Assembly (NCBI GenBank): GCA_048884965.1
Contig: JBHLQH010000008.1
Coordinates: forward strand, 64,197 to 128,196
Reading direction: 5' to 3'
Length of the DNA stretch: 64,000 nt
DNA from: Candidatus Thorarchaeota archaeon
GTDB taxonomy: Archaea > Asgardarchaeota > Thorarchaeia > Thorarchaeales > Thorarchaeaceae
Made by a program: the position numbers and the translations under genes. This document shows positions 1 to 64,000 of the stretch, piece after piece. Numbering within the stretch: the stretch's first letter is position 1; each line of letters begins with the position of its first letter. Below the pieces are notes generated by a model, which saw only the letters and a program-made list of their open reading frames with translations, did not search any database and was not told the DNA's origin.

Positions 1-281
1 CCATAATTGGGAATCGCTTGTTGAATCCGTTGGAAGGAGATTCGAGGAAGACAACCTGTTACAATGACAGGGATATCGCCGTGCGAGAGGCTTTCTAATC
101 GATTGATGATCCTGTCTTCAGTTGGCTCTTTCACTCCGCAGCTGTTGAGAATAACGATATCTGACGACGAGTGTTCTTCGACACGCTGAAGGCCAAGATG
201 ATGCAAGCGGCCTATGATGAGGTCGGAGTCGGCCATATTTAGACTGCACCCGTATGTTTCAAGATAGAAGCGAGAGACCAT
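1..281 (-). CDS. tRNA methylthiotransferase MtaB/MiaB family radical SAM protein (5' part, runs off window)
   Basis: Manual translation MVSRFYLETYGCSLNMADSD...VILNSCGVKEPTE...VIVTGCLP matches the UPF0004 N-terminal domain (TxGC, NxCxV, GC motifs). Confidence 0.85.
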   Translation of the reverse strand, partial: MVSRFYLETYGCSLNMADSDLIIGRLHHLGLQRVEEHSSSDIVILNSCGVKEPTEDRIINRLESLSHGDIPVIVTGCLPRISFQRIQQAIPNY

Positions 282-284
282 GTT

Positions 285-566
285 CTAACCGCCTTGAACA
301 TGTGGTAGGATGATGATTTCATCATTGGGTTCTATCGTCGTGTTCAGACCGTCGAGGGTTGAGATATCCTTCATATTGAGCATTATGATCAAGTTCCCAC
401 TGATTTGGCCATTTTCCATTATCAGATTCTCAGCTTCAGAGCCCCATTTCCTCACAATTACCTCTATCACAGTATGGATTGTTGATATGTCAGGAAGCTC
501 TAGAGTTGTCTCTCCACCGCTCATGAGTCTTCGGAGCGGGCCAAATGACTTGAGTCTAATATGCAC
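285..566 (-). CDS. MoaD/ThiS/Urm1-like ubiquitin-fold protein (SAMP)
   Basis: 93 aa, beta-grasp pattern (IIMLNMKDI..LDGLNT.IEPNDEIIILP), C-terminal GG. Confidence 0.85.
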   Translation of the reverse strand: MHIRLKSFGPLRRLMSGGETTLELPDISTIHTVIEVIVRKWGSEAENLIMENGQISGNLIIMLNMKDISTLDGLNTTIEPNDEIIILPHVQGG

Positions 567-599
567 CTGTCAAACCTATGTGGATGCAGTCATGTTTCA

Positions 600-971
600 C
601 TATTCAGGCTTTTGATAGAACTCTATAAGAGCAGTCACCATAGAGTCGACCTCTGTGACTATTGCATCGATTTGTGCCTTTGTCGCATGATCAACATGGA
701 TGCCAACTGATACAAGTACTGGGATATCCAATGTTCTACTGATTCTTTCTGCAGCTGAATTGGCTACTAGATAGTCCTTGTGTCCGGGTGCGGTAATAGT
801 GTTCACACTCACAGTTGTTGCATCACGGTAGTGACTCTTTGTAGGGTATGCAAGTGCTGCTCCTCCGATGTGATGTTCATCGCCTCCAAGAATTGTCACT
901 AGCAGGTCTGTGCCTATTCTCTCATGTGATACAATGAGCTCAATTCCATCCACTGAACGAGTGATTCTCAT
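600..971 (-). CDS. LpdD-like (prenylated-flavin chaperone-like) hypothetical protein
   Basis: GxDLLVxIxGG..HIGG, GHKD and GIHVD motifs. Start moved to ATG 971 after GGAGG to avoid overlap with gcvPB. Confidence 0.6.
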   Translation of the reverse strand: MRITRSVDGIELIVSHERIGTDLLVTILGGDEHHIGGAALAYPTKSHYRDATTVSVNTITAPGHKDYLVANSAAERISRTLDIPVLVSVGIHVDHATKAQIDAIVTEVDSMVTALIEFYQKPE

Positions 972-994
972 TCCTCTACCTCCAGAATAGTTTC

Positions 995-2551
995 TCACTC
1001 TTCGTTTTGTGTCTGTTGATGGACCTTCCATGATAACGTCAATGTCTTTGGATGAGCTGCATAGTATTCATCCAACTTACGTACCGCGGTCGTATGGGGA
1101 GCCGTCTTCACAATCTCAGGCGTTGTCTTTGCTTCTTGTGCAATACGTTCATAGATGGCAATCATCGTGTCAAGCTCTTCCTTTGATTCACTTTCTGTCG
1201 GCTCAATCATCAATGCCTCAGGAACTATCAATGGGAAATATACGGTTGGGGCGTGAATACCGAAGTCCAACAGTCTCTTGGCAATATCCATAGCAGAAAT
1301 CTCTGTTGCGTCCTTGAGATTCTCAGCAGAGATGACACATTCATGCATGCGAGGAGCCTCTTGCGAAAAAGGTAGGCTAAAGCCATCCAGTCTGCTAACG
1401 TGATGTGCAATATAATTGGCGTTGAGAACAGCTATCATGGATGACTTCTTGAGACCCTGTTTACCTAGAGCGTAAGCATACGCATAGGCTCGAACAAGTA
1501 CTCCAAAGTTGCCATAGAATGATTGCACTCTGCCTATTGATCGGGGTAAGTCGTAATCGAGATAGAATGTGCTATCCTCCCTACGTCGGACCCTAGGAAC
1601 AGGTAGGTATTCAGCCAGTTCCTTTGTGACACCTACTGGTCCAGCTCCAGGTCCTCCTCCTCCATGGGGCGTCGAGAATGTCTTATGTAGATTAAGATGG
1701 ACAACATCAAATCCCATATCGCCCGGTCTCGTGATACCCATAATTGCATTGAAATTGGCGCCATCATAGTAAACCAATCCACCTGCATCATGGATTATTC
1801 CTGCGATTTCTCCAATGTTCTTCTCAAAGACTCCAATGGTATTGGGATTCGTTAGCATCAATCCAGCAGTCTTAGGCCCTGCAGCTGCTTTCACCGCTTC
1901 AATGTCGACAAGTCCGTCCTTATCCGAGGGAATGACCACTACCTTATAGCCAGCCATAGCAGCAGACGCTGGATTGGTTCCATGTGCGGCATCTGGAATA
2001 AGCATCTCAGTTCTCTGATCACACTGCTGTGTAATGCATTTGTGATACTCTCGTATCACTAAGACTCCAGTGAACTCGCCTTGCGCGCCTGCAGATGGTT
2101 GCAGTGTGACCTCACTCATACCAGTTATCTCAGCCAACCATTGTTCTAGTTCCCATAGGAGCTCTAGAGAGCCTTGAGCCTGAGATTCATCTTGATAAGG
2201 ATGAAGCCAAGCAAATCCCGGAAGACCTGCGCTGAAGTCATTCTCCACGGGATTATACTTCATCGTGCAGCTCCCAAGAGGATAGGTGCCTTGAGAAACT
2301 GAGAAGTTCATTTGGGAGAGGCGAGTATAATGCCGAATGACACCGGGTTCTGAAACCTCAGGTAGATCGGGACCCTGTTTTCTCACTAATGCACTAGGAA
2401 TCAATGTTTCGACCTTTCCTACTGCCTTGAGTATATCAGCATCAATAGTTGGAAAAGCATGGCCTATAACACCAGATTTGGAGAGCTCGAATATCAGGGG
2501 CTCATTCCAATATGCTTGCCTATATCTTTCAGAGGTTACCTTCTCAGCCAT
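995..2551 (-). CDS. gcvPB: glycine dehydrogenase (decarboxylating) subunit 2
   Basis: YPLGSCTMKYNP, QPSAGAQGE, AHGTNPASA, PLP lysine in HLNLHKTFSTPHGGGGPG. Confidence 0.97.
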   Translation of the reverse strand: MAEKVTSERYRQAYWNEPLIFELSKSGVIGHAFPTIDADILKAVGKVETLIPSALVRKQGPDLPEVSEPGVIRHYTRLSQMNFSVSQGTYPLGSCTMKYNPVENDFSAGLPGFAWLHPYQDESQAQGSLELLWELEQWLAEITGMSEVTLQPSAGAQGEFTGVLVIREYHKCITQQCDQRTEMLIPDAAHGTNPASAAMAGYKVVVIPSDKDGLVDIEAVKAAAGPKTAGLMLTNPNTIGVFEKNIGEIAGIIHDAGGLVYYDGANFNAIMGITRPGDMGFDVVHLNLHKTFSTPHGGGGPGAGPVGVTKELAEYLPVPRVRRREDSTFYLDYDLPRSIGRVQSFYGNFGVLVRAYAYAYALGKQGLKKSSMIAVLNANYIAHHVSRLDGFSLPFSQEAPRMHECVISAENLKDATEISAMDIAKRLLDFGIHAPTVYFPLIVPEALMIEPTESESKEELDTMIAIYERIAQEAKTTPEIVKTAPHTTAVRKLDEYYAAHPKTLTLSWKVHQQTQNEE

Positions 2552-3942
2552 TAGTGGTCACCTCCGACTATATCGCTGATTGCACTGACAAGTTCGTCAA
2601 TAGTTTCCTTCTTGTGAATCTCTGTGACGCAGAGCAGCATCGAGTTACCCAATTCTGGAAATTGATTGGTTAGAACGACACCACCATGCAGGTCGCGCTT
2701 CAGAAGCTCTTCGTGCACTCTTTCAGCAGTGGTGGTTTGGAACTGCACGACGAATTCCTTCCAAAATGCATTCTCAATTGCAGGTGCTATTACTCCCTTG
2801 ATATCATTGAGTTTCTTTGCTGCGTAGTGTGACTTGTAAAGAATGGATTCACCCAGCTGCTGGAAACCTGACTTGCCAAGAAGTGATGTGTATATCGCAG
2901 CTTGCACAGCCATTAAGGCTTGATTCGAGCAGATATTGCTAGTCGCCTTCTCTCTACGGATATGTTGCTCACGTGCACTAATTGTCAAAACGAACCCACG
3001 ATCATATGGTTCCTCGATGGTGCGAGTTAGTCCTACCAAACGACCAGGCATCTGAAAGACCAATTTCCGATCATTTCTACATCCAAAGATACCAAGTAAA
3101 GGACCTCCGTAGGACATGGGAACTCCCAAAGGTTGCCCTTCTGAAATCACGATATCAGCTCCGTAGTCGCCCGGGGGACGAATCATTCCCAAAGAGAGAA
3201 TATCAACGCCTGCGACAAGAAGGGCATCTGCATTGTGTGCGATGCTGGAAATCTCTTCAACCTGTGTTTCAAAGAAGCCCAGATAGGAGGGATTCTCAAG
3301 GTAGATACCAGCAACTGAGTTGTCCATCTTCTGCTTTAAGTCATCAAGCGACATCAGTCCAGTTCGAGGGTCATGGTCCACTGTTTCTATTTCGATGTCC
3401 ACAGGCTCTGTGTAGGTAATAGCAACTTTGCAATGTTCAGGGTTGATCGTGCTTGGAACAAGGAATCTGTTCCGCTTCTTTACTCTCACAGTCATCCTTA
3501 TGGCTTCAGCAAAAGCTGTCGCCATATCGTACATACTGCTGTTGACCACGTCAATCCCGAGCAGCTCAGCCATCAAACTCTGATACTCAAAAAGGGTCTG
3601 AAGCATTCCTTGACTGATCTCGGGTTGATAGCTCGTATAAGCTGTGACGAACTCAGACCTGCTACCTAGTGCGGATACTGCCGTAGGTACATAGTGTGGC
3701 GCAACTCCTGCACCTAGAAACACTCTTCCATCATTCGTTGGTCGGTTCTTCTGAGCAAGTTGAAGAACCCTCTCTGTGACCTCTATCTCAGTGTGGGAGT
3801 CAGGAAGATTCAGGTCTCGCTTAAGACGAAATTCCTTTGGGATATTTGAGAAAAGCTCCTCAAAGTCCTTCTTTCCAATTGATTTCAGCATCTCTGACTG
3901 AGTTTGGTCAGTTGCAGGAATCCAGGGATGTTTCCAGCTCAT
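2551..3942 (-). CDS. gcvPA: glycine dehydrogenase (decarboxylating) subunit 1
   Basis: FLGAG, YTSYQPEISQG, REQHIRREKATSNICSNQAL. Confidence 0.97.
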   Translation of the reverse strand: MSWKHPWIPATDQTQSEMLKSIGKKDFEELFSNIPKEFRLKRDLNLPDSHTEIEVTERVLQLAQKNRPTNDGRVFLGAGVAPHYVPTAVSALGSRSEFVTAYTSYQPEISQGMLQTLFEYQSLMAELLGIDVVNSSMYDMATAFAEAIRMTVRVKKRNRFLVPSTINPEHCKVAITYTEPVDIEIETVDHDPRTGLMSLDDLKQKMDNSVAGIYLENPSYLGFFETQVEEISSIAHNADALLVAGVDILSLGMIRPPGDYGADIVISEGQPLGVPMSYGGPLLGIFGCRNDRKLVFQMPGRLVGLTRTIEEPYDRGFVLTISAREQHIRREKATSNICSNQALMAVQAAIYTSLLGKSGFQQLGESILYKSHYAAKKLNDIKGVIAPAIENAFWKEFVVQFQTTTAERVHEELLKRDLHGGVVLTNQFPELGNSMLLCVTEIHKKETIDELVSAISDIVGGDH

Positions 3943-4078
3943 ATAGTGCTCACAACCGTCCTATTCTTGTTCTGGACGGAAAACAGCCCACCAATTAGCC
4001 TTTCGCATTGGCAAAAAATGGTTGGACCTGTCGCATGATTTTTAAACAGTACAAACATGTGCACTCGCTAGGTCATAG

Positions 4079-4405
4079 GTGGATGTTATCATGAAGCAAT
4101 GGCTCATGGAACTCCTCGCCTGCTCAGCTCAGGATTGTAGGAGCAATCTGGACCTTGAGGTCTTCGAGTCCCATGAAATAGAATCAGAAGCTGAAGCGAC
4201 TGAGGAGATTGATGAGGGATTGATAACCTGTCCCAAATGTGGCCGCTGGTATCCTGTCATCGAGGGCATTGCCTGTATGCTTCCAGATAACCTTCGATTG
4301 ACTGGAAAACAAAGAATTGAGGAAACGAAGTTCCTTGAAAGATGGAAGGAGCGATTGAGCCCTTCAATCTTGAAGCAAGGAAGACCCTTCGGGCTCTCCT
4401 CATAG
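4079..4405 (+). CDS. Trm112 family methyltransferase activator
   Basis: MKxWLMELLAC...EGLITCPKCGRWYPVIEGIACMLP. True start probably ATG 4091. Confidence 0.85.
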   Translation: MDVIMKQWLMELLACSAQDCRSNLDLEVFESHEIESEAEATEEIDEGLITCPKCGRWYPVIEGIACMLPDNLRLTGKQRIEETKFLERWKERLSPSILKQGRPFGLSS

Positions 4406-4418
4406 TATAGGAAACAAT

Positions 4419-4526
4419 AGCCCCGTGGTGTAGCGGTCCATCATATCGGGTTTTGGAATCATACAGACTCGTTCTGTATGGTGAGAATCCCCGGTGACCC
4501 AGGTTCGAGTCCTGGCGGGGCTACCA
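4419..4526 (+). tRNA. tRNA-Gln(UUG) with 32-nt intron at 37/38 (4457-4488); CCA encoded
   Basis: Acceptor stem AGCCCCG/CGGGGCT (A1-U72 typical of archaeal tRNA-Gln), T arm CCAGG-TTCGAGT-CCTGG, anticodon TTG at 4453-4455, bulge-helix-bulge plus intron hairpin ATCATACAGA/TCTGTATGGT. Confidence 0.95.
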
Positions 4527-4529
4527 ATC

Positions 4530-5396
4530 TCAATCTCCTCGATTGCTCATTCTACTAACGGGTTCATCAGGTAATTCACCGACCAAATCCCTATGAAGTC
4601 GTCTTACCTGGGATAGTACCAGTCGATCCCCATTGACTAGGACATCAACATCAATATGGTCCTTGAGTCCACTGGTTGAGAGCTTCTTCACTAGAACAGC
4701 CTCTACTTGAAAGACACCTGCGGGATTGTCCATAGCGACAGTGATTCTCATGGACTTGTCTTCGCCCTTCTCAAGGTGAACATCCTGAATCGCCAGTGCA
4801 CTCACGCTATGAATGTCGACCTTCCCCTGATGGAAGGGAACCATGGTTCGTCCTTTAGTCATATCGGCACCATCACCAATCTTGGTGATGCCAGCCTCAA
4901 ATGTCAAGCATTGGATATCATCATCATGAGAATAGATACCATGAAGAATAGTAGATAGGATATCAGCGGACTGACTGGGATCATCGTAGATGTGATCCAG
5001 CTTCTTCTCAAGGATTGGTGCGGCTAGTTGGATAGCTGCTTGATAGTGTTCTTTTCGATGAATAACCATTCCAAGATCGTGAAGATATGTTGAAGCAAGA
5101 ACTACAAGTCGGGCATCATCAGAGTCTCCAATACCTTCTGCAACTACATTCGGCTTGAATGTTACATCAAGTATGTCAAAAGCACGTAGCGCGTACCATG
5201 TTGCAACCTCAGCATGTACTTTCCCATGATCTGTATAACCTAGGCGGGAAACTGCCATCCTGTTTGCGGTTCGTAGGTAGGATTGAACACGAGGCGATCC
5301 ATTCAAGTATTGATACATCTCAAGGGACTTGGTATTTGGTTTGAGGAGTTCGCGTGGACTTACATTCTCTCGATTAAAGACTTCAGTGGTATTCAT
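4530..5396 (-). CDS. HD-domain metal-dependent phosphohydrolase
   Basis: RLGYTDHGKVH, YLHDLG, HD..., DGADMTKGR, DIHSVSA motifs of the archaeal HD family. Confidence 0.85.
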   Translation of the reverse strand: MNTTEVFNRENVSPRELLKPNTKSLEMYQYLNGSPRVQSYLRTANRMAVSRLGYTDHGKVHAEVATWYALRAFDILDVTFKPNVVAEGIGDSDDARLVVLASTYLHDLGMVIHRKEHYQAAIQLAAPILEKKLDHIYDDPSQSADILSTILHGIYSHDDDIQCLTFEAGITKIGDGADMTKGRTMVPFHQGKVDIHSVSALAIQDVHLEKGEDKSMRITVAMDNPAGVFQVEAVLVKKLSTSGLKDHIDVDVLVNGDRLVLSQVRRLHRDLVGELPDEPVSRMSNRGD

Positions 5397-5410
5397 AATA
5401 AAGAACCCCG

Positions 5411-5431
5411 AGGGACTCTGAAGGAGTCCCT
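5411..5431. terminator. intergenic hairpin (putative terminator/processing stem)
   Basis: AGGGACTC-TGAAG-GAGTCCCT, perfect 8-bp stem just 3' of the ribophorin-like gene. Confidence 0.4.
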
Positions 5432-5458
5432 GAGAGCTGATAAGATTTCCGTAAGAGG

Positions 5459-8419
5459 CTATATTTCTCCAGCTTCTTCTTGGAAAGTTAGGAGAATTCT
5501 GTCAGTTGCGGTTGTAGCCTTCTTAATGGTCTTCAGATAGTCCTGACGTGACTTCTCAAAAGCTGCGCGACTGATTTTCTGCTTCTTCTTTCTTAGTAGG
5601 AGTTGTCGAAGACCAGCCTTCGCACCCTCGATCTTCTCATCTTGGAGCTCAAGTTGAGAGATAAGATCACGGTACTTCACGCCATACTGAACTAGAGTCT
5701 CTTTCAGACTAGGAAGTGCATTCTCCACTTCTTGGATCTGATTCTTGATATCCCGATCACGAAGCATATACTCCTTCTTGGTCACCTTGCCTCGTCGCCT
5801 ATCGGAATCAAGTTTTTCCATTTCTAGGTTCAAAGCAATCTTCTTGGAGTATGTTTTTGCGAAATCAGAGAGAAGTTCTACTGGAGCCCCAGCTTGACGT
5901 GTTTCGGATAGGCCACCGCGATCATCATAGGATGATGATGAATCCTCTATGAAGCTCAGACGTCTGTATACTACAAACACAGATCCGATAAGTGCAACAA
6001 TCATTGCAAATGCGATGGGACGTAGTGCTGAGCCCAAAGAAATGCTGTAGACCAAGACAATTCTAGGCGGATTGTGAACCGTAGTATTATGTACGGTGTA
6101 CTGCAAGGTCGTATCGAAAACGCCATAGAGTAAGCGATATTCTCCACTTACTGAATGAATGCTGAAGGTTGGGGAGAGCACGACATCTACTGTGTGTGTT
6201 TGAATTAGACAATCTGCAAACGTACCCATTGGTAATGTCAGTACCTCACCAGTTGCATTAGTAATGCTATGGCCAGAAACTTGAACAGTATAGTCCATAT
6301 AGAACGTATAGCTATAGTCAGGGAAGAATCCATTCTCTCCGAATCGATCTTGCTGGAGATTGATTTGAAGGTCGACAGTCGAATTTAGATTCCATTCGCC
6401 TCCCGGTTGTGAGTTTGCAAGCACTCCGACCTCGTCATAGATCTTTACTGCTGTCACATACTCAGGTAATGTGAAGAGGAATATGTTCTCTCTTGTTGGA
6501 CCAATGTTCCTCATAGAGATCGTTTCATGGTATCTCATATAACCCCAAGGATCGATTGTGATTACAGTTTGACGGTCAGCAACAATCAAGGGAGTGAACG
6601 ACTTCATCTCATAGGTGAAAGTGTTTCTTTGCATGGGTAGCAGATTGAACCAGCTGCCTTCAGGTGAGCTAGAGATAATGGTGTCTCCGCTTCTAAAGGC
6701 AAGTATGAGCTGACCAGAGCTTAGAACGTATGGAACCAATGGTAGCTTCAAGAATTCGACTTCGTAGAAATTCTGGCTATAATCTGAAATTGTGTGCAGA
6801 GAATGGTAATAGGACGTTATTGTGAACTCGTAGACTTGATTATAGTCCACTGCCTGATACGTATAGACTCGCCAATGATAGAGTTCTTGATAGTTCTCCA
6901 AACGTGTGAGCTTGAGTGTATTGCCATCTGAGTCAACTGCGGACATATCAAGGAGTCGTGATCCATACTCCACAGGAAGGAATATCTCAATCGCGTTGAT
7001 TGGCGCAGAACCATTGTTCCTGATTGTATAAACATCACGAACCTCTGTGGTGTGAAAGAGCTTGGTAGAGAACGTTCGTTCTACATCAAGCTTCATACCA
7101 AGAAGAGGCAAGTATGGGCGATCAACATTGATATCAATCGATTCGATCGTCGTGCAATTGGATGGGTCAGTAGCATTCACCCAGATTGTATGAAGACCTT
7201 CTTCGTATCCTGTCAAATCCACTGATACATCCCACAAAGTGGTCTTGAAGTCATAGAACAACTCAATCCAATTCTCATCATCCAATCTGTAGTGAGCTCT
7301 ACGAACCCAAGACTCACTATCTGTGATATTCAGTGAGATATCAACTACGTAGCCAAGAGTTGCATTCGCTTCAGGGCTTTCAATGATGATATCAGGACCT
7401 TCGTTGGGTAATATGGTTGCAACTGGTGGAGAAGCCCATTCTGAATGTTGAACAGGTAGAGTTGTGATGTCCTCATTATTGCCGAACATCATGAAAAAGG
7501 GATACGAAATACTCGCATTATCCAAAAGCGGAATATCATGAGGGTCGGTGCTGTTCATAAGAATGTAGTACTCAAGCTGAGTCTTAGCACCATTATCACT
7601 ACCATCAGCTGCAAGAATCCTGCTTTGATTTGTATCAGGTAGATGTTGAAATGTGCTTATGCCATATTCGTCACTATAAACGATATCACTTGCAACTGAT
7701 GGGTTGAGGAAATCGTTGTTGATTCGTGAAACAGTAATGACATACTCCAAGTCTTCCCCGTACATAGGATTTGATGGTTGATTATAGGCTTCATTGGCAG
7801 GGATAATGAAATGCTTCACTTCACCAATTCGCATACCAATTATAGCATCTTTGTAACCCTGAAGCAGGCTTTCCTCGCTTATAGGGGTGGTCGATTCATC
7901 ATTGGGAATGTTCCCCTCTTCAATGATTGTACCATTCCGGAGGGAGAGTATATAGTGCACTGTGACGACATCCGATGCTGTCACGCGATCATAGTCCTCA
8001 TGAGGAGTACCAGGAGCATACCCAAAGATTAGGTCAGAGTTATTCAAACCATCGGTTCTGAAATCATATGTGGAATTCTTCCAACCGAGGGCAATCCAAC
8101 CAGATGTGGTGGCTTCTAGGCCAACAAATAGAACGGTTGAGTTATGCTCAAGGTAGACGGTGATTCCGGTGTTAGGGTCGGTATAGGATGCAGCATACTC
8201 CGTTGGATCAATAATCCCGTCTGCATTACCATAATGGTCATCAACAAAGGGAATTGTTAGATTGAGCAGTGATTCAGAAACCTCTGCAGGCTGCATAAGG
8301 TAGGAAACCACTGTGGCTTGATCCCATGTGTCATCAACAGGAGTGAGTAACATGGCACTATTTGTCACCAAGAGCGCCAATAGCAGAAATGTCGCTAGTC
8401 GTTGTTTTAGCAGACCCAA
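5459..8419 (-). CDS. ribophorin-I-like (OST1) membrane protein with N-terminal DOMON-like, FKBP-type PPIase and Ig-like domains
   Basis: Signal peptide; DOMON-like GWIALGW..SDLIFG; FKBP-like VTVHY..GYKDAIIGMRIGE..IPANEAY; Ig-like repeat; two beta-sandwich domains with ribophorin-I-like 'IDPWGYMRYHETISMRN'; one TM; cytosolic helical tail. Confidence 0.7.
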   Translation of the reverse strand: MGLLKQRLATFLLLALLVTNSAMLLTPVDDTWDQATVVSYLMQPAEVSESLLNLTIPFVDDHYGNADGIIDPTEYAASYTDPNTGITVYLEHNSTVLFVGLEATTSGWIALGWKNSTYDFRTDGLNNSDLIFGYAPGTPHEDYDRVTASDVVTVHYILSLRNGTIIEEGNIPNDESTTPISEESLLQGYKDAIIGMRIGEVKHFIIPANEAYNQPSNPMYGEDLEYVITVSRINNDFLNPSVASDIVYSDEYGISTFQHLPDTNQSRILAADGSDNGAKTQLEYYILMNSTDPHDIPLLDNASISYPFFMMFGNNEDITTLPVQHSEWASPPVATILPNEGPDIIIESPEANATLGYVVDISLNITDSESWVRRAHYRLDDENWIELFYDFKTTLWDVSVDLTGYEEGLHTIWVNATDPSNCTTIESIDINVDRPYLPLLGMKLDVERTFSTKLFHTTEVRDVYTIRNNGSAPINAIEIFLPVEYGSRLLDMSAVDSDGNTLKLTRLENYQELYHWRVYTYQAVDYNQVYEFTITSYYHSLHTISDYSQNFYEVEFLKLPLVPYVLSSGQLILAFRSGDTIISSSPEGSWFNLLPMQRNTFTYEMKSFTPLIVADRQTVITIDPWGYMRYHETISMRNIGPTRENIFLFTLPEYVTAVKIYDEVGVLANSQPGGEWNLNSTVDLQINLQQDRFGENGFFPDYSYTFYMDYTVQVSGHSITNATGEVLTLPMGTFADCLIQTHTVDVVLSPTFSIHSVSGEYRLLYGVFDTTLQYTVHNTTVHNPPRIVLVYSISLGSALRPIAFAMIVALIGSVFVVYRRLSFIEDSSSSYDDRGGLSETRQAGAPVELLSDFAKTYSKKIALNLEMEKLDSDRRRGKVTKKEYMLRDRDIKNQIQEVENALPSLKETLVQYGVKYRDLISQLELQDEKIEGAKAGLRQLLLRKKKQKISRAAFEKSRQDYLKTIKKATTATDRILLTFQEEAGEI

Positions 8420-8596
8420 TACAGATCACCGTTATTATTTTGATATATGGCGGCCTATATGGCCGAACCACGAACAATGCGCAAGAATTTCGAGTTCGTT
8501 AAAATAGTTTCCGTTAGATTAGGCATTGTACCTAATAGGAAAACTTCTGAAAAGCGTTAAAAGAAATTCGAATTTGGAAGACAAGAGGTTTTTCAG

Positions 8597-9613
8597 ATGC
8601 TGCTAATGTTGATGGTTGCTATAGTATCGTTTGCCGTAGTCATCATTTTCATGCCAGGTACAATCAAGCTGCTAAAAGAGAAAGGCAAAATTGGTATTGA
8701 TGTACATAAGCCAGATAGACCAGAAATTCCCAAAGGTGGGGGCTTTGTATTTCTCTTTGCCATTGTCTCATCCATTTTGGCAGTAATCGGAGTCACAACC
8801 TTCCTAAATGGAGAAACCAATCTCGGACTCCTTGCAGCACTGGTATCCATACTCATGGCTGGAATGGTAGGTTTGCTGGATGATAATTTGGATTTCAGAA
8901 ATCGGACAAAGGTCGTATTGCCAATAGTCGCATCGATTCCCATTATGGCGATGCAGGTTGGAACAACAACGATGTCCATACCATTCATTGGTACTCTTGA
9001 CCTTGGGATTCTCTATCCATTATTGGTTGTCCCATTGATGATGACGTTTATCATAGATTCAACGAATATGTACGGAGGTATGAACGGGTTAGAAGCTACG
9101 TTAGCTGGAATCAATGCCTCAGCGATCGTGCTCTTCGTCTTTCTAAGGTCTGTGGTACTTCAAGACCCTATCACATCTGGACAAAATGATGCGGGGATTG
9201 TCGCAGCAGCACTACTCGGCGCGACTCTTGGCTTTCTCATCTTCAACTGGTATCCAGCAAAGGTACTTCCAGGAGATGTTGGACGGCTTGCCCTTGGCGC
9301 AACTGTCGCATCTGCGTTGATTCTTGGGAACATGGATCGTTTGGCTGTGATGCTATATGCACCATTTATGTTGAACTTCATCTTGTATATCATCTACAGA
9401 ATTTATGTGAAAAGAAAAGATATTGGCTGGACGAAGTTTGCCACCCCAAGGGAGGATGGAACTCTTGAGGTGGTAGGACCATTCACAATATACTGGCTAC
9501 TTCCTTGGCTTTCAAAGCAGATCACAGAAAGAACGAATGTGATAGCACTCGCAATCCTCCAAGCGGTATTGGCATACGGAACAGTACTAGTGCTGATATT
9601 TCCCATATTCTAG
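8597..9613 (+). CDS. UDP-GlcNAc:dolichol-phosphate GlcNAc-1-P transferase (AglH/Alg7, MraY/GT4 family)
   Basis: G.DVHKP..PEIPKGGG, GLLDD, NMYGGMNGLE, FNWYPAKVLPGDVG; polytopic. Confidence 0.88.
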   Translation: MLLMLMVAIVSFAVVIIFMPGTIKLLKEKGKIGIDVHKPDRPEIPKGGGFVFLFAIVSSILAVIGVTTFLNGETNLGLLAALVSILMAGMVGLLDDNLDFRNRTKVVLPIVASIPIMAMQVGTTTMSIPFIGTLDLGILYPLLVVPLMMTFIIDSTNMYGGMNGLEATLAGINASAIVLFVFLRSVVLQDPITSGQNDAGIVAAALLGATLGFLIFNWYPAKVLPGDVGRLALGATVASALILGNMDRLAVMLYAPFMLNFILYIIYRIYVKRKDIGWTKFATPREDGTLEVVGPFTIYWLLPWLSKQITERTNVIALAILQAVLAYGTVLVLIFPIF

Positions 9614-9618
9614 CAAAA

Positions 9619-10677
9619 TCAGATAGCTAGTTTCACTGGAAGGTATTCGTCTACGACAAAATCCATTCCGAATCTGCTGAAGGCCTGTTGCTCAGCCTTC
9701 CTCCTGAGCTGCCTAAATGCATCTATGCTCGATTGCCAATCCTTTGACATATAGCGGGTGTCATTTGTCAACTCTTCCAAACGCTTCAAGTCTCGATCAG
9801 TCATGACATCAGCTGGTAGATCGTATTCTATGATGTCCTGAGCAGTGACTCCGATCCACTCTGCTGAAGGAATGGTCAATCCCTTGATATGAGCAGCGTT
9901 TGCGCTACCTGCGATGATAACTTGAGCTATATGCATACCCCAGGGATCGCCATCAGTGAATATCTTCACAGGCAAGTGCAGTTCGTGATGTAATCGGTTC
10001 AACAGTCTTCGTGTCGTTCTTGGAGCTTGCCCTCCCAGATGAACAAGGATGCAATTGAATCGCTCCCAGCACTTGGTTTCAATGAGTCTGGAAAACATAC
10101 CACCGGATTCCACAGCGAGAATAAGACTGGCATCGGTGCTAACAGGAGTCGCTGAAAGAAGGGCAGGACCTATAGGAAGCCCATCTGGACTGACTGTAAG
10201 ATCAACTTCTCGTCCTTCATACCCCCTTACATTGTATCGCATAATCGTTTGACCATATATCGATGAGTGCTCTTCTGGAAAGACTCCCAAGGACTCACGA
10301 GGGTAGTCGATTAGTGATTCGAGGTCTGAAACCGCACGATCTGACTCAGCTTGATTCTTGAAGCTTACATCAAAAGCTTCGCTTGAGTAGTAAAGGTCTC
10401 GAAGAGAGCTCGTTCGTCCGGACTCAAGAAGTTGCTTGGAGTATGAAGCAACCCACATCAGATGCATGAAGCTCCGTATGTGCTTGATGTTTGAGGCGTC
10501 GCGAACTGTTGCGGTTTCACCAAGCACAAACTGCCCTAACTCCTGATCGAAAGTGATATTCTCGATACTTCTTATTGGAATGTCTAGTTTTGGAAAGACA
10601 CCTGCTTCTATTGAGGCGAGGACCTGCTTTCCTAGCTCCGTAAGACGGTTGATTGGGGACTCGCTATCAGACATCAC
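9619..10677 (-). CDS. top6A: DNA topoisomerase VI subunit A
   Basis: SLRDLYY catalytic Tyr, TOPRIM AVES..MF.RL and DGDPWG, KAEQQA. Confidence 0.95.
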   Translation of the reverse strand: MMSDSESPINRLTELGKQVLASIEAGVFPKLDIPIRSIENITFDQELGQFVLGETATVRDASNIKHIRSFMHLMWVASYSKQLLESGRTSSLRDLYYSSEAFDVSFKNQAESDRAVSDLESLIDYPRESLGVFPEEHSSIYGQTIMRYNVRGYEGREVDLTVSPDGLPIGPALLSATPVSTDASLILAVESGGMFSRLIETKCWERFNCILVHLGGQAPRTTRRLLNRLHHELHLPVKIFTDGDPWGMHIAQVIIAGSANAAHIKGLTIPSAEWIGVTAQDIIEYDLPADVMTDRDLKRLEELTNDTRYMSKDWQSSIDAFRQLRRKAEQQAFSRFGMDFVVDEYLPVKLAI

Positions 10678-12193
10678 CTATCACCTCGAAAAGGTCTTGG
10701 ACCATCTTTCTTGTGTCAGGCACAACTTCTGCTCCAGCGACATCAGAAGAGAATTTGGTCAATTGCTTGAATGTCCTAGAGAATTCTCTATACCTACGTT
10801 GGGATTGAGTGGCTCTCCGTTTCCGTTCAGATATTTTCTTTAATCTTCGTCCGAGATCGCGATAGATTGCTAGAATCTCGGATTCAATGCATCCCACTGA
10901 TGAAATCGATTGCTTTCCGGCTGCAGAGTAAGGAACGCGGGTGGAGCAAAAATGCATGAACAATGCAACTTGATTACTTTCTTGGATGCCATAACGAGCC
11001 CATGAAACACGCTTCATGACTTTAGTGAAGACGTCATCGCTTGTATCGTAGAGTAGAGGAACACGGTTTGCAAATCTGAATAAAGTTGGTGTGTCGGACT
11101 TCTCGAAAGCATCACCTACAGCAAGAACACCCTCAATGATATATGGAAACCCATCCCATTCCAAGGGTCCTCTCGATGCATAGGTAACTATCGTGGACTT
11201 ATACTCACTTCCAAATGCGGAATGAAGCGCATCCTTCCCTATTGGACTAAGGCATTCAGAGCTAGGTCTACCAAACTCATCATACTTTCGAAGAGATGAA
11301 CTTAGGTAGGACAACTCAGATCGATCAAGGTTTCCAACGGTTTTCTTTGGATCCATATGTATGAAACTCAGAAAGCGCTCTGCAGTCTTGTGACCAAGCT
11401 GCTGGAAAGATTCAACGAGGAAGTCATGAAGAGGCATTTCGATTCTACTCGCTACCAATCGACGAAGAAGCTCCAAATCAGCTGCACGAGGGTGTGGCAG
11501 TGCTATTGTAGGAAATGGAGGTAGTGTGTGTATATGCCCTCCGAATGACATATGCTCTACTTCATTGATATTCAAAGAGATTTTTGCATGTGGTGTAGAT
11601 ATACCAGTAAGCCGGAGGTACTCCACGATCCGGTCCCGAGCACGTTTCAAATCAGCATTCAAAGTGATAGATACGGTCGTACCTTGTTGCTTGCGTTGTT
11701 GTGGATAGGATGATTCGACAATAGGAGTGTTCTTTTCCACGTCTATATATAGGCTGAATTTTGTGCCACCAGATTCTGCAGTCCTCGAATGGATCAGGGC
11801 GGGACTATCAGTAGTAATCTGGCCATAAAGAACTGACATTGTGACTCCCAATCCAAAAGTGCCTCTTCGTTGTCTAGAACTATACTTGCTACCATAGAGG
11901 ACTCTTGCGAAAGCTTCAGGAACTTTGTCATCTGGCACACCAGTACCATTGTCAGAAACGGTGATCTTGCAAGTCGTAGGTGATTCTGTTGAAATTTGTA
12001 TTTGTATCAGTGGAAGTACTCCTGCGTCTTCGCATGAATCAAGACTATTTTCAACAAGCTCGCGTATCGTTGTAAATAGAGCTTGGGTAGGATTCCCAAA
12101 ACCAGCCATCTGTCTGTTCCTATAGAAGAATTCAGCTGGAGAGATACCCCTGAAAGTTTCAATGCCAGACGCAGTCATAGTTCTCGATAACAA
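10667..12193 (-). CDS. top6B: DNA topoisomerase VI subunit B
   Basis: SPAEFFYRNRQMAGF, GHKL ELVENSLD/DNGTG, RFANRVPLLY. Probable start ATG 12178. Confidence 0.95.
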   Translation of the reverse strand: MLSRTMTASGIETFRGISPAEFFYRNRQMAGFGNPTQALFTTIRELVENSLDSCEDAGVLPLIQIQISTESPTTCKITVSDNGTGVPDDKVPEAFARVLYGSKYSSRQRRGTFGLGVTMSVLYGQITTDSPALIHSRTAESGGTKFSLYIDVEKNTPIVESSYPQQRKQQGTTVSITLNADLKRARDRIVEYLRLTGISTPHAKISLNINEVEHMSFGGHIHTLPPFPTIALPHPRAADLELLRRLVASRIEMPLHDFLVESFQQLGHKTAERFLSFIHMDPKKTVGNLDRSELSYLSSSLRKYDEFGRPSSECLSPIGKDALHSAFGSEYKSTIVTYASRGPLEWDGFPYIIEGVLAVGDAFEKSDTPTLFRFANRVPLLYDTSDDVFTKVMKRVSWARYGIQESNQVALFMHFCSTRVPYSAAGKQSISSVGCIESEILAIYRDLGRRLKKISERKRRATQSQRRYREFSRTFKQLTKFSSDVAGAEVVPDTRKMVQDLFEVIGDV

Positions 12194-12233
12194 GTCACCA
12201 AGAATATGATTTCAGACCGCGTATTACGCAGAG

Positions 12234-12797
12234 CTAGAAATCACTAGTCCATAACTCCGATTTGATGCGATTGATCTCGCGTCGGCTCTTCTCAAGATAT
12301 TTGTAGACTGACCCATGAGGTGCTCCATCGATTAGCATGGTCACGGCTCTTGATGCATAATCGATCTGAGGATCGAAACCTATGAGAGCAACGGTCTTCC
12401 CATAGACCGATAGCATAGTTTCTGTAGTTTCTTCGATGACCCTTCGTGTACGGCCATTCTCACCAATGATGCGACCTGAAACCCGCTTTAATTGCGCAGG
12501 TGAATTTCCAACGAACTCCTTGAGAGAGATAATGATCAAACGCGCGTCTTCATCGATGAGCGATAGAGCTCGTTTCGGACTGAATCCACGTGCCATAGCA
12601 CGGATGATGTCACGTGCCTTCCATGCTAGAACAGGATCCTCAGGATTCTCAGGACTGGTTATAGTGACGATTCCCTCAGAGTTGACATCGATCTTGGTAT
12701 TGGTTAGTTTTTCCACTCGCTTGCGTACTCTGCCATTTCTTCCTACAATGACGGCAATTCTTTCTTCTGGAACGCGAATGGTTTCATGAAACATCAT
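12234..12797 (-). CDS. KH-domain rRNA processing protein Dim2/Pno1
   Basis: IVGRNG, ARGFSP, RVSGRIIGENGRTR, GAPHGSVY. Confidence 0.92.
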   Translation of the reverse strand: MMFHETIRVPEERIAVIVGRNGRVRKRVEKLTNTKIDVNSEGIVTITSPENPEDPVLAWKARDIIRAMARGFSPKRALSLIDEDARLIIISLKEFVGNSPAQLKRVSGRIIGENGRTRRVIEETTETMLSVYGKTVALIGFDPQIDYASRAVTMLIDGAPHGSVYKYLEKSRREINRIKSELWTSDF

Positions 12798-13587
12798 TTG
12801 ATTCTTCACCTAAGGATATCATTTGGGAGGTTATTTCTTCGGGATCTGGTGTGTCAACTCCAAGCTTGTTAAAGAAGAACGTCACGTTTTGAATATCTCG
12901 ATAGAGGTACTTTGTGGCATTGTCATGATCTTTGACCACTGCTTGAGATACATCGATAATAATAGGACCGTCCATCCAGAGGATGTTGTACTCGCTCAGA
13001 TCAGCATGGACAAGTTTTGCTTTTGTATATCCGAGCTCGATCATCTGCATAATCTCGTTGTAGGTCTTCACGGGGGAGGGGATTACGATGTCTTTTATTG
13101 CAGGTGCAGCCAGTGATTCCTCTTGGCTCCCAATGAATTCCATCACCAGTACGTTTCGATCAATCGCAATGGCTACAGGAACTCGAACACCTGCCTCATG
13201 ATACCTAATGAGATTCTTGTACTCCTTCATAGCCCATTGAGGAATCAATACGCGGCTTCTTCGCCCTACACGTTTGAATCGAGGGTCGCCTATCATATAC
13301 TCTTTCATGAAATCGGTTTCAGCTGTGGACATCCTGTAGACCTTCACCGCCACAGACTTGCCTTCTGTGGTTTCACCACGATAGACATTTGCTTCCTTTC
13401 CGGTGCTAATCACCCCATGAACTTTATCAAGAGGGGTGCGTTTGAAGAGACGATAGATAGCCTTTAGCGTAGGAGGGTCAATAACACCTTCAACGACCTT
13501 GTATTCGTCATCATCGCGCCTTCGTTTGGATCTACGACGGTCTATCTCGTCATCAATCCTCTGGCGCTGCTTTTCTGCTCTCTTCAA
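12784..13587 (-). CDS. rio1: RIO1 serine kinase
   Basis: ISTGKEANVY, AVKVYR, LVHADLSEYNIL, IIDVSQAV. Confidence 0.95.
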   Translation of the reverse strand: MKRAEKQRQRIDDEIDRRRSKRRRDDDEYKVVEGVIDPPTLKAIYRLFKRTPLDKVHGVISTGKEANVYRGETTEGKSVAVKVYRMSTAETDFMKEYMIGDPRFKRVGRRSRVLIPQWAMKEYKNLIRYHEAGVRVPVAIAIDRNVLVMEFIGSQEESLAAPAIKDIVIPSPVKTYNEIMQMIELGYTKAKLVHADLSEYNILWMDGPIIIDVSQAVVKDHDNATKYLYRDIQNVTFFFNKLGVDTPDPEEITSQMISLGEESNDVS

Positions 13588-13664
13588 TTAAGGACATCTC
13601 CTAGCATTCTCAATATCATCTTGAATGTTAGAAATCCACTAGAGAAAAACATTGACGTTTGCGC

Positions 13665-13991
13665 CTAGAACATCTTCAAAATCTTACGCTTGGTCAACCA
13701 TTCAAGCTCATTGTTTCTATAGCGATGAACAACATCGCATTTCTCATCCGATTGAAACTCCCATGGTACAATAAGAACAGTATCACCTATACGCATCCAA
13801 ACGCGTTTCTTCATTCTGCCAGGTATTCTACCGATTCGGATGTTTCCATCCTCACATCTTACTCGGACTCTGTCGTGTCCAAGCATCTGAATTATGATGC
13901 CAAAGAGCTCGCCATCGTTTCTATTTGGCGTTCTAACACGTACTAATTCACCATCGGGTCCAGTTGCTGGTCCATCTCTTCGTCGTGACAA
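13665..13991 (-). CDS. eif1a: translation initiation factor aIF-1A
   Basis: MLG.DRVRVRCEDG..R.GRIPGRMKKRVWMRIGDTVLIVPWEFQ. Confidence 0.96.
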   Translation of the reverse strand: MSRRRDGPATGPDGELVRVRTPNRNDGELFGIIIQMLGHDRVRVRCEDGNIRIGRIPGRMKKRVWMRIGDTVLIVPWEFQSDEKCDVVHRYRNNELEWLTKRKILKMF

Positions 13992-14074
13992 AATAATCCT
14001 CCAGTTAGAGGCCTAAGTATTCATCCTAAGCCGATATATCTGAAGGGATTGACAGCCATTTAAGACTAACGAAA

Positions 14075-15172
14075 TCACTGTTTAATATCCGATTCCTTCA
14101 GCTCAGGGACCAGATACCATCTCTGATTGTGCTCTATAAGATAAAGGGTATCTCCGGACAGACCTTCTCTTATCGAATCGTCCTCGATTTCCCTGATCTC
14201 ATATGTTTTTGAGTCCATTATCTGAAGGGGTTGCCCGTATACATTGGAAATGATAGAGAACGCACGTTTTTCAGTGCCCTTGGCAATGAAGATTATCGTA
14301 CGCCATTTTGAGCTCTTCTGGTTGATAGTGAATCGTTGCCTTTCTACCAAATCATAGCACGCGAGTCCACCCTTGCCAATCCCAAGTACCTGACATGGAT
14401 TACCAACGACCTCGATGAAATCACCAACAACATACTGAGGTAATCTTAGAACAATGGTAATCCGATACTTCCGTTTTCCTCCTCGTTCCTGTGTGACTAG
14501 CTTGAAGTTCTCTTTCCTGTCTGCAAGAAGGAGTGCTTCAACCTCATCTGCGACCTTTCTGCAAAGAAGGTCTGAGCCAAAGAACAAGTCTAGACCGAAT
14601 TTTGTATCATCTATTTGAAGGATGAATGCACCCTTGTCTTTTCCATACTCGGCAATCGTACGATCTCTTGCGATTTCAACGACTCTCTCCTGCTCTTCTT
14701 CTGTGACAGGTCGTTCATTTGCTCGAATCTGTAGAGTTGCCTCATAGTATCCGCCACTCATCATACTACACATATCACAAGTTGCATGGTTGTATCTAAT
14801 CTCAACGGGATATTCCTCAGTATGTGCATCAAGATCGGGAGATGATTTTCCCGTGATATGCAATCGGACATGAAGCACTCTATCTAATCGATTTGCTTCT
14901 TCGATTTCGACGCTGATCTCATGCCCTAGTGACTTGATTTCCATATCAAGTAGAATCCCAATCTGTTCTTCTCGCTGATCATCAGAGCCTACAGATGAGA
15001 GTGTCTTCCAGCCACCAGGAACTTGCATTGAGCCACATTTCTTACATGTCGTGATAGATAACGGTGTATTGACTCCGATGAGGGGGTGCTCGCTATTATA
15101 GCAGTTTTGGCAAAGCCCATCCAGAACTGAGGGTTCGCCGCAAAGATAACAGGGAGCTTTCATAGGAATCAT
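14075..15172 (-). CDS. Nmd3 family ribosome biogenesis protein
   Basis: Four CxxC pairs, GGYYEATLQIR, C-terminal eIF5A-like region. Confidence 0.9.
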   Translation of the reverse strand: MIPMKAPCYLCGEPSVLDGLCQNCYNSEHPLIGVNTPLSITTCKKCGSMQVPGGWKTLSSVGSDDQREEQIGILLDMEIKSLGHEISVEIEEANRLDRVLHVRLHITGKSSPDLDAHTEEYPVEIRYNHATCDMCSMMSGGYYEATLQIRANERPVTEEEQERVVEIARDRTIAEYGKDKGAFILQIDDTKFGLDLFFGSDLLCRKVADEVEALLLADRKENFKLVTQERGGKRKYRITIVLRLPQYVVGDFIEVVGNPCQVLGIGKGGLACYDLVERQRFTINQKSSKWRTIIFIAKGTEKRAFSIISNVYGQPLQIMDSKTYEIREIEDDSIREGLSGDTLYLIEHNQRWYLVPELKESDIKQ

Positions 15173-15323
15173 CGATACTCTGAATTCGTTAGCTACTTAT
15201 GTATTGGGCTACAGGCGTTGTCGGTTTCAGTTTGTAAGAAATTACTTTTAAGAGCAATCGATGTGCAACAGACCTGTCAAGTTCAAATACTATATGAAAC
15301 CTGATGTATCGGTGAGTAGTAAA

Positions 15324-15704
15324 ATGAGTAGCATGACGATAGCGATTCCAGTTGATAGCGACAAAGGTCTTGATAGCCCGACAAGTGCCCATTTTGGACA
15401 TTGTCATGCATTCGTCCTTTCAACCATTGAGGACGGAAAGATCATTGAAGTAAAAACAATGCCAAACCAAGGACACTCAAGCTGCGCAGAACCTGTTCTG
15501 AACCTGGCACAGAACGGAGTAAAGGTACTAATCGCTCAAGGCATGGGTAGACGACCCTATATGGTCACTCAGCAGGTAGGTATGGCGGTGGTTAAAGGCG
15601 AAGGTATCACAGCTAGAGAAGTCATCGATAATTTTCTCAAGGGTATGACCCAGTCATTCAGTCAGGACTCCCTATGTGGCGGGGGATCTGAACACAAGCA
15701 TTGA
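15324..15704 (+). CDS. NifB/NifX family Fe-Mo cofactor-binding domain protein
   Basis: IAIP..SAHFGHCHAF..GVKVLIAQGMG; start refined to ATG 15324. Confidence 0.85.
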   Translation: MSSMTIAIPVDSDKGLDSPTSAHFGHCHAFVLSTIEDGKIIEVKTMPNQGHSSCAEPVLNLAQNGVKVLIAQGMGRRPYMVTQQVGMAVVKGEGITAREVIDNFLKGMTQSFSQDSLCGGGSEHKH

Positions 15705-15714
15705 AGAGGAGAAC

Positions 15715-16017
15715 CTAGAGTCTGACCCACTGCGCGTGTGGTTCCCCTTGTATGTACAGGATAGCGTTCTTATGGACCAGACCAGCTTCTATTGCAGCCT
15801 CTACAGTATTCTTCCCAACCATATTAGCAACTGTTGCATTCTTTAGATGCTTGATGCAGGTCTCAGTGTCTACAAGCTCACCGCCATAGAATTCCTTACT
15901 GACATTGAACTTGATCTTTCCCTCTACAAGGATTTTCCCTAAGAGTTCTTCGTCACACACAGAAACAAGAACATGGTCTAGAGTTTCTCGTACCCGGATG
16001 TAGACCGATTTCTTCAT
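15715..16017 (-). CDS. DUF424 family protein
   Basis: VSVCDEELLGK..VSKEFYGG..ANMVG..GEPHAQ; typical neighbour of aIF-2beta. Confidence 0.88.
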   Translation of the reverse strand: MKKSVYIRVRETLDHVLVSVCDEELLGKILVEGKIKFNVSKEFYGGELVDTETCIKHLKNATVANMVGKNTVEAAIEAGLVHKNAILYIQGEPHAQWVRL

Positions 16018-16027
16018 TGGACTGACC

Positions 16028-16441
16028 TCATACAGGACGAATCGATGTGCTTGCTCCACATGCTGAGCATTTCAGGTAATATGCATGAGATTGCTTCTCC
16101 ATATTGGTATCAGGACGACCGCAGACTGGACATATTACGTATGCATCGATATATCTGGATAGGACATCGTCGACAGCTTCAGGATTGAACTTGCCCTGAA
16201 AGATTGCACTTCCACCTTCAATATTTCCAGCTGTTGCCAGTTGGCCTGCAACATACTTGAGAACCTCTTTGCCAGGGCGGTTCAGTACACCAAGAATCTC
16301 TTGGAAATTCTGCCATATTGTTCTGGTACCCTGTATTATTAGCTGTACCTCTGGGACTTGGAACCGTTCTCCAGACCTTTTGAAAGCGTCTTCAGGTACA
16401 CTGCTTCTAGCTCGATCAAGCATCTTCTCGTAGTCGTCCAT
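16028..16441 (-). CDS. eif2b: translation initiation factor aIF-2 beta
   Basis: YEKMLDRA, ERFQVP, zinc ribbon YVICPVCGRPDT..CSACGA. Confidence 0.96.
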   Translation of the reverse strand: MDDYEKMLDRARSSVPEDAFKRSGERFQVPEVQLIIQGTRTIWQNFQEILGVLNRPGKEVLKYVAGQLATAGNIEGGSAIFQGKFNPEAVDDVLSRYIDAYVICPVCGRPDTNMEKQSHAYYLKCSACGASTSIRPV

Positions 16442-16492
16442 ATATCATGATTCCTCGTTAACGTTATTGAAGGTTCTGATTACACCATATGA

Positions 16493-17182
16493 CTAGCTAC
16501 TTGGTCTATATGATCCAACCTCTTGCTCAACTACTTTCTCGCTTTCAAAGAGATTAATGAGTTCAGCATTTACTTGCAGTTTATCGAAACCCTTCTCTTC
16601 AAAGTGCTTTGCGATTTCTTGGATGCTTACTCCGGTAGGATTGTCTCTCTCCCGAATAAATGCCAATATTTGCCCTGCCAATCCTGAAACGTCCTCCACT
16701 GTGCTCTGCTTTGGCGTTCCGGAGGATCTCTTCTGGTCAAAGGACATCAGAGAACCCTCATCCGTCTTTCTCTTGGCGGGACCTTTCCCACCAGATCTAA
16801 TAATTGCCATTTGCCGCTCATATTTGTGCATAATCATGATGTTAGGATCATCAACGGGCTTCACTATCTCCGGTTGGATATAGATCTCGCTATTATACTC
16901 CCGTATCTTACCGACTACCAAAGCTAAGATGTTCGTACTGACCTTCTCCAAAAGACCTGCTTCAGCACCCCAAGCTTTAGCGAGAATGCTCCCAGTGTCG
17001 TCTTCAATGGTAATACTTGCAAAGTTGTTGCCAGGTACTTGATCTACGATACTTCCTACGAGCATAACACGCCGTAGTTCTACGCCCTGTGGAGAGATTA
17101 CATAGGGACCTTCATCGTCACCGTACTCACCATCTATGATATCGGAAACGGATGCGCGTATAGCAGTTAGTCTTTCCTTCAT
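16493..17182 (-). CDS. RPA32/RPA2-like OB-fold protein with C-terminal winged helix
   Basis: OB fold RVMLVGSIV..ITIEDDTGSI..VVGKIREY, linker, C-terminal wH-like segment. Confidence 0.75.
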   Translation of the reverse strand: MKERLTAIRASVSDIIDGEYGDDEGPYVISPQGVELRRVMLVGSIVDQVPGNNFASITIEDDTGSILAKAWGAEAGLLEKVSTNILALVVGKIREYNSEIYIQPEIVKPVDDPNIMIMHKYERQMAIIRSGGKGPAKRKTDEGSLMSFDQKRSSGTPKQSTVEDVSGLAGQILAFIRERDNPTGVSIQEIAKHFEEKGFDKLQVNAELINLFESEKVVEQEVGSYRPSS

Positions 17183-17245
17183 ATCAAGTCACCTGCCTAT
17201 CGATACATTGTCCTGACAGTCCTTTATAGAGTTCTCGGAATATGA

Positions 17246-18283
17246 TTAGAAGAAATCGCTCAAGGTGGATTGTTGGGATGAGCCACGAATCTCCTCAAGC
17301 TTCTCAGCTATTCGTTCGAGAGAGGGTTTTACTCGGTTTACGCTGAAATCATGCTCCGAACAGAGAATCTTTGTTACCTCATCAATGTTGGGTGTTGCAT
17401 TCCAATCGATTGGACCTATCTCATCCTTTGGAGGGTTTAGAAAGATATCCCGAATCTCATCATAGGGGAACTCAATCTCGTACTTTCCATCCTTCACGAT
17501 GCCATCGATGGATCCGAACTCCTTTACCAGCTTGAGGGCTGTCTTTTGGCCGACTCTGGGAACCTTGTCGTTGTAGTCAGTGCCAACAAGCATCGCGATG
17601 TCGATGAGTTGTTCCCTCGTGATACCCAGTAGTCGCAGGTTCAAATCCAAATCGATCAACTCAGGAGAGATGGTCTTGAACGTCTTTGCACGGGAAACCC
17701 GCCTCCTCCCCGATATGGAAAGATTGCGAATCATGCGGGGACAGTTATACAATAAGGAGTCATTATCCTGACTTGCACTGGCCCAGACAGAGCCATCACG
17801 AGCCATTTGTGCCGCTAATGCTTCACCCTCAGAAGGCGCCTGAATATGAGGGATTCCCATCGCTGTAAGCAGTGTCTTACTCTCCTCAACCATGGAATCT
17901 GTGAGTCTGGAGCTTGCTTGAGCTGCCTTTCGTGCATCATCTATGCGTCCTTCCTTCTTGGCAACCTGCCATTCCTCATATGCAGCATCGCGGATTTCTC
18001 TTCTTCTAGCAACCTCCCCAGACTTTAGCTTTGGAGATTCTCCATCAAAGACATACACAGGGAGAATGCCTTGTTCGAGCAGGTTGATATTTCTATAGAA
18101 TAGACCACTCAGATGACTCGTAACCCTTCCCTTTCGATCCATGAGGGGGGTGCCATCAGGTTGTCTGATGATAGAAAGGAACTGGTACAGAGTGTTGAAT
18201 GCATCGATTGCGATTTTCTTTCCAGATAGATCAGATAATGATATCTTCTGGGCTTCTATTATCTCGGCAAGCTTTGTACCCAT
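17246..18283 (-). CDS. fen: flap endonuclease 1
   Basis: AIDAFNTLYQFL, APSEGEA, SQD.DSLL, GTDYN; C-terminal PIP box QSTLSDFF. Confidence 0.97.
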   Translation of the reverse strand: MGTKLAEIIEAQKISLSDLSGKKIAIDAFNTLYQFLSIIRQPDGTPLMDRKGRVTSHLSGLFYRNINLLEQGILPVYVFDGESPKLKSGEVARRREIRDAAYEEWQVAKKEGRIDDARKAAQASSRLTDSMVEESKTLLTAMGIPHIQAPSEGEALAAQMARDGSVWASASQDNDSLLYNCPRMIRNLSISGRRRVSRAKTFKTISPELIDLDLNLRLLGITREQLIDIAMLVGTDYNDKVPRVGQKTALKLVKEFGSIDGIVKDGKYEIEFPYDEIRDIFLNPPKDEIGPIDWNATPNIDEVTKILCSEHDFSVNRVKPSLERIAEKLEEIRGSSQQSTLSDFF

Positions 18284-18441
18284 TCTATCCTCTCCAATGA
18301 CTACTTACTAATCAAGCAACCTCGCCATATATCATTTGAGGGGCGTGGAGTTCGTTCTTTGAGTACTCTTCGGTAAGTTTATAATCGTCCCAAAGCTGGC
18401 GACCAAGGACTACCACCAAAACACTTGACTCTGGTGATACT

Positions 18442-18618
18442 TTGTCAGCAATGAAAGCAATTAGATGCACATCGTGCCATGGTTCAATATCTCCTCAGGA
18501 GAATAGCGCGAAAATGTCCTGCCCGAGCTGCGGCGTCGTTACTATTTGGCGCTGTGAGGCATGTAGGAGATTCTCTAATAGATATACTTGCCCGAACTGT
18601 GGTTTCGAAGGGCCATAG
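18442..18618 (+). CDS. small zinc-ribbon protein (DUF1610/HVO_2753-like), below the ORF-track cutoff
   Basis: Manual translation MSAMKAIRCTSCHG..CPSCG..IWRCEACRRFSNRYTCPNCGFEGP*; four CxxC, directly upstream of aEF-1beta as usual in archaea. Confidence 0.9.
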   Translation: MSAMKAIRCTSCHGSISPQENSAKMSCPSCGVVTIWRCEACRRFSNRYTCPNCGFEGP

Positions 18619-18636
18619 ACTAAGGAGTGAATGTAA

Positions 18637-18903
18637 GTGGCAAGAGTAATCATAGTAATCAAGGTCATGCCAGAAGATGTAGATGTGGATCTAGAGAATC
18701 TCTTGGAGAGAATCAAAGAGAACATTCCTGAGGGCACAGATGTGAATGCGCACGAGATCGTTCCAGTTGCATTTGGGCTGAAGGCACTGAAGATTCGCTT
18801 CTCACGCGAGGAGTCCTTAGGTGGGACTGATGATATTGAGGAAGCTATTGGCAATCTCGATGGTGTAGCACAGGTCGAGGTAGAAATAGTTTCAAGGATG
18901 TAA
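18637..18903 (+). CDS. ef1b: translation elongation factor aEF-1 beta
   Basis: KVMPEDVDVDL..PVAFGLKAL..GGTDDIEE. Confidence 0.95.
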   Translation: MARVIIVIKVMPEDVDVDLENLLERIKENIPEGTDVNAHEIVPVAFGLKALKIRFSREESLGGTDDIEEAIGNLDGVAQVEVEIVSRM

Positions 18904-19123
18904 TCAGGACAAATCTGCGCATATTTCGAAGATGGCGCCGGATTTATCTCATAACCTAGAGTTTAAATTAGTACAATCCACGCGGCTCATAGAAGCCGTT
19001 AATTATAGACGGTTATATTGGACAAATAAGACTCATTAGTGATAGTCTGTAATTCAAAGCGGATAACAACACCGAGGGCCCGTTCTTGCGTTTGGATTGT
19101 CTATCACTTGTGGAGGAATTCAA

Positions 19124-21313
19124 TTGGTCGAAGTAATACTAAAAGTCGCCGAAGCCGAGCATCGTGATATTGGAAGATTCATCGTACGTATCGATGCGGT
19201 GTCGATGGAGAAGTTGGGTGTAAGAACTGGCGATATCATTCAAATTAAAGGAAAAAGACTGACAGCCGCAATTGCGTGGCCTGCCTATCAGGGAGATAAG
19301 GGACGTGAGATCATCCGAATGGATGGACGCATTCGACGAAATGCGGGAGTGAGTTTAGGGGAGAAAGTGACTGTCACGAGAGCGAACGAGGAGCCAGCGA
19401 GGAATGTTACATTAGCTCCAACATCTGTACCAATTCGACCAGAACCGAGATTTGAGGAGTTTGTGAAGAGGAAACTACTCAATTGTCCTGTTACAGTTCA
19501 AGATACCGTGTTCATCCCTATTCTAGGAAGAGCTATTCCATTCAAAGTAACATTGGTAAAGCCAACTGGCACTGTGGTCGTCCAGCACTCGACAATCCTC
19601 ACAATCGCTGAGAAACCAACTGGCGAAATTGTGGGCACTTCAAGGGTTACCTATGAGGAGATTGGAGGTCTCTCTGAGCCAATACAGAGGATTAGAGAGA
19701 TGGTAGAGCTTCCTATGCGTCATCCTGAGATATTCAACCGGTTGGGTATTGATCCTCCAAGAGGGCTTATCCTACATGGACCTCCTGGAACAGGTAAGAC
19801 ACTTCTAGCAAAAGCAGTAGCTACAGAATCTGAGGCGAATTTCATTCACATCAATGGTCCGGAAATCATGTCCAAGTTCTATGGAGAGTCAGAACAGAAA
19901 CTGAGGAAGATTTTCGAGGATGCTGAAGAGAATGCTCCAAGTATCATATTCATTGATGAGCTTGATGCGATTGCTCCAAAAAGAGAGGATGTTCAGGGAG
20001 AGGTCGAACGACGTGTTGTAGCACAGCTTCTGGCAACCATGGACGGACTGAAGTCAAGAGGACAGGTTGTCGTAATTGGAGCTACAAATCGAGTGAATGC
20101 ACTAGATCCTGCTCTTCGGCGACCAGGTAGATTTGATAGAGAACTTGAGATAGGCGTACCAGATGAAACTGGACGACTAGAAGTGTTACATATCCATTCC
20201 AGAGGAATGCCGCTCACTACTGAGGGCGACAACAATGTGGTAGATCTGCAGCATCTAGCAAAGGTCACTCATGGTTTCGTAGGCGCAGACCTTAACGCAC
20301 TTTGCAGAGAAGCAGCTATGAAAGCTCTTCGAAGGTACCTACCTCATATCAACCTAGAGGAGGAAGAGATACCTCAGGATGTCTTAGAGCAGCTAGAGGT
20401 TAACTCGGAAGACTTCATGGGCGCTTTACGTGAGATTCAGCCTTCAGCTGTGAGAGAGGTGTTCCTAGAGATACCCAATGTGAAATGGTCAGATGTAGGA
20501 GGCCTCGATGAGGCAAAGCAGGAGCTAATCGAAGTCGTTGAGTGGCCTCTAAAACAGCCTGAGAAGTTCGTCAAGATTGGGATTGAACCTCCAAAGGGAG
20601 TTCTAATCTGGGGTCCACCCGGTTGTGGAAAGACCCTCTTGGCAAAGGCTGTAGCTACGGAAAGCGAAGCGAACTTCATTAGCGTAAAAGGACCTGAGCT
20701 CCTATCCAAATGGGTAGGTGAGAGCGAGAAAGCTGTCCGAGAGGTATTCCGTAAGGCTCGAACTGCAGCTCCAGCAATCATCTTCTTTGATGAGATCGAT
20801 GCGATTGCTCCAACTAGAGGTAGAGGCTCTGGAGACAGCAATGTCACAGAAAGAGTCGTAAGTCAATTGCTTACAGAAATGGATGGACTCGAGTCAATGA
20901 AGGATATCATTGTCCTGGCTGCAACCAACAGACCTGAGCTTGTAGACCCAGCACTACTGAGAACCGGAAGATTCGACATTCGTGTGTTTATAAAAGAGCC
21001 AACTGCAAAGGGAAGAAGCAAGATATTTGAAATCTATACCAAGCAGATGAATCTGGATAATGATATTGATTTCAATCGACTCGTTGCAGAAACAGAGCTC
21101 TATGTTGGCAGTGACATCAAAGAGCTTTGCAGACAGGCAGGAATGATGGCTATGCGAGAAGATGTGGAAACAGTATCATGGCGTCACTTTGAAGCAGCCC
21201 TGAAGAAGGTCCCAGCATCGATAAACGCGGATGATATAGAACGGTTTAAGAAGATTAACGAGCAGTTCCGTAGATCAGCAGCTGTACAACCTACTCATTC
21301 AATGTATGGATAG
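19124..21313 (+). CDS. cdc48: CDC48/VCP AAA+ ATPase
   Basis: N domain, two Walker A motifs ([16 protein letters not shown]), C-terminal HbYX (MYG); start refined to TTG 19124 after GGAGG. Confidence 0.96.
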
Positions 21314-21322
21314 TGAAGATAC

Positions 21323-21583
21323 TTGGCACCATGGCATCCTATACCACTTAGAAATATGATTCTGAATATCCTTCAGAAGAGAAGAGGGATTATTCTTGAT
21401 GACGAGCTCCTCAGGGCTCTCAAGAAGGAGATTGGTACGGAACCCAGCGAGGCTGAGCTGAACTCAGCTCTGCTAAAGCTGGAAATCAATGGACTAGTTC
21501 ATGTTAGCCAGATTACAAAGACAAAGCGCAGAATCGAAGTCATCACAGAAGGTCATGAATTCCTTCATGTGGATGAAGACTAA
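21323..21583 (+). CDS. small winged-helix-like conserved hypothetical protein
   Basis: 86 aa, helix-turn-helix/wing pattern (ELNSALLKLEINGLVHVS); co-oriented with cdc48. Confidence 0.6.
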   Translation: MAPWHPIPLRNMILNILQKRRGIILDDELLRALKKEIGTEPSEAELNSALLKLEINGLVHVSQITKTKRRIEVITEGHEFLHVDED

Positions 21584-21591
21584 GGTTTCAG

Positions 21592-22068
21592 ATGGAGGCA
21601 ATGACCGTGGCGGGGAAGAGAGTACTTGCTGCGGGCAAGTTCGATATACTACACCTGGGACACCTAGCCTACCTTGAGCAATCAAAGGAACTAGCAGGTC
21701 CAGATGGGGAATTAGTCGTTGTGATCGCAAGAGATGATACCATTGAGCGAGAACGCGGTGCGCCTCCGGTCTTTCCTCAAGAGCAGCGACGACGAATAGT
21801 CGAAGCGCTCAATTCGGTCGACAAGGCAATAATTGGCTATGATACAGCAGACCATACACAGATTGTCAAGGATGTTGCGCCAGACATCATCGCTCTTGGG
21901 TATGATCAATACACGGACATCGACGCGCTTGAGAGGGTATTCAAAGATATGGGATTAACTACTAAGATAGTAAGACTTGAGAAGCGAGAAGCGGATGGCC
22001 TCTGCTCCTCTACGCTCATTCGAAGTAGAATCATCCAATTCTATAGAGAGAATGGACGTCCGCAATGA
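21592..22068 (+). CDS. ribL: FAD synthase (cytidylyltransferase family)
   Basis: GKFDILHLGH, VVVIARD, PDIIALGYDQ, SST.IR. Confidence 0.85.
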   Translation: MEAMTVAGKRVLAAGKFDILHLGHLAYLEQSKELAGPDGELVVVIARDDTIERERGAPPVFPQEQRRRIVEALNSVDKAIIGYDTADHTQIVKDVAPDIIALGYDQYTDIDALERVFKDMGLTTKIVRLEKREADGLCSSTLIRSRIIQFYRENGRPQ

Positions 22069-22070
22069 CC

Positions 22071-23429
22071 TCAGATTACAAGCTCACCACGTGCTTCCGC
22101 ATCATGTCGAATCTTTGCCTGTACTTCTCTCCTATTGAAAGTCCATCTCCAAATGATGAAGACAATGACAACTGCTGCAGCTAGTACGGCGAGATATCCA
22201 TAGGTCCAAAGACCCATTGGAAAATGTGACAATAAGTCAGGAAGAGGTCCTTCCCAGAAGTAAGGGAAGTTAATGATGACGCCGAAGGCATACAATAGTC
22301 CAATAATGGTCATGAGCTTTAGATAAGCAATAGCTTGTCGATCATCATCAAACAGGAATATCAACGCTCCAAACCAGAAAAGATACCATGGCATAACCCA
22401 TCGAAATATGAATAATGAGCATGGAACTGCATACAGATACAGCGGTTGTAGAAGTTTTATCTTCCCCCACCAAGATGCTTTCATGAAGTCTTCCTTGTTT
22501 GGCAAGAATTGGTGAATAGTAATCAAGATAAATCCAACAACTATCACAAGTGGGATGAGTGCGGGGTACCAGGAATAGGTTCCACCTAGTGGATTCCAAA
22601 TATCCGGTGTTTCCCAAGATAATCCGGGATAGATGGGATTGACTATGAAGGAGCTATAGGATGAGCTATTTAGAAAGTGAGATAGAAGAGAATCATAGCC
22701 TTGTCCTGCAGCTGCTAGAGGGACGATTGTAATCATAATAGATGCAAAGAACCAAATTAGAGATACTGGAGATGATAGGAATAACACAGGAAGAGCTACC
22801 AGTGAATAAATCTTGGTTTGAAATGAGAGACCAAGTGTGAACATTGCCTTGTTATTCTGACCTTCGCTTCTCAAAACAAGCGCCATCAGAAGCAGACAAT
22901 CAGTAAGTGGTTCGAGTTTGCCTCCTCCTGCTGATAGAATGAGTCCATACATGAAATATCCAGCAAAGAAGAGTCGTGCCCATTGTACCTTGTAGATTTT
23001 GTCCTTGAGAAGTATAGCCATTAGTACTAGATTGAGGTTGAACACTAAAGCAAGAAGGAAATTCAGCCACATATGTTGAAACTCGCTGACTCCTGGAAAC
23101 AGAAATGTCGCTATTGCGAAGAATATCAATCCAAATACGGGATACTCGTATGTGATATTTCCAAGATAGTCAGGTAACACATGGTTGCCGTCCTGAAAGT
23201 GCTCACCCATTGCTTCAGCTACTTCCAGATCAGTCATGTTATACACGGCAAACCCATAGATCCAGAAGGCCTCACCATACATCTCATTTCGATTGCGGTC
23301 TCTTTGCACGACTAGTGTGTCAGCTATCGGGATGGCAATCATCGAGATGACAAGACTGAGCACAAGATACTTTCTCAGTTCGTAGATCTTGAAAGAAATT
23401 GCATTTAGCATGATGAGACCGCCATTCAA
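22071..23429 (-). CDS. GT-C fold integral membrane glycosyltransferase (GT87/PIG-M-like)
   Basis: YEYP in first loop, GKLE, TKIY, PWY.xW motifs; ~11 TM segments. Confidence 0.65.
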   Translation of the reverse strand: MNGGLIMLNAISFKIYELRKYLVLSLVISMIAIPIADTLVVQRDRNRNEMYGEAFWIYGFAVYNMTDLEVAEAMGEHFQDGNHVLPDYLGNITYEYPVFGLIFFAIATFLFPGVSEFQHMWLNFLLALVFNLNLVLMAILLKDKIYKVQWARLFFAGYFMYGLILSAGGGKLEPLTDCLLLMALVLRSEGQNNKAMFTLGLSFQTKIYSLVALPVLFLSSPVSLIWFFASIMITIVPLAAAGQGYDSLLSHFLNSSSYSSFIVNPIYPGLSWETPDIWNPLGGTYSWYPALIPLVIVVGFILITIHQFLPNKEDFMKASWWGKIKLLQPLYLYAVPCSLFIFRWVMPWYLFWFGALIFLFDDDRQAIAYLKLMTIIGLLYAFGVIINFPYFWEGPLPDLLSHFPMGLWTYGYLAVLAAAVVIVFIIWRWTFNRREVQAKIRHDAEARGELVI

Positions 23430-23529
23430 GCTTTGCAGGGTTCGTTGTCAATGACAAGTCATGCATAGTTAACTCTTTTGACTGATAGATACACTTTGCA
23501 CGCTTCTTATCTAATCTTGTGATACGCTG

Positions 23530-25530
23530 TTACGAAAGATAGGTTGGGCAAGGCCAGCTATCACATTTCAAGCAATTCGTACACTTCTTCTCATCAACAG
23601 TGACCTTTCCATCTTTCAATTCGAGGGCGTCTTGTTCACATTGTGGGATACATGACCCACAAGCCTGGCAGAACATGGCTCTTGTAACAGCACGTTCAAT
23701 CTTGCTTGCAAGTCGTTCGATACGACGCTCGTCCTCGCCACGAATTACAATAGAGCCCGAACTGAAGACCGATATGGAACAATCACCTGCATTCACTCTA
23801 AGAGCCCCAAGTTCCTCAGAGATTCGAGTAGGTCCAAATATCCTCAACACGGAACCAATACGTTCGAGGTCCACTCCTCCTGAGAATTGCCCTTCAAGAC
23901 TGAATCCTGCAGAGGTGCATGGAGAAACCCCCTTGACTATCTCAAGCTTCATGCGTTCGGTAGGGGCAGGTCGCTCAGCAGATATTTCAAGACCCATCTC
24001 ATCTACGAGTTTCATTTGGCCTGGAGGTAGGTTCTTCCACCGCCAAAATCCGCAGGTTATCCATTCTGGAGGGTATCCCAGCTTTTGCGCCCATTCTTCA
24101 AGTTTTGTGACCCATCGTTCATGTAGTTCAGGATGTGTTTCTCTTAGACTCTCAAGCTCAGCAAGAGGAGATGCTGGACAGAGATAGCACCCCATTCGGT
24201 GATAACCACGGTTGTACAATTCGTTGAAGGGGGCTTTCTCCTTGAAGATATACAGCCAGACTTCAAGGGCGTTCCAATTCTGAATGGGATTCGCTGAGAT
24301 CTGACCAGGGACCCACGGATTGGATGATACCCGAGATTCAATAGAGCGTGTAAAAGACTCCAGCTTTCTCTGACCCATGAACGATAGGCTCTGGCCTCCA
24401 AGCTCATCAGATATTGAAGTGGCCGCAGGGCCGAGTTTCAGGACCTTGCAGCACCATCTAAAGTCTCTAGCAGGAGGACCGAATGCATCCACGGAATCCC
24501 AGAATTGGTCACCTGCATCATCGCCTATCACTTTCACGCCCTTTGCTCTAGCGAAATCATTGACATATTGAAGGGTCTCAGGAAGTTCAAGACCTGTATT
24601 CAAGAAGAACAGAGGAGGACTGGGGTCGACGACCTTGTCAACGACCAAGTAGGTTGCAAGAGAGTCCTTTCCTCCACTGAAGCCAACGACCACAGGAACT
24701 CCTTCATTCCTCTCGATGGTACGGTGGATGAAGGATGTCGCTTCCTTCTCGATCTCTATCAAGTCAGATTCATTCGCTCGGACTGCTAGGTCCCAATCTG
24801 CTGAATGGGGACTAGTCCTGGATGGATTAGGATCAGCGACCTCACGAATCTTCACGGCGTGACCTTTTTCAGATTTTGCCATGTCTTCACCGGACATCCG
24901 TGCTGTACCGACAGCAATGACAGATCCATTGCTATCAATAACCCATACCTCATCACCTTCTACGATTCCAGAGTCGCAGCCTAGTACTCCAGGCACCAGA
25001 AGGTTCGCTCCATCCTTGAGATATTTCAAGACACCATCATGGCATGAAACCCACTTCTCTTTGCTCACTTCGCCAATCCTACGTCCACCTTCTAGGGAGG
25101 GCATGAAATTGTACCCTTGGTCCCTTATCTCGAACCTGAGGCGACCAATGAGATGACCATCCACAATCACCTCGAACATTGCATCCAAGGAAGGAACCTT
25201 GTTGATGATGACCACCTTGTTATGTGGTAGGACGTGTGTGCCAACTCCTGCGCCATATTGGTTGTCGATGGCACCGCCAATCTTTGCAACATGCCCCTCC
25301 ATTGCAGGATAAGGGTCACCGGGTGGAGATAGCTTGACCTCTCTTGCGATGGTACCACATTTCGAGCAGGCTGTTTCAGCGATACGAGGGACATTGCATG
25401 TGTCGCACCAGTAGAATCTGATTTTGGTCAGATATGGGGCGTGGCCTCTACGAAACTTTTGTCGTCCTTTTTTTCGTGCCAGATGAATCAGACTCCGTAA
25501 ATACGATAGGATTTGGCAATGACTTATCAA
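23530..25530 (-). CDS. PAPS-reductase-family protein with Zn ribbon, PUA and C-terminal Fe-S domain
   Basis: WCDTCNVP..CSKCG, PUA DGANLLVPG, PP-loop FSGGKDS, RWCCKVLK, RMGCYLCP, CxxCxxCxxxC. Start uncertain. Confidence 0.88.
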   Translation of the reverse strand: MISHCQILSYLRSLIHLARKKGRQKFRRGHAPYLTKIRFYWCDTCNVPRIAETACSKCGTIAREVKLSPPGDPYPAMEGHVAKIGGAIDNQYGAGVGTHVLPHNKVVIINKVPSLDAMFEVIVDGHLIGRLRFEIRDQGYNFMPSLEGGRRIGEVSKEKWVSCHDGVLKYLKDGANLLVPGVLGCDSGIVEGDEVWVIDSNGSVIAVGTARMSGEDMAKSEKGHAVKIREVADPNPSRTSPHSADWDLAVRANESDLIEIEKEATSFIHRTIERNEGVPVVVGFSGGKDSLATYLVVDKVVDPSPPLFFLNTGLELPETLQYVNDFARAKGVKVIGDDAGDQFWDSVDAFGPPARDFRWCCKVLKLGPAATSISDELGGQSLSFMGQRKLESFTRSIESRVSSNPWVPGQISANPIQNWNALEVWLYIFKEKAPFNELYNRGYHRMGCYLCPASPLAELESLRETHPELHERWVTKLEEWAQKLGYPPEWITCGFWRWKNLPPGQMKLVDEMGLEISAERPAPTERMKLEIVKGVSPCTSAGFSLEGQFSGGVDLERIGSVLRIFGPTRISEELGALRVNAGDCSISVFSSGSIVIRGEDERRIERLASKIERAVTRAMFCQACGSCIPQCEQDALELKDGKVTVDEKKCTNCLKCDSWPCPTYLS

Positions 25531-25543
25531 TAATGACTTATCG

Positions 25544-27340
25544 CTATGTACTCAGCCCAAGTCTTTGCATCGTAGCTGGAGTAGGTTGTCCCTTATCATC
25601 CCAGCCGCGCAGCTTGTAATATTCGCCTAGCATCTCATTACTGTGAGAAACTCGATTGCGAGTGTTGCCTTCGGGTAGCGGTTCAGAGAAGCGTGGCGGT
25701 AGCTTGTCATCTTCAGTCGTAAAGCCCTCTCGGTTGTTGAACATCCGTTCAAGATTGTAGATACGTTCCCCAATCTTGAGGAGGTCTCTGCCTGAGATCT
25801 CTAGCCCTGTTCCAGCTGAAAGCATCTCAGCATAGTCATCCACTGTCCATGCGAAGTTAGTGAAACGGCAGACAATCATAGAGTCCATGGCAGCAGAGAG
25901 ATTCTGGAAGAGAATCACTAAATCAGCCTTACCTTCGGTCTTATCACGGTCAACCAGTACTGGACTTCCTAGAATCTCGGGGCCAATCAGATATGAACGC
26001 AAATGACAGCCACCTCGATTTGAAGTAGCATATCCGAGTCCGTGCCCTTGGACTCCGCGGGGGTCATAGGCGGGAATCTCGAGACCCTTTACCTGCATCG
26101 CTAGCTCTGGTAGTCCATATTTCTTCGCAAGTCGTAGAGAACCTTCTGATAGATCATCTCCAAGTCCTCGGCGATGAGCGATGTCCTCGATCATCTCAAG
26201 TAAGCCCATCTTATCACCGAATGCTAAGGACGCTTGCAGCTTTCCCCTTTGTACCAATTCCATTGCGCAACCAATGGTACTGCCAACGGATATCGTGTCT
26301 ATTCCCATTAGGTTGCATCTGTGATTCGCTTCTGTGATCCATTCGAGGTCATTGATGCCGCATTGAGGTCCTAGTGCCCAAATCGACTCGTATTCAGGAC
26401 CTCCGACCTCTTTACCATAGACGCGGCTGACTCGTCCACATCCAATTGGACAGCCATAGCAGTTGTAGGTCCGAACAGACAATCGCTCCAGCAATTTCTC
26501 ACCAGATACTCCTTCAGCATCGTTGAAGGTCCCTTCTTGGAAATTGTTAGTTGGAAGCATTCCATACTCATTGATTACATTCACTAGGACAGCAGTGCCA
26601 TAGACTGGAAGGGATTTGTCAGTCACACCGTTCTTCTTGATCAAACGTCTCGCTCGTGTCACAGCATCTTTCAATCGGTCCTTATCACTTACTTCAACAG
26701 ACTTTGTGCCCTTCACAACAACTGCTTTGAGGTGCTTGGAACCCATGACTGCACCAACACCTCCTCTACCTGCCGCCCTATGCTTGTCATTGATAATCGC
26801 AGCCATTTTGACAAGATTCTCTCCAGCAGGTCCAATACACGCGACCTGTGCCTTCTCATCAGTTAGCTCAAGTAGTCTATCAGTGGTCTTCTCAGTATCC
26901 TTTCCCCAGACCTCCTTCGCATCACGTATCTCTATGTCATCATCATGTATCCAGAGATAGACAGGGGTTTCTGACCTGCCTTCAAACACGATCGCTGCGT
27001 ATCCTGCCCTTCGTAGTTGAGGGCCAAAATAGCCTCCGCAATTCGAATCGAAGATAGTCCCTGTCTGTGGGGACTTAGTGATCACCTCGAACCGTCCAGC
27101 TGTGGGAACCGTCGTGGCGGTGCTTGGTCCAACTGCGAACACAAGCAAGTTCTCTGGTGATAGAGGATCGGTCCCAGGCTTGAGTGCATCATAAAGCAGC
27201 TTGACGCCCAATCCTCTTCCACCAAGATACTGCCTGTATAGGTCATCAGGTATCGGTTCAGTTCGAAAAGTCCTATCACTTAGAGAAACGTAAAGGATCG
27301 TGGCATCTGTATATGATTGAGTAGAGTCTTGTTCTCCCAT
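25544..27340 (-). CDS. aor: tungsten aldehyde:ferredoxin oxidoreductase
   Basis: YLGGRGLG, AGRGGVGAVMGSK.LKA, CYGCPIGC, GPEYES, RGGCH, EYY.LRGWD. Confidence 0.93.
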   Translation of the reverse strand: MGEQDSTQSYTDATILYVSLSDRTFRTEPIPDDLYRQYLGGRGLGVKLLYDALKPGTDPLSPENLLVFAVGPSTATTVPTAGRFEVITKSPQTGTIFDSNCGGYFGPQLRRAGYAAIVFEGRSETPVYLWIHDDDIEIRDAKEVWGKDTEKTTDRLLELTDEKAQVACIGPAGENLVKMAAIINDKHRAAGRGGVGAVMGSKHLKAVVVKGTKSVEVSDKDRLKDAVTRARRLIKKNGVTDKSLPVYGTAVLVNVINEYGMLPTNNFQEGTFNDAEGVSGEKLLERLSVRTYNCYGCPIGCGRVSRVYGKEVGGPEYESIWALGPQCGINDLEWITEANHRCNLMGIDTISVGSTIGCAMELVQRGKLQASLAFGDKMGLLEMIEDIAHRRGLGDDLSEGSLRLAKKYGLPELAMQVKGLEIPAYDPRGVQGHGLGYATSNRGGCHLRSYLIGPEILGSPVLVDRDKTEGKADLVILFQNLSAAMDSMIVCRFTNFAWTVDDYAEMLSAGTGLEISGRDLLKIGERIYNLERMFNNREGFTTEDDKLPPRFSEPLPEGNTRNRVSHSNEMLGEYYKLRGWDDKGQPTPATMQRLGLST

Positions 27341-27352
27341 TAGCAATACCTC

Positions 27353-28174
27353 CTAGTCATTGAATATGTTCTGATCACCATGTTCGCATGTTACACATCG
27401 TTGTTTGTACCACAAGTAGACTTCCTTTGGTTGCTTTGCAATACTTGCTTGTCTACTGGGACATGTCCAGCATGGCTTATCCTCAACCATCCAAGAATCA
27501 CTGTATTGTGCCCAGCGGAAGTCCTCAACGATAGCGATTCCTGCGCTTGCTCCAATCCTGTTGGCACCCGCCTGAATGACACGCCAAGCATCCTTGAAGG
27601 TGCTTATTCCACCAGCTGCCTTGACACCCATCTCGTCCCCCACTGTTTCTCGCATCAAACGGACATCATGGGGCGTTGCACCCATGGGGCCAAAGCCTGT
27701 CGAGGTCTTCACAAAATGTGCTCCTGCGTCCTTGCAGATTAGACAAGCCTGAACCTTTTGCTCATCGGTCAATAGTCCAGTCTCAAGTATGACCTTTACA
27801 TGTGCATCTCCTGCAGCCGCGACCACTGCTTCAATATCGCTCTTGACGAAATCGGTATTCCCATCTCGTAGAGCTCCTACATTCATGACCATATCGATCT
27901 CATGGGCTCCGTTTGCTACAGCTTCCTTGGTCTCGAAGGCCTTTGAAGCTGAGGTCATCGCGCCAAGGGGGAATCCGACAACGCTGCAAATCTTTACATC
28001 CGAGTCCTTGAGAAGTTCTGCCGCATATGCGACATGTACTGAGTTTATGCAGATGGCAATGAATCCGTATTCTATTGCCTCTTCACAGATCTCCTTGACC
28101 TTACTACGCTTCGTATCTGCCTTTAGCACTGTATGGTCAATCATTTTCGCAAGCTTCTCTATAGTGAGGTCCAT
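27353..28174 (-). CDS. deoC: deoxyribose-phosphate aldolase with C-terminal CxxC-x22-CxxC extension
   Basis: IDHT.LK, VGFPLG, EIDMV, KVILET, FVKTSTGF, VKAAGGI, RIGAS. Confidence 0.95.
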   Translation of the reverse strand: MDLTIEKLAKMIDHTVLKADTKRSKVKEICEEAIEYGFIAICINSVHVAYAAELLKDSDVKICSVVGFPLGAMTSASKAFETKEAVANGAHEIDMVMNVGALRDGNTDFVKSDIEAVVAAAGDAHVKVILETGLLTDEQKVQACLICKDAGAHFVKTSTGFGPMGATPHDVRLMRETVGDEMGVKAAGGISTFKDAWRVIQAGANRIGASAGIAIVEDFRWAQYSDSWMVEDKPCWTCPSRQASIAKQPKEVYLWYKQRCVTCEHGDQNIFND

Positions 28175-28287
28175 AAGAGCAACTCCAAAGATTTCGGTAA
28201 TTCTATGATGCTATTAACATCTTCGTATGAGGGTAGGAAATCTATCTCAATCATACTGAAACCTTCAAAACGGGTTGGAGGGTTTGA

Positions 28288-29865
28288 TTGTTCTCCCATA
28301 CAGGAATGGTGCTTCAAGTGTTCAGGGAACGAGCTTCTTGGGTCTTTTTGGCAATTCTTATTGTGTCACCTAGCTATTGGACAGTTCCAACAAGTAGCCT
28401 GGAATACACACTATACAATGAAAGTGCCTTACTTCAGACAGGAATCATCAGGGGGCCAACGGTCAATCTCGTCACTAACCATTCCGCAATGATATTCTGG
28501 AGAACAACGGAGTCTACCGATGCTTCTGTCAAGTATGGACTCAATGAGAGTCTCCTAGAGCAGATCGATAATTCAACGCTCGATACGGACCATAGAGTGA
28601 TGCTTGAGAACCTGAAGATGGACTCGATATACCACTATCAAGTTGTATCAGCAGGAATTTCTAGTCCGGTCTATGACTTTAAGACAGCACCTGCTGACGG
28701 AGACCCATTCAAGCTTATCGTAATTGGAGATAATCGACCAGGGATGAGTACCAGGCAGCCATGGGTCTTTGGTCAGCTCGCGCAGCTAATAGCAGAAGAA
28801 CGTCCTCATCTTGTCGTCTTCACGGGAGATTATGTGTGGGAAGTACAAGAGGATGATGCGTACAATGACGAAGCATGGACTGCTTTCACAGATATCTCAG
28901 ATTCAATTGGTCACTACGCTCCACTCTATGGGGTAGTTGGCAATCATGATGATGGTCAACAGGTGGCAGGTGTTCGTAGGTTGGAGTACTTCCTTGATGC
29001 CTTTGAGCTGCCTGATGAACCGTCCTCCTACTACTCTTTTGACTATGCGGGAGTGCATTTCTCATGCCTGGATACCGAAGAATGGGGACTTTGGAGTAGG
29101 ATCACAGGTGAACAATATGATTGGCTTGTGGATGACTTGGCCTCTACACCGAATACGATGAAATTCGTGTTTGCACATCAACCCCTCTATCCTGTATCCC
29201 ATATCAATAGCGCACTTGATATGATTAAGGGAGAAAGAGATAGGCTCCAAGACCTCTTCGAGGCTGAGAATGTCACAGCATTCTTTGCAGGTCATGATCA
29301 CTGTTTCAATCGAATGACCGTGAATGGAGTCGTGCACCTCATCGTTGGTGGTGGCGGAGCCAGACTGTATGACAATCCTTGGGGCGGCGCTTACAATCAC
29401 TATTTGCGAGCGGACATCAATGCGTTTGGAATAGACTTTGTGACGATAAACAGATTCGCTGAACCTGTCGATAACTATGAGATACCATTCAGCGATGAAA
29501 TCGAGATAGAGATTCGCCCCTTTGGTAACGAAAGTAGGAAACCAAGAGGAACCCTTCCCGAGTTCTACTTCAGTCGTACTCCAAGCAATGCTTTATTCTC
29601 TTGGGATTCCACGCCAAACACGACAGTGGTAAGCGGCTTCCCGGAAACCCCTGGACGTCACAGTCTGGATGTGTATGCAGAGAATGATGATAATGTGTGG
29701 AGCCACAAAAGATACCTCTTCAATACATCCGTTCCAGTAAATCTGACACAACCTACCACAACAAATGATACATCGTTACCTGTTTCCTATTTGGCAGTAG
29801 GGATAGTTGTCGGGGGAATCGGAATAGGTGTAGTGGTGGTACTCTTTCGCAAGCGGCTATCGTGA
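28288..29865 (+). CDS. membrane-anchored purple-acid-phosphatase-like metallophosphoesterase with FN3 domain
   Basis: GDNR, GD, GNHD, H, GHDH motifs; N-terminal hydrophobic segment, C-terminal TM + basic tail. Start uncertain. Confidence 0.85.
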   Translation: MFSHTGMVLQVFRERASWVFLAILIVSPSYWTVPTSSLEYTLYNESALLQTGIIRGPTVNLVTNHSAMIFWRTTESTDASVKYGLNESLLEQIDNSTLDTDHRVMLENLKMDSIYHYQVVSAGISSPVYDFKTAPADGDPFKLIVIGDNRPGMSTRQPWVFGQLAQLIAEERPHLVVFTGDYVWEVQEDDAYNDEAWTAFTDISDSIGHYAPLYGVVGNHDDGQQVAGVRRLEYFLDAFELPDEPSSYYSFDYAGVHFSCLDTEEWGLWSRITGEQYDWLVDDLASTPNTMKFVFAHQPLYPVSHINSALDMIKGERDRLQDLFEAENVTAFFAGHDHCFNRMTVNGVVHLIVGGGGARLYDNPWGGAYNHYLRADINAFGIDFVTINRFAEPVDNYEIPFSDEIEIEIRPFGNESRKPRGTLPEFYFSRTPSNALFSWDSTPNTTVVSGFPETPGRHSLDVYAENDDNVWSHKRYLFNTSVPVNLTQPTTTNDTSLPVSYLAVGIVVGGIGIGVVVVLFRKRLS

Positions 29866-29868
29866 GAG

Positions 29869-30204
29869 TTACCGTCCACCGAGATAGCTTCGGATATCGT
29901 CAAGGACTTCCTTCTGAAGCCTGATGACATCGTGCACCTCAATCTCTTCTGCGTCACTAACGACAGAGTTCAGCTGGACTACAGTTCCAACAGTATCGAC
30001 CTTGCTAAAGTCCACAGGAAACTCTACCTCAGCTCCTTTCACGATGAGCTCGGAGCGGGTTGGATGGAGCGCGATCCTAATGCTTCTGACGATGCCGATC
30101 CTGCGCGCCCTGCTATCAAGGACCTCTTTACCAAGTATTCTACCTGGCATACTTAGCTCATAGAGTTCAGCTTCAATGGTTGGCATGTCGTCTTTGTTGG
30201 CCAT
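29869..30204 (-). CDS. PRC-barrel domain protein
   Basis: ILGKEVLDS.ARRIGIV..I..V..VG.VVQL. Confidence 0.7.
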   Translation of the reverse strand: MANKDDMPTIEAELYELSMPGRILGKEVLDSRARRIGIVRSIRIALHPTRSELIVKGAEVEFPVDFSKVDTVGTVVQLNSVVSDAEEIEVHDVIRLQKEVLDDIRSYLGGR

Positions 30205-30299
30205 GTGTAACAGCTCCAGTCTTGGCAGTATGTAGGAGCCTTTTTACAGTGTGTAATACCACATAATGGTAAGGAAATGCATCTCAGAGTGAGGAAAAC

Positions 30300-32615
30300 G
30301 TGAAGGGCAGCTCGCAGACTGTGGATTGGCCGCTGATAAGGAGAGACTCCGTTGACTATAGAGAGTATCAGGTTAACCTTGCAAAGCTTGCCACAACGAA
30401 GAGCACTCTTGTCGTGCTAAGCACTGGACTTGGAAAGACAATCATCGGAGCTCTAGTAGCTGCCGCAAGGCTTTCCAAGTATCCGACTTCAAAGGTCCTG
30501 TTCCTAGCACCATCTCGGCCCCTCGTAGACCAACAGGCAAGATTTCTCAGACGCATCCTAGCGTTGGATGATCAGCAGGTCGTCTGTCTGACCGGACATG
30601 ATGGACCTGAGAATAGGAAGATCTCTTGGGGAGAATCAAGGGTTATTGCCATGACACCTCAAGCGCTTCAAAATGATCTTGTTCAGCGAAGCTATGATCT
30701 GTCCGAGGTGTCATTGATTGTCTATGATGAAGCGCATCGAGGTGTTGGTGACTATGCCTATACCTTCATCGCAGAACTCTATGAGAAACAGGGGCGCAAC
30801 CAATGTTCATTGGGTCTGACAGCGTCACCAGGTCACAAGGCGGACCATATCAAGACAGTTCGAGAGAACCTCAGACTTGATCAAGTGGAAATCAGGACTG
30901 AGAATGACCCAGACGTCAAGAAGTATCTCGTTTCTGTGCAAAGCGATATCCAGTTCATCAACCTCACAGCAGAGATAGAAGTGCTCAGAGATATGCTCTA
31001 CTCAATGCTGAATACCTATACCAGACCTATTATTGACCATGGGTACTCCCTACCTGACAGTAGACGTCTGAGCAGAAAGGAAATCCTTGCGACACAGGCG
31101 ATGGTCCGAAAAGAGATTGGTACGCACACAAAGCCGCCAACGAAGCTCTTCTATTTAATCAAGAATCTGACTGCAGCTCTTAGAATCGTACATCTTATCG
31201 AATTCATTGGAACGCAAGGCCTTGCTCCAACACAGAGATATATCGAGGGCATGTATGAGGAAATCAGGAACAAGAAAAGCTCCAAGGGAGTAAAGGATCT
31301 CATCTCCCAACCGGAGTTCACGCAGTTTGAGAACCTGTTGCACGCGTTGGTCAGCAAGGGATATCGACATCCAAAGTCAGATGCACTGCTTGAGATAGTT
31401 AGCGAACAGCTATCGGTCGACCTTGACTCACGCATCCTAATCTTCACTCGCTTTCGAGATACTGCGGCTGAGGTCTCAGAAACTCTTGAGCAGCTTGATG
31501 ATGTGCGAATCAGCCGGTTTGTGGGTCAGAGCTCTAAGGGATCTGACAAGGGATTCAGTCAGAAGAAACAGATTGAGGTGCTCGATGGATTCAGGAACAA
31601 TGAGTTCAATATACTCGTTGCGACTCAGGTTGGAGAGGAAGGTCTTGATATTCCAGAGTGTAATCTTGTAATCTTCTATGATTGTGTACCTTCTGTAGTA
31701 CCATACATCCAACGAAAGGGACGAACAGGACGTCATTCACCCGGACGTGTTGTCATTTTTGTAGCAAAGGGAACTCACGATGAGTTCTATCATTGGAGTG
31801 TGATTAACAAGTTGAAGAAGATGCCATCGGCACTCAAAGAGGCTGAGAAGGAAAACGATGAGAAGCAAGCCAGCCTTGACGAGTTCGTGGTAGAAGGGCA
31901 AGAAGCAGAGGTTGAGTCCGAGGAGTTCACCTTCAAGAGTAAGGAGTCCGAGGACAAAATCAAGCTCATTGTCGATTCCCGGGAGCTTCCGACCACCGTC
32001 GCTAGGGAACTCACTAGACTGGATGTCGTGATATCTGGAGAGAGCCTAGAGATTGGAGATTATGTCGCTTCCGAGGATGTTGCTATCGAACGGAAGGAAT
32101 CGAATGATTTCATCCAATCCTTGATCGATGGAAGACTCTTCACACAGCTAAGTGCTCTTCGATCAGCATACCGGCGTCCAGTCCTGATCATTGAGGGAGA
32201 GCAAATTATAGGACTACGTGCAGTGAATCCTGCGTCAATCTATGGTGCATTGGCTTCAATCGCAATCAGGATACAAATTCCTATCATCTGGACTCGAAAT
32301 GCGGAAGAAACTGCGAATGTCCTCTACAGGATTGCACACATGGAGCAAGTAGACTCTAAGAAACCACTCCGTACTCGTACTGGGGACACGAAAGGATCAG
32401 ATGCGGATGCTCTTGAGTATATACTCTCAGGATTCCCAGGGGTGGATACTGTAACTTCACGAAGCATCTTGGCAGAGTTCGGGACCCTAGAGGAGGTATT
32501 CAATGCCAGTAAGGAGGACCTGCAGAAAGTAAAGGGTGTGGGTCCCAAGATAGCTGGAAGGATTAGGAGGCTCCTGCAAACGGAACATCCTGAGCATAAG
32601 AAGGCTCGAGCCTGA
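30300..32615 (+). CDS. hef: Hef/FANCM-like DEAH helicase-ERCC4 nuclease
   Basis: TGLGKT, DEAH, TASPG, QRKGRTGR; ERCC4 VDSRE..GDY..ERK; C-terminal HhH. Confidence 0.93.
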   Translation: MKGSSQTVDWPLIRRDSVDYREYQVNLAKLATTKSTLVVLSTGLGKTIIGALVAAARLSKYPTSKVLFLAPSRPLVDQQARFLRRILALDDQQVVCLTGHDGPENRKISWGESRVIAMTPQALQNDLVQRSYDLSEVSLIVYDEAHRGVGDYAYTFIAELYEKQGRNQCSLGLTASPGHKADHIKTVRENLRLDQVEIRTENDPDVKKYLVSVQSDIQFINLTAEIEVLRDMLYSMLNTYTRPIIDHGYSLPDSRRLSRKEILATQAMVRKEIGTHTKPPTKLFYLIKNLTAALRIVHLIEFIGTQGLAPTQRYIEGMYEEIRNKKSSKGVKDLISQPEFTQFENLLHALVSKGYRHPKSDALLEIVSEQLSVDLDSRILIFTRFRDTAAEVSETLEQLDDVRISRFVGQSSKGSDKGFSQKKQIEVLDGFRNNEFNILVATQVGEEGLDIPECNLVIFYDCVPSVVPYIQRKGRTGRHSPGRVVIFVAKGTHDEFYHWSVINKLKKMPSALKEAEKENDEKQASLDEFVVEGQEAEVESEEFTFKSKESEDKIKLIVDSRELPTTVARELTRLDVVISGESLEIGDYVASEDVAIERKESNDFIQSLIDGRLFTQLSALRSAYRRPVLIIEGEQIIGLRAVNPASIYGALASIAIRIQIPIIWTRNAEETANVLYRIAHMEQVDSKKPLRTRTGDTKGSDADALEYILSGFPGVDTVTSRSILAEFGTLEEVFNASKEDLQKVKGVGPKIAGRIRRLLQTEHPEHKKARA

Positions 32616-32621
32616 ACCTGA

Positions 32622-33317
32622 CTAATAGACTTCGGGATTCTTTCCCTTACCTCTGCGGTAGGCGTCTCGAAGGATGTCTGTTATCCTTCGGCTAACCTCC
32701 CAGTACTTGAGGTAATCAGTCTCATCCAGTCTGACGACACTGAGGATTCTTCTGAAGACTACGTATAGCTTGGGATCGAGCTCACAGACGTCGCGTAGGG
32801 TTTCCTTGGCTCGTTCGAGTCCACGCATGTAGATTGCATCACGAGCAGCAAAGTCCTCGGCAACAGACCGCATTTCGCTCTCATCCTTGAGAGCCATTCC
32901 CAGTTGTCGCATAGTACCTATGATATCAAGAGTACGGTCCAAGTCATAGGATTCACGCTCTGGCATCAGTTCCATATCACCTGTGGCGATGAATACATTC
33001 TCTGCAGTCGCTCGCCAGAGCTTCTGCATGATGTGACTATCACCATTACCAGCTGGCTCATATCCCACCTGTTCAATCAGATGACATTTCTCAAGTTCCT
33101 TGAGGTGATATCTAACAGTTTGGGGCTTGACTTCCTTCTTACCATCCCCATTCTGTTCAGAATTAAGAAAATCTACGAGCTCGGAGGTTGACATCCTCCT
33201 AGCACGTAACGCATGGAGTATCTGACGACGATTCTCGTCATTTAGTGCTTTTACAGCATCTATGGCTTCAGTTCCTGTAAGAACCTTCAGGGTATCCATT
33301 GGCTTGTTCCCTTGCAA
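32622..33317 (-). CDS. ArsR-like winged-helix transcriptional regulator
   Basis: KALNDENRRQIL.AL..STSEL..QTVRYHLKELE..LI. Confidence 0.8.
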   Translation of the reverse strand: MQGNKPMDTLKVLTGTEAIDAVKALNDENRRQILHALRARRMSTSELVDFLNSEQNGDGKKEVKPQTVRYHLKELEKCHLIEQVGYEPAGNGDSHIMQKLWRATAENVFIATGDMELMPERESYDLDRTLDIIGTMRQLGMALKDESEMRSVAEDFAARDAIYMRGLERAKETLRDVCELDPKLYVVFRRILSVVRLDETDYLKYWEVSRRITDILRDAYRRGKGKNPEVY

Positions 33318-33372
33318 AGCACAAACTCTCCATTTTCGTATTGCATTTTTAACAAATAACGTATTGCAGACA

Positions 33373-33397
33373 ACTAATAGCCTTCAGGGCTATTAGT
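33373..33397. terminator. perfect 10-bp inverted repeat between two wHTH genes (terminator or operator)
   Basis: ACTAATAGCC-TTCAG-GGCTATTAGT. Confidence 0.45.
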
Positions 33398-33430
33398 GTC
33401 GGATTACTCTTCAATATCAGTTCCCTTCGT

Positions 33431-33676
33431 CTATGCAGGAACATAGATCCATTGTCGCATGTCCTGCAGGCAGGGTACGCGCTTAATCAACTGCTTCTTC
33501 AAGAGTTTTCGAAGAGCATATCGGACTGTTCTTGGTGCAAAAGATACCTTATCGAGCAGCTGCTTGGGTGTAACACCATCCTGACCACTGCTTCGGAGTA
33601 TATCGAGCACAATCATTTGGCTCTTGGTGAGCTTCATATTCTTGAGCTCTTCTCGGAGTTGTTTATCACTCATCAT
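33431..33676 (-). CDS. small basic MarR-like winged-helix DNA-binding protein
   Basis: LTKSQ..VLDIL..TPKQL..RTVRYALRKL..LI.R.P.LQDMRQ. Confidence 0.8.
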   Translation of the reverse strand: MMSDKQLREELKNMKLTKSQMIVLDILRSSGQDGVTPKQLLDKVSFAPRTVRYALRKLLKKQLIKRVPCLQDMRQWIYVPA

Positions 33677-33943
33677 TTTGAATTACCTACTTGTAAATTA
33701 TCAGAGTGTGACAGCGATAAACTGCCACAAACTACACCTTATTAGTATAACAAAGATGCTTATTAATATATCGCAGTCTGTGACCGCGGTATTAAAATTA
33801 GAAACTGCGAGCATAGACAATCGTTTGAATTAGGCAATTTTGCCCTTTTGAGCGCCAAATCAGAAGCTAGAGGAGGTTTGAAATTGTCCGTGAATCGCCA
33901 ACAAACTCTATAACAACGATGCATAAACCATCAGTGACTCGCG

Positions 33944-35227
33944 ATGAAAAAGGCAGCACTAATGGCAGCTGGTAATTCTACTCGAATGCTACCACTCACT
34001 GCAAACAGACCAAAGCATCTCCTCCCCATAGCAGGCTCACCACTCATCTTTCATACTCTCAGGGCATTACGAGATGCTGGCATCACAGAAACCCTCATCA
34101 TCTATGGCTACCGCGGAGATCTTCTAAGAGAGGCCATCGATGCCGCTGATTGGGGCAAGATGTCGATTTCCTATGTGGAGCAGACGGAGAGAAAGGGGAC
34201 AGCCCACGCGGCGGGTCATGCAAGTGACTTTGCAGGAGAAGATGATATCATCGTCATGAATGGGGACGTATTGACTGCCCCAGATACCTTCACTACCCTC
34301 ATAGACTTCCATCGCGGCCATGACTTCGGATTGAGCCTGACTGTCCTACCTGTCGAGGACCCTTCTGCGTATGGCATAGTTGAAGTGAAGGGTAATCGAG
34401 CGGTAGACCTGATTGAGAAGCCAAGGCCAGACCAGATGGTAAGTAACCTTTGCAATATGGGCATCTATGCTGCAGGACCTGACCTATGGGAAGCTATCGC
34501 TAAGACGCCTCTATCAAAACGAGGTGAGTATGAGATTACAGACTCGATTATGATGCTCATAAGAGAGGAGAAGGTGGGCGTCCATCAAATACCCTCATGG
34601 TGGCTGGATCTAGGGAAGCCTTGGGACCTTCTTGAGGCAAACGAAAAGATCCTTAGCAATGCAATGAAACGAATCGAGGGTACAGTGGAGGAAGGAGCTA
34701 CTATCAAAGGCAATACCATAGTCGAGCCAGGTGCGCTAGTCAAGAGTGGGGCATATATTGAGGGACCTGCATATATCGGACCTGAGTGTGTCATAGGACC
34801 CAATTGCTACATCAGGGCATATACCTCTCTGAGTAGGAAGGTGAAGATAGGTAACGCAGTCGAAATTAAGAACTCGATAATCATGGACGGTACGAATGTC
34901 GGACATCTCTCATATGTTGGGGATTCGATTATTGGAATGCGCTCTAATTTTGGAGCTGGGACTATTACTGCGAATCTTCGGCATGATAATGCTGACATCA
35001 AGGTCACTGTCAAGGGAGAGCGTGTTAGCTCAGGAAGGAGAAAGCTTGGAGCAATCATCGGAGACGATGTGAAGACTGGGATAGGTACTTCGATATCTAC
35101 AGGAATCGTGCTTCATCAAGGCGCACGAACAGGTGTCGGAGTCATTGTCGATAGAGACATCCCTCCGAATACCTTGGTCATTGCAAAGCAGTCCACACAA
35201 GAGATTGAGATGAAGCCATCAGAATGA
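33944..35227 (+). CDS. glmU: bifunctional sugar-1-phosphate nucleotidylyltransferase/acetyltransferase
   Basis: AAG.STRM.PLT..RPK, RGEYEITD, hexapeptide repeats, HLSYVGDS. Confidence 0.92.
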   Translation: MKKAALMAAGNSTRMLPLTANRPKHLLPIAGSPLIFHTLRALRDAGITETLIIYGYRGDLLREAIDAADWGKMSISYVEQTERKGTAHAAGHASDFAGEDDIIVMNGDVLTAPDTFTTLIDFHRGHDFGLSLTVLPVEDPSAYGIVEVKGNRAVDLIEKPRPDQMVSNLCNMGIYAAGPDLWEAIAKTPLSKRGEYEITDSIMMLIREEKVGVHQIPSWWLDLGKPWDLLEANEKILSNAMKRIEGTVEEGATIKGNTIVEPGALVKSGAYIEGPAYIGPECVIGPNCYIRAYTSLSRKVKIGNAVEIKNSIIMDGTNVGHLSYVGDSIIGMRSNFGAGTITANLRHDNADIKVTVKGERVSSGRRKLGAIIGDDVKTGIGTSISTGIVLHQGARTGVGVIVDRDIPPNTLVIAKQSTQEIEMKPSE

Positions 35228-35236
35228 GGGAAAATT

Positions 35237-36760
35237 ATGCCATATGAGGCATTCACCGAACAAAATGTAATCTTCAAGGATATCAGTAAGATTGATGTCC
35301 TGTTCGGATTTTGCTACCCTTCTACATATCGTGCAGGGATGAGCGGCTTGGCAACCCATCTATTCTATGCCATCTTGAACGGTAGATCAGACACATCATG
35401 TGAGCGGTACTTCAGATATGATACTAGATCCCCAGTAAACTCGGTTGAAACTGGGAGACCTCTTCATGACAACCACCTTCTAGGTTTCTCCCTCACCTAT
35501 GAGGAGGATATACTTGGTCTCGTTCAGATGCTTGAGATGGGAAAAGTCCATGTTCTTGCCAGTGAGAGGTCGAACGAGGACCCAATTGTCATTGTGGGAG
35601 GACCAGCTGTAAGTGCCAACCCTGAGCCATATGTCGATTTTGTCGACGCCTTCGTCATCGGAGAGGGAGATCTAGTCATTCACGACATCATCGATGCGAC
35701 CATTACCTCTGGTTCCCGTAGGGAAGTGCTAGAGAAACTGGCGGGGGTGAGGGGATTATATGTTCCCTCTCTACCTCAAGCAAGCGTTTCAAGGCTCATC
35801 ATACCTAGTCTAGAAGCATTATTCCATCCAACTGCGCAAGTCTTTGCCAATGTAGAGGAGCAATCGAAACATGAAACTGTCTTTGGCAGATCCCTACTTG
35901 TAGAAGTCAGCAGAGGGTGTGGGCATTCATGTAAATTCTGCTTGGTAGGTCATATCTGCAGACCGCGAAGAGTAAGGTCACTAGGCAGGCTCATGAAAAT
36001 CATCGAGGAAGGTGTGGAACAGTCGTCAGTATCCAAGATCGCATTGATTGCATCCTCATTGGGCGATCTCGATCAGTTGGAAGAACTAGCTGAATGGGTA
36101 ATCGGGAAAAAACTAGGCCTTTCGACTCCTTCTCTTCGTGCTGATAGGGTAACACTAAGACTTCTTCAACTGCTAAAAGAAGGAGGGCAGAGAACCCTCA
36201 CCATTGCACCTGAAACTGGTTCTGCGTCCCTTAGAAGAAGTATGGGAAAGGGACTCGATGATGATGAAATCTATAATGCGGTTAGCTACGCCAAGGATGC
36301 AGGACTTAGCTCAGTAAAGGCATACTTCATTATTGGTCTTCCAGGAGAAACAGATGATGATGTACGAGCAATTGCGACTATGACAAGCCGATTCGCAAAA
36401 GAGTCTGGGCTGCGTGTTACTGCAAATGTGAATCCATTCATTCCAAAGGCACATACTAGATGGGAACGTGAACCGCAACCCCCGTTAGAGGTGCTCCGTT
36501 CAAGAATCAAGTTGCTTGAGAAGGAGCTACATAATGTACCTCGCACATCCCTAGAAACCTTGGACCCGAGAAGTGCCAGAATTCAAGCGGCTCTATCTAT
36601 TGGCGATCGCTCTATTGGGAAAGTAATCAAAGTGGCAGCCACACAGGGAGGTTTCGGCGCCTGGCGCAGAGCGGAGAAGGAAACAAAGATAGAATTTCTT
36701 GGTCGAGCTAGCGATGGGAATCACCTTTTGGGGAAACTACCTTGGCATTTCATCAAATAG
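35237..36760 (+). CDS. radical SAM protein with N-terminal B12-binding-like domain
   Basis: YPS.Y..GMS.L, GGP..SANPEP, EVSRGCGHSCKFC, TIAPETGS. Confidence 0.88.
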   Translation: MPYEAFTEQNVIFKDISKIDVLFGFCYPSTYRAGMSGLATHLFYAILNGRSDTSCERYFRYDTRSPVNSVETGRPLHDNHLLGFSLTYEEDILGLVQMLEMGKVHVLASERSNEDPIVIVGGPAVSANPEPYVDFVDAFVIGEGDLVIHDIIDATITSGSRREVLEKLAGVRGLYVPSLPQASVSRLIIPSLEALFHPTAQVFANVEEQSKHETVFGRSLLVEVSRGCGHSCKFCLVGHICRPRRVRSLGRLMKIIEEGVEQSSVSKIALIASSLGDLDQLEELAEWVIGKKLGLSTPSLRADRVTLRLLQLLKEGGQRTLTIAPETGSASLRRSMGKGLDDDEIYNAVSYAKDAGLSSVKAYFIIGLPGETDDDVRAIATMTSRFAKESGLRVTANVNPFIPKAHTRWEREPQPPLEVLRSRIKLLEKELHNVPRTSLETLDPRSARIQAALSIGDRSIGKVIKVAATQGGFGAWRRAEKETKIEFLGRASDGNHLLGKLPWHFIK

Positions 36761-36850
36761 GTGAATTAGTCCGCCAGCAAATGGATTATAAGAGAAGTTT
36801 TGGAGATATTACGTAGGCTGAGCCTACTGGAGTTAATCCGGTGATTCTCC

Positions 36851-37192
36851 ATGAGTGACGAGGACAAATTTCAGAAAGCGTATCCAGCTCTCAATGAGGA
36901 GCTTGAAAAAGGAAGCACTCAGGAGTATACTATAGATGGGGTCCGTATAATGTCGGAAGACCATGAAGAACAGACTTCGGATGAAGGAACGTTCCTTCCT
37001 AATGCTATTGATTATATTCGACGATGTGATACCGTACCTCAAGCCATTGAGATAGTCGACTACTTACTCAATAGAGGAGAGCTTACGACAGGTCAGGCCA
37101 GGGACATTAAGAAACAGCTGAAATCTGAAGGACTTCGAAGCTTTGGAGCAAAGAAGGAGAAGGACCATTATTTGAAACATGGTCTTGAGTAA
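36851..37192 (+). CDS. DUF2095 family protein
   Basis: F...YPAL..EL, P..IDYIRRC, GLRSFG.KKE..HY. Confidence 0.8.
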   Translation: MSDEDKFQKAYPALNEELEKGSTQEYTIDGVRIMSEDHEEQTSDEGTFLPNAIDYIRRCDTVPQAIEIVDYLLNRGELTTGQARDIKKQLKSEGLRSFGAKKEKDHYLKHGLE

Positions 37193-37323
37193 TTAGCATG
37201 TGTCCATCTCACATCATCTCAATGGTGAACCCTTAGTCAGCCCGTTCCTCGAAGGTGCTTATATCTCCTAGAACAGAGATGATTTTGAAGATAGTATATC
37301 TTTCATTGTCTGGGGGGCATAAA

Positions 37324-38193
37324 ATGAGCAAGAAGAGGGGAGATCTGAGCGACTCGGATTTCAAGAATATCATGAACCTTGTTGTACAAGACCTGACAGT
37401 TTACGATTTGGGTGAGTGGCAAAAGGCGTGCCGGTCCTTTGGACCAGTCCACTATGTGTCCGAAACACGAAAGCAGTGGTTTGCAAAAAATAGTTTCAGA
37501 CTTGAAGCGGCTAGGGATATCTCGGAGTTCGTGGAAACCTGGGTGAAGAATCTTCGAGAGGATGAAAGATTCGAGGAGTATACTGTAACAGCAATTCGTG
37601 AGGGTATAATAAGGGCAGTGAGGGAGCAACAGGAGAAAGAAGGCGCAGAGCTTGGCTTGTTGAATTCAGTCAAGCTGAATGGCTTCAAGACCCTTGTCAA
37701 ATGGGCAGGAGAGCAAAAGCTCCTTGAGGAGGGACCTTATGAAGGCGCAATCGCGATACCACCTGGTGGAGCAAAGAAATCACAACGAACCCCTTCACGA
37801 AAGAAAAGAAAGGGGACATATGGACCGCCAGTCGTGAATCTTGCTCACAACTATCATTTGATTGATGAGAGTCGCATTCTATTGAGTATTGAACTGGGTA
37901 ATAATTACCTGCACCCATACCAGAACGTCAAACTGCACCTGGAAATAGACACTAGACTTTCAGTCTTGGGGGTATCAGGCCACTCATGGTCCCCTATGAG
38001 CAATCAGATTCCAATCGGGTTCCTCGAGTCCTCCTTGGATGATAGTATGAGCAAACGTGTTCTAGAGATCGACATGAAGATCCTTGAACGGATAGATGAA
38101 TACTCCCTTGGAGGGAATATTATCTATGATGACTGTGAGAAGGGAATTGTTGTGAATCATGAACTCACACGAGTGGTCATTAGAATGATCTAG
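37324..38193 (+). CDS. hypothetical protein (helical N-domain, basic linker, beta-sandwich C-domain)
   Basis: Long ORF; start refined to ATG 37324. Confidence 0.65.
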   Translation: MSKKRGDLSDSDFKNIMNLVVQDLTVYDLGEWQKACRSFGPVHYVSETRKQWFAKNSFRLEAARDISEFVETWVKNLREDERFEEYTVTAIREGIIRAVREQQEKEGAELGLLNSVKLNGFKTLVKWAGEQKLLEEGPYEGAIAIPPGGAKKSQRTPSRKKRKGTYGPPVVNLAHNYHLIDESRILLSIELGNNYLHPYQNVKLHLEIDTRLSVLGVSGHSWSPMSNQIPIGFLESSLDDSMSKRVLEIDMKILERIDEYSLGGNIIYDDCEKGIVVNHELTRVVIRMI

Positions 38194-38205
38194 TTCATCT
38201 TTGGC

Positions 38206-38904
38206 CTATCTTACAAGGTCTTTGATGATGTTGGTTAGATATCCGGGGAGAGTCCAATTTGCTATCTCAGTGTAGGGATCATCTAGAAGGAGTGCGTGCT
38301 GAGCTAGAATCCTGAGAAGATCGCCTTTGAAGCCTGCGACACCGTGGATTTTGTGTCCCGCAGATGAGAAAGCTTTCACTACTTCTGCGTTGGAGGGAAA
38401 TCTGAGAAGATTATCACCAGCAACACCATCACCGAAGAATACTATAGTGCCACTCAATTCCTCATGCCAGCCATCATCTAACGCGATTATATACTTGGAA
38501 CCTAAGGCGATATATGAAAAATCAAATCTCTGGGAAATGATTCTTCTGAACTCATCTGGAATTGAAAGACTCCTGCTACGTTCTCTAATCTCCAATTTTC
38601 GCATCGAAGAGAAGCTGCATTCGTACGGAGGTATTGGTTCATCCTCATGAAGAAGGCCAAATCCTGCAGATATGATATAGTAGTGTACTTCGACGTTCTT
38701 TATGCTCCGTAAGAGAGCTACACCTTTTCCAAGTTCCCTTGCTTGATTGCCCGTGTACATATCACGCGCGGCACAGGTCAGTGGTGATAGCCTCTCCACC
38801 CACACCGGTAGGTCTGCCTTACCAGTAATCTCACTGCAGGTGGGAGCCTTTGGTGAGTTGAAGCGTTTACGTTTCCCACAACTGCCTACTACAAGAACCC
38901 TCAT
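38206..38904 (-). CDS. YaaA/DUF6884-like protein
   Basis: SCGKRK, ARDMYTG, IISAGFGLL..PIPPYE motifs. Confidence 0.6.
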   Translation of the reverse strand: MRVLVVGSCGKRKRFNSPKAPTCSEITGKADLPVWVERLSPLTCAARDMYTGNQARELGKGVALLRSIKNVEVHYYIISAGFGLLHEDEPIPPYECSFSSMRKLEIRERSRSLSIPDEFRRIISQRFDFSYIALGSKYIIALDDGWHEELSGTIVFFGDGVAGDNLLRFPSNAEVVKAFSSAGHKIHGVAGFKGDLLRILAQHALLLDDPYTEIANWTLPGYLTNIIKDLVR

Positions 38905-38994
38905 TGGTCAATCCCATGGTCATCTGAGTTGCATCATGTCTGATATCCAGTCTAATAAGGGGTCTCATGACCTAGCGAGAGCTTTGTATCTAGA

Positions 38995-40395
38995 CTAGCT
39001 AGGCTTGTACGCACCACGATCTCGTGCCCAGGTAATGGTATCTGGGTCACATCGCTTGAGCTCACGTTCTGGAAATTCGCTCAGAAGGTTCCAGCCGATG
39101 TCAAGTGTCTGATCGAAGGATCTATCCTCGAACTCACCCTGTCCGATGAACTCCTCCTCGAAGCGGTCGGCAAACTTGAGGTATTTCTGATCTCGGTCAG
39201 TCAAGGCTTCAGAGCCAACAACTGCAACAAGATCTCGAAGGTCTCGACCTTCGGAATAGGCATAGTAGAGCTGTGCCTGTATCTCCTTATGATCGAACCT
39301 TGTCATACCTTCGCCGATTCCCTCTTTCATGAGTCTGCTAAGAGATGGACCTGGATCGATAGGTGGATAGATACCTCTTCGATGTAGGCCTCTTCCGACA
39401 ATCATCTGCCCCTCTGTGATATATCCTGATAGGTCAGGGATTGGATGAGTCATATCATCCTGAGGCATAGAAAGGATAGGCATCTGAGTAATGGTTCCCT
39501 TCCTTCCGTTGATACGGCCTGCACGCTCATATATCAAACTGAGGTCTGTATAGAGATAGCCAGGATATCCTCTACGGCCGGGTATCTCAGAGCGAGCAGC
39601 ACTGATCTCACGTAGCGCTTCGGCATAATTGGTCATATCCGTTAGAATGACAAGGACATGCATATCGGACTCGTAGGCAAGATATTCTGCTGCAGTAAGC
39701 GTAGCTCTAGGCGTGATTATGCGTTCGATTGCAGGGTCATTTGCTAGGTTAAGAAATAGAGTGGTATGCTCTAAGGCACCTGTTTCCTCGAAGGAGTTGA
39801 TAAAATACTGTGCCTCTGTTGCTGTAATTCCCATTGCTCCAAAGACGATAGCGAAATCACCTTCCTCACCGGGAATCTTCGCTTGACGAACGATCTGTGC
39901 GGCAATTCGGTTATGAGGCAATCCAGAGCCAGAGAAGATAGGGAGCTTCTGACCTCTCACAAGAGTGTTCAATCCATCGATGACAGAGAGACCTGTTTGA
40001 ATGGGCTGTCGGGGATATTGTCGGGCATAGGGATTGATCGGGGAGCCATAGATGTCCCAGTGGTCCTCTGCAGTAAGGGGTGGTCCCTTGTCGAGGGGAT
40101 TCCCTGCGCCATCAAGAACGCGGCCGAGGATCTCGGAAGAAACAGGGAGCTTCATCGTCTCTCCTGTGAATCTGGCAGCAGTAACGTCTGCATCCAGTCC
40201 ACTCGTTCCCTCAAAGACCTGAATCACAGCTCGTCCACGACCGGTCTCAAGGACTGTACCAGTCAAGAGATCGCCATTTGGAGCTCGAATCTTGACTACT
40301 TCGTTATAAGCCACATTGTGGGTTTGCTCTACAATTAGTAGTGGGCCACTGACATCGGACACGGTCCGATATAAGATGGAAGACTCCCGTGTCAT
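38995..40395 (-). CDS. atpB: A/V-type ATP synthase subunit B
   Basis: [44 protein letters not shown]. Confidence 0.97.
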
Positions 40396-40483
40396 CGTAA
40401 AATCCGCCTTAGATTACATCTTGAATCCGTAGACCGTGGATAGTCCTCTGCGGTTTTAAGACTTACGAAGTGTAATGAATGGC

Positions 40484-41005
40484 TCAAAGAAAGGGCACAA
40501 CATGCATAAATGCGAGAACTGGTGCTAGCATCACACCCCTTACAATCAATGAGTGACCCCTTGCCTTAAGATCCCCAGAGGTCGGATTGAAGTATAGAAT
40601 GGCACCTACAAGGATGCAGACCGCCATTACACCATCTCCTATGAGCACGATCAGCGCTACTACCTGACTCTCGTACATACCGAAGAGACCATAGAAGGTA
40701 GAGGTTGCACTTTCGATGGTCAACACTCCAAGACCCGCCATGCTGGCAAAGTAATTGGTTATCATCGGACCTACGAAGAAGAGGAAAACACCGAAGATCA
40801 CAAGGCCCTTCGCAGTGCCATCACTAAGGCCAGTCGCAAATACAATGAACCCAACAAGAACTAGGATGAGGTATCCATTCACGGCCAGCGCATAGAACAG
40901 GTTCAGAAGCGTTGTAAGGGCGCCTAAATATTCGGTCCCAAAGTCGAATGGAAAGGGACTCTGTAGGAGAAGGATGGAAGTTAGCCCTAGATTCATTGAC
41001 CTCAC
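40484..41005 (-). CDS. membrane protein with two helical-hairpin repeats (VirB2/CedA1 pilin-like)
   Basis: 4 TM in two similar units: ILVLVGFIVFA..TAKGLVIFGV and VCILVGAILYF..LKARGHSLIVRGV. Confidence 0.55.
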   Translation of the reverse strand: MRSMNLGLTSILLLQSPFPFDFGTEYLGALTTLLNLFYALAVNGYLILVLVGFIVFATGLSDGTAKGLVIFGVFLFFVGPMITNYFASMAGLGVLTIESATSTFYGLFGMYESQVVALIVLIGDGVMAVCILVGAILYFNPTSGDLKARGHSLIVRGVMLAPVLAFMHVVPFL

Positions 41006-41029
41006 GATATCAAGTCGGCGAAAGGGAAT

Positions 41030-41587
41030 TTAACCACCACTCAATTCAGCCAAGAGTTTCTGAAAGTCTTCCCGCATAACTTCCTTTGTTTCGGGGAATC
41101 TAAGAGCCGCAGCTGGATGATAGGTCATGAAGTAGGTCCGCCCCTTTGCTTCGTAGAACTTACCATGTGCCTCATTAAGCCGCCAGGGACCAATCACTGA
41201 TGAAATGGCGACGCCACCTAGGAGCACAATCACTCGTGGGTCTATAACCTCAATCTGTCTGTCAAGGTACCCGATACATGCATCCACCTCGTCCTTTCGG
41301 GGAGTTCTATTGTTGGGTGGCCGCGACTTAAGGACTGACGTGATGAAGACCTCATGCTCAGATAGGCCAATCTCCCGAATCAGTTCTCGAAGTATCTCTC
41401 CGGACCTTCCGACAAATGGGCGCCCTGTCTTGTCCTCTTGCGCTCCGGGCGCCTCACCAACGAACATGATCTTGGCATCTGCGGATCCCTCTCCTGGGAC
41501 TGGATTGATTCGTGAAGCATGTAAGGGACAGTTGGTGCATGATGCTATCTCAGAGTGTATCACTTGGAGTGCCTTTTCTCGAGTCAT
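41030..41587 (-). CDS. udg: family 4 uracil-DNA glycosylase
   Basis: CxxC, GEAPG..ED..GRPFVGRSG, RPP.NR.P, YHPAAAL. Confidence 0.93.
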   Translation of the reverse strand: MTREKALQVIHSEIASCTNCPLHASRINPVPGEGSADAKIMFVGEAPGAQEDKTGRPFVGRSGEILRELIREIGLSEHEVFITSVLKSRPPNNRTPRKDEVDACIGYLDRQIEVIDPRVIVLLGGVAISSVIGPWRLNEAHGKFYEAKGRTYFMTYHPAAALRFPETKEVMREDFQKLLAELSGG

Positions 41588-41640
41588 TTCACATTATGGT
41601 GGTCATCCTAAGATAAAAACCACATTGATTTGGGTAGCAT

Positions 41641-43443
41641 CTACATGCTCGGAGAAACTATGCCACTCTCATGCAGTTCCTTATAGAGCGATTCGAACTC
41701 TTTCCCGATCTTGGACTCGATTGCATCCATCGCTGTTTGATAGCTATCCCATGGCGCAATCTTCATCCTTGCGATGTTATCGAGGACACTGAACTCAAGG
41801 ATTCTCCGCACGCTAACACCCAAACTGACTGCTTCAGCCATCTTACGTGAGAAGTGAATGATGATTCGGAGCATTCGGTAGGTCTTTCCCACTGGAGAGT
41901 AGGTGTCTATCTCATGAATGGCGCTCTGGGTCAGAAAGTCCTCCTTGATCATTCGGGCTGCTTCCAATGTAGCTCTCTCTGCCTCAGGTAGCGCATCAGG
42001 TCCTACTAGCTGGACAATCTCACGAAGCTCTTGATCCTTCTGCAGCAATGCCATAGACTCCTTGACAAGCTCAGGCCAGTCTTCACCAAGCTCAGTTCGA
42101 TGCCATTTCTCAAGAGTAGTATGATAGAGTGAGTAGCTCGTTAGGGCGTTGATGGCAGGGAAGAATCTTCGCGCTGCAAGGTCCTTGTCAAGAGCCCAAA
42201 ATACCTTAACGATACGGAGTGTTGCTTGCGTCACAGGCTCTGAAAAGTCACCACCAGGAGGTGACACTGCACCACAAATGGTGATTGAGCCGGTCCGATC
42301 TTCTGCTCCTAAGGTCTTGACACGGCCGCCTCGCTCATAGAACTGTGCAAGTCGCGATCCTAGGTATGCGGGATATCCTTCCTCTGAGGGTAGCTGTCCA
42401 AGACGACCAGAGATCTCTCTGAGAGCCTCAGCCCATCGGGAAGTCGAATCGGCCATGAGGGCAACATCGAAGCCCTGATCTCTGAAGTACTCTGCGAGGG
42501 TCACAGCTACATAGATCGATGCTTCACGTGCAGCCACTGGCATGTTCGAGGTGTTTGCGATAAGGACGGTTCGTTCCATCAGGGGCCTACCACTTTGTGG
42601 GTCGTTCAGATGGGGCCACTCCTCAAGAGCCTCAGTCATCTCATTTCCGCGCTCTCCGCAACCGACATATACGACGACTTGAGCGTCAGCCCACTTTGCG
42701 AATTGATGCAGGGTGACCGTCTTCCCAGTACCGAATCCACCAGGGATTGCACCTGTCCCTCCCTTTGCTTGGGGCATGAAAGTGTCAATCACTCTCTGTC
42801 CTGTTATAAGGGGGATTGCGAGAGGAACACGATCCTTGAAGGGGCGACCTACTCGTACTGGAGTCCTCTGAAGCATAACTACTTCATGAAAGTCCCCGTG
42901 CTCGTCCTTCACCTTACAGATGGTTTCGACAATGGTGAACTCGCCCTTTGATACGATCTCAACGATTTCACCCTTAACGCCACGAGGAATCAGTATCTTT
43001 GAAGTGATAATACCTGTTTCAGGAACCTCACCAATGATATCTCCAGGTTCCACCGTATCTCCAACCTTCGCAGTGGGGTTGAATTCCCATTTCTTCTCCC
43101 TATCAAGACCTTCGATACTTAGTCCGCGGCTAATGAAGTCACCTGACAGCTTCTGCAATCCGGGTAATGGACGCTGGATTCCATCATAGATAGATCCCAA
43201 GAGACCAGGGCCAAGCTCAACAGACAGAGCGTCACCAGTGGCGACCACAGGCTCTCCAGGAGCTAATCCAGATGTTTCCTCGTACACTTGAGCGGTGAAT
43301 TCTTCATCACCAACCTCAATGACTTCTCCAATCAAATGCTCATTTCCAACTCTGACGACTTCATACATTCGTACTGAAGGAAGGCCTGAGCAACGTACTA
43401 CAGGGCCAGCGATGCTCTCAATCTTTCCAATTATTTCAGTCAT
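41641..43443 (-). CDS. atpA: A/V-type ATP synthase subunit A
   Basis: P-loop GGFGTGKT, GCGERGNEM, DSTSRWAEALRE; no intein; start refined to ATG 43443. Confidence 0.97.
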   Translation of the reverse strand: MTEIIGKIESIAGPVVRCSGLPSVRMYEVVRVGNEHLIGEVIEVGDEEFTAQVYEETSGLAPGEPVVATGDALSVELGPGLLGSIYDGIQRPLPGLQKLSGDFISRGLSIEGLDREKKWEFNPTAKVGDTVEPGDIIGEVPETGIITSKILIPRGVKGEIVEIVSKGEFTIVETICKVKDEHGDFHEVVMLQRTPVRVGRPFKDRVPLAIPLITGQRVIDTFMPQAKGGTGAIPGGFGTGKTVTLHQFAKWADAQVVVYVGCGERGNEMTEALEEWPHLNDPQSGRPLMERTVLIANTSNMPVAAREASIYVAVTLAEYFRDQGFDVALMADSTSRWAEALREISGRLGQLPSEEGYPAYLGSRLAQFYERGGRVKTLGAEDRTGSITICGAVSPPGGDFSEPVTQATLRIVKVFWALDKDLAARRFFPAINALTSYSLYHTTLEKWHRTELGEDWPELVKESMALLQKDQELREIVQLVGPDALPEAERATLEAARMIKEDFLTQSAIHEIDTYSPVGKTYRMLRIIIHFSRKMAEAVSLGVSVRRILEFSVLDNIARMKIAPWDSYQTAMDAIESKIGKEFESLYKELHESGIVSPSM

Positions 43444-43471
43444 GATGGGATTCTCCTTCAACTGATATTGA

Positions 43472-43795
43472 CTACATATTTATCTCGATTCCAACTGCCC
43501 GACGTATTAGCTCTCTCAATACAGTTTCATATGCACCAGTAGAGCCGGTCCTATCAGGAATTAATAGAATCACAGGCACAGGAGCCTCCGAAAGCTCTAG
43601 GATGGTATCCTCTACCTGCATTGCAAGGGGCTCTGTGATTATTATCAAGCCCATTCGTGGGTCTCTAAAGTAGCCAAGTAATGATTTCCGAGTTTCTTGA
43701 GGGGTTTGAGGAACAGAGCTCTCTCGGACCCCGACCATACGGAAACCTGTGACCGTATCACGGTCGCCAATGATAGCTATCTTGTCACTGACCAT
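43472..43795 (-). CDS. atpF: A/V-type ATP synthase subunit F
   Basis: KIAIIGD.DTVTGFR..G, IP....IRRAVG. Confidence 0.93.
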   Translation of the reverse strand: MVSDKIAIIGDRDTVTGFRMVGVRESSVPQTPQETRKSLLGYFRDPRMGLIIITEPLAMQVEDTILELSEAPVPVILLIPDRTGSTGAYETVLRELIRRAVGIEINM

Positions 43796-43866
43796 TAGAT
43801 ACCACAGCACAGCAAGACCGTAAGACCAGTAAAAAACATTTGCAAACGGATTTTTGGATAATAGCT

Positions 43867-44358
43867 CTATTTAGTAAATTGCTCAATGATATCCGATTCC
43901 TCGATGTGAGTCCAGCAATAGGTGCATTTTAGCTTCATTGGCTGCTTCGAGAGGACCTCGTACTTGGGCTCGATTGGCTCTCGCTCCTTATTTGTGACAC
44001 ATCGTGTATTTGGACAGACGATCACATTGGTAATAGTAGAAGGAAGCTCGACTCTGGTCTTCTTCTCGACTTTCGAGTCACGAATCATGTTTATGGTGGC
44101 ATCTGGAGCGACCAGTGCTATCTTTGCAACCTCGCTCTCTGCTAAGAACCGGTCCTCAAGCTTGACTATGTCCTTTCGTTCGATTCGTGAACTGGCGATG
44201 TTCATCGCAAGGCTAACAATGGATCCCTCACGTCCCGTGATACCCAGAATCCTAAGAACATCAAGGGCATGTCCTGCATTAATATGGTCAATGACAGTTC
44301 CATCCTTGATCTTGACGATACGGATTTTTGTCTCTTTCTCTTCTGACAAAGTATTCAC
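43867..44358 (-). CDS. pyrI: aspartate carbamoyltransferase regulatory subunit
   Basis: IKDGTVIDHI, KDIVK, CPN.RC..N..EP..C.YC. Confidence 0.95.
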   Translation of the reverse strand: MNTLSEEKETKIRIVKIKDGTVIDHINAGHALDVLRILGITGREGSIVSLAMNIASSRIERKDIVKLEDRFLAESEVAKIALVAPDATINMIRDSKVEKKTRVELPSTITNVIVCPNTRCVTNKEREPIEPKYEVLSKQPMKLKCTYCWTHIEESDIIEQFTK

Positions 44359-44479
44359 CCACGGGATTTTGGACGGACATCAAATCGTTTTAGACCTTCC
44401 TCTGCGAGGATGGATAACCGGAAGCGAAGGTTGATATGTCCAAGGGTAACCCTCGAGGTTGAAAAGACGGTGAGAAGAA

Positions 44480-45826
44480 TTGGTCTTAGAGGGTCTCGGT
44501 AAATCACTAAACTCCGCACTCAAACGCCTCTTCGGTGCAAGCGTCATAGATGAGGAGCTTGTCAAAGAGCTTGTGAAGGACATCCAACGAGCGTTGCTGG
44601 TTGCAGACGTAGATGTCACTTTGGTTATGTCTATCACAGATAGAGTACAGGAGCAAGCCCTAGATGAGAACCTACCCCGAGGTGTTTCCCGTCGAGAGCA
44701 TATCATCAAAGTTGTATGGGATACATTGGCATACTTCCTCGGTGAGAAGGCAGTACCTCTTACCATCCATCCTGGAAAGCCCAATCTAGTGATGATGATA
44801 GGCATTCAGGGATCAGGAAAGACAACGACGATAGGTAAACTTGCACGGTACTATCAGAAGAGAGGTATCAAGACTGGGGTGATTTGCGCAGATAACTTCA
44901 GACCAGGTGCGTTCAGTCAGCTCAAGCAGCTGGCAGAGAGGTCCAATGTGCCATTCTATGGTGATGAAGGCGAGAAGGATGCTGTAAAGCTGGCTAAGAA
45001 CGGCTACAAGGATATGACCAAACGAAACGTGGAGCTAATCCTACTGGATACCTCTGGTCGGCACAGGGAGGAAACCGGGCTCATCAAGGAGATGAAGGAT
45101 ATCTCAAAGGCTGTAAAGCCCCAAGAGATCGTACTGGTCATCGATGGTACGCTTGGACAACAGGCTGGCGCGCAGGCGGCTGCTTTCAAGCAAGCCACAG
45201 AGATTGGGTCTATCATTGTCACAAAGTTGGACGGTAGTGCGAAAGGTGGTGGTGCTCTGTCAGCTGTAGCTGCAACAGGAGCGCCGATCAAGTTCATCGC
45301 GACTGGAGAAGGAATGGATGCCATCGAGCCATTCAACCCGACCAAGTTCGCAGGGCGTCTTCTGGGTATGTCAGATATCAGAGGATTAGTGGACAAGGTA
45401 AAGGAAGCCCAGATTGAGATTGACGAAGATGCTACCATGCGTATCATGAAAGGAAAATTCACGCTCACAGACATGATGGCACAATTGAAGCAGCTCAAGA
45501 AGATGGGACCTCTTGGGAAGGTCATGGAGATGCTGGGGCTTCAGTATAAGTTGCCCGAAGGAGTTGCCGAGGTTCAAGAGGAGAACCTGAAACGATTCGA
45601 GGTTATCATGAATTCCATGACCAAGGACGAACTCGATGAGCCAAAGCTGATCAAATCAGCTCGGATAAAGCGAATTGCAAGGGGCTCTGGGACATCAGAA
45701 AGAGATGTGAGAGACCTGCTCAAGCAGTATGAAACCATGAAGAAGATGATGAAGCAGATGGGCAAGTCTCGTCGTCGGGGTGGTAGAGGTGGTCTCCCAG
45801 ACATACCAGGTCTGCCAGGTATGTAA
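44480..45826 (+). CDS. srp54: signal recognition particle protein SRP54
   Basis: GIQGSGKTTT, DTSGRH, TKLDGSAKGGGALS, M domain RIARGSG. Confidence 0.97.
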   Translation: MVLEGLGKSLNSALKRLFGASVIDEELVKELVKDIQRALLVADVDVTLVMSITDRVQEQALDENLPRGVSRREHIIKVVWDTLAYFLGEKAVPLTIHPGKPNLVMMIGIQGSGKTTTIGKLARYYQKRGIKTGVICADNFRPGAFSQLKQLAERSNVPFYGDEGEKDAVKLAKNGYKDMTKRNVELILLDTSGRHREETGLIKEMKDISKAVKPQEIVLVIDGTLGQQAGAQAAAFKQATEIGSIIVTKLDGSAKGGGALSAVAATGAPIKFIATGEGMDAIEPFNPTKFAGRLLGMSDIRGLVDKVKEAQIEIDEDATMRIMKGKFTLTDMMAQLKQLKKMGPLGKVMEMLGLQYKLPEGVAEVQEENLKRFEVIMNSMTKDELDEPKLIKSARIKRIARGSGTSERDVRDLLKQYETMKKMMKQMGKSRRRGGRGGLPDIPGLPGM

Positions 45827-45840
45827 TCAGGTGTCTGGCG

Positions 45841-46392
45841 TTGAGTCGTACCTATCTTATACTATTCAATGACCTACCTATTGACAAGACTAGCGTGAAA
45901 CGAGGTGAGAATGCACCTCAAGTCGTGACGGCAGCAAGATCTGTGAATGTCGCACTCTTCCTGTCCAAGGACCTTCGACGTGATGTCACTATCTCATTGG
46001 GGATGGTGAAAGAATCTGAATGGAACATCATATCATTCCCAGGGGCTACTCTCAGACGGGTTTCCCCAGATGAGCGGTCTATCTCCTTTTTCTTGCTGAA
46101 GGCCTTCGAGGTCTTGGATAGAATGACGAAAGGAATGACGCGAACACTGGACAATGGAATTGTCATTCAGCGACTTGATCCTATTGAATATCTTCAACCC
46201 TGGGGAGAGAATATCTATCTGGCCAAGATGGAGGGACAAGACCCCATCAAATCTGACGAACCAGTAAATTCTATCTACATCTATGACATTGATGACAAGG
46301 TCAGTTTAGATGGGATTAAATGGCGTACGATATCCCGTCCCAAGACTCCTGAGCGGTTCATACTCGACATAAATGTGATATATGACCCCTGA
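45841..46392 (+). CDS. TrmY-like tRNA (pseudouridine54-N1) methyltransferase, divergent
   Basis: ALFLS.DLRRDV, LRRVSPDERS; located after srp54; SPOUT C-terminal motif degenerate. Confidence 0.65.
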   Translation: MSRTYLILFNDLPIDKTSVKRGENAPQVVTAARSVNVALFLSKDLRRDVTISLGMVKESEWNIISFPGATLRRVSPDERSISFFLLKAFEVLDRMTKGMTRTLDNGIVIQRLDPIEYLQPWGENIYLAKMEGQDPIKSDEPVNSIYIYDIDDKVSLDGIKWRTISRPKTPERFILDINVIYDP

Positions 46393-46460
46393 GAATAGCA
46401 CCTGAAGAAATCTTCATAATACCATCACAAATAGAAGAATCAACAAATTGGTGACCTCCT

Positions 46461-47639
46461 ATGCCTACCAATGTCACACCTGAATTCGATAAACAGCGGC
46501 AGATATACGAGGACACAGAAGATCTTGAACAACGAATCGTCGAGCTAGAGAAGCTTCTGTCCCTTGCACCTAGACACAAGGGTGCTGAACGGATGAGAGG
46601 GGACTATCGAAAGAAGCTGGCTCAACTCAAAGCTCAAGTAGAGCGCGAGCGTGAACAGTCTCGAGCGCGTCGAAGTGGTGCAGGCGCTGAGGAAGGCGTC
46701 ATCAGGAAAGAAGGTGCGGGGCAGATCTGTCTTGTCGGTGTGACGAATAGCGGAAAATCCACATTGATCAATGCGGTCACCAATGCTGAGCTTGACGTTG
46801 GGGACTATCCTTTCACTACTCCCATCCCAACTCCAGCAATGCTCGTGTTCGAGGATATCAATATTCAATTAGTAGAGATTCCGGGTGTATTCGATGGGAG
46901 CTATGATTCTGGCATAGGTAGACAGGCCCTTGGCGTAGCACGAAATACTGACTGTATCGCTCTTGTTGTGGACCTCTCTCAGGATATCGATATGCAGATG
47001 GAAATCATCATGAAGGAGCTCGATAGAGCAAGGATTCGGCTCAACAAGGAGAAGAGCGCTGTCAGGATAGAGCGTACCGGGTTGGGCGGACACATGATCT
47101 ATGGAGTCCAATTCTTCGAGGGAACAAAGGAGGATGTCATTGACTATCTCCAAGCCCGTAGAATCACGAACATCATCGTACGGTTCCAAAAGCCATCCAC
47201 GTTCGAACAACTCGTCGACGCGATGGATGCGAGTGTGGCCTATGTGCGTGCTCTTATCATAGCCACAAAGGGAGATGCAGCAGGTTCCAAAGAGCGATAT
47301 AAGGAACTTGAGAAGAAGTATAACGACAGGTTCGATATCATCCCCATCTCTGCAGTACGGAAGGAGAACCTTGATGGTATGAGCTGGGCCCTCTATGACC
47401 ATCTTGACATTCTCAGAGTATATACCAAGATACCTGGGAAGAAACGAGAGAACAGGCCGATCGTTCTTCCTGTAGGCTCAGTCGTTGAGGATGCTGCCGC
47501 AAAGGTGCATAAGGAACTCTTCGTTGAACGCTTCAAGTCAGCCACAATCATCAGAGAGAATGACAAGATAAAACGTCGACAGGTCGGACTCAACTACCCC
47601 CTTGATGAGGGTGATGTGCTGCAGCTCGCCCATAGATAA
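46461..47639 (+). CDS. DRG/OBG-family GTPase with TGS domain
   Basis: GVTNSGKS, YPFTT, TGS RVYTK.PG..HK. Confidence 0.9.
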   Translation: MPTNVTPEFDKQRQIYEDTEDLEQRIVELEKLLSLAPRHKGAERMRGDYRKKLAQLKAQVEREREQSRARRSGAGAEEGVIRKEGAGQICLVGVTNSGKSTLINAVTNAELDVGDYPFTTPIPTPAMLVFEDINIQLVEIPGVFDGSYDSGIGRQALGVARNTDCIALVVDLSQDIDMQMEIIMKELDRARIRLNKEKSAVRIERTGLGGHMIYGVQFFEGTKEDVIDYLQARRITNIIVRFQKPSTFEQLVDAMDASVAYVRALIIATKGDAAGSKERYKELEKKYNDRFDIIPISAVRKENLDGMSWALYDHLDILRVYTKIPGKKRENRPIVLPVGSVVEDAAAKVHKELFVERFKSATIIRENDKIKRRQVGLNYPLDEGDVLQLAHR

Positions 47640-47645
47640 GAGGGA

Positions 47646-48428
47646 ATGCATGTGGCTGAAGAGGAACCAGTAGATGGCTTTCCAAACCTTATTGTTGTAC
47701 TCGTGGACCCAGAGGAAACCGGTAATGTCGGGTTCACAGTTCGCGCCATGGCGAACTTTGGAGTTGATAGACTACGTATCGTCGGTGACGATATCAGAGA
47801 GGACCAATATGCACATATCTTCGCCGTGCGAGCAGTGGACATCTTGCAACGTGCGGAGGTCTTCGAGACCCTCGAAGAAGCCCTAGTAGATGTTGAGGCG
47901 GCATGGGGTGCCACCGCACGGAAAGGTAGCAATCACAGTGTCACACGAGCTACACCCCTTGTAAGCCAGCTACCGGACCCCACATCCATCCCTGCGACCG
48001 TCGCACTGGTATTCGGACGTGAGTCGGTCGGATTGACCAATGATGAGCTTGCTCTTTGTGACATAGCGTTCAATATCCCCACATCGAAGCAATATGGGAG
48101 TCTGAACCTTAGCCATGCTGTAGCCGTGACACTCTATGAGCTCTACAACAAGTACGCTGAAAGACCCGAGCGTCGACCTACGGATATCAGACCAGCCACA
48201 CGCGAAGAGCGTGAGCAGGCAGCATTCTTCTTTGATGAGCTCATCGACAAGACCACCATCAAGGACTTCCGGATACCCATCGCAAAGCAGGTGTTTCGAA
48301 ACCTACTCCATCGTGCTTTCATGACTGGAAGGGAGATCGCGACGCTCACCGGTACGATAAGGAAAATTGTGAAGATTGTTAGAGCGCAGGATGAGGGGTC
48401 CGAAGACCTTAATTCCACTTCAAGATAG
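47646..48428 (+). CDS. trmJ: tRNA (C/U32-2'-O)-methyltransferase TrmJ family
   Basis: VLV.P...GNVG..VRAMANFG, VFGRES.GLTNDEL, YGSLNLSHAV. Confidence 0.9.
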   Translation: MHVAEEEPVDGFPNLIVVLVDPEETGNVGFTVRAMANFGVDRLRIVGDDIREDQYAHIFAVRAVDILQRAEVFETLEEALVDVEAAWGATARKGSNHSVTRATPLVSQLPDPTSIPATVALVFGRESVGLTNDELALCDIAFNIPTSKQYGSLNLSHAVAVTLYELYNKYAERPERRPTDIRPATREEREQAAFFFDELIDKTTIKDFRIPIAKQVFRNLLHRAFMTGREIATLTGTIRKIVKIVRAQDEGSEDLNSTSR

Positions 48429-48457
48429 AATGCTGAAACTAGTTTTGACAAATGGGT

Positions 48458-48997
48458 CTAGACGCCGTATCCCATCTTTCGCTTGAGGTTGGGGTCTATC
48501 TTATCGAAGACTACCTTGCAGGGTGTTGGGAACTTTGGTGCAGCCTTCTCAAGTGCTTTCATACTTTGCTTGATGAAGGGTGGGTTGGTCCTGATCGTGA
48601 TGATAGCCTGATTCGTGTCAACCCTAGCTGCTGAGCCAATGACTTTGCCCCATGCTCGACGCATACCATCCTGTACACGGTCAGCCCCTGCGCCGGAGAT
48701 CATCTTATTCTCACGGAGATAGTGGTATGGCTTGACACGCACGCGGAGGTGGTAGTTCTTCCTGCCCACGAACTTGGTCATGTGTCTGTTAGAAGCAATA
48801 CGAGCCGCCTCTAGTGCCTGGTTGCGAATCTGACACCTCTCTAGACCAATCAGGGACATCTCTACCTCGAACTTTCCAGCTGTCTCGCCCATGTCAAAGC
48901 TGACTATTCTGCTCGCTGGCTGCCTGTGAATATAGCGTTTCCTCACAAACGGAGGACGATCTTGTTCTCGATAGCATTGTCCTGGACGTTTTCCCAT
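48458..48997 (-). CDS. rpl10e: 50S ribosomal protein uL16 (L10e)
   Basis: RPG.CYR, ALEAARI, RENKMISGAGADRVQDGMRRAWGK. Confidence 0.97.
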   Translation of the reverse strand: MGKRPGQCYREQDRPPFVRKRYIHRQPASRIVSFDMGETAGKFEVEMSLIGLERCQIRNQALEAARIASNRHMTKFVGRKNYHLRVRVKPYHYLRENKMISGAGADRVQDGMRRAWGKVIGSAARVDTNQAIITIRTNPPFIKQSMKALEKAAPKFPTPCKVVFDKIDPNLKRKMGYGV

Positions 48998-49106
48998 AAT
49001 GGTTCACCTGATTGAAATTTGGTCTAAAGCCTGAGCGGCTTAGTCAGAGTGAGCCTTGAGGGTTTGAATAAAAGGATTATGGCGTGTGCCTTTCGAACCA
49101 TGTACA

Positions 49107-50759
49107 CTAGGGTGCTGAGAATCTAACTCGCTCATGGTACTCAAGATTCTCTGGGTCAAAGTATGGTTTCGTCCACTTACTGTCCTTTCTGAGCTTGGTC
49201 TGACCTTGTTTCTTGACCAGCCACTTTCTCTTCTGGTTCCATCTGAATCGATAGTGGTCATAGAGTCGCATCATCTCACAGATGTATGTGTCTGCAACAG
49301 CTGTATTCCCTCGAATAACTAGCATATTCTCATCGTTGTCGTGCGAGCTCGCATTAGAGAAGTTGTTCGAGCCAACGATGACCCAAGGCTCATTCGTCGT
49401 GAAGTCACGAACAATCGTCTTGAGGTGGATGAAGAGATTCCCTTTCTGACCAGCTAATGACTCCTTCACCATCGACTCGAAACCCTTCTTCAAATAGGCA
49501 GCGGCAACGAACTCTCCTCGTCTGTGAATCCCCGTAATCTTACTTTCTGTGTTTTGAAGGCCATACCGAATGATCTCATCATCTTCCTCAGGTTTTAGTG
49601 CTTGAAGCACATCTGGATGCAATGCAAATGCAGTACAGAAGAGAACATCACTCTTTGCATCTTTGAGAATTTCAACTACCTTCTTTGTATCACCGAAGTT
49701 CTCGCGTGGACTGAATATTACCTGTGTTGCAGGATCATTGCCCTTTGCAGGAATTATATTCTCAGACTCGATATAGGAACGTGTTAGACTCAGATTGGAA
49801 CGACAGTCATCCCATAGCTTGTTGAAAAGGGCATGATATTGTTGGGCAAGAGGGGGATCTTCAACAATATGAACGACATTTGCTTGGCGATACACTCCGT
49901 TAAAGGTGAAATTCGCAGTGCCGGTCAAAACGCTTGTAGGGTTCCAAGCATGGTCCTCTGATTCTCTGTTACTTAGCACAATGAATTTCTGATGAAATAT
50001 CTCATTTGTAACGCGACCCCGCTTCACCTCTGCTGGGAGTGATTTGATGCACTTCTCATTCTCATGGGTCTGCTCATCATCCTTCTTATCGTGATAGAGT
50101 ATTCTTAGAGTCACGCCCCGCTCTAGGGCTTTCTTTAGCTCTTTAGCGACCCAGCTCAACTCGATCTCATATATCGCCACATCCAAAGCCCAGTTCTTAT
50201 CAACCGCTTTTTGGATGAAATCCTTGATTGTCACATCCATATTCCGCGCTAACCATAGCTGGGCAAGTTTCCTGAAGGTAGGATGAAGGTCTGTATCCTC
50301 AGGATTGATTCCTGCGAACTTCTTCTGGTATGCTTGGCTCGCAGCTGCTGCTCTGTTGAACACAACTTGATGTATTGTGCCTGTAAGAGATTCCGTCGTG
50401 ATAGCGACGTCTGGACCTTCGGTCATCGTGGGCGATTTGTAATCACCATGCAAGGCATACAGCTTGTAGATGTAATCCTTTCCCGGAGTAACCAGATAGT
50501 CAGACCATCTGAACTTCTGAAGAGGTGCCTTATTCGTTCCAATCGGAGTAAGCTTCTTCCCCTTTTGCTTTGGAAAACGGAGAAGACCTTGAATCCAGCG
50601 AGATACGGAAGCACCTTGTTTCGTCTGGTGTGTTCGCTTGATGGCGAATCCGAGGAAATCCTCACGAAGGCGTTCATCGATATCCATTGCAAGCAAGACA
50701 CCAGTAGCTCCAGCATAGACCTTGAGGGTTATCCCGTTAGCTTGACCTCTATTTCTCAT
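49107..50759 (-). CDS. phospholipase D superfamily protein (two HKD-type motifs)
   Basis: HQKFIVLS..TGTANFT and HLKTIVRD..VGSNNFS..NDENML; N-terminal P.QKFRWSDY domain. Confidence 0.85.
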   Translation of the reverse strand: MRNRGQANGITLKVYAGATGVLLAMDIDERLREDFLGFAIKRTHQTKQGASVSRWIQGLLRFPKQKGKKLTPIGTNKAPLQKFRWSDYLVTPGKDYIYKLYALHGDYKSPTMTEGPDVAITTESLTGTIHQVVFNRAAAASQAYQKKFAGINPEDTDLHPTFRKLAQLWLARNMDVTIKDFIQKAVDKNWALDVAIYEIELSWVAKELKKALERGVTLRILYHDKKDDEQTHENEKCIKSLPAEVKRGRVTNEIFHQKFIVLSNRESEDHAWNPTSVLTGTANFTFNGVYRQANVVHIVEDPPLAQQYHALFNKLWDDCRSNLSLTRSYIESENIIPAKGNDPATQVIFSPRENFGDTKKVVEILKDAKSDVLFCTAFALHPDVLQALKPEEDDEIIRYGLQNTESKITGIHRRGEFVAAAYLKKGFESMVKESLAGQKGNLFIHLKTIVRDFTTNEPWVIVGSNNFSNASSHDNDENMLVIRGNTAVADTYICEMMRLYDHYRFRWNQKRKWLVKKQGQTKLRKDSKWTKPYFDPENLEYHERVRFSAP

Positions 50760-50872
50760 TGTAATGATTGGCCCCTTTACACACGAATATTAGCTATAGA
50801 ATATAGCTACTAGTTAATAAATTGTATATCTAAGTCATTAACCATATCCGAAAGTTGGCAAGAGAGATAGGA

Positions 50873-51289
50873 CTATGGCGTGGGCCAAAGATATCTCAGG
50901 GTGAAGAACGATAGGAATAGACTTAGAGTAAGGATAGACATAAGGAAAGCATCCCGTTTCATATGTGGATCATTTGCATCTTGTCTCATATCATCTTGTA
51001 AAAAAGCCGAGAGAAACGGAAACCAAACAATAGATAGTGGAAATATCAGGAAATCGACACTTCTTGCATCAAGGTAAGGTTCACTAGCACCAAGAGCGAT
51101 GTGCATAGAAAAGATTGCAAAGAACACCGATGACATCGCAATGATAATTATGAGAAAATAGAAAGCAAACCTGATTCTCCACACAGATTGATTCTTCGGT
51201 TCCGGATATCTTTTCTTGAGCAGCAGGTATCCATGTATACCAATTAAGAAAAGAGCACTCATTAGAATCGATACTTCAGCAAAGCCCAC
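50873..51289 (-). CDS. small 4-TM membrane protein
   Basis: 138 aa, four hydrophobic segments; no recognised motif. Confidence 0.65.
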   Translation of the reverse strand: MGFAEVSILMSALFLIGIHGYLLLKKRYPEPKNQSVWRIRFAFYFLIIIIAMSSVFFAIFSMHIALGASEPYLDARSVDFLIFPLSIVWFPFLSAFLQDDMRQDANDPHMKRDAFLMSILTLSLFLSFFTLRYLWPTP

Positions 51290-51450
51290 TTTCTCATCAC
51301 ATGTTCCTTCAGAGAAAATAGTGAGAGAAATGGATTATGGCATTTGACTTTCGAATGAAACGCGAGAAGGGGAGATTATATTTTCACATTCGAGAGAATC
51401 TATGAGAGTAGTATGTTCACATTGAGGCTAGGAACTCGATTCCGTCCTCA

Positions 51451-51538
51451 TACTGGCTGTGCGTACTGCGATGATCGGGGTTTTAGATAAGAACCGAGGG
51501 CAGGCTTAGCTTGTCCTCACCACCTCGGTGATGGCGAT
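51451..51538. repeat. dispersed structured repeat, copy 1
   Basis: 51471-51538 aligns without gaps to 55293-55360 (53/68 by hand); 51451-51492 aligns to 59890-59931 (30/42). Confidence 0.85.
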
Positions 51539-51540
51539 GT

Positions 51541-51585
51541 AAACAAAAAAGAGCAGAGAGCTGAATCCTTGCCATTACAGCTCTC
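51541..51585 (-). terminator. hairpin + U-tract terminator of 51608-52438
   Basis: GAGAGCTG-14 nt-CAGCTCTC, then TGCTCTTTTTTGTTT on the minus strand. Confidence 0.6.
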
Positions 51586-51607
51586 AAATATCACACATGG
51601 AACTATC

Positions 51608-52438
51608 CTATTGATAGTAGATATTCTTCGTTAGGGTTGTGGTTGCAATGTGTTCAAGGTACCAGACATCAGCAGTGTTAGGTCTGTATTGGACACTAAC
51701 CTTCCCCCATCCGACCTTTGCAGTGATTGTTATGTAATAGCTAGTATATCCACTTTCGCAGGTCCACTGCATCTCACTGACTCCTCCAGCAACGGTGACT
51801 GATGGTTTGATTCCGGTAACACTGCTCCAGCCATAATCCCATCTAACTTTTGTAGAATAGTCAGTTCCACCATTAGCATCAGGATCCCAGACATTTCTTG
51901 ATTCACCAATGTAATCAAAGAATGTCTGCATGACACCATCGACAATAACACCAACTACGAGACCAGTTCCTACGCTAAGTGGAGATAATGCAAGACCAGT
52001 GACAATTCCAAGTGTTTCACTAAGGAGTTGACAACCTGCCTGAGTTTCTGCCGCTGCATCTGCAGGATGGATTCGTTTATTGAGGTCATTCCCTTCAGCA
52101 ATATGAACCGTGTTCAAGTCACCATTGACTTGAGTAGTTCTGTAGGGATCCAGCCACCAACCAGCTCCAACAATTGGTTTCATTTCTACAACAATCTCTG
52201 TAAAGACGATCTTGTATGAACCCTTAGTATCAGCTGCTATCGCGATAGACAGATCCTGCTGTCGCAAATGTCCAAAAATTGTTCGTACTGCTTCAACTTC
52301 TACATCTAGTTTTGCCGTACCATAAGTATTGTCTGAGTATGTTGCCGCCTGAACGGATGGCAATAAGATGAAGCAAGAGAAGGCTATTGCTACCACTGAA
52401 AGAGTTACAATTCTTAGTTTGAACCTTTTTGTATTCAT
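51608..52438 (-). CDS. secreted hypothetical protein with central Gly-rich hydrophobic segment
   Basis: Sec signal peptide (MNTKRFKLR-hydrophobic-VQA|A), GGAGG RBS, internal LLSETLGIVTGLALSPLSVGTGLVVGVIVDGVM. Confidence 0.75.
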   Translation of the reverse strand: MNTKRFKLRIVTLSVVAIAFSCFILLPSVQAATYSDNTYGTAKLDVEVEAVRTIFGHLRQQDLSIAIAADTKGSYKIVFTEIVVEMKPIVGAGWWLDPYRTTQVNGDLNTVHIAEGNDLNKRIHPADAAAETQAGCQLLSETLGIVTGLALSPLSVGTGLVVGVIVDGVMQTFFDYIGESRNVWDPDANGGTDYSTKVRWDYGWSSVTGIKPSVTVAGGVSEMQWTCESGYTSYYITITAKVGWGKVSVQYRPNTADVWYLEHIATTTLTKNIYYQ

Positions 52439-52566
52439 CCTTTCAAATCCTCCAATTGAGGTATGAAGTACATATCCTGTATACTAATAATAGGACGACT
52501 TAGTTTGGAAACCAGTTTTCCTCAAAGAGGGCTTTTAGAAGACCTCCCGCTCTTAGTCAGAATGGG

Positions 52567-55200
52567 TTATGTATGGAGAAGATTCTGCAATCTCTGGTAG
52601 GATTCCACTCCTTCAGGTCTAAGGTAGAACACAGAACGAGGTGCAGTCTCAATAAACTCATAGCGTTGTTCAATCAATCCTGCTTCAACAAGAGTTTCCA
52701 AATGATGGTTAAGTCGTCCCTTGGTCACTCCAAGTATAGATTGAAGTTCAGAGAATGGGATACGATAATGAATCAATAGAGTCTTCATGATAGCTAAGCG
52801 AATTGGATTCAGAAGTTCTTTGAGTGCTAATACCGCATCTGAAAGATCAATTTCAGACAGAGTTGATTCTGCAGAATCGAGAATCTCTTTGAAATCGATA
52901 TTTTTGAGTCGAGTTTCTACAATGCATTGGTCAAATACTTCAGGAATTATCTCTTGAATTGGTTTCTCAGGTAATATCCCTAACACTGATTCCGATGAAG
53001 TATTCTGCCAAATTGGGAGCTTCAACCGGAGGGTTTGTGTGAGATAGGTGAGCTTCTCCGTGGCAAGGAAAGATTGACCTTTAAAGAGGTAGAAAAATAC
53101 CAATGAATCAATACGTTCGTAAATTAGGTTAATATCATTGATTCGGGTCCTTCGAGTGGTTTGAACTTCGTTGAGTACATCTTTTCCAAGACTAGAGATT
53201 GTTTCAGTAATGGATTCGATTATCTTTACGTCGTATCTGTCACTATTCGGAAATTGACACTGGAATATCAGGCCTTTGCTCTGTGAAAACACTAGTAGCA
53301 TGAGGGGGATTTCTTCTGTGATTGCAGGAAGTACTATGTCTTGGTTGTATACAAGCTGCTTTCGCGTGCGTTCTAGCTGCATAAGATTGATTCGCTCTGT
53401 CATGTTGAGAAATCCTTCTCCGGTTTCTGTGAGTCTATCAATATTGTCAAGAACTGAATCATACTGATTCGATATACTAATTGCCAATGACAGAAGACCA
53501 GTTTCTTTCGCAATAGATTGTGCTCTTTGTAGCAGATTGAGAGCTTGATCGATGTCTAATTCAATTAGAGCCAGCTTGGCCTGAAGGAAAATGGTTTTTG
53601 CAAGAATGTTAGTTGAGTTCTGCTTCTCAGCAATATCAGCAAGCTGAGTCAGCACTATTCCAATCTCTTTCTGAACCTGCTCATTCCAAGAACTAAGTAA
53701 TTCAACCAGAAGTAGATCACATAGCTGAAGTGCGGCAAAGACTGTGAGAGTATGGTCAATCATCTTCTCCTTCATTATTGTAGAGAACATCTCTTGTGCA
53801 AGCATCTTGTCCTTTAGTCGATGCCCAGTAGCCAAGAGCATCGCATCTGCGATTCGAGCTCTTAGATTGATGAAGGGATTCTCTTGTTCGTTTGCTAGCT
53901 CCTTCAAACGCTTGTTATGTCCTTCAGCAGCAATCCTTCTTCCCTCTTGTCGTAGATTCAGAGTGATTAGTGAAAGAAGTGATTCAGATATGTCAATAGG
54001 ATTCGATATCTCTTCTCGAATCACTAGGGCTCTCTCGTAGGAGTCCGATGCTTCCTTGAAAGCCCCCTTATCTTGGTGAACAAGTCCTATGGTGTTCAGG
54101 ATGTGTGCAATGAAGAACTTATTCCCTATTTCGGTCATTATGGACAGACCGCGATGTAAATAGTCAAGTGCTTGATCCAATTGACCCTTTCTTTGGTAGA
54201 CATGCCCAACGTTGTGTAGGAGTATTGCAGATAGCTGGTGGTTGGAGAGCTCTTCAGTGATTGATAAGCCCTGTTGATAGTGAACGAGAGCAAGACCAAG
54301 CTCTCCCAAGTCCTCCTCAATCATCCCGATATTGTTCAAGATGAATGCTCTGTGTGGCTTATTCTCTAGCTCTTCAGAGATTGCTAATGCTCGTCTGTAA
54401 TGCTCTAGAGCCCTGATGGAATCACCCATCTGTCTATACACATTGCCAAGATTATTCAGAGCGATCAAGGTGTCGTGAAGATTTTCTCCTAGATTCGCCT
54501 TTTCTAAACACTCTTGATAATACTCGGCTGCAAGTTCAAGATTCCCTTTATCTAAATAGGTGACACCAAGACCATTCAATGCAGAGATGATATGCTGCTG
54601 TAACTTGTTCTTCTCAGCCATTCGAAGAGCAAACCTGTAGTATTCCAGAGCTTGGTCATATTCACCTCGATGCCAAGCGTTGGTACCCAGATTGATATAG
54701 ATCTTTATCAAGAGAGGCTCATTTCTGATCTCCTTGACAATTGCAAGTCCCTCTTCCAATGCTACAAGAGCTTGCTCGAACTCCGTCTTACGGTTCCAAT
54801 AGATACCCTTGAGGAGGAGGAATGTCGCGTAGCGTTCGTCTACCTGCTCTTCGCTCTCTTCTATGTCTTTGAAGTAGGCTTCAATTTCATTTAGAATATC
54901 AAAGCTCTCTTGATATTTCCCTAATTTGTAGAAGCACTCTGCTCTAATCAGCTGTGCGTCAATATAGGCTAAGGATGAAGTAGGATAGAGGGTATCAAAG
55001 ATTATGTTGGTTAATGCAAATGCCTCTTTGTAATTACCCTTTTGTAAGAGAATTGAAGACCTTAGAAGAACTATCTCAATCTGATATTCTTCCAAGAGAT
55101 CGGTATCTTTCTCCAAGCAATCAAGTTCATGGAGTGCCTTATCCAGCTCACCATCTTTTGATAGGCTCAATACTCTCTCAAACTGTGTTTTGGTCCCCAA
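52567..55200 (-). CDS. TPR-repeat protein with longin-like domain and C-terminal ArsR-type winged helix
   Basis: ~10 TPRs (NNLGNVY..G...AL..Y..AL); PLMLLVF..GLIF..LVFFYLFKGQS segment; wHTH NPIRLAIM.TL..F.EL...LG.TKG.L.HHL..L.EAGLI. Probable TTG start at 55200 (ORF open to 55293). Confidence 0.85.
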   Translation of the reverse strand: MGTKTQFERVLSLSKDGELDKALHELDCLEKDTDLLEEYQIEIVLLRSSILLQKGNYKEAFALTNIIFDTLYPTSSLAYIDAQLIRAECFYKLGKYQESFDILNEIEAYFKDIEESEEQVDERYATFLLLKGIYWNRKTEFEQALVALEEGLAIVKEIRNEPLLIKIYINLGTNAWHRGEYDQALEYYRFALRMAEKNKLQQHIISALNGLGVTYLDKGNLELAAEYYQECLEKANLGENLHDTLIALNNLGNVYRQMGDSIRALEHYRRALAISEELENKPHRAFILNNIGMIEEDLGELGLALVHYQQGLSITEELSNHQLSAILLHNVGHVYQRKGQLDQALDYLHRGLSIMTEIGNKFFIAHILNTIGLVHQDKGAFKEASDSYERALVIREEISNPIDISESLLSLITLNLRQEGRRIAAEGHNKRLKELANEQENPFINLRARIADAMLLATGHRLKDKMLAQEMFSTIMKEKMIDHTLTVFAALQLCDLLLVELLSSWNEQVQKEIGIVLTQLADIAEKQNSTNILAKTIFLQAKLALIELDIDQALNLLQRAQSIAKETGLLSLAISISNQYDSVLDNIDRLTETGEGFLNMTERINLMQLERTRKQLVYNQDIVLPAITEEIPLMLLVFSQSKGLIFQCQFPNSDRYDVKIIESITETISSLGKDVLNEVQTTRRTRINDINLIYERIDSLVFFYLFKGQSFLATEKLTYLTQTLRLKLPIWQNTSSESVLGILPEKPIQEIIPEVFDQCIVETRLKNIDFKEILDSAESTLSEIDLSDAVLALKELLNPIRLAIMKTLLIHYRIPFSELQSILGVTKGRLNHHLETLVEAGLIEQRYEFIETAPRSVFYLRPEGVESYQRLQNLLHT

Positions 55201-55292
55201 GTGATATCCACCACGACTCAAGTGTGTTACATTTTGAAAATTAATAAATCTAGATATAGTAGCGATGAATTCAAGATGTGATATGCAACTCA

Positions 55293-55360
55293 ATGATTGG
55301 AGTTTTAGACAAAAACTGAGGGCAAGCTAGTCTTGCAGTCACAATCTCGGTGATGGCAAT
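55293..55360. repeat. dispersed structured repeat, copy 2
   Basis: ATGATTGGAGTTTTAGACAAAAACTGAGGGCAAGCTAGTCTTGCAGTCACAATCTCGGTGATGGCAAT; 53/68 to copy 1. Confidence 0.85.
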
Positions 55361-55386
55361 ACGGACTAGTGAGGGGGGTAGTTTCC

Positions 55387-55423
55387 AAAAAAAGGTGCAG
55401 AGTGTCAAATCGTTCCCTGCACC
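55387..55423 (-). terminator. hairpin + U-tract terminator of 55444-55956
   Basis: GGTGCAG-16 nt-CTGCACC directly followed by T7 on the minus strand. Confidence 0.65.
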
Positions 55424-55443
55424 AGCTTCAGAATGAGCTCAGC

Positions 55444-55956
55444 TCACGGTATGATATTATTGATTAGCGTTTCAGGATAGCCTCCACTAACCGCACAATC
55501 CCTGAACCAGTCGCCTGATTGGTAAGCTATGTTGGGATATACTACATAGTGACTTGTCCATGGCCAAGGACTCTGCCAAATGGTAGATCCGCTACGAATC
55601 AAGTACATCTGCACCTGCCCGTTCATTGCCGCCCAACTACCATCCTCATATCCAAGATAGGTCCAGTGTTCTAGTTTGTACCAAGTAGTGCTAATGAGTG
55701 TGCGAATTAATCGACCTCCTAGCTCACGGCACTTGTAGGTCTGTTTCAGCGTTGCTTCACTGTGAAGCCAATATGCATTAGACCCTGGATAGTCAGGGAA
55801 TCCGTAGTCATATGCATAGTCGTTTGCTGTATACTTCGGGTAGCTGTACTCGTACCACACCTCGCCGTATGCTGCAGTTTGTGCAGGCATAGCTGCAAGA
55901 ACGACCAGAAAGGTCATCATGCAAGCGAGAATTAATGCTTTTTTCCCAATTTCCAT
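55444..55956 (-). CDS. secreted Tyr/Trp-rich hypothetical protein
   Basis: Start refined to ATG 55956 after GGAGG; signal peptide MEIGKKALILACMMTFLVVLAAMPAQTAA; aromatic-rich mature part. Confidence 0.75.
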   Translation of the reverse strand: MEIGKKALILACMMTFLVVLAAMPAQTAAYGEVWYEYSYPKYTANDYAYDYGFPDYPGSNAYWLHSEATLKQTYKCRELGGRLIRTLISTTWYKLEHWTYLGYEDGSWAAMNGQVQMYLIRSGSTIWQSPWPWTSHYVVYPNIAYQSGDWFRDCAVSGGYPETLINNIIP

Positions 55957-56036
55957 TCTACGATCTCCTCCAAGTTCAAGATGAAGGTCTCCCCCGCTCA
56001 ACATATGCTCTCAACAATGACTGCTACATCCACCAA

Positions 56037-56152
56037 TATAAGGGAAAGAAAACTGCTTCAAAATGCATTCGTGAGTGCTAAAATGAAATTCATATCTATA
56101 ATCTCAAACAAAGTGTCGGGAGAAATACGAACACGTTGTTAACATTTGGCCA
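56037..56152 (-). promoter_or_regulatory. three-block promoter module, copy 1 (upstream of 55444-55956)
   Basis: Blocks 56037-56070, 56100-56124 and 56138-56152 match 58245-58360 at a constant 2208-bp offset; ends in TATA-like CTTATA on the minus strand. Confidence 0.8.
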
Positions 56153-56255
56153 AATCAAGATATCGAAAGTAGTCTGTCATGTCAGCGTCTTTCGAAGCAT
56201 TCAAGGACCCAAAATTCCAAAGTATAATAATGTCTAGTCAAGCTATATGAAAGCC

Positions 56256-56297
56256 AAAAAAAGAACGAGAGGATGATTTCACGTTCAACCATCCTCT
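56256..56297 (-). terminator. hairpin + U-tract terminator of the subtilase gene
   Basis: AGAGGATG-14 nt-CATCCTCT, then CGTTCTTTTTTT on the minus strand. Confidence 0.6.
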
Positions 56298-56306
56298 ATT
56301 AGAATA

Positions 56307-58181
56307 CTAATCATATGGTCCAGGCGGAGGTCTAGGAATTTCTGGGGGGAGGGGATTAGGTTCACCATCATATCCCCATATCCGCAGGTTATAATCAAGA
56401 TCGAACTGTGAAGAGTAGAACTTTATCCTGACATAGTAGTATCCATCCCTCATGATTTCATAATTCAGATAGACGTCATTCCCAAAGTAGGAATGAAATG
56501 ACATGACTGACCCAGAGGAGATGAAAATAGAAACCCAAACCGACATCTCATGGTCGTCTTGGATATACTGGACCTTCAGAATATCGCCCCACTTCAAATA
56601 GGTCTTATACCAATCCTCCGTGTCCCTAAAGCCGATGGGTTCATCATACCGCCAATACTCAGCTCCTCCGATTGAATATACAAGCGGCGCAGCTGAAAGA
56701 GAATCTGCCATGTCGCGATGATAGAATGTCATCACATCTTGAGCGTCTATTCTTCCGCATCCGTAGGTATTGTCCCTCACGCCGGGATTGGAATCATCCG
56801 GCATATCCGTTGCAGCACCCATCAGAAGTTTCTTGATAAGGGGTTGTCCATCAGAATCTAGCTGCTTTAGAGTGATGTCATAGTCGAGCCACAAAGCACA
56901 GAATCCTGCAACAAATGCTGTCGCTGCTGAGGTTGCGCTGAATGCAGAATACTGCGTAGTAGATACTGGGTCTGGGGTTGGTAAATCCCACGCAGGAGCA
57001 AGAATATCTGGTTTGATGCGTCCATCTAAGCAGGGTCCACGACCAGAGCCTAGTAATTGATTTGGCTGATGCATCCAGATAGCCCATCCATCTTCATACA
57101 CGGTCGGATCATATGCTCCACCAACTGTGATTACATACTTACCTGTACCAGGCGTAGTAACGGTCCCTGCACCTTCGCCTCCATTATTTCCAGCAGCACA
57201 TACAACAACTAGCCTATGTTCTGAAACTAGAGTGTCTGCAAGCATGGCCAAGGTATCATATGCCCCAAATGCAGGTGCGTAATTAGCTGTATACGGAGAG
57301 AAACCAAATGAACAGCTGACAATCTCAATTCCGTAGATATCCTTGTTATCAGCTATCCAGTTGAATCCTTCCATGACATCTTCCAAAGTGCCACTGCCTA
57401 CAGAGTCAAGGACCCTCACACCCACAAGTGCAGCACCTGGTGCCACTCCTGATTTAGTTGGATCAACTGATCCAGTTCCTGCTGCAATTCCAGCAGCTTT
57501 TGATCCATGGTAAGTTCCAATATCAAAGTTGTCACTTGTGCAGATTGCGGGTTTAATAGAGGTGATGACATCATCATCTTCACCACCACCACCGCCACCA
57601 GTTCCAACACAATCTATCCATCCAATTACCTTCGCATCAGGCATGTCTTGATGAATTGTACTTATCCCAGTATCAACAATTGCAATCACGATGTCATCTG
57701 GTGTGTACTGATCTGGATCTCCATCAAGATCACCATCCAATCCGGGATAGTTTGTAGCCAGCCAATTAACATGTGTTGCTTCACGGGGATTTCCAGAACA
57801 AGCATAAACCCGTTGGCTCCCATCATCTATTCTGAGTATGAAAGGCAATGTAATGAGTTCTGAAATTCGATTCAGAGGTACTTCTAAAACAACCCCACCA
57901 ATCGTATCAAAAATATCGAGAACTCTAACACCTTGCACCAATGCAGGTAGATAATCTATACCTGAACGATAGTCGGTATCATATACTCCCACTACTTTCA
58001 CGATTTCTTCTGATTTTGTTTCAGATATTTCTTTAAAATCGAACCCCGTCTTGGATGTAAGTTTGGTTTCGATCCCAAGTGGATCTACAATGCCAACTTG
58101 TATCATTGATGGAAGAACAAGGATAATTAGCAAGATGAAACTCAGAGGAATGACCATATGCTTCATTTTCATATTTTTCAT
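56307..58181 (-). CDS. secreted S8 (subtilisin-like) serine peptidase with C-terminal beta domain
   Basis: Signal peptide, I9-like prodomain, IAIVDTG, YHGSKAAG, AAGN, KPDILAP, SATSAATA (catalytic Ser). Confidence 0.9.
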   Translation of the reverse strand: MKNMKMKHMVIPLSFILLIILVLPSMIQVGIVDPLGIETKLTSKTGFDFKEISETKSEEIVKVVGVYDTDYRSGIDYLPALVQGVRVLDIFDTIGGVVLEVPLNRISELITLPFILRIDDGSQRVYACSGNPREATHVNWLATNYPGLDGDLDGDPDQYTPDDIVIAIVDTGISTIHQDMPDAKVIGWIDCVGTGGGGGGEDDDVITSIKPAICTSDNFDIGTYHGSKAAGIAAGTGSVDPTKSGVAPGAALVGVRVLDSVGSGTLEDVMEGFNWIADNKDIYGIEIVSCSFGFSPYTANYAPAFGAYDTLAMLADTLVSEHRLVVVCAAGNNGGEGAGTVTTPGTGKYVITVGGAYDPTVYEDGWAIWMHQPNQLLGSGRGPCLDGRIKPDILAPAWDLPTPDPVSTTQYSAFSATSAATAFVAGFCALWLDYDITLKQLDSDGQPLIKKLLMGAATDMPDDSNPGVRDNTYGCGRIDAQDVMTFYHRDMADSLSAAPLVYSIGGAEYWRYDEPIGFRDTEDWYKTYLKWGDILKVQYIQDDHEMSVWVSIFISSGSVMSFHSYFGNDVYLNYEIMRDGYYYVRIKFYSSQFDLDYNLRIWGYDGEPNPLPPEIPRPPPGPYD

Positions 58182-58244
58182 TTTCCCCCATATCCCCTCC
58201 TAATTCTTCACATGCCTCTCACAATTACTTATGGTTTCTATTAT

Positions 58245-58360
58245 TATAAGGGAAACAAAACTGCTTCAAAATGCATTCTAATGAATTAGTTTCTGGGTCA
58301 GTCCCTAAATCCCAAACAAAGTGTCGGGAGAATTCAAAAATTGGGGTTAACATTTGGCCA
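58245..58360 (-). promoter_or_regulatory. three-block promoter module, copy 2 (upstream of subtilase)
   Basis: TATAAGGGAAACAAAACTGCTTCAAAATGCATTC / AATCCCAAACAAAGTGTCGGGAGAA / GTTAACATTTGGCCA, spaced as in copy 1. Confidence 0.8.
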
Positions 58361-58367
58361 GGTCGTA

Positions 58368-59816
58368 TTATTCGAGGTGTGCAGTAATATCAACATCTGA
58401 TGGGGAAATCAAAAATCCCTCATCGCCATACTCGAATCCTGCCATGATGTCCTTGTTCGGTCTTCCACCCCGATACGTGATAGCAAGGATGGATCTTACA
58501 GACTTCACACCCTTCATTTCTCTCACCGTGTTGAGAAACCATAGATAGTCTGTTAGATGTGCCTGTGGCGTTTCCAACCAGAATATCATCCCGCGATGAG
58601 ACTTGAAGTATAGATAGACCAGCGGGAAGCTAGCCAATATGTTCAGAAGTCTGTCGGATACTGTTGCATTACAGATGACCTCGACAGGAATATCATAGTG
58701 AAAGCCTAGCCTTGCGAACCAGAGGAATGGAGTGAGGATACCTCGGTCGATGAGCAGATTCCTTCGTTCAGATATGGTTCGCAATGGCATGTCAAGTCCT
58801 TGAGCTTCTAGGTGTGTCTTCGCCTCACTTGGCTTCATCCGTGGATTCATACAGAGGATCTCCTCAAGATGAAAATCAACATAGGTCAGATCCTCCATGA
58901 ATTCATTTCGCTCTGTTGCTCCGATAAATGGGCCACCTGAATCTTTTGCATCAAGATTCCTCTCAGTGATGCATTTTGGTAAGAGCCATGCACCTTCCTG
59001 CATTAGGCTTGGATTCATGAGTCTACCACTCCCCTCATAGAGATGCAGTGATGAGTAGCTGAAGAACTCATCAGACATCTCTTTTATCCCAGATTTGAAT
59101 TCGCGTAGGTTCTCAGTGGAGTTCGGTAGCAGGAAGGCAGAAACAATGGTCTCACTGTTCGGATACCTATGGATTCGCGATGTGAACGGGAAGGCTTGAA
59201 CGCAGGATTCTATCTGCATCCATGATTCATGATCATTCAACTCAAAGAGGAAGTATATTGGCTGCAATCCAAAGCCAGTGACGTTGTTGTGACCAAGTAT
59301 CCTTGCCCAGTGATGTGATTCTAGCTTCTTGTACGCCTCGTATACTGTACTTCTGTGCATGCTCAACTCTAAGGATGCATCCCTGAAGGTTCTCATGGGA
59401 TTCCTTGCGAAATACTTCAAGACTTCTGCCTCAGTGCCCACTGGAACTCTATGGGGACGCTTGTGTCCAAGCACGTCATAGATCGCTGAGTCTAGTATCT
59501 TTGCGTTCACGACATCATGCTTCATGAGATATCTAAGATTCTCAATGACACGGTCAATCATCTCCTGAGACCAAGGCTCATAGAGCGGGATGAAGGTACT
59601 CATGACTGACTCTGCATCCTTATGCAGCTCTTCGCCTAGTTTATGCACTTGTTCCAGTGAGAGCAGATTCGTACTAAGGGCAATCTTCAATTTTATGAGA
59701 TCTAAATAGTACTGCGAATCCGGTTCCGCACCTACAAGTAGCTCTTCATAGGGTGTGTGTATCCTAGAAAGAATCTCGGTGCGACGTGCACCTGATTCAT
59801 TTTGAGGCGATGTCAT
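58368..59816 (-). CDS. large transcriptional regulator with duplicated HTH + Lrp/AsnC-like modules
   Basis: Two HTHs (VLKYFARNP..F..AS.EL.MHRSTV...YKKLE; IL..NPR...SE....L......RTISERR..L.DRGIL), each followed by an AsnC-like alpha/beta region. Confidence 0.7.
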   Translation of the reverse strand: MTSPQNESGARRTEILSRIHTPYEELLVGAEPDSQYYLDLIKLKIALSTNLLSLEQVHKLGEELHKDAESVMSTFIPLYEPWSQEMIDRVIENLRYLMKHDVVNAKILDSAIYDVLGHKRPHRVPVGTEAEVLKYFARNPMRTFRDASLELSMHRSTVYEAYKKLESHHWARILGHNNVTGFGLQPIYFLFELNDHESWMQIESCVQAFPFTSRIHRYPNSETIVSAFLLPNSTENLREFKSGIKEMSDEFFSYSSLHLYEGSGRLMNPSLMQEGAWLLPKCITERNLDAKDSGGPFIGATERNEFMEDLTYVDFHLEEILCMNPRMKPSEAKTHLEAQGLDMPLRTISERRNLLIDRGILTPFLWFARLGFHYDIPVEVICNATVSDRLLNILASFPLVYLYFKSHRGMIFWLETPQAHLTDYLWFLNTVREMKGVKSVRSILAITYRGGRPNKDIMAGFEYGDEGFLISPSDVDITAHLE

Positions 59817-59889
59817 ATCGTATCTTCCTATACCACGTGAGGTGAGGATTATTTTGAACTAATAAAATGTTTATCATTTGAGGAGTCGT

Positions 59890-59931
59890 TACTGGTCGTG
59901 TGCTGTGAGATGATCGGGGCTATAGGCAAAA
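59890..59931. repeat. dispersed structured repeat, copy 3 (partial)
   Basis: TACTGGTCGTGTGCTGTGAGATGATCGGGGCTATAGGCAAAA; 30/42 ungapped to 51451-51492. Confidence 0.6.
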
Positions 59932-59935
59932 CTAT

Positions 59936-60352
59936 CTACTCTGATGATGTATTTGCCTCATCTTCAAGTGAATCTGTATGCTGCTGTAGACCAAGTGTGT
60001 CAGCATCCATGATAGCATCGACAAAGTGACAGATGAAAGCAGCCAGTGCAAATCCAATAGCTTCGACAACGAGTATAGGCGAGAGAAAGATTATGTAGCT
60101 TGCACCAATTACGAGCGACATCGACTCAATAACGGCTATCGATATTGCAGCTATTCTTGGATGATTAACATAGAAGGTCCAATAGGGCTCTTGTCTTCTT
60201 CTGATACGCTGTTTGATAATGATTCCAGCTAATAGTGGTAAAAAGAATCCAACAAGGACCATTATCACTTGTAGAGAGTGAATCGATTGCACGTTTTCCA
60301 CCCTCCCCCGCCTAACTTCTCTTTGGTTAACCAAGAGAAGTGATGGATACAT
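59936..60352 (-). CDS. small 3-TM membrane protein
   Basis: Three hydrophobic segments; true start probably a GTG near 60302/60293 after GGGAGG. Confidence 0.6.
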   Translation of the reverse strand: MYPSLLLVNQREVRRGRVENVQSIHSLQVIMVLVGFFLPLLAGIIIKQRIRRRQEPYWTFYVNHPRIAAISIAVIESMSLVIGASYIIFLSPILVVEAIGFALAAFICHFVDAIMDADTLGLQQHTDSLEDEANTSSE

Positions 60353-60594
60353 GCCTACGATTCAAATCCTTGCTCCTCATTAACGACGCTATTAGTAGAA
60401 GGATAAAAACCTTCTTCGATTCGCACAGAAATGTAGGAAACTCTCTTTTGCCTATATTCTCATAGAAACTGTCGCATAGTACGAGCGAATTATGCCCATG
60501 CACATGATTGACTGTGACAATGTTCATCTTCACTCGACACGTTTGAACTCCTGAGCGTACAAAATCACATGAGGTTGCAGCAGCTAACATTCAT

Positions 60595-60849
60595 TTGTGT
60601 TCGCTTCCTGAACACCTACTTGAGGAGGATAAATCGATAATGCTTGAATTGCTACTGAATGACAAAGAGTACTTGATACTTGCATCTATCTCAATTGTAG
60701 TCTGTTTTATTGTGATGGCTCTCTTTGGGGACCCGAATCATTGGACTGCATTCATATTCCTTATGCTCGTTTATGGACTCGTTCTTATCGGGGGCAGGAT
60801 TGGATACAACTATCGATTAGATTATGGTGATGCGCCTTATTCTGATTAG
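60595..60849 (+). CDS. small 2-TM membrane protein
   Basis: Two hydrophobic helices; probable start ATG 60640 after GAGGAGG. Confidence 0.55.
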   Translation: MCSLPEHLLEEDKSIMLELLLNDKEYLILASISIVVCFIVMALFGDPNHWTAFIFLMLVYGLVLIGGRIGYNYRLDYGDAPYSD

Positions 60850-61568
60850 TATCCTCTTGCCAGACGAAGGATTATCTCGAACAATGCAATGTAGAAGTTC
60901 CCGCTTGGTGGAGCAATGAAGACTCCTGTATCATGGAAATATGGTCGAAGGACCCATGCCAACTGAGTTCCTACGAAGCCTAGAACGATTGTGCCAATGA
61001 AGGTAGCCATGATCCACCTCTTGTTCTCCCCATGGATTCGGCTAAATCCCTGCCAGAGATAGCTAACAGCGGTGAGGGCTGAGAGAGCGAAGAATATGAC
61101 ATTCAGGAGGATAAAGAATCCATAGGTCGCGAATGTCCGCTCAGGGGTGGTGAGTGTGAAGAATAGGGTGACAGGGAGAAAGGCAATCAGCATGGTTGTG
61201 AGGACACAGACACTTACCATGAACAAGACTGTCAGCTGTCTAAGGCTTAGGTCACCTCCAAGTATCCCGTTCAAGACATAATAGGTCGGGAGGGTGACAT
61301 AGAGTGCGATAAGGAGAAGAAGAGGAATCTTCAGTGCATCGAAGAGTATCTGTATGCCACCTGCATAGAAACCCATCACTGCCCCGTACAATGCTCCGAA
61401 GGCGAGAATTGCGATGGTCGATACAAGATAGTACTCTTTGAGATTCGTTTCTTCCTTGATGTTAGAAAAGACCTTCTCACGATCCCGGATGAATAGACTC
61501 AACGTATCGAGAAGCATCTGAACCTCCACGTAATCATTCCTCCTTTTGCTTTCGATTGAAATAAACAA
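60846..61568 (-). CDS. polytopic membrane protein (Yip1-like fold)
   Basis: YGAVMG..K.PLL..LP..Y, P..LFF, VG.QLAW.LRP.F motifs; 5-6 TM. Start probably 61529 or 61517. Confidence 0.7.
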   Translation of the reverse strand: MFISIESKRRNDYVEVQMLLDTLSLFIRDREKVFSNIKEETNLKEYYLVSTIAILAFGALYGAVMGFYAGGIQILFDALKIPLLLLIALYVTLPTYYVLNGILGGDLSLRQLTVLFMVSVCVLTTMLIAFLPVTLFFTLTTPERTFATYGFFILLNVIFFALSALTAVSYLWQGFSRIHGENKRWIMATFIGTIVLGFVGTQLAWVLRPYFHDTGVFIAPPSGNFYIALFEIILRLARGY

Positions 61569-61712
61569 TATACTATTTGATTAGTTTCATATAAAGGCTA
61601 CAACACACGCTACAAGCAACTATTTTTGGGAAACAGAAGATGGTGTATTAGCGCGCATTAATTAGGCAGATATGCAATACTGGGGCAGGTGTCTTGCACC
61701 GGAGGGAAACGT

Positions 61713-62126
61713 GTGTCAAAAGAACTGATAGATAAGCTAAATGAAGCGATATCACGTGAGATTCAGGTTAGTATCCAATACATGTGGCAACATGTCAGGA
61801 TCTACGGATTCGACCACTTGGCTATCGCCGAGGAATTGAAGAAGATTGCAGTTGAAGAGATGAAACATGCAGAGGCTATTGCCGAGCGAGTTGACTACCT
61901 TGGAGGCATTCCGACTACCAAGCCTGCAGAAATCAAGGTGGGAAACAAACCCCACGAGATGATTGAATTTGATAAGGAAGCTGAAGAAGAAGCCATAGAG
62001 ATGTACAAGAAAATCATCCAGATGGCGGAAGCTGAGAAGGACTATGTCACTAGAGAGATGTTTGAAGAAATCCTCGCAGATGAGGAAGATCATCATAACG
62101 TCTTCAGGACTCTGCTTGAGAAGTAG
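61713..62126 (+). CDS. ferritin-like / bacterioferritin-type di-iron protein
   Basis: E..V..QY, EEMKHAE, E..AI..Y, DEEDH; start refined to GTG 61713 after GGAGG. Confidence 0.88.
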   Translation: MSKELIDKLNEAISREIQVSIQYMWQHVRIYGFDHLAIAEELKKIAVEEMKHAEAIAERVDYLGGIPTTKPAEIKVGNKPHEMIEFDKEAEEEAIEMYKKIIQMAEAEKDYVTREMFEEILADEEDHHNVFRTLLEK

Positions 62127-62144
62127 TAATTCTTCAGGATAGGA

Positions 62145-62169
62145 CAAGAGCTCAATAAATGAGCTCTTG
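62145..62169. terminator. perfect 10-bp hairpin between convergent genes
   Basis: CAAGAGCTCA-ATAAA-TGAGCTCTTG between the ferritin-like and VOC stop codons. Confidence 0.55.
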
Positions 62170-62191
62170 ATAGTTTTTGGTGGGCATTGAT

Positions 62192-62584
62192 TCAATCTGA
62201 CTTGACTCGTGGATCTGCAACGAGTTGGATAGGATTACCCTCAGTATCTTCGATATTGAAGTAGGAAACCATGTCAGGAATATCAACAATATCACTCGGA
62301 GAGAGTCCCTTGCTTTCGAAATACTCCCTCGTGGTAGCTATATCCTCTACATTTATCGTCAGTAGACCAGAGCCTTTCTTTATATCTCCCTCTTGGAGAT
62401 TGATACCAAGCCTAGCGCCCTTCACAGGGAGCTCGAACTCAGCCCAGCCCACTTCAGCTCCACCATCCCAGACCTTTTCGAGGCCCATGACCTCCTCATA
62501 GAACTTCTTTGCACGATCGAAGTCCTTGACATGATACTGGAAATAGATAGAATCAGTCTTGTATGGAAATGGGTATTTAGTCAT
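62192..62584 (-). CDS. VOC/glyoxalase family protein
   Basis: VKDFDRAKKFYEEVMGL..WAEF..F..EDTEGNPIQL. Confidence 0.88.
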   Translation of the reverse strand: MTKYPFPYKTDSIYFQYHVKDFDRAKKFYEEVMGLEKVWDGGAEVGWAEFELPVKGARLGINLQEGDIKKGSGLLTINVEDIATTREYFESKGLSPSDIVDIPDMVSYFNIEDTEGNPIQLVADPRVKSD

Positions 62585-62654
62585 CTCACAACCTCTGCAC
62601 TATAGAATGTTAACTATATTTAATAGTCTTTGTGTCAACGCTTCCTGAAGATAT

Positions 62655-63620
62655 CTATACATCAAGCACAGCTATGATCATCATGGGAAAGATGATGGTT
62701 GCATCACCGATGACAGACTCGAAGGAAGCCTCTGTCTGTACCTTCTGCCAAGATACTCCTTCTTCCAGTGGAGCACCGCCAAGGCTGCCACCTTCAGGTC
62801 GGTCTAGGGTTATCTGGACAGCTAAATCAAGCCCTCCTCGAAGAATAGTACTTCCCATAGTGAAGTGCTTTGTAAGACCCCCACCAAGCATGATAGCCCC
62901 GGTTCTTTTCGACTCAGTGACCATCTCTCCAAGTATCCGGAGGTCCTTCACAAAGTCCAAGGACAGCTTGGCTGACGTACTATAGGTGTACAAGTGGAAC
63001 CCCAGCATCGAATCCATAAGGCCAGGAGAGAATATAGGGACTCCTTTCAATGACGCCTGTCTAACAATGGACGCGTTATCTTCCACGGTGTCACCAAGCT
63101 TCTTGATGAACTCGCTAGGTGACAGTGAGATCCGTTCGTGCTCTGTCAATGAGTCAATAAACTCGTAGATTCTTGATTCAAAGATTTCAAAGTCGCGCTC
63201 TTGCACATACAGATCTGCAATCCTTCCCATTCCAGCCTCTCGAAGCTCAGAGTCCTCCTTATGCCTAGGTACTCGGTAGTGAGACCCTCCATAGGCCTCA
63301 ACGAGGTCGTGAACGATATTCGCACCACTGGTGATGATGACATCGATGTAGCCTTCTTGGACCAAGTATGATATGACCTTCCTCAAGCCACCAGGGACCA
63401 TCGGGCCAGATAATGCCAGATAGGTTAGGCAATCGGGATCATTGAACATCTTGGAAACAATTGTAGTAGCCCTACCAAGACGACCTGCTCCTAGCACTCC
63501 GACATCTCTCATAGAGCTTAGAAGTGCGGACACGGTCTTCGCATTTTCGGGGTCAATGTGTTCCACTTTGTCCACATCAGTCACCGAGCATCGAACCATG
63601 CTACTATCGAGATAAGTCAT
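62655..63620 (-). CDS. dys: deoxyhypusine synthase
   Basis: SG.MVPGGLR, TSGANIVHD, GGGLTKH, GGSLGGAPLEEGVSWQK. Confidence 0.92.
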   Translation of the reverse strand: MTYLDSSMVRCSVTDVDKVEHIDPENAKTVSALLSSMRDVGVLGAGRLGRATTIVSKMFNDPDCLTYLALSGPMVPGGLRKVISYLVQEGYIDVIITSGANIVHDLVEAYGGSHYRVPRHKEDSELREAGMGRIADLYVQERDFEIFESRIYEFIDSLTEHERISLSPSEFIKKLGDTVEDNASIVRQASLKGVPIFSPGLMDSMLGFHLYTYSTSAKLSLDFVKDLRILGEMVTESKRTGAIMLGGGLTKHFTMGSTILRGGLDLAVQITLDRPEGGSLGGAPLEEGVSWQKVQTEASFESVIGDATIIFPMMIIAVLDV

Positions 63621-63861
63621 TCGGAGAAGAATGGGGTTTATAGAATATAGCCAGGAAGTGTGCGAACCCGAGATGCTTGGGAGGGCTTGACCCAGATTCG
63701 CACACCGTCCTCCAAGATACTGTTATGCAATCTTCTTGTTAGGTATTGCCCACTCTCGTTGTATCCTTATGTGCACACAAACATCTTGGAGAGATTTCCG
63801 AAAGTAATCTACTACACTTCAGTCCATAATCTTAAACAGGAAACCAGCTCTCATTAGAACC

Positions 63862-64000
63862 ATGCAGACCTTTGTCAGCACATTCTCATTCGTCATCGTC
63901 TTGATCGCTCTCGTTATTCAGATGATATGGATCTCGCTAGCTCGTAAAGCAAGGGACACATATCTGGGAGATCTAGCATCATTTCGAAAGCCTTCGAGCA
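63862..64000 (+). CDS. membrane protein, 5' part only (runs off window)
   Basis: MQTFVSTFSFVIVLIALVIQMIWISLARKARDTYLGDLASFRKPSS..., open to the window edge. Confidence 0.5.
   Translation, partial: MQTFVSTFSFVIVLIALVIQMIWISLARKARDTYLGDLASFRKPSS

Follow-up and report, generated by a model that had tools for sequence, protein, structure and literature searches.

Gene content of the rpl10e locus

In the window (the whole 64-kb stretch of Thorarchaeota DNA that was analysed), a run of accessory genes separated the ribosomal protein gene rpl10e from a conserved right flank of ferritin-like, VOC and 'dys' genes, all three named by reading of their translations (Table 1). Every gene from 49107 to 60352 was on the minus strand. 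GC content was 0.40-0.45 in this stretch compared to 0.47-0.52 in its flanks, and orthologues of rpl10e occurred in 20 of 21 relatives searched, with identities of 67-87% inside the family and 49-58% or less outside it. An initial annotation of the locus had proposed this gene order on a single strand, and ORF positions and translations agreed with it. It had also divided the genes into units of ~3.8 and ~4.6 kb delimited by a direct repeat, for which we measured copy spacings of 3822 and 4617 bp. The hairpin and T-run terminators that it assigned to the secreted genes were seen 3' of the 276-aa, 186-aa and S8 genes, and the promoter module that it described as shared was present in one copy upstream of S8 and one upstream of the 186-aa gene.

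Homologues of the 550-aa PLD-family protein, the cargo nearest rpl10e, were found in just four of 85 family genomes, none of them within the genus, and in G011 the gene was at another location. PLD cargo was also present in other genomes without the repeated element described below. Family searches returned no match for the 138-aa membrane protein beside it (50873..51289) or for the 240-aa membrane protein at the far end of the island (60846..61568). The only Pfam domains of the 908-aa protein were TPR and winged-helix domains; its first 60 codons lacked an ATG, so the start position is uncertain, and its closest relative, on another contig in G004, was just 32% identical. The gene for the 482-aa HTH protein had an orthologue on contig G003_C22 (70% nucleotide identity over 1526 nt) that likewise lay between two element copies. 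Promoter module copy 1 was kept in G003 immediately after this orthologous regulator gene, and copy 2 could be aligned to both the one preceding S8 and the orthologous G003 site, with 34 nt at 97% identity between the repeats. The 482-aa protein is likely the regulator of the promoter modules; regulator and module recurred together in a congener, flanked there by an element copy on each side, and the gene driven was a different one. A role of the cargo in inter-microbial competition is speculation.

Table 1. Features between rpl10e and the conserved right flank, in window coordinates
Feature	Position	Strand	Basis or remarks
rpl10e (ribosomal protein L10e/L16)	48458..48997	-	Left anchor of variable interval; PF00252, E = 3.8e-27
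m17 copy a (AAAGGATTATGGCGTGT), 17 nt	49071..49087	+	Edge of rpl10e promoter
PLD-family protein, 550 aa (nuclease-type PLD, DrmC-like), accessory cargo	49107..50759	-	PF13091, E = 1.3e-26; PADLOC DrmC, E = 1.1e-12
m17 copy b (TAGGACTATGGCGTGGG)	50868..50884	+	Between PLD and 138-aa genes
138-aa membrane protein, cargo	50873..51289	-	ORF; hydrophobic segments in translation
m17 copy c (ATGGATTATGGCATTTG)	51330..51346	+	Just ahead of the element copy 1 promoter; 86% identity with copy a over 28 nt
Element copy 1, most intact	51350..51542	+	CM R2 96.6 bits, E = 1.9e-17; nhmmer model positions 5-205 of 214
Copy 1 TATA-like promoter	about 51372-51385	+	Followed by ATGAGAG start region
Copy 1 hairpin H0	51423-51450	+	Followed by spacer
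Copy 1 core O	51470-51486	+	
Copy 1 hairpin H2	51496-51518	+	Followed by hairpin H1
276-aa signal-peptide protein, cargo	51608..52438	-	N-terminus MNTKRFKLRIVTLSVVAIAFSCFILLPSVQA; hairpin and T-run 3' of stop codon
TPR and winged-helix protein, up to 908 aa	52567..55293	-	TPR_12, E = 5.8e-56; HTH_34, E = 2.9e-10
Element copy 2, core O and 3' arm only	55292..55361	+	O at 55292-55308, 3 mismatches
186-aa signal-peptide protein, Tyr/Trp-rich (Y+W 15%), cargo	55444..56004	-	Terminator-like hairpin and T-run
Promoter module copy 2	56005..56160	-	TGGCCAAATGTTAAC ... CTCCCGACACTTTGTTTG ... GAATGCATTTTGAAGCAGTTTT ... TTATA
S8 subtilase, 624 aa, signal peptide, cargo	56307..58181	-	PF00082, E = 1.8e-36; terminator-like site 56297-56268
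Promoter module copy 1	58182..58367	-	Between HTH regulator gene and S8
482-aa HTH protein	58368..59816	-	Sub-threshold IclR-type HTH (Pfam)
Element copy 3, remnant of H0, spacer and core O	59872..59925	+	O at 59909-59925, 2 mismatches
138-aa TM protein, cargo distal to element copy 3	59936..60352	-	ORF and translation
240-aa multi-pass membrane protein, last island gene before conserved flank	60846..61568	-	Translation
Ferritin-like gene, start of conserved right flank	61689..62126	+	Translation; flank synteny in relatives
VOC gene	62192-62584		Conserved right flank
321-aa 'dys' gene	62655-63620		Conserved right flank

The repeated element and its three copies

Three co-oriented copies of an element of roughly 200 nt occupied intergenic gaps of the island, and no further copy was found in the 4.09-Mb genome. 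The element comprised an archaeal promoter, three hairpins (H0, H2 and H1) and a 17-nt core, O (GATGATCGGGGTTTTAG), with a conserved TATA-like box and a ATGAGAGAG motif about 75 nt upstream, and it read away from rpl10e on the plus strand, opposite to the window's genes. In relatives it headed FAM1, a small gene of about 90 aa with the start ATGAAGAC, also on the strand opposite to the window's genes; a long 'fam1' ORF running through the element was rejected as a spurious extension of this gene. FAM1 had no match in this genome and was missing after most element copies, and copy 1 ended in ATG-TAA (51537-51542) at the site of an expected FAM1 start. A FAM1 homologue was present on a 73.6-kb ENA contig. 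Where the repeat had initially been read as a bare junction, we found instead a promoter and structured leader on the opposite strand that form the native head of FAM1.

Evidence for RNA structure came from the comparative alignment, in which pairing held in 89.8% of cells, compared to 44-52% when partners were slid, and compensatory changes affected 12 of 20 pairs, a count reached by 0 of 500 shuffles. G-U pairs favoured one transcribed strand. Single-sequence folding gave z-scores of just -0.5 to -2.1, none of them significant, and the structure was visible by comparison alone. Rfam returned no match in the window besides a tRNA at 4419-4523, and none around the copy in G018. On this covariation, the element is a predicted structured RNA, uncatalogued and specific to one Thorarchaeota family. 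By direct reading, core O contained a 9-nt CGATGATCG palindrome only, and box C/D sRNA was rejected as an identity for the element, the boxes being neither canonical nor conserved.

Copy 2 lacked promoter, H0 and spacer, and its left similarity edge fell at O: starting at O, identity to copy 1 was 78%, whereas ahead of O it was at the chance level of about 35%. The two copies had about 68-88 nt in common at 78% identity and were sisters in the element tree; copy 2 matched from model position 117 in nhmmer and scored 81.1 bits with covariance model (CM) R2. In copy 3 the right edge fell at O, which abutted the stop codon of the next gene. Only about 40 nt were common to copies 3 and 1, with 27 of 36 ungapped positions identical, and profile models detected copy 3 poorly (E = 3.1 for R1), neither covariance model scoring it above threshold. 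Its 17-nt core was the sole match besides copy 1 at <=2 mismatches on both strands of the 4.09-Mb genome, for which a rough estimate of the chance expectation is ~6e-4, and its local alignment to copy 1 was equalled in 1 of 5000 shuffles and in 15 of 20000 windows drawn at random from the genome. Since the core is genome-unique apart from copy 1 and the shuffle test rarely reaches this alignment, we counted copy 3 as real, and despite its weak profile score it is, by these sequence tests, evidently genuine. The three window copies are decayed paralogues. Each of them adjoined the beginning of a minus-strand operon in back-to-back arrangement, as in a divergent promoter region.

A different 17-nt motif, m17, was found at three positions near rpl10e (Table 1). 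It adjoined rpl10e in all relatives inspected, including those with empty sites (G010 and G012). In this genus m17 is separate from the element, whereas in genus g6 it falls within the 3' arm of the element, some 35 nt past the core. We regard m17 as a putative second junction motif, flanking the PLD and 138-aa genes nearest rpl10e.

Distribution of the element and variability of the interval

With CM R2, the element was detected in 33 of 86 family genomes and in none of the 125 genomes sampled from other Asgard families. Almost every copy sat in the interval from rpl10e to ferritin/VOC/dys, with 1-3 per locus in 32 other genomes, often as two or three co-oriented copies per contig spaced 0.7-5 kb apart. 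A core scan of viral collections gave no matches, and in a metagenome scan for the core pattern (>=120 matching stretches) none among the 80 loci listed scored with the covariance model. With blastn-short, not even the resemblance of copy 1 to copy 2 was detected. The interval was 12.7 kb here, measured from the rpl10e start to the ferritin start; it was >11 kb in G006, 6.5 kb in G011, 3 kb in G007, 0.9-1.3 kb in G005, G008 and G009, and about 0.2 kb (empty) in G010 and G012, where no core-like sequence was found. Its content was unrelated between the genomes compared. A hotspot beside rpl10e had been claimed from this genome, and the hypervariability of the interval among relatives bears it out; variable content or order with breakpoints at the repeat, for which that annotation had suggested looking, was likewise found, as blocks differed between genomes and homology edges lay inside the element.

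Context maps placed element copies between shuffled gene blocks. In genus g6, nucleotide homology of units f24, f60, f59 and f38 started or stopped inside a core of roughly 45 nt, and in orthologous units the core was 92-97% identical compared to 71-79% for the genes. Core-edge junctions also occurred in copies 1 and 3 of G052 and in G066; many other copies were cut at different points, whether past H0 or H1, at the ATG, 13 codons into FAM1 or within H0. These BLAST and HMM edges are approximate; since truncated copies that lack the core escape detection, edge placement is also skewed to the best-conserved segment. Within genera, copies clustered with the genes that follow them, whereas the upstream neighbour varied. 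In genus g6, many unrelated genes began some 0-70 nt from the 3' end of the element, and cargo there mostly followed the element in sense, whereas that of the window was all antisense. The idea that the repeat is the conserved sequence upstream of a single orthologous gene was rejected, as the G006 copy preceded an unrelated 467-aa gene. All genomes were MAGs and species representatives were distant (rpl10e 80-87% amino acid identity within the genus), which makes the order of events unreadable.

Searches of the 95.7%-complete assembly gave no match to PF00589, for which the control was positive in 14 of 14 genomes, or to PF00239 (serine recombinase), Cas1 or Y1_Tnp, and only a sub-threshold match to the TnpB zinc-ribbon model PF07282. 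Guide-like use of the core by TnpB was rejected, with no copies of the core elsewhere in the genome at <=2 mismatches and no clear TnpB or Cas1. No recombinase was found in the locus flanks or beside any copy examined, and Pfam, PHROGs and PADLOC revealed no integrase or integrase remnant among the unit genes examined. A tRNA or att-fragment origin of the repeat was rejected, as no tRNA lay near the locus. In G018, a module of element, FAM1, PrimPol, f29 and HNH formed a 4.2-kb insertion between 170-nt direct repeats (96% identical) that ended in a tRNA-like 3' half, not in O. Because the full module is there an insertion flanked by direct repeats, the element travels on mobile DNA. In G006, G069 and G046, where the FAM1 module occupies the hotspot, no direct repeats were found on its borders. 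FAM1 and f29 had no match in PDB, Pfam, PHROGs or PADLOC; f29 had a TGT/DpdA-like lead from the protein atlas alone (score 0.85), and f22 a weak PriS/AEP match only.

Origin of the array and comparison with known systems

The comparison shows that element copies mark the joints of accessory blocks, which differ in set and order among related genomes. On balance, we favour the view that the stretch at 49.1-61.6 kb is the local version of a family-wide hypervariable accessory island between rpl10e and ferritin/VOC/dys, with blocks exchanged by recombination at or near the core. Such recombination, which we infer only from comparative breakpoints, would join new blocks where a resident copy meets one on incoming or sister DNA, in the conserved core or beside it. 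Tandem accretion would result, and unequal exchange would then reshuffle the blocks. A dedicated integrase seems to us less probable than short-homology or homologous recombination with subsequent deletion and decay. In this view the window array is old and decaying, with copy 1 nearly whole, copy 2 reduced to core and 3' arm, and copy 3 to 5' part and core. Between the cores of copies 2 and 3, the 4617-bp unit held the genes for the HTH regulator, the S8 subtilase and the 186-aa protein along with promoter modules of their own, and the complementary remains at its two ends make it look like a circularly permuted 'element + cargo'. Simple exchange of two full elements cannot by itself produce junctions of the type unrelated DNA, core, arm, which would need secondary sites or later deletions.

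The same edges could be the work of an unrecognised recombinase that cuts and joins at O with integron-like logic. The enzyme would be encoded elsewhere or on a visiting mobile element, the flanking hairpins would serve as its binding arms, and units would circularise and reinsert. In keeping with such an enzyme, the edges in the window coincide precisely with the ends of O (copy 2 as B-O-P', copy 3 as P-O-B'), and the G052 and G066 copies named above have edges of the same type. A core far more conserved than its neighbouring genes, hairpins on both sides of it and the G018 insertion, in which the element travels on mobile DNA, also fit. We nevertheless consider this unlikely, as many copies are cut away from O, the empty sites of G010 and G012 have no core-like sequence, the G018 insertion is bounded by a tRNA-like repeat instead of O, no recombinase lay beside any copy examined, and none of the five recombinase/transposase families searched for was found in the genome. 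The initial reading of the locus as a cassette array thus holds for its variable blocks with edges in the element, and is weakened by ragged edges, a non-attC site and the failure to find a recombinase.

Recombination might also play no part, if the copies are paralogous regulatory units (a promoter with a riboregulator-like leader, or small RNA genes) that were duplicated locally and kept for expression control, their position at block borders merely reflecting intergenic placement. The conserved promoter, the compensatory changes in hairpins, the strand preference of G-U pairs, the sister relationship of copies 1 and 2, the back-to-back operon starts in the window and the unrelated genus g6 genes that start as if driven by the element all fit this. 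It leaves unexplained the confinement to one interval in nearly all genomes and the homology of orthologous units stopping in the core; moreover, most copies are truncated, many without promoter or leader (copies 2 and 3 included), and the native downstream gene FAM1 is lost after most of them, making a purely regulatory origin quite improbable. Chance similarity in AT-rich intergenic DNA, with copies that delimit nothing, could draw on the >=60 weak direct-repeat families in the 18-kb region, the sub-threshold score of copy 3 and the low folding z-scores. It is refuted by copies 1 and 2 scoring at E = 1e-14 to 1e-17 with a covariance model dominated by other genomes, by homologous copies at the same locus in 32 other genomes and by the unique core of copy 3, and retains next to no probability.

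The genomes of Asgard archaea are large and rich in genes, and much of their DNA was acquired horizontally by routes that are poorly known. The locus offers a concrete, testable site, with a conserved anchor in rpl10e, a ~200-nt element and a 17-nt core, at which dozens of natural variants swap gene blocks while no classical site-specific recombinase is detectable in the genome. Should an enzyme or RNA-linked mechanism be found, it would be a new gene-capture system; should exchange be purely by homology, a conserved promoter-leader can serve as a portable recombination handle. More tentatively, and with considerable doubt, integrase-independent recombination may act on promoter-proximal transcribed sequences in general (the leader core here, elsewhere for example the rpl10e promoter edge) and so build Thorarchaeota arrays, which if true would constitute a new gene-capture platform in the closest prokaryotic relatives of eukaryotes.

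Among known systems, XerA/dif recombination (IMEX-like capture) uses a 28-bp site of two inverted 11-bp arms with a 6-8 bp spacer, together with Xer; here the core holds a 9-nt palindrome and the genome has no PF00589 match. Integrase-less attC clusters (CALINs) have been reported in Asgard MAGs, and the archaeal integrons found are mostly CALINs (Ghaly et al. 2022, PMC9668308). Like integron arrays, the island has structured repeats, about 60-200 nt long and all in one orientation, that separate unrelated accessory genes at a single chromosomal location, with content and order that vary among relatives, unit edges inside the repeat and, as is often the case, no nearby integrase. Unlike attC, the element lacks the R''/R' (RYYYAAC ... 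GTTRRRY) signature and the single long bulged hairpin: a regex search of the three copies and of 49.0-61.7 kb on both strands found no R''...R' pairs 30-130 nt apart, and the consensus had three separate short hairpins with the core unpaired between them instead of one end-pairing hairpin. That the junction is non-attC and the window without an integrase had been claimed from the start and is upheld by this result and the recombinase searches. The element also carries a promoter and gene start, edges are often imprecise, and window cargo has its own promoters and regulators. Neither IntI nor any tyrosine recombinase was found in this genome and the flanks are housekeeping genes, which is not decisive since CALINs also lack intI.

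Additive flexible genomic islands arise when integrative elements accrete in tandem at a single att site, for example the 3' end of a tRNA or tmRNA gene. The locus resembles these in its fixed anchor, in additions that each leave a partial copy of the target, in older units that decay and in strain-specific cargo; co-oriented partial copies of one target at one anchor were found in the window and in 32 other genomes, nearly all next to rpl10e. It differs in that what is repeated comes not from the 3' end of a tRNA but from the promoter-proximal (5') portion of a leader with its small protein gene, in that no integrase or remnant was found in the units, and in that the repeats are diverged (78%) and not identical cores. 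Several junctions lie at the 17-nt core, and others are cut at different positions. Minimal mobile elements (MMEs) of Neisseria and locus-exchange islands such as capsule and O-antigen loci move by homologous recombination through conserved flanks. Unlike the island described here, they have no internal repeated junction element and no tandem arrays; like it, they hold alternative gene sets between housekeeping flanks that are exchanged without a dedicated recombinase.

A variable interval beside rpl10e

The interval between rpl10e and ferritin is a real hotspot. With rpl10e as the anchor, its neighborhood was fetched from 20 relatives; every genome compared was a MAG and a species representative. 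SRP54, RNA methyltransferases, a DRG-type GTPase and rpl10e were syntenic on the left, as were ferritin, a VOC protein, dys and onward on the right, and the flanks consist of housekeeping genes. The distance from rpl10e to the right flank was ~0.2 kb in relatives G010 and G012, 0.9-1.3 kb in G005, G008 and G009, 3 kb in G007, 6.5 kb in G011 and >11 kb, with unrelated genes, in G006. In the genome studied here (4.09 Mb in 99 contigs, 95.7% complete; window at C8:64197-128196) it was 12.7 kb from rpl10e start to ferritin start, so that the interval, which the initial annotation had proposed comparing across relatives as far as ferritin/dys, proved variable rather than invariant. GC content was 0.40-0.45 in the island vs 0.47-0.52 in the flanks. 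Contigs of three congeners (L011, L020 and L021, from G004, G003 and G001, respectively) end ~50-620 nt from rpl10e on the island side, as would be expected if strain heterogeneity or repeats had interrupted assembly at the hotspot.

All noteworthy ORFs at 49107-60352 lie on the minus strand: a PLD-family protein (550 aa), two small membrane proteins (138 aa each), two proteins with a clear signal peptide (276 aa; 186 aa, Tyr+Trp 15%), an S8 subtilase that also carries a signal peptide, a protein combining TPR and winged-helix domains (up to 908 aa), and a 482-aa HTH protein (weak match). The 276-aa, 186-aa and S8 genes are each followed by a hairpin and T-run. A promoter module of ~150 nt (TGGCCAAATGTTAAC ... 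CTCCCGACACTTTGTTTG ... GAATGCATTTTGAAGCAGTTTT ... TTATA) is doubled, before the S8 gene and before the 186-aa gene. ORF, repeat and alignment evidence bore out this anatomy (gene order, strand, hairpins and duplicated promoter module) as the initial annotation had described it, and the 17-nt cores of the three repeat copies, at 51470-51486, 55292-55308 and 59909-59925, are spaced 3822 and 4617 bp apart, matching its two units of ~3.8 and ~4.6 kb between repeats. Its view of the 482-aa regulator and promoter modules as a self-contained unit also held: in the congener G003, an orthologue of the regulator and the same module sit between two copies of the repeated element, and there the module follows the regulator orthologue and drives a different gene (269 aa). 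From sequence, the module is likely the operator/promoter of the regulator. Orthologues of the PLD gene were present in 4 of 85 family genomes, none of them in the genus, and in G011 the gene is sited elsewhere; no close orthologue of the TPR protein was found among relatives. A 147-aa ORF overlapping the ferritin-like gene is very probably an antisense frame with no gene behind it; what looks like its conservation in G005 is that of the ferritin gene. Elsewhere in the window, a tRNA called by Rfam and missed by ARAGORN probably contains an intron.

Positions of features in the window and at two loci in relatives
Feature	Location	Strand	Remarks
tRNA	4419-4523		105 nt span
m17 motif	49071-49087		same orientation in all three
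m17 motif	50868-50884
m17 motif	51330-51346
Element copy 1	51350-51542	+
Element copy 2	55292-55361	+
Element copy 3	59872-59925	+
Unit between copies 2 and 3	55292-59925
Promoter module	56005-56160
Promoter module	58182-58367
Ferritin-like gene	61689-62126	+
147-aa ORF	61752-62195	minus	overlaps ferritin-like gene
Promoter module counterpart, G003	L084:10080-10260
Mobile module, G018:C30	L094:7784-12178

A structured promoter-leader and its decayed copies

A covariance model (R1) that combined copies 1 and 2 with one adjoining rpl10e in a congener matched further copies in relatives. In several of these, the end of the element, read as its reverse complement, ATGAAGAC, is the start codon of FAM1, a conserved gene of ~90 aa on the opposite strand (MKTK.N.S.KG...EGFSTY...GQKAEIQE...FL..TGR). 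The element thus lies immediately ahead of FAM1 and reads along the window + strand, away from rpl10e. An alignment of 13 copies gave three hairpins (H0, H2 and H1), with 89.8% of cells pairing vs 44-52% when partners were slid, and with compensatory changes in 12 of 20 pairs, a value met by none of 500 shuffles. By our own count G-U pairs (~18 cells) exceeded A-C cells (~7), which favors the FAM1-sense strand as that of the transcribed structure. A TATA-like box is conserved ~75 nt further upstream (GGNGNTTATATTTC within the genus, ACGAGAATAAAA outside it), accompanied by a ATGAGAGAG motif at the spacing expected of a transcription start. Rfam had no match to the element, either in the window or around the copy in G018, and an improved model (R2) found it in 33 of 86 family genomes and in none of 125 sampled genomes from 26 other Asgard families. 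The element is thus a real, family-specific, structured promoter-leader. FAM1 was intact after only 9 of ~50 copies, and a search of the present genome did not find it; a homologue of FAM1 is encoded on a 73.6-kb ENA contig.

Whole-genome profile searches returned only the three copies in the window. Copies 1 and 2 (68-88 nt) share 78% identity by repeat search and MAFFT, and are sisters in the element tree. The third is short and below threshold in the covariance models; its 17-nt core, GATGATCGGGGCTATAG, was the sole match with two or fewer mismatches to the copy 1 core, GATGATCGGGGTTTTAG, on both strands of the whole genome. Just one shuffle in 5000 equalled its local alignment score, as did 15 among 20000 windows drawn at random from the genome. 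All three are decayed: copy 1 has ATG-TAA where FAM1 would begin, copy 2 lacks the promoter, H0 and the ATG, and copy 3 retains only spacer and core.

A second joint motif, m17, is conserved as AAAGGATTATGGCGTG at the rpl10e promoter edge and was recognized in G010 and G012, where the site is empty. It occurs three times in the window (AAAGGATTATGGCGTGT), so that rpl10e, the PLD gene and the 138-aa gene each have an upstream copy in the sense of the gene. In another genus (g6), m17 lies inside the 3' arm of the element, ~35 nt past the core, and also forms the left edge of a unit of cargo families f13 and f18.

Reordered blocks and the element copies between them

In the ~30 contexts fetched and mapped, nearly all copies fell within the rpl10e-to-ferritin interval, all directed away from rpl10e. 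The first was usually ~170 nt from the rpl10e start, and many contigs held two or three copies spaced 0.7-5 kb apart. Blocks between copies differed in content and changed order among genomes; their cargo included an ABC ATPase with a partner protein, MFS transporters, LRR, beta-helix and TPR proteins, and many unknowns. The element tree grouped copies first by genus and, within that, according to their downstream genes, while the upstream neighbor varied. Copies outside the hotspot in G009 (L091 on contig C40, L090 on C51) adjoin a type I restriction-modification operon, a 1337-aa helicase-like protein and a BsaWI-like fragment, suggesting an association with defense islands.

Order of blocks in six relatives (E, element; f, protein family; block boundaries marked by semicolons)
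Genome	Order
G052	rpl10e; E f24; E f60; E ferritin
G067	rpl10e f13 f18; E f38; E f24; ferritin
G044	E f59 f13 f18; E f60 f50 ...
G066	f18; E f51 f52 f38; E f59; ferritin
G065	E f26; E f13 f18
G063	E f24; E f26 f13 f18

Joint edges were read from pairwise BLASTN of oriented loci. Homology began 43-44 nt into the element for the f24 unit (G052 vs G067), 32-33 nt for f60 (G052 vs G044) and 28-34 nt for f59 (G066 vs G044), and for f38 (G066 vs G067) it stopped 73-83 nt into the next element, BLAST and HMM edges being approximate and skewed toward the conserved core. These four edges lie in or at a segment of ~45 nt with 92-97% identity between copies, vs 71-79% for the genes. Unrelated DNA is followed by core and 3' arm in G052 copy 3, G066 copy 2 and window copy 2, and the 5' arm and core are followed by unrelated DNA in G052 copy 1 and window copy 3. 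Many other copies are truncated at different points: behind or inside H0, behind H1, at the ATG or ~13 codons into FAM1, so joints are enriched at the core and not uniformly precise. As judged from these alignments, the blocks in the interval are shuffled and meet at the element, in several cases at its 17-45-nt core; the breakpoints at the repeat that were expected of a cassette array were found for the f24, f60, f59 and f38 units, many other edges lying away from the core. The larger unit in the window begins with core and 3' arm, continues through the 186-aa gene, S8 and the regulator, and closes with 5' part and core, which is how a circle of element plus cargo would look if opened at the core.

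Proposed exchange at the core and the likeness to integrons

Blocks were probably gained and exchanged through recombination at or near the core. The route we favor, because edges are often ragged and a recombinase was not detectable, would be short-homology or homologous exchange between element copies without a dedicated enzyme, followed by deletions; copies that arrive with foreign DNA, of which the FAM1 module is an example, might also take part. A serious rival is that a dedicated site-specific enzyme, of a kind not yet recognized, acts at the core, as the junctions that join core to unrelated DNA would suggest, but the ragged edges are common, and no recombinase was detectable in the families searched. 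The present genome had no match to PF00589 (Phage_integrase, which would include Xer-type enzymes), PF00239 (Resolvase), Cas1 or Y1_Tnp, and only a sub-threshold match to the TnpB zinc-ribbon model, with controls positive in 6-14 of 14 reference genomes; the absence of an integrase noted for the window thus extends genome-wide for PF00589. Beside copies outside the hotspot the neighbors were a type I R-M system, a large helicase, an EVE-domain protein and an NrdD gene, with no recombinase among them. A third reading is that the copies are purely regulatory, and it could hold in addition.

In G018, a module of the element, FAM1, f22, f29 and an HTH/HNH gene forms an insertion of 4.2 kb lying between direct repeats of 170 nt that are 96% identical, and the element can therefore ride on mobile DNA. 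The end of the repeat resembles a tRNA T-arm and acceptor stem with CCA; a full tRNA was not called. f22 carries AEP primase motifs with a weak PriS match, and for f29 (565 aa) a protein atlas gave only a lead to TGT/DpdA-like proteins. On its gene content and repeats, the module reads as a compact integrative element or defense island with no recognizable integrase; compared with known defense systems, its HNH domain was the sole match. The initial annotation had likened the array in the window to integron cassettes. No attC signature was present in the copies or the interval searched, and none of the five recombinase or transposase families searched for gave a clear match in the genome. Shared with such arrays are the blocks reordered among relatives, with the element between them.
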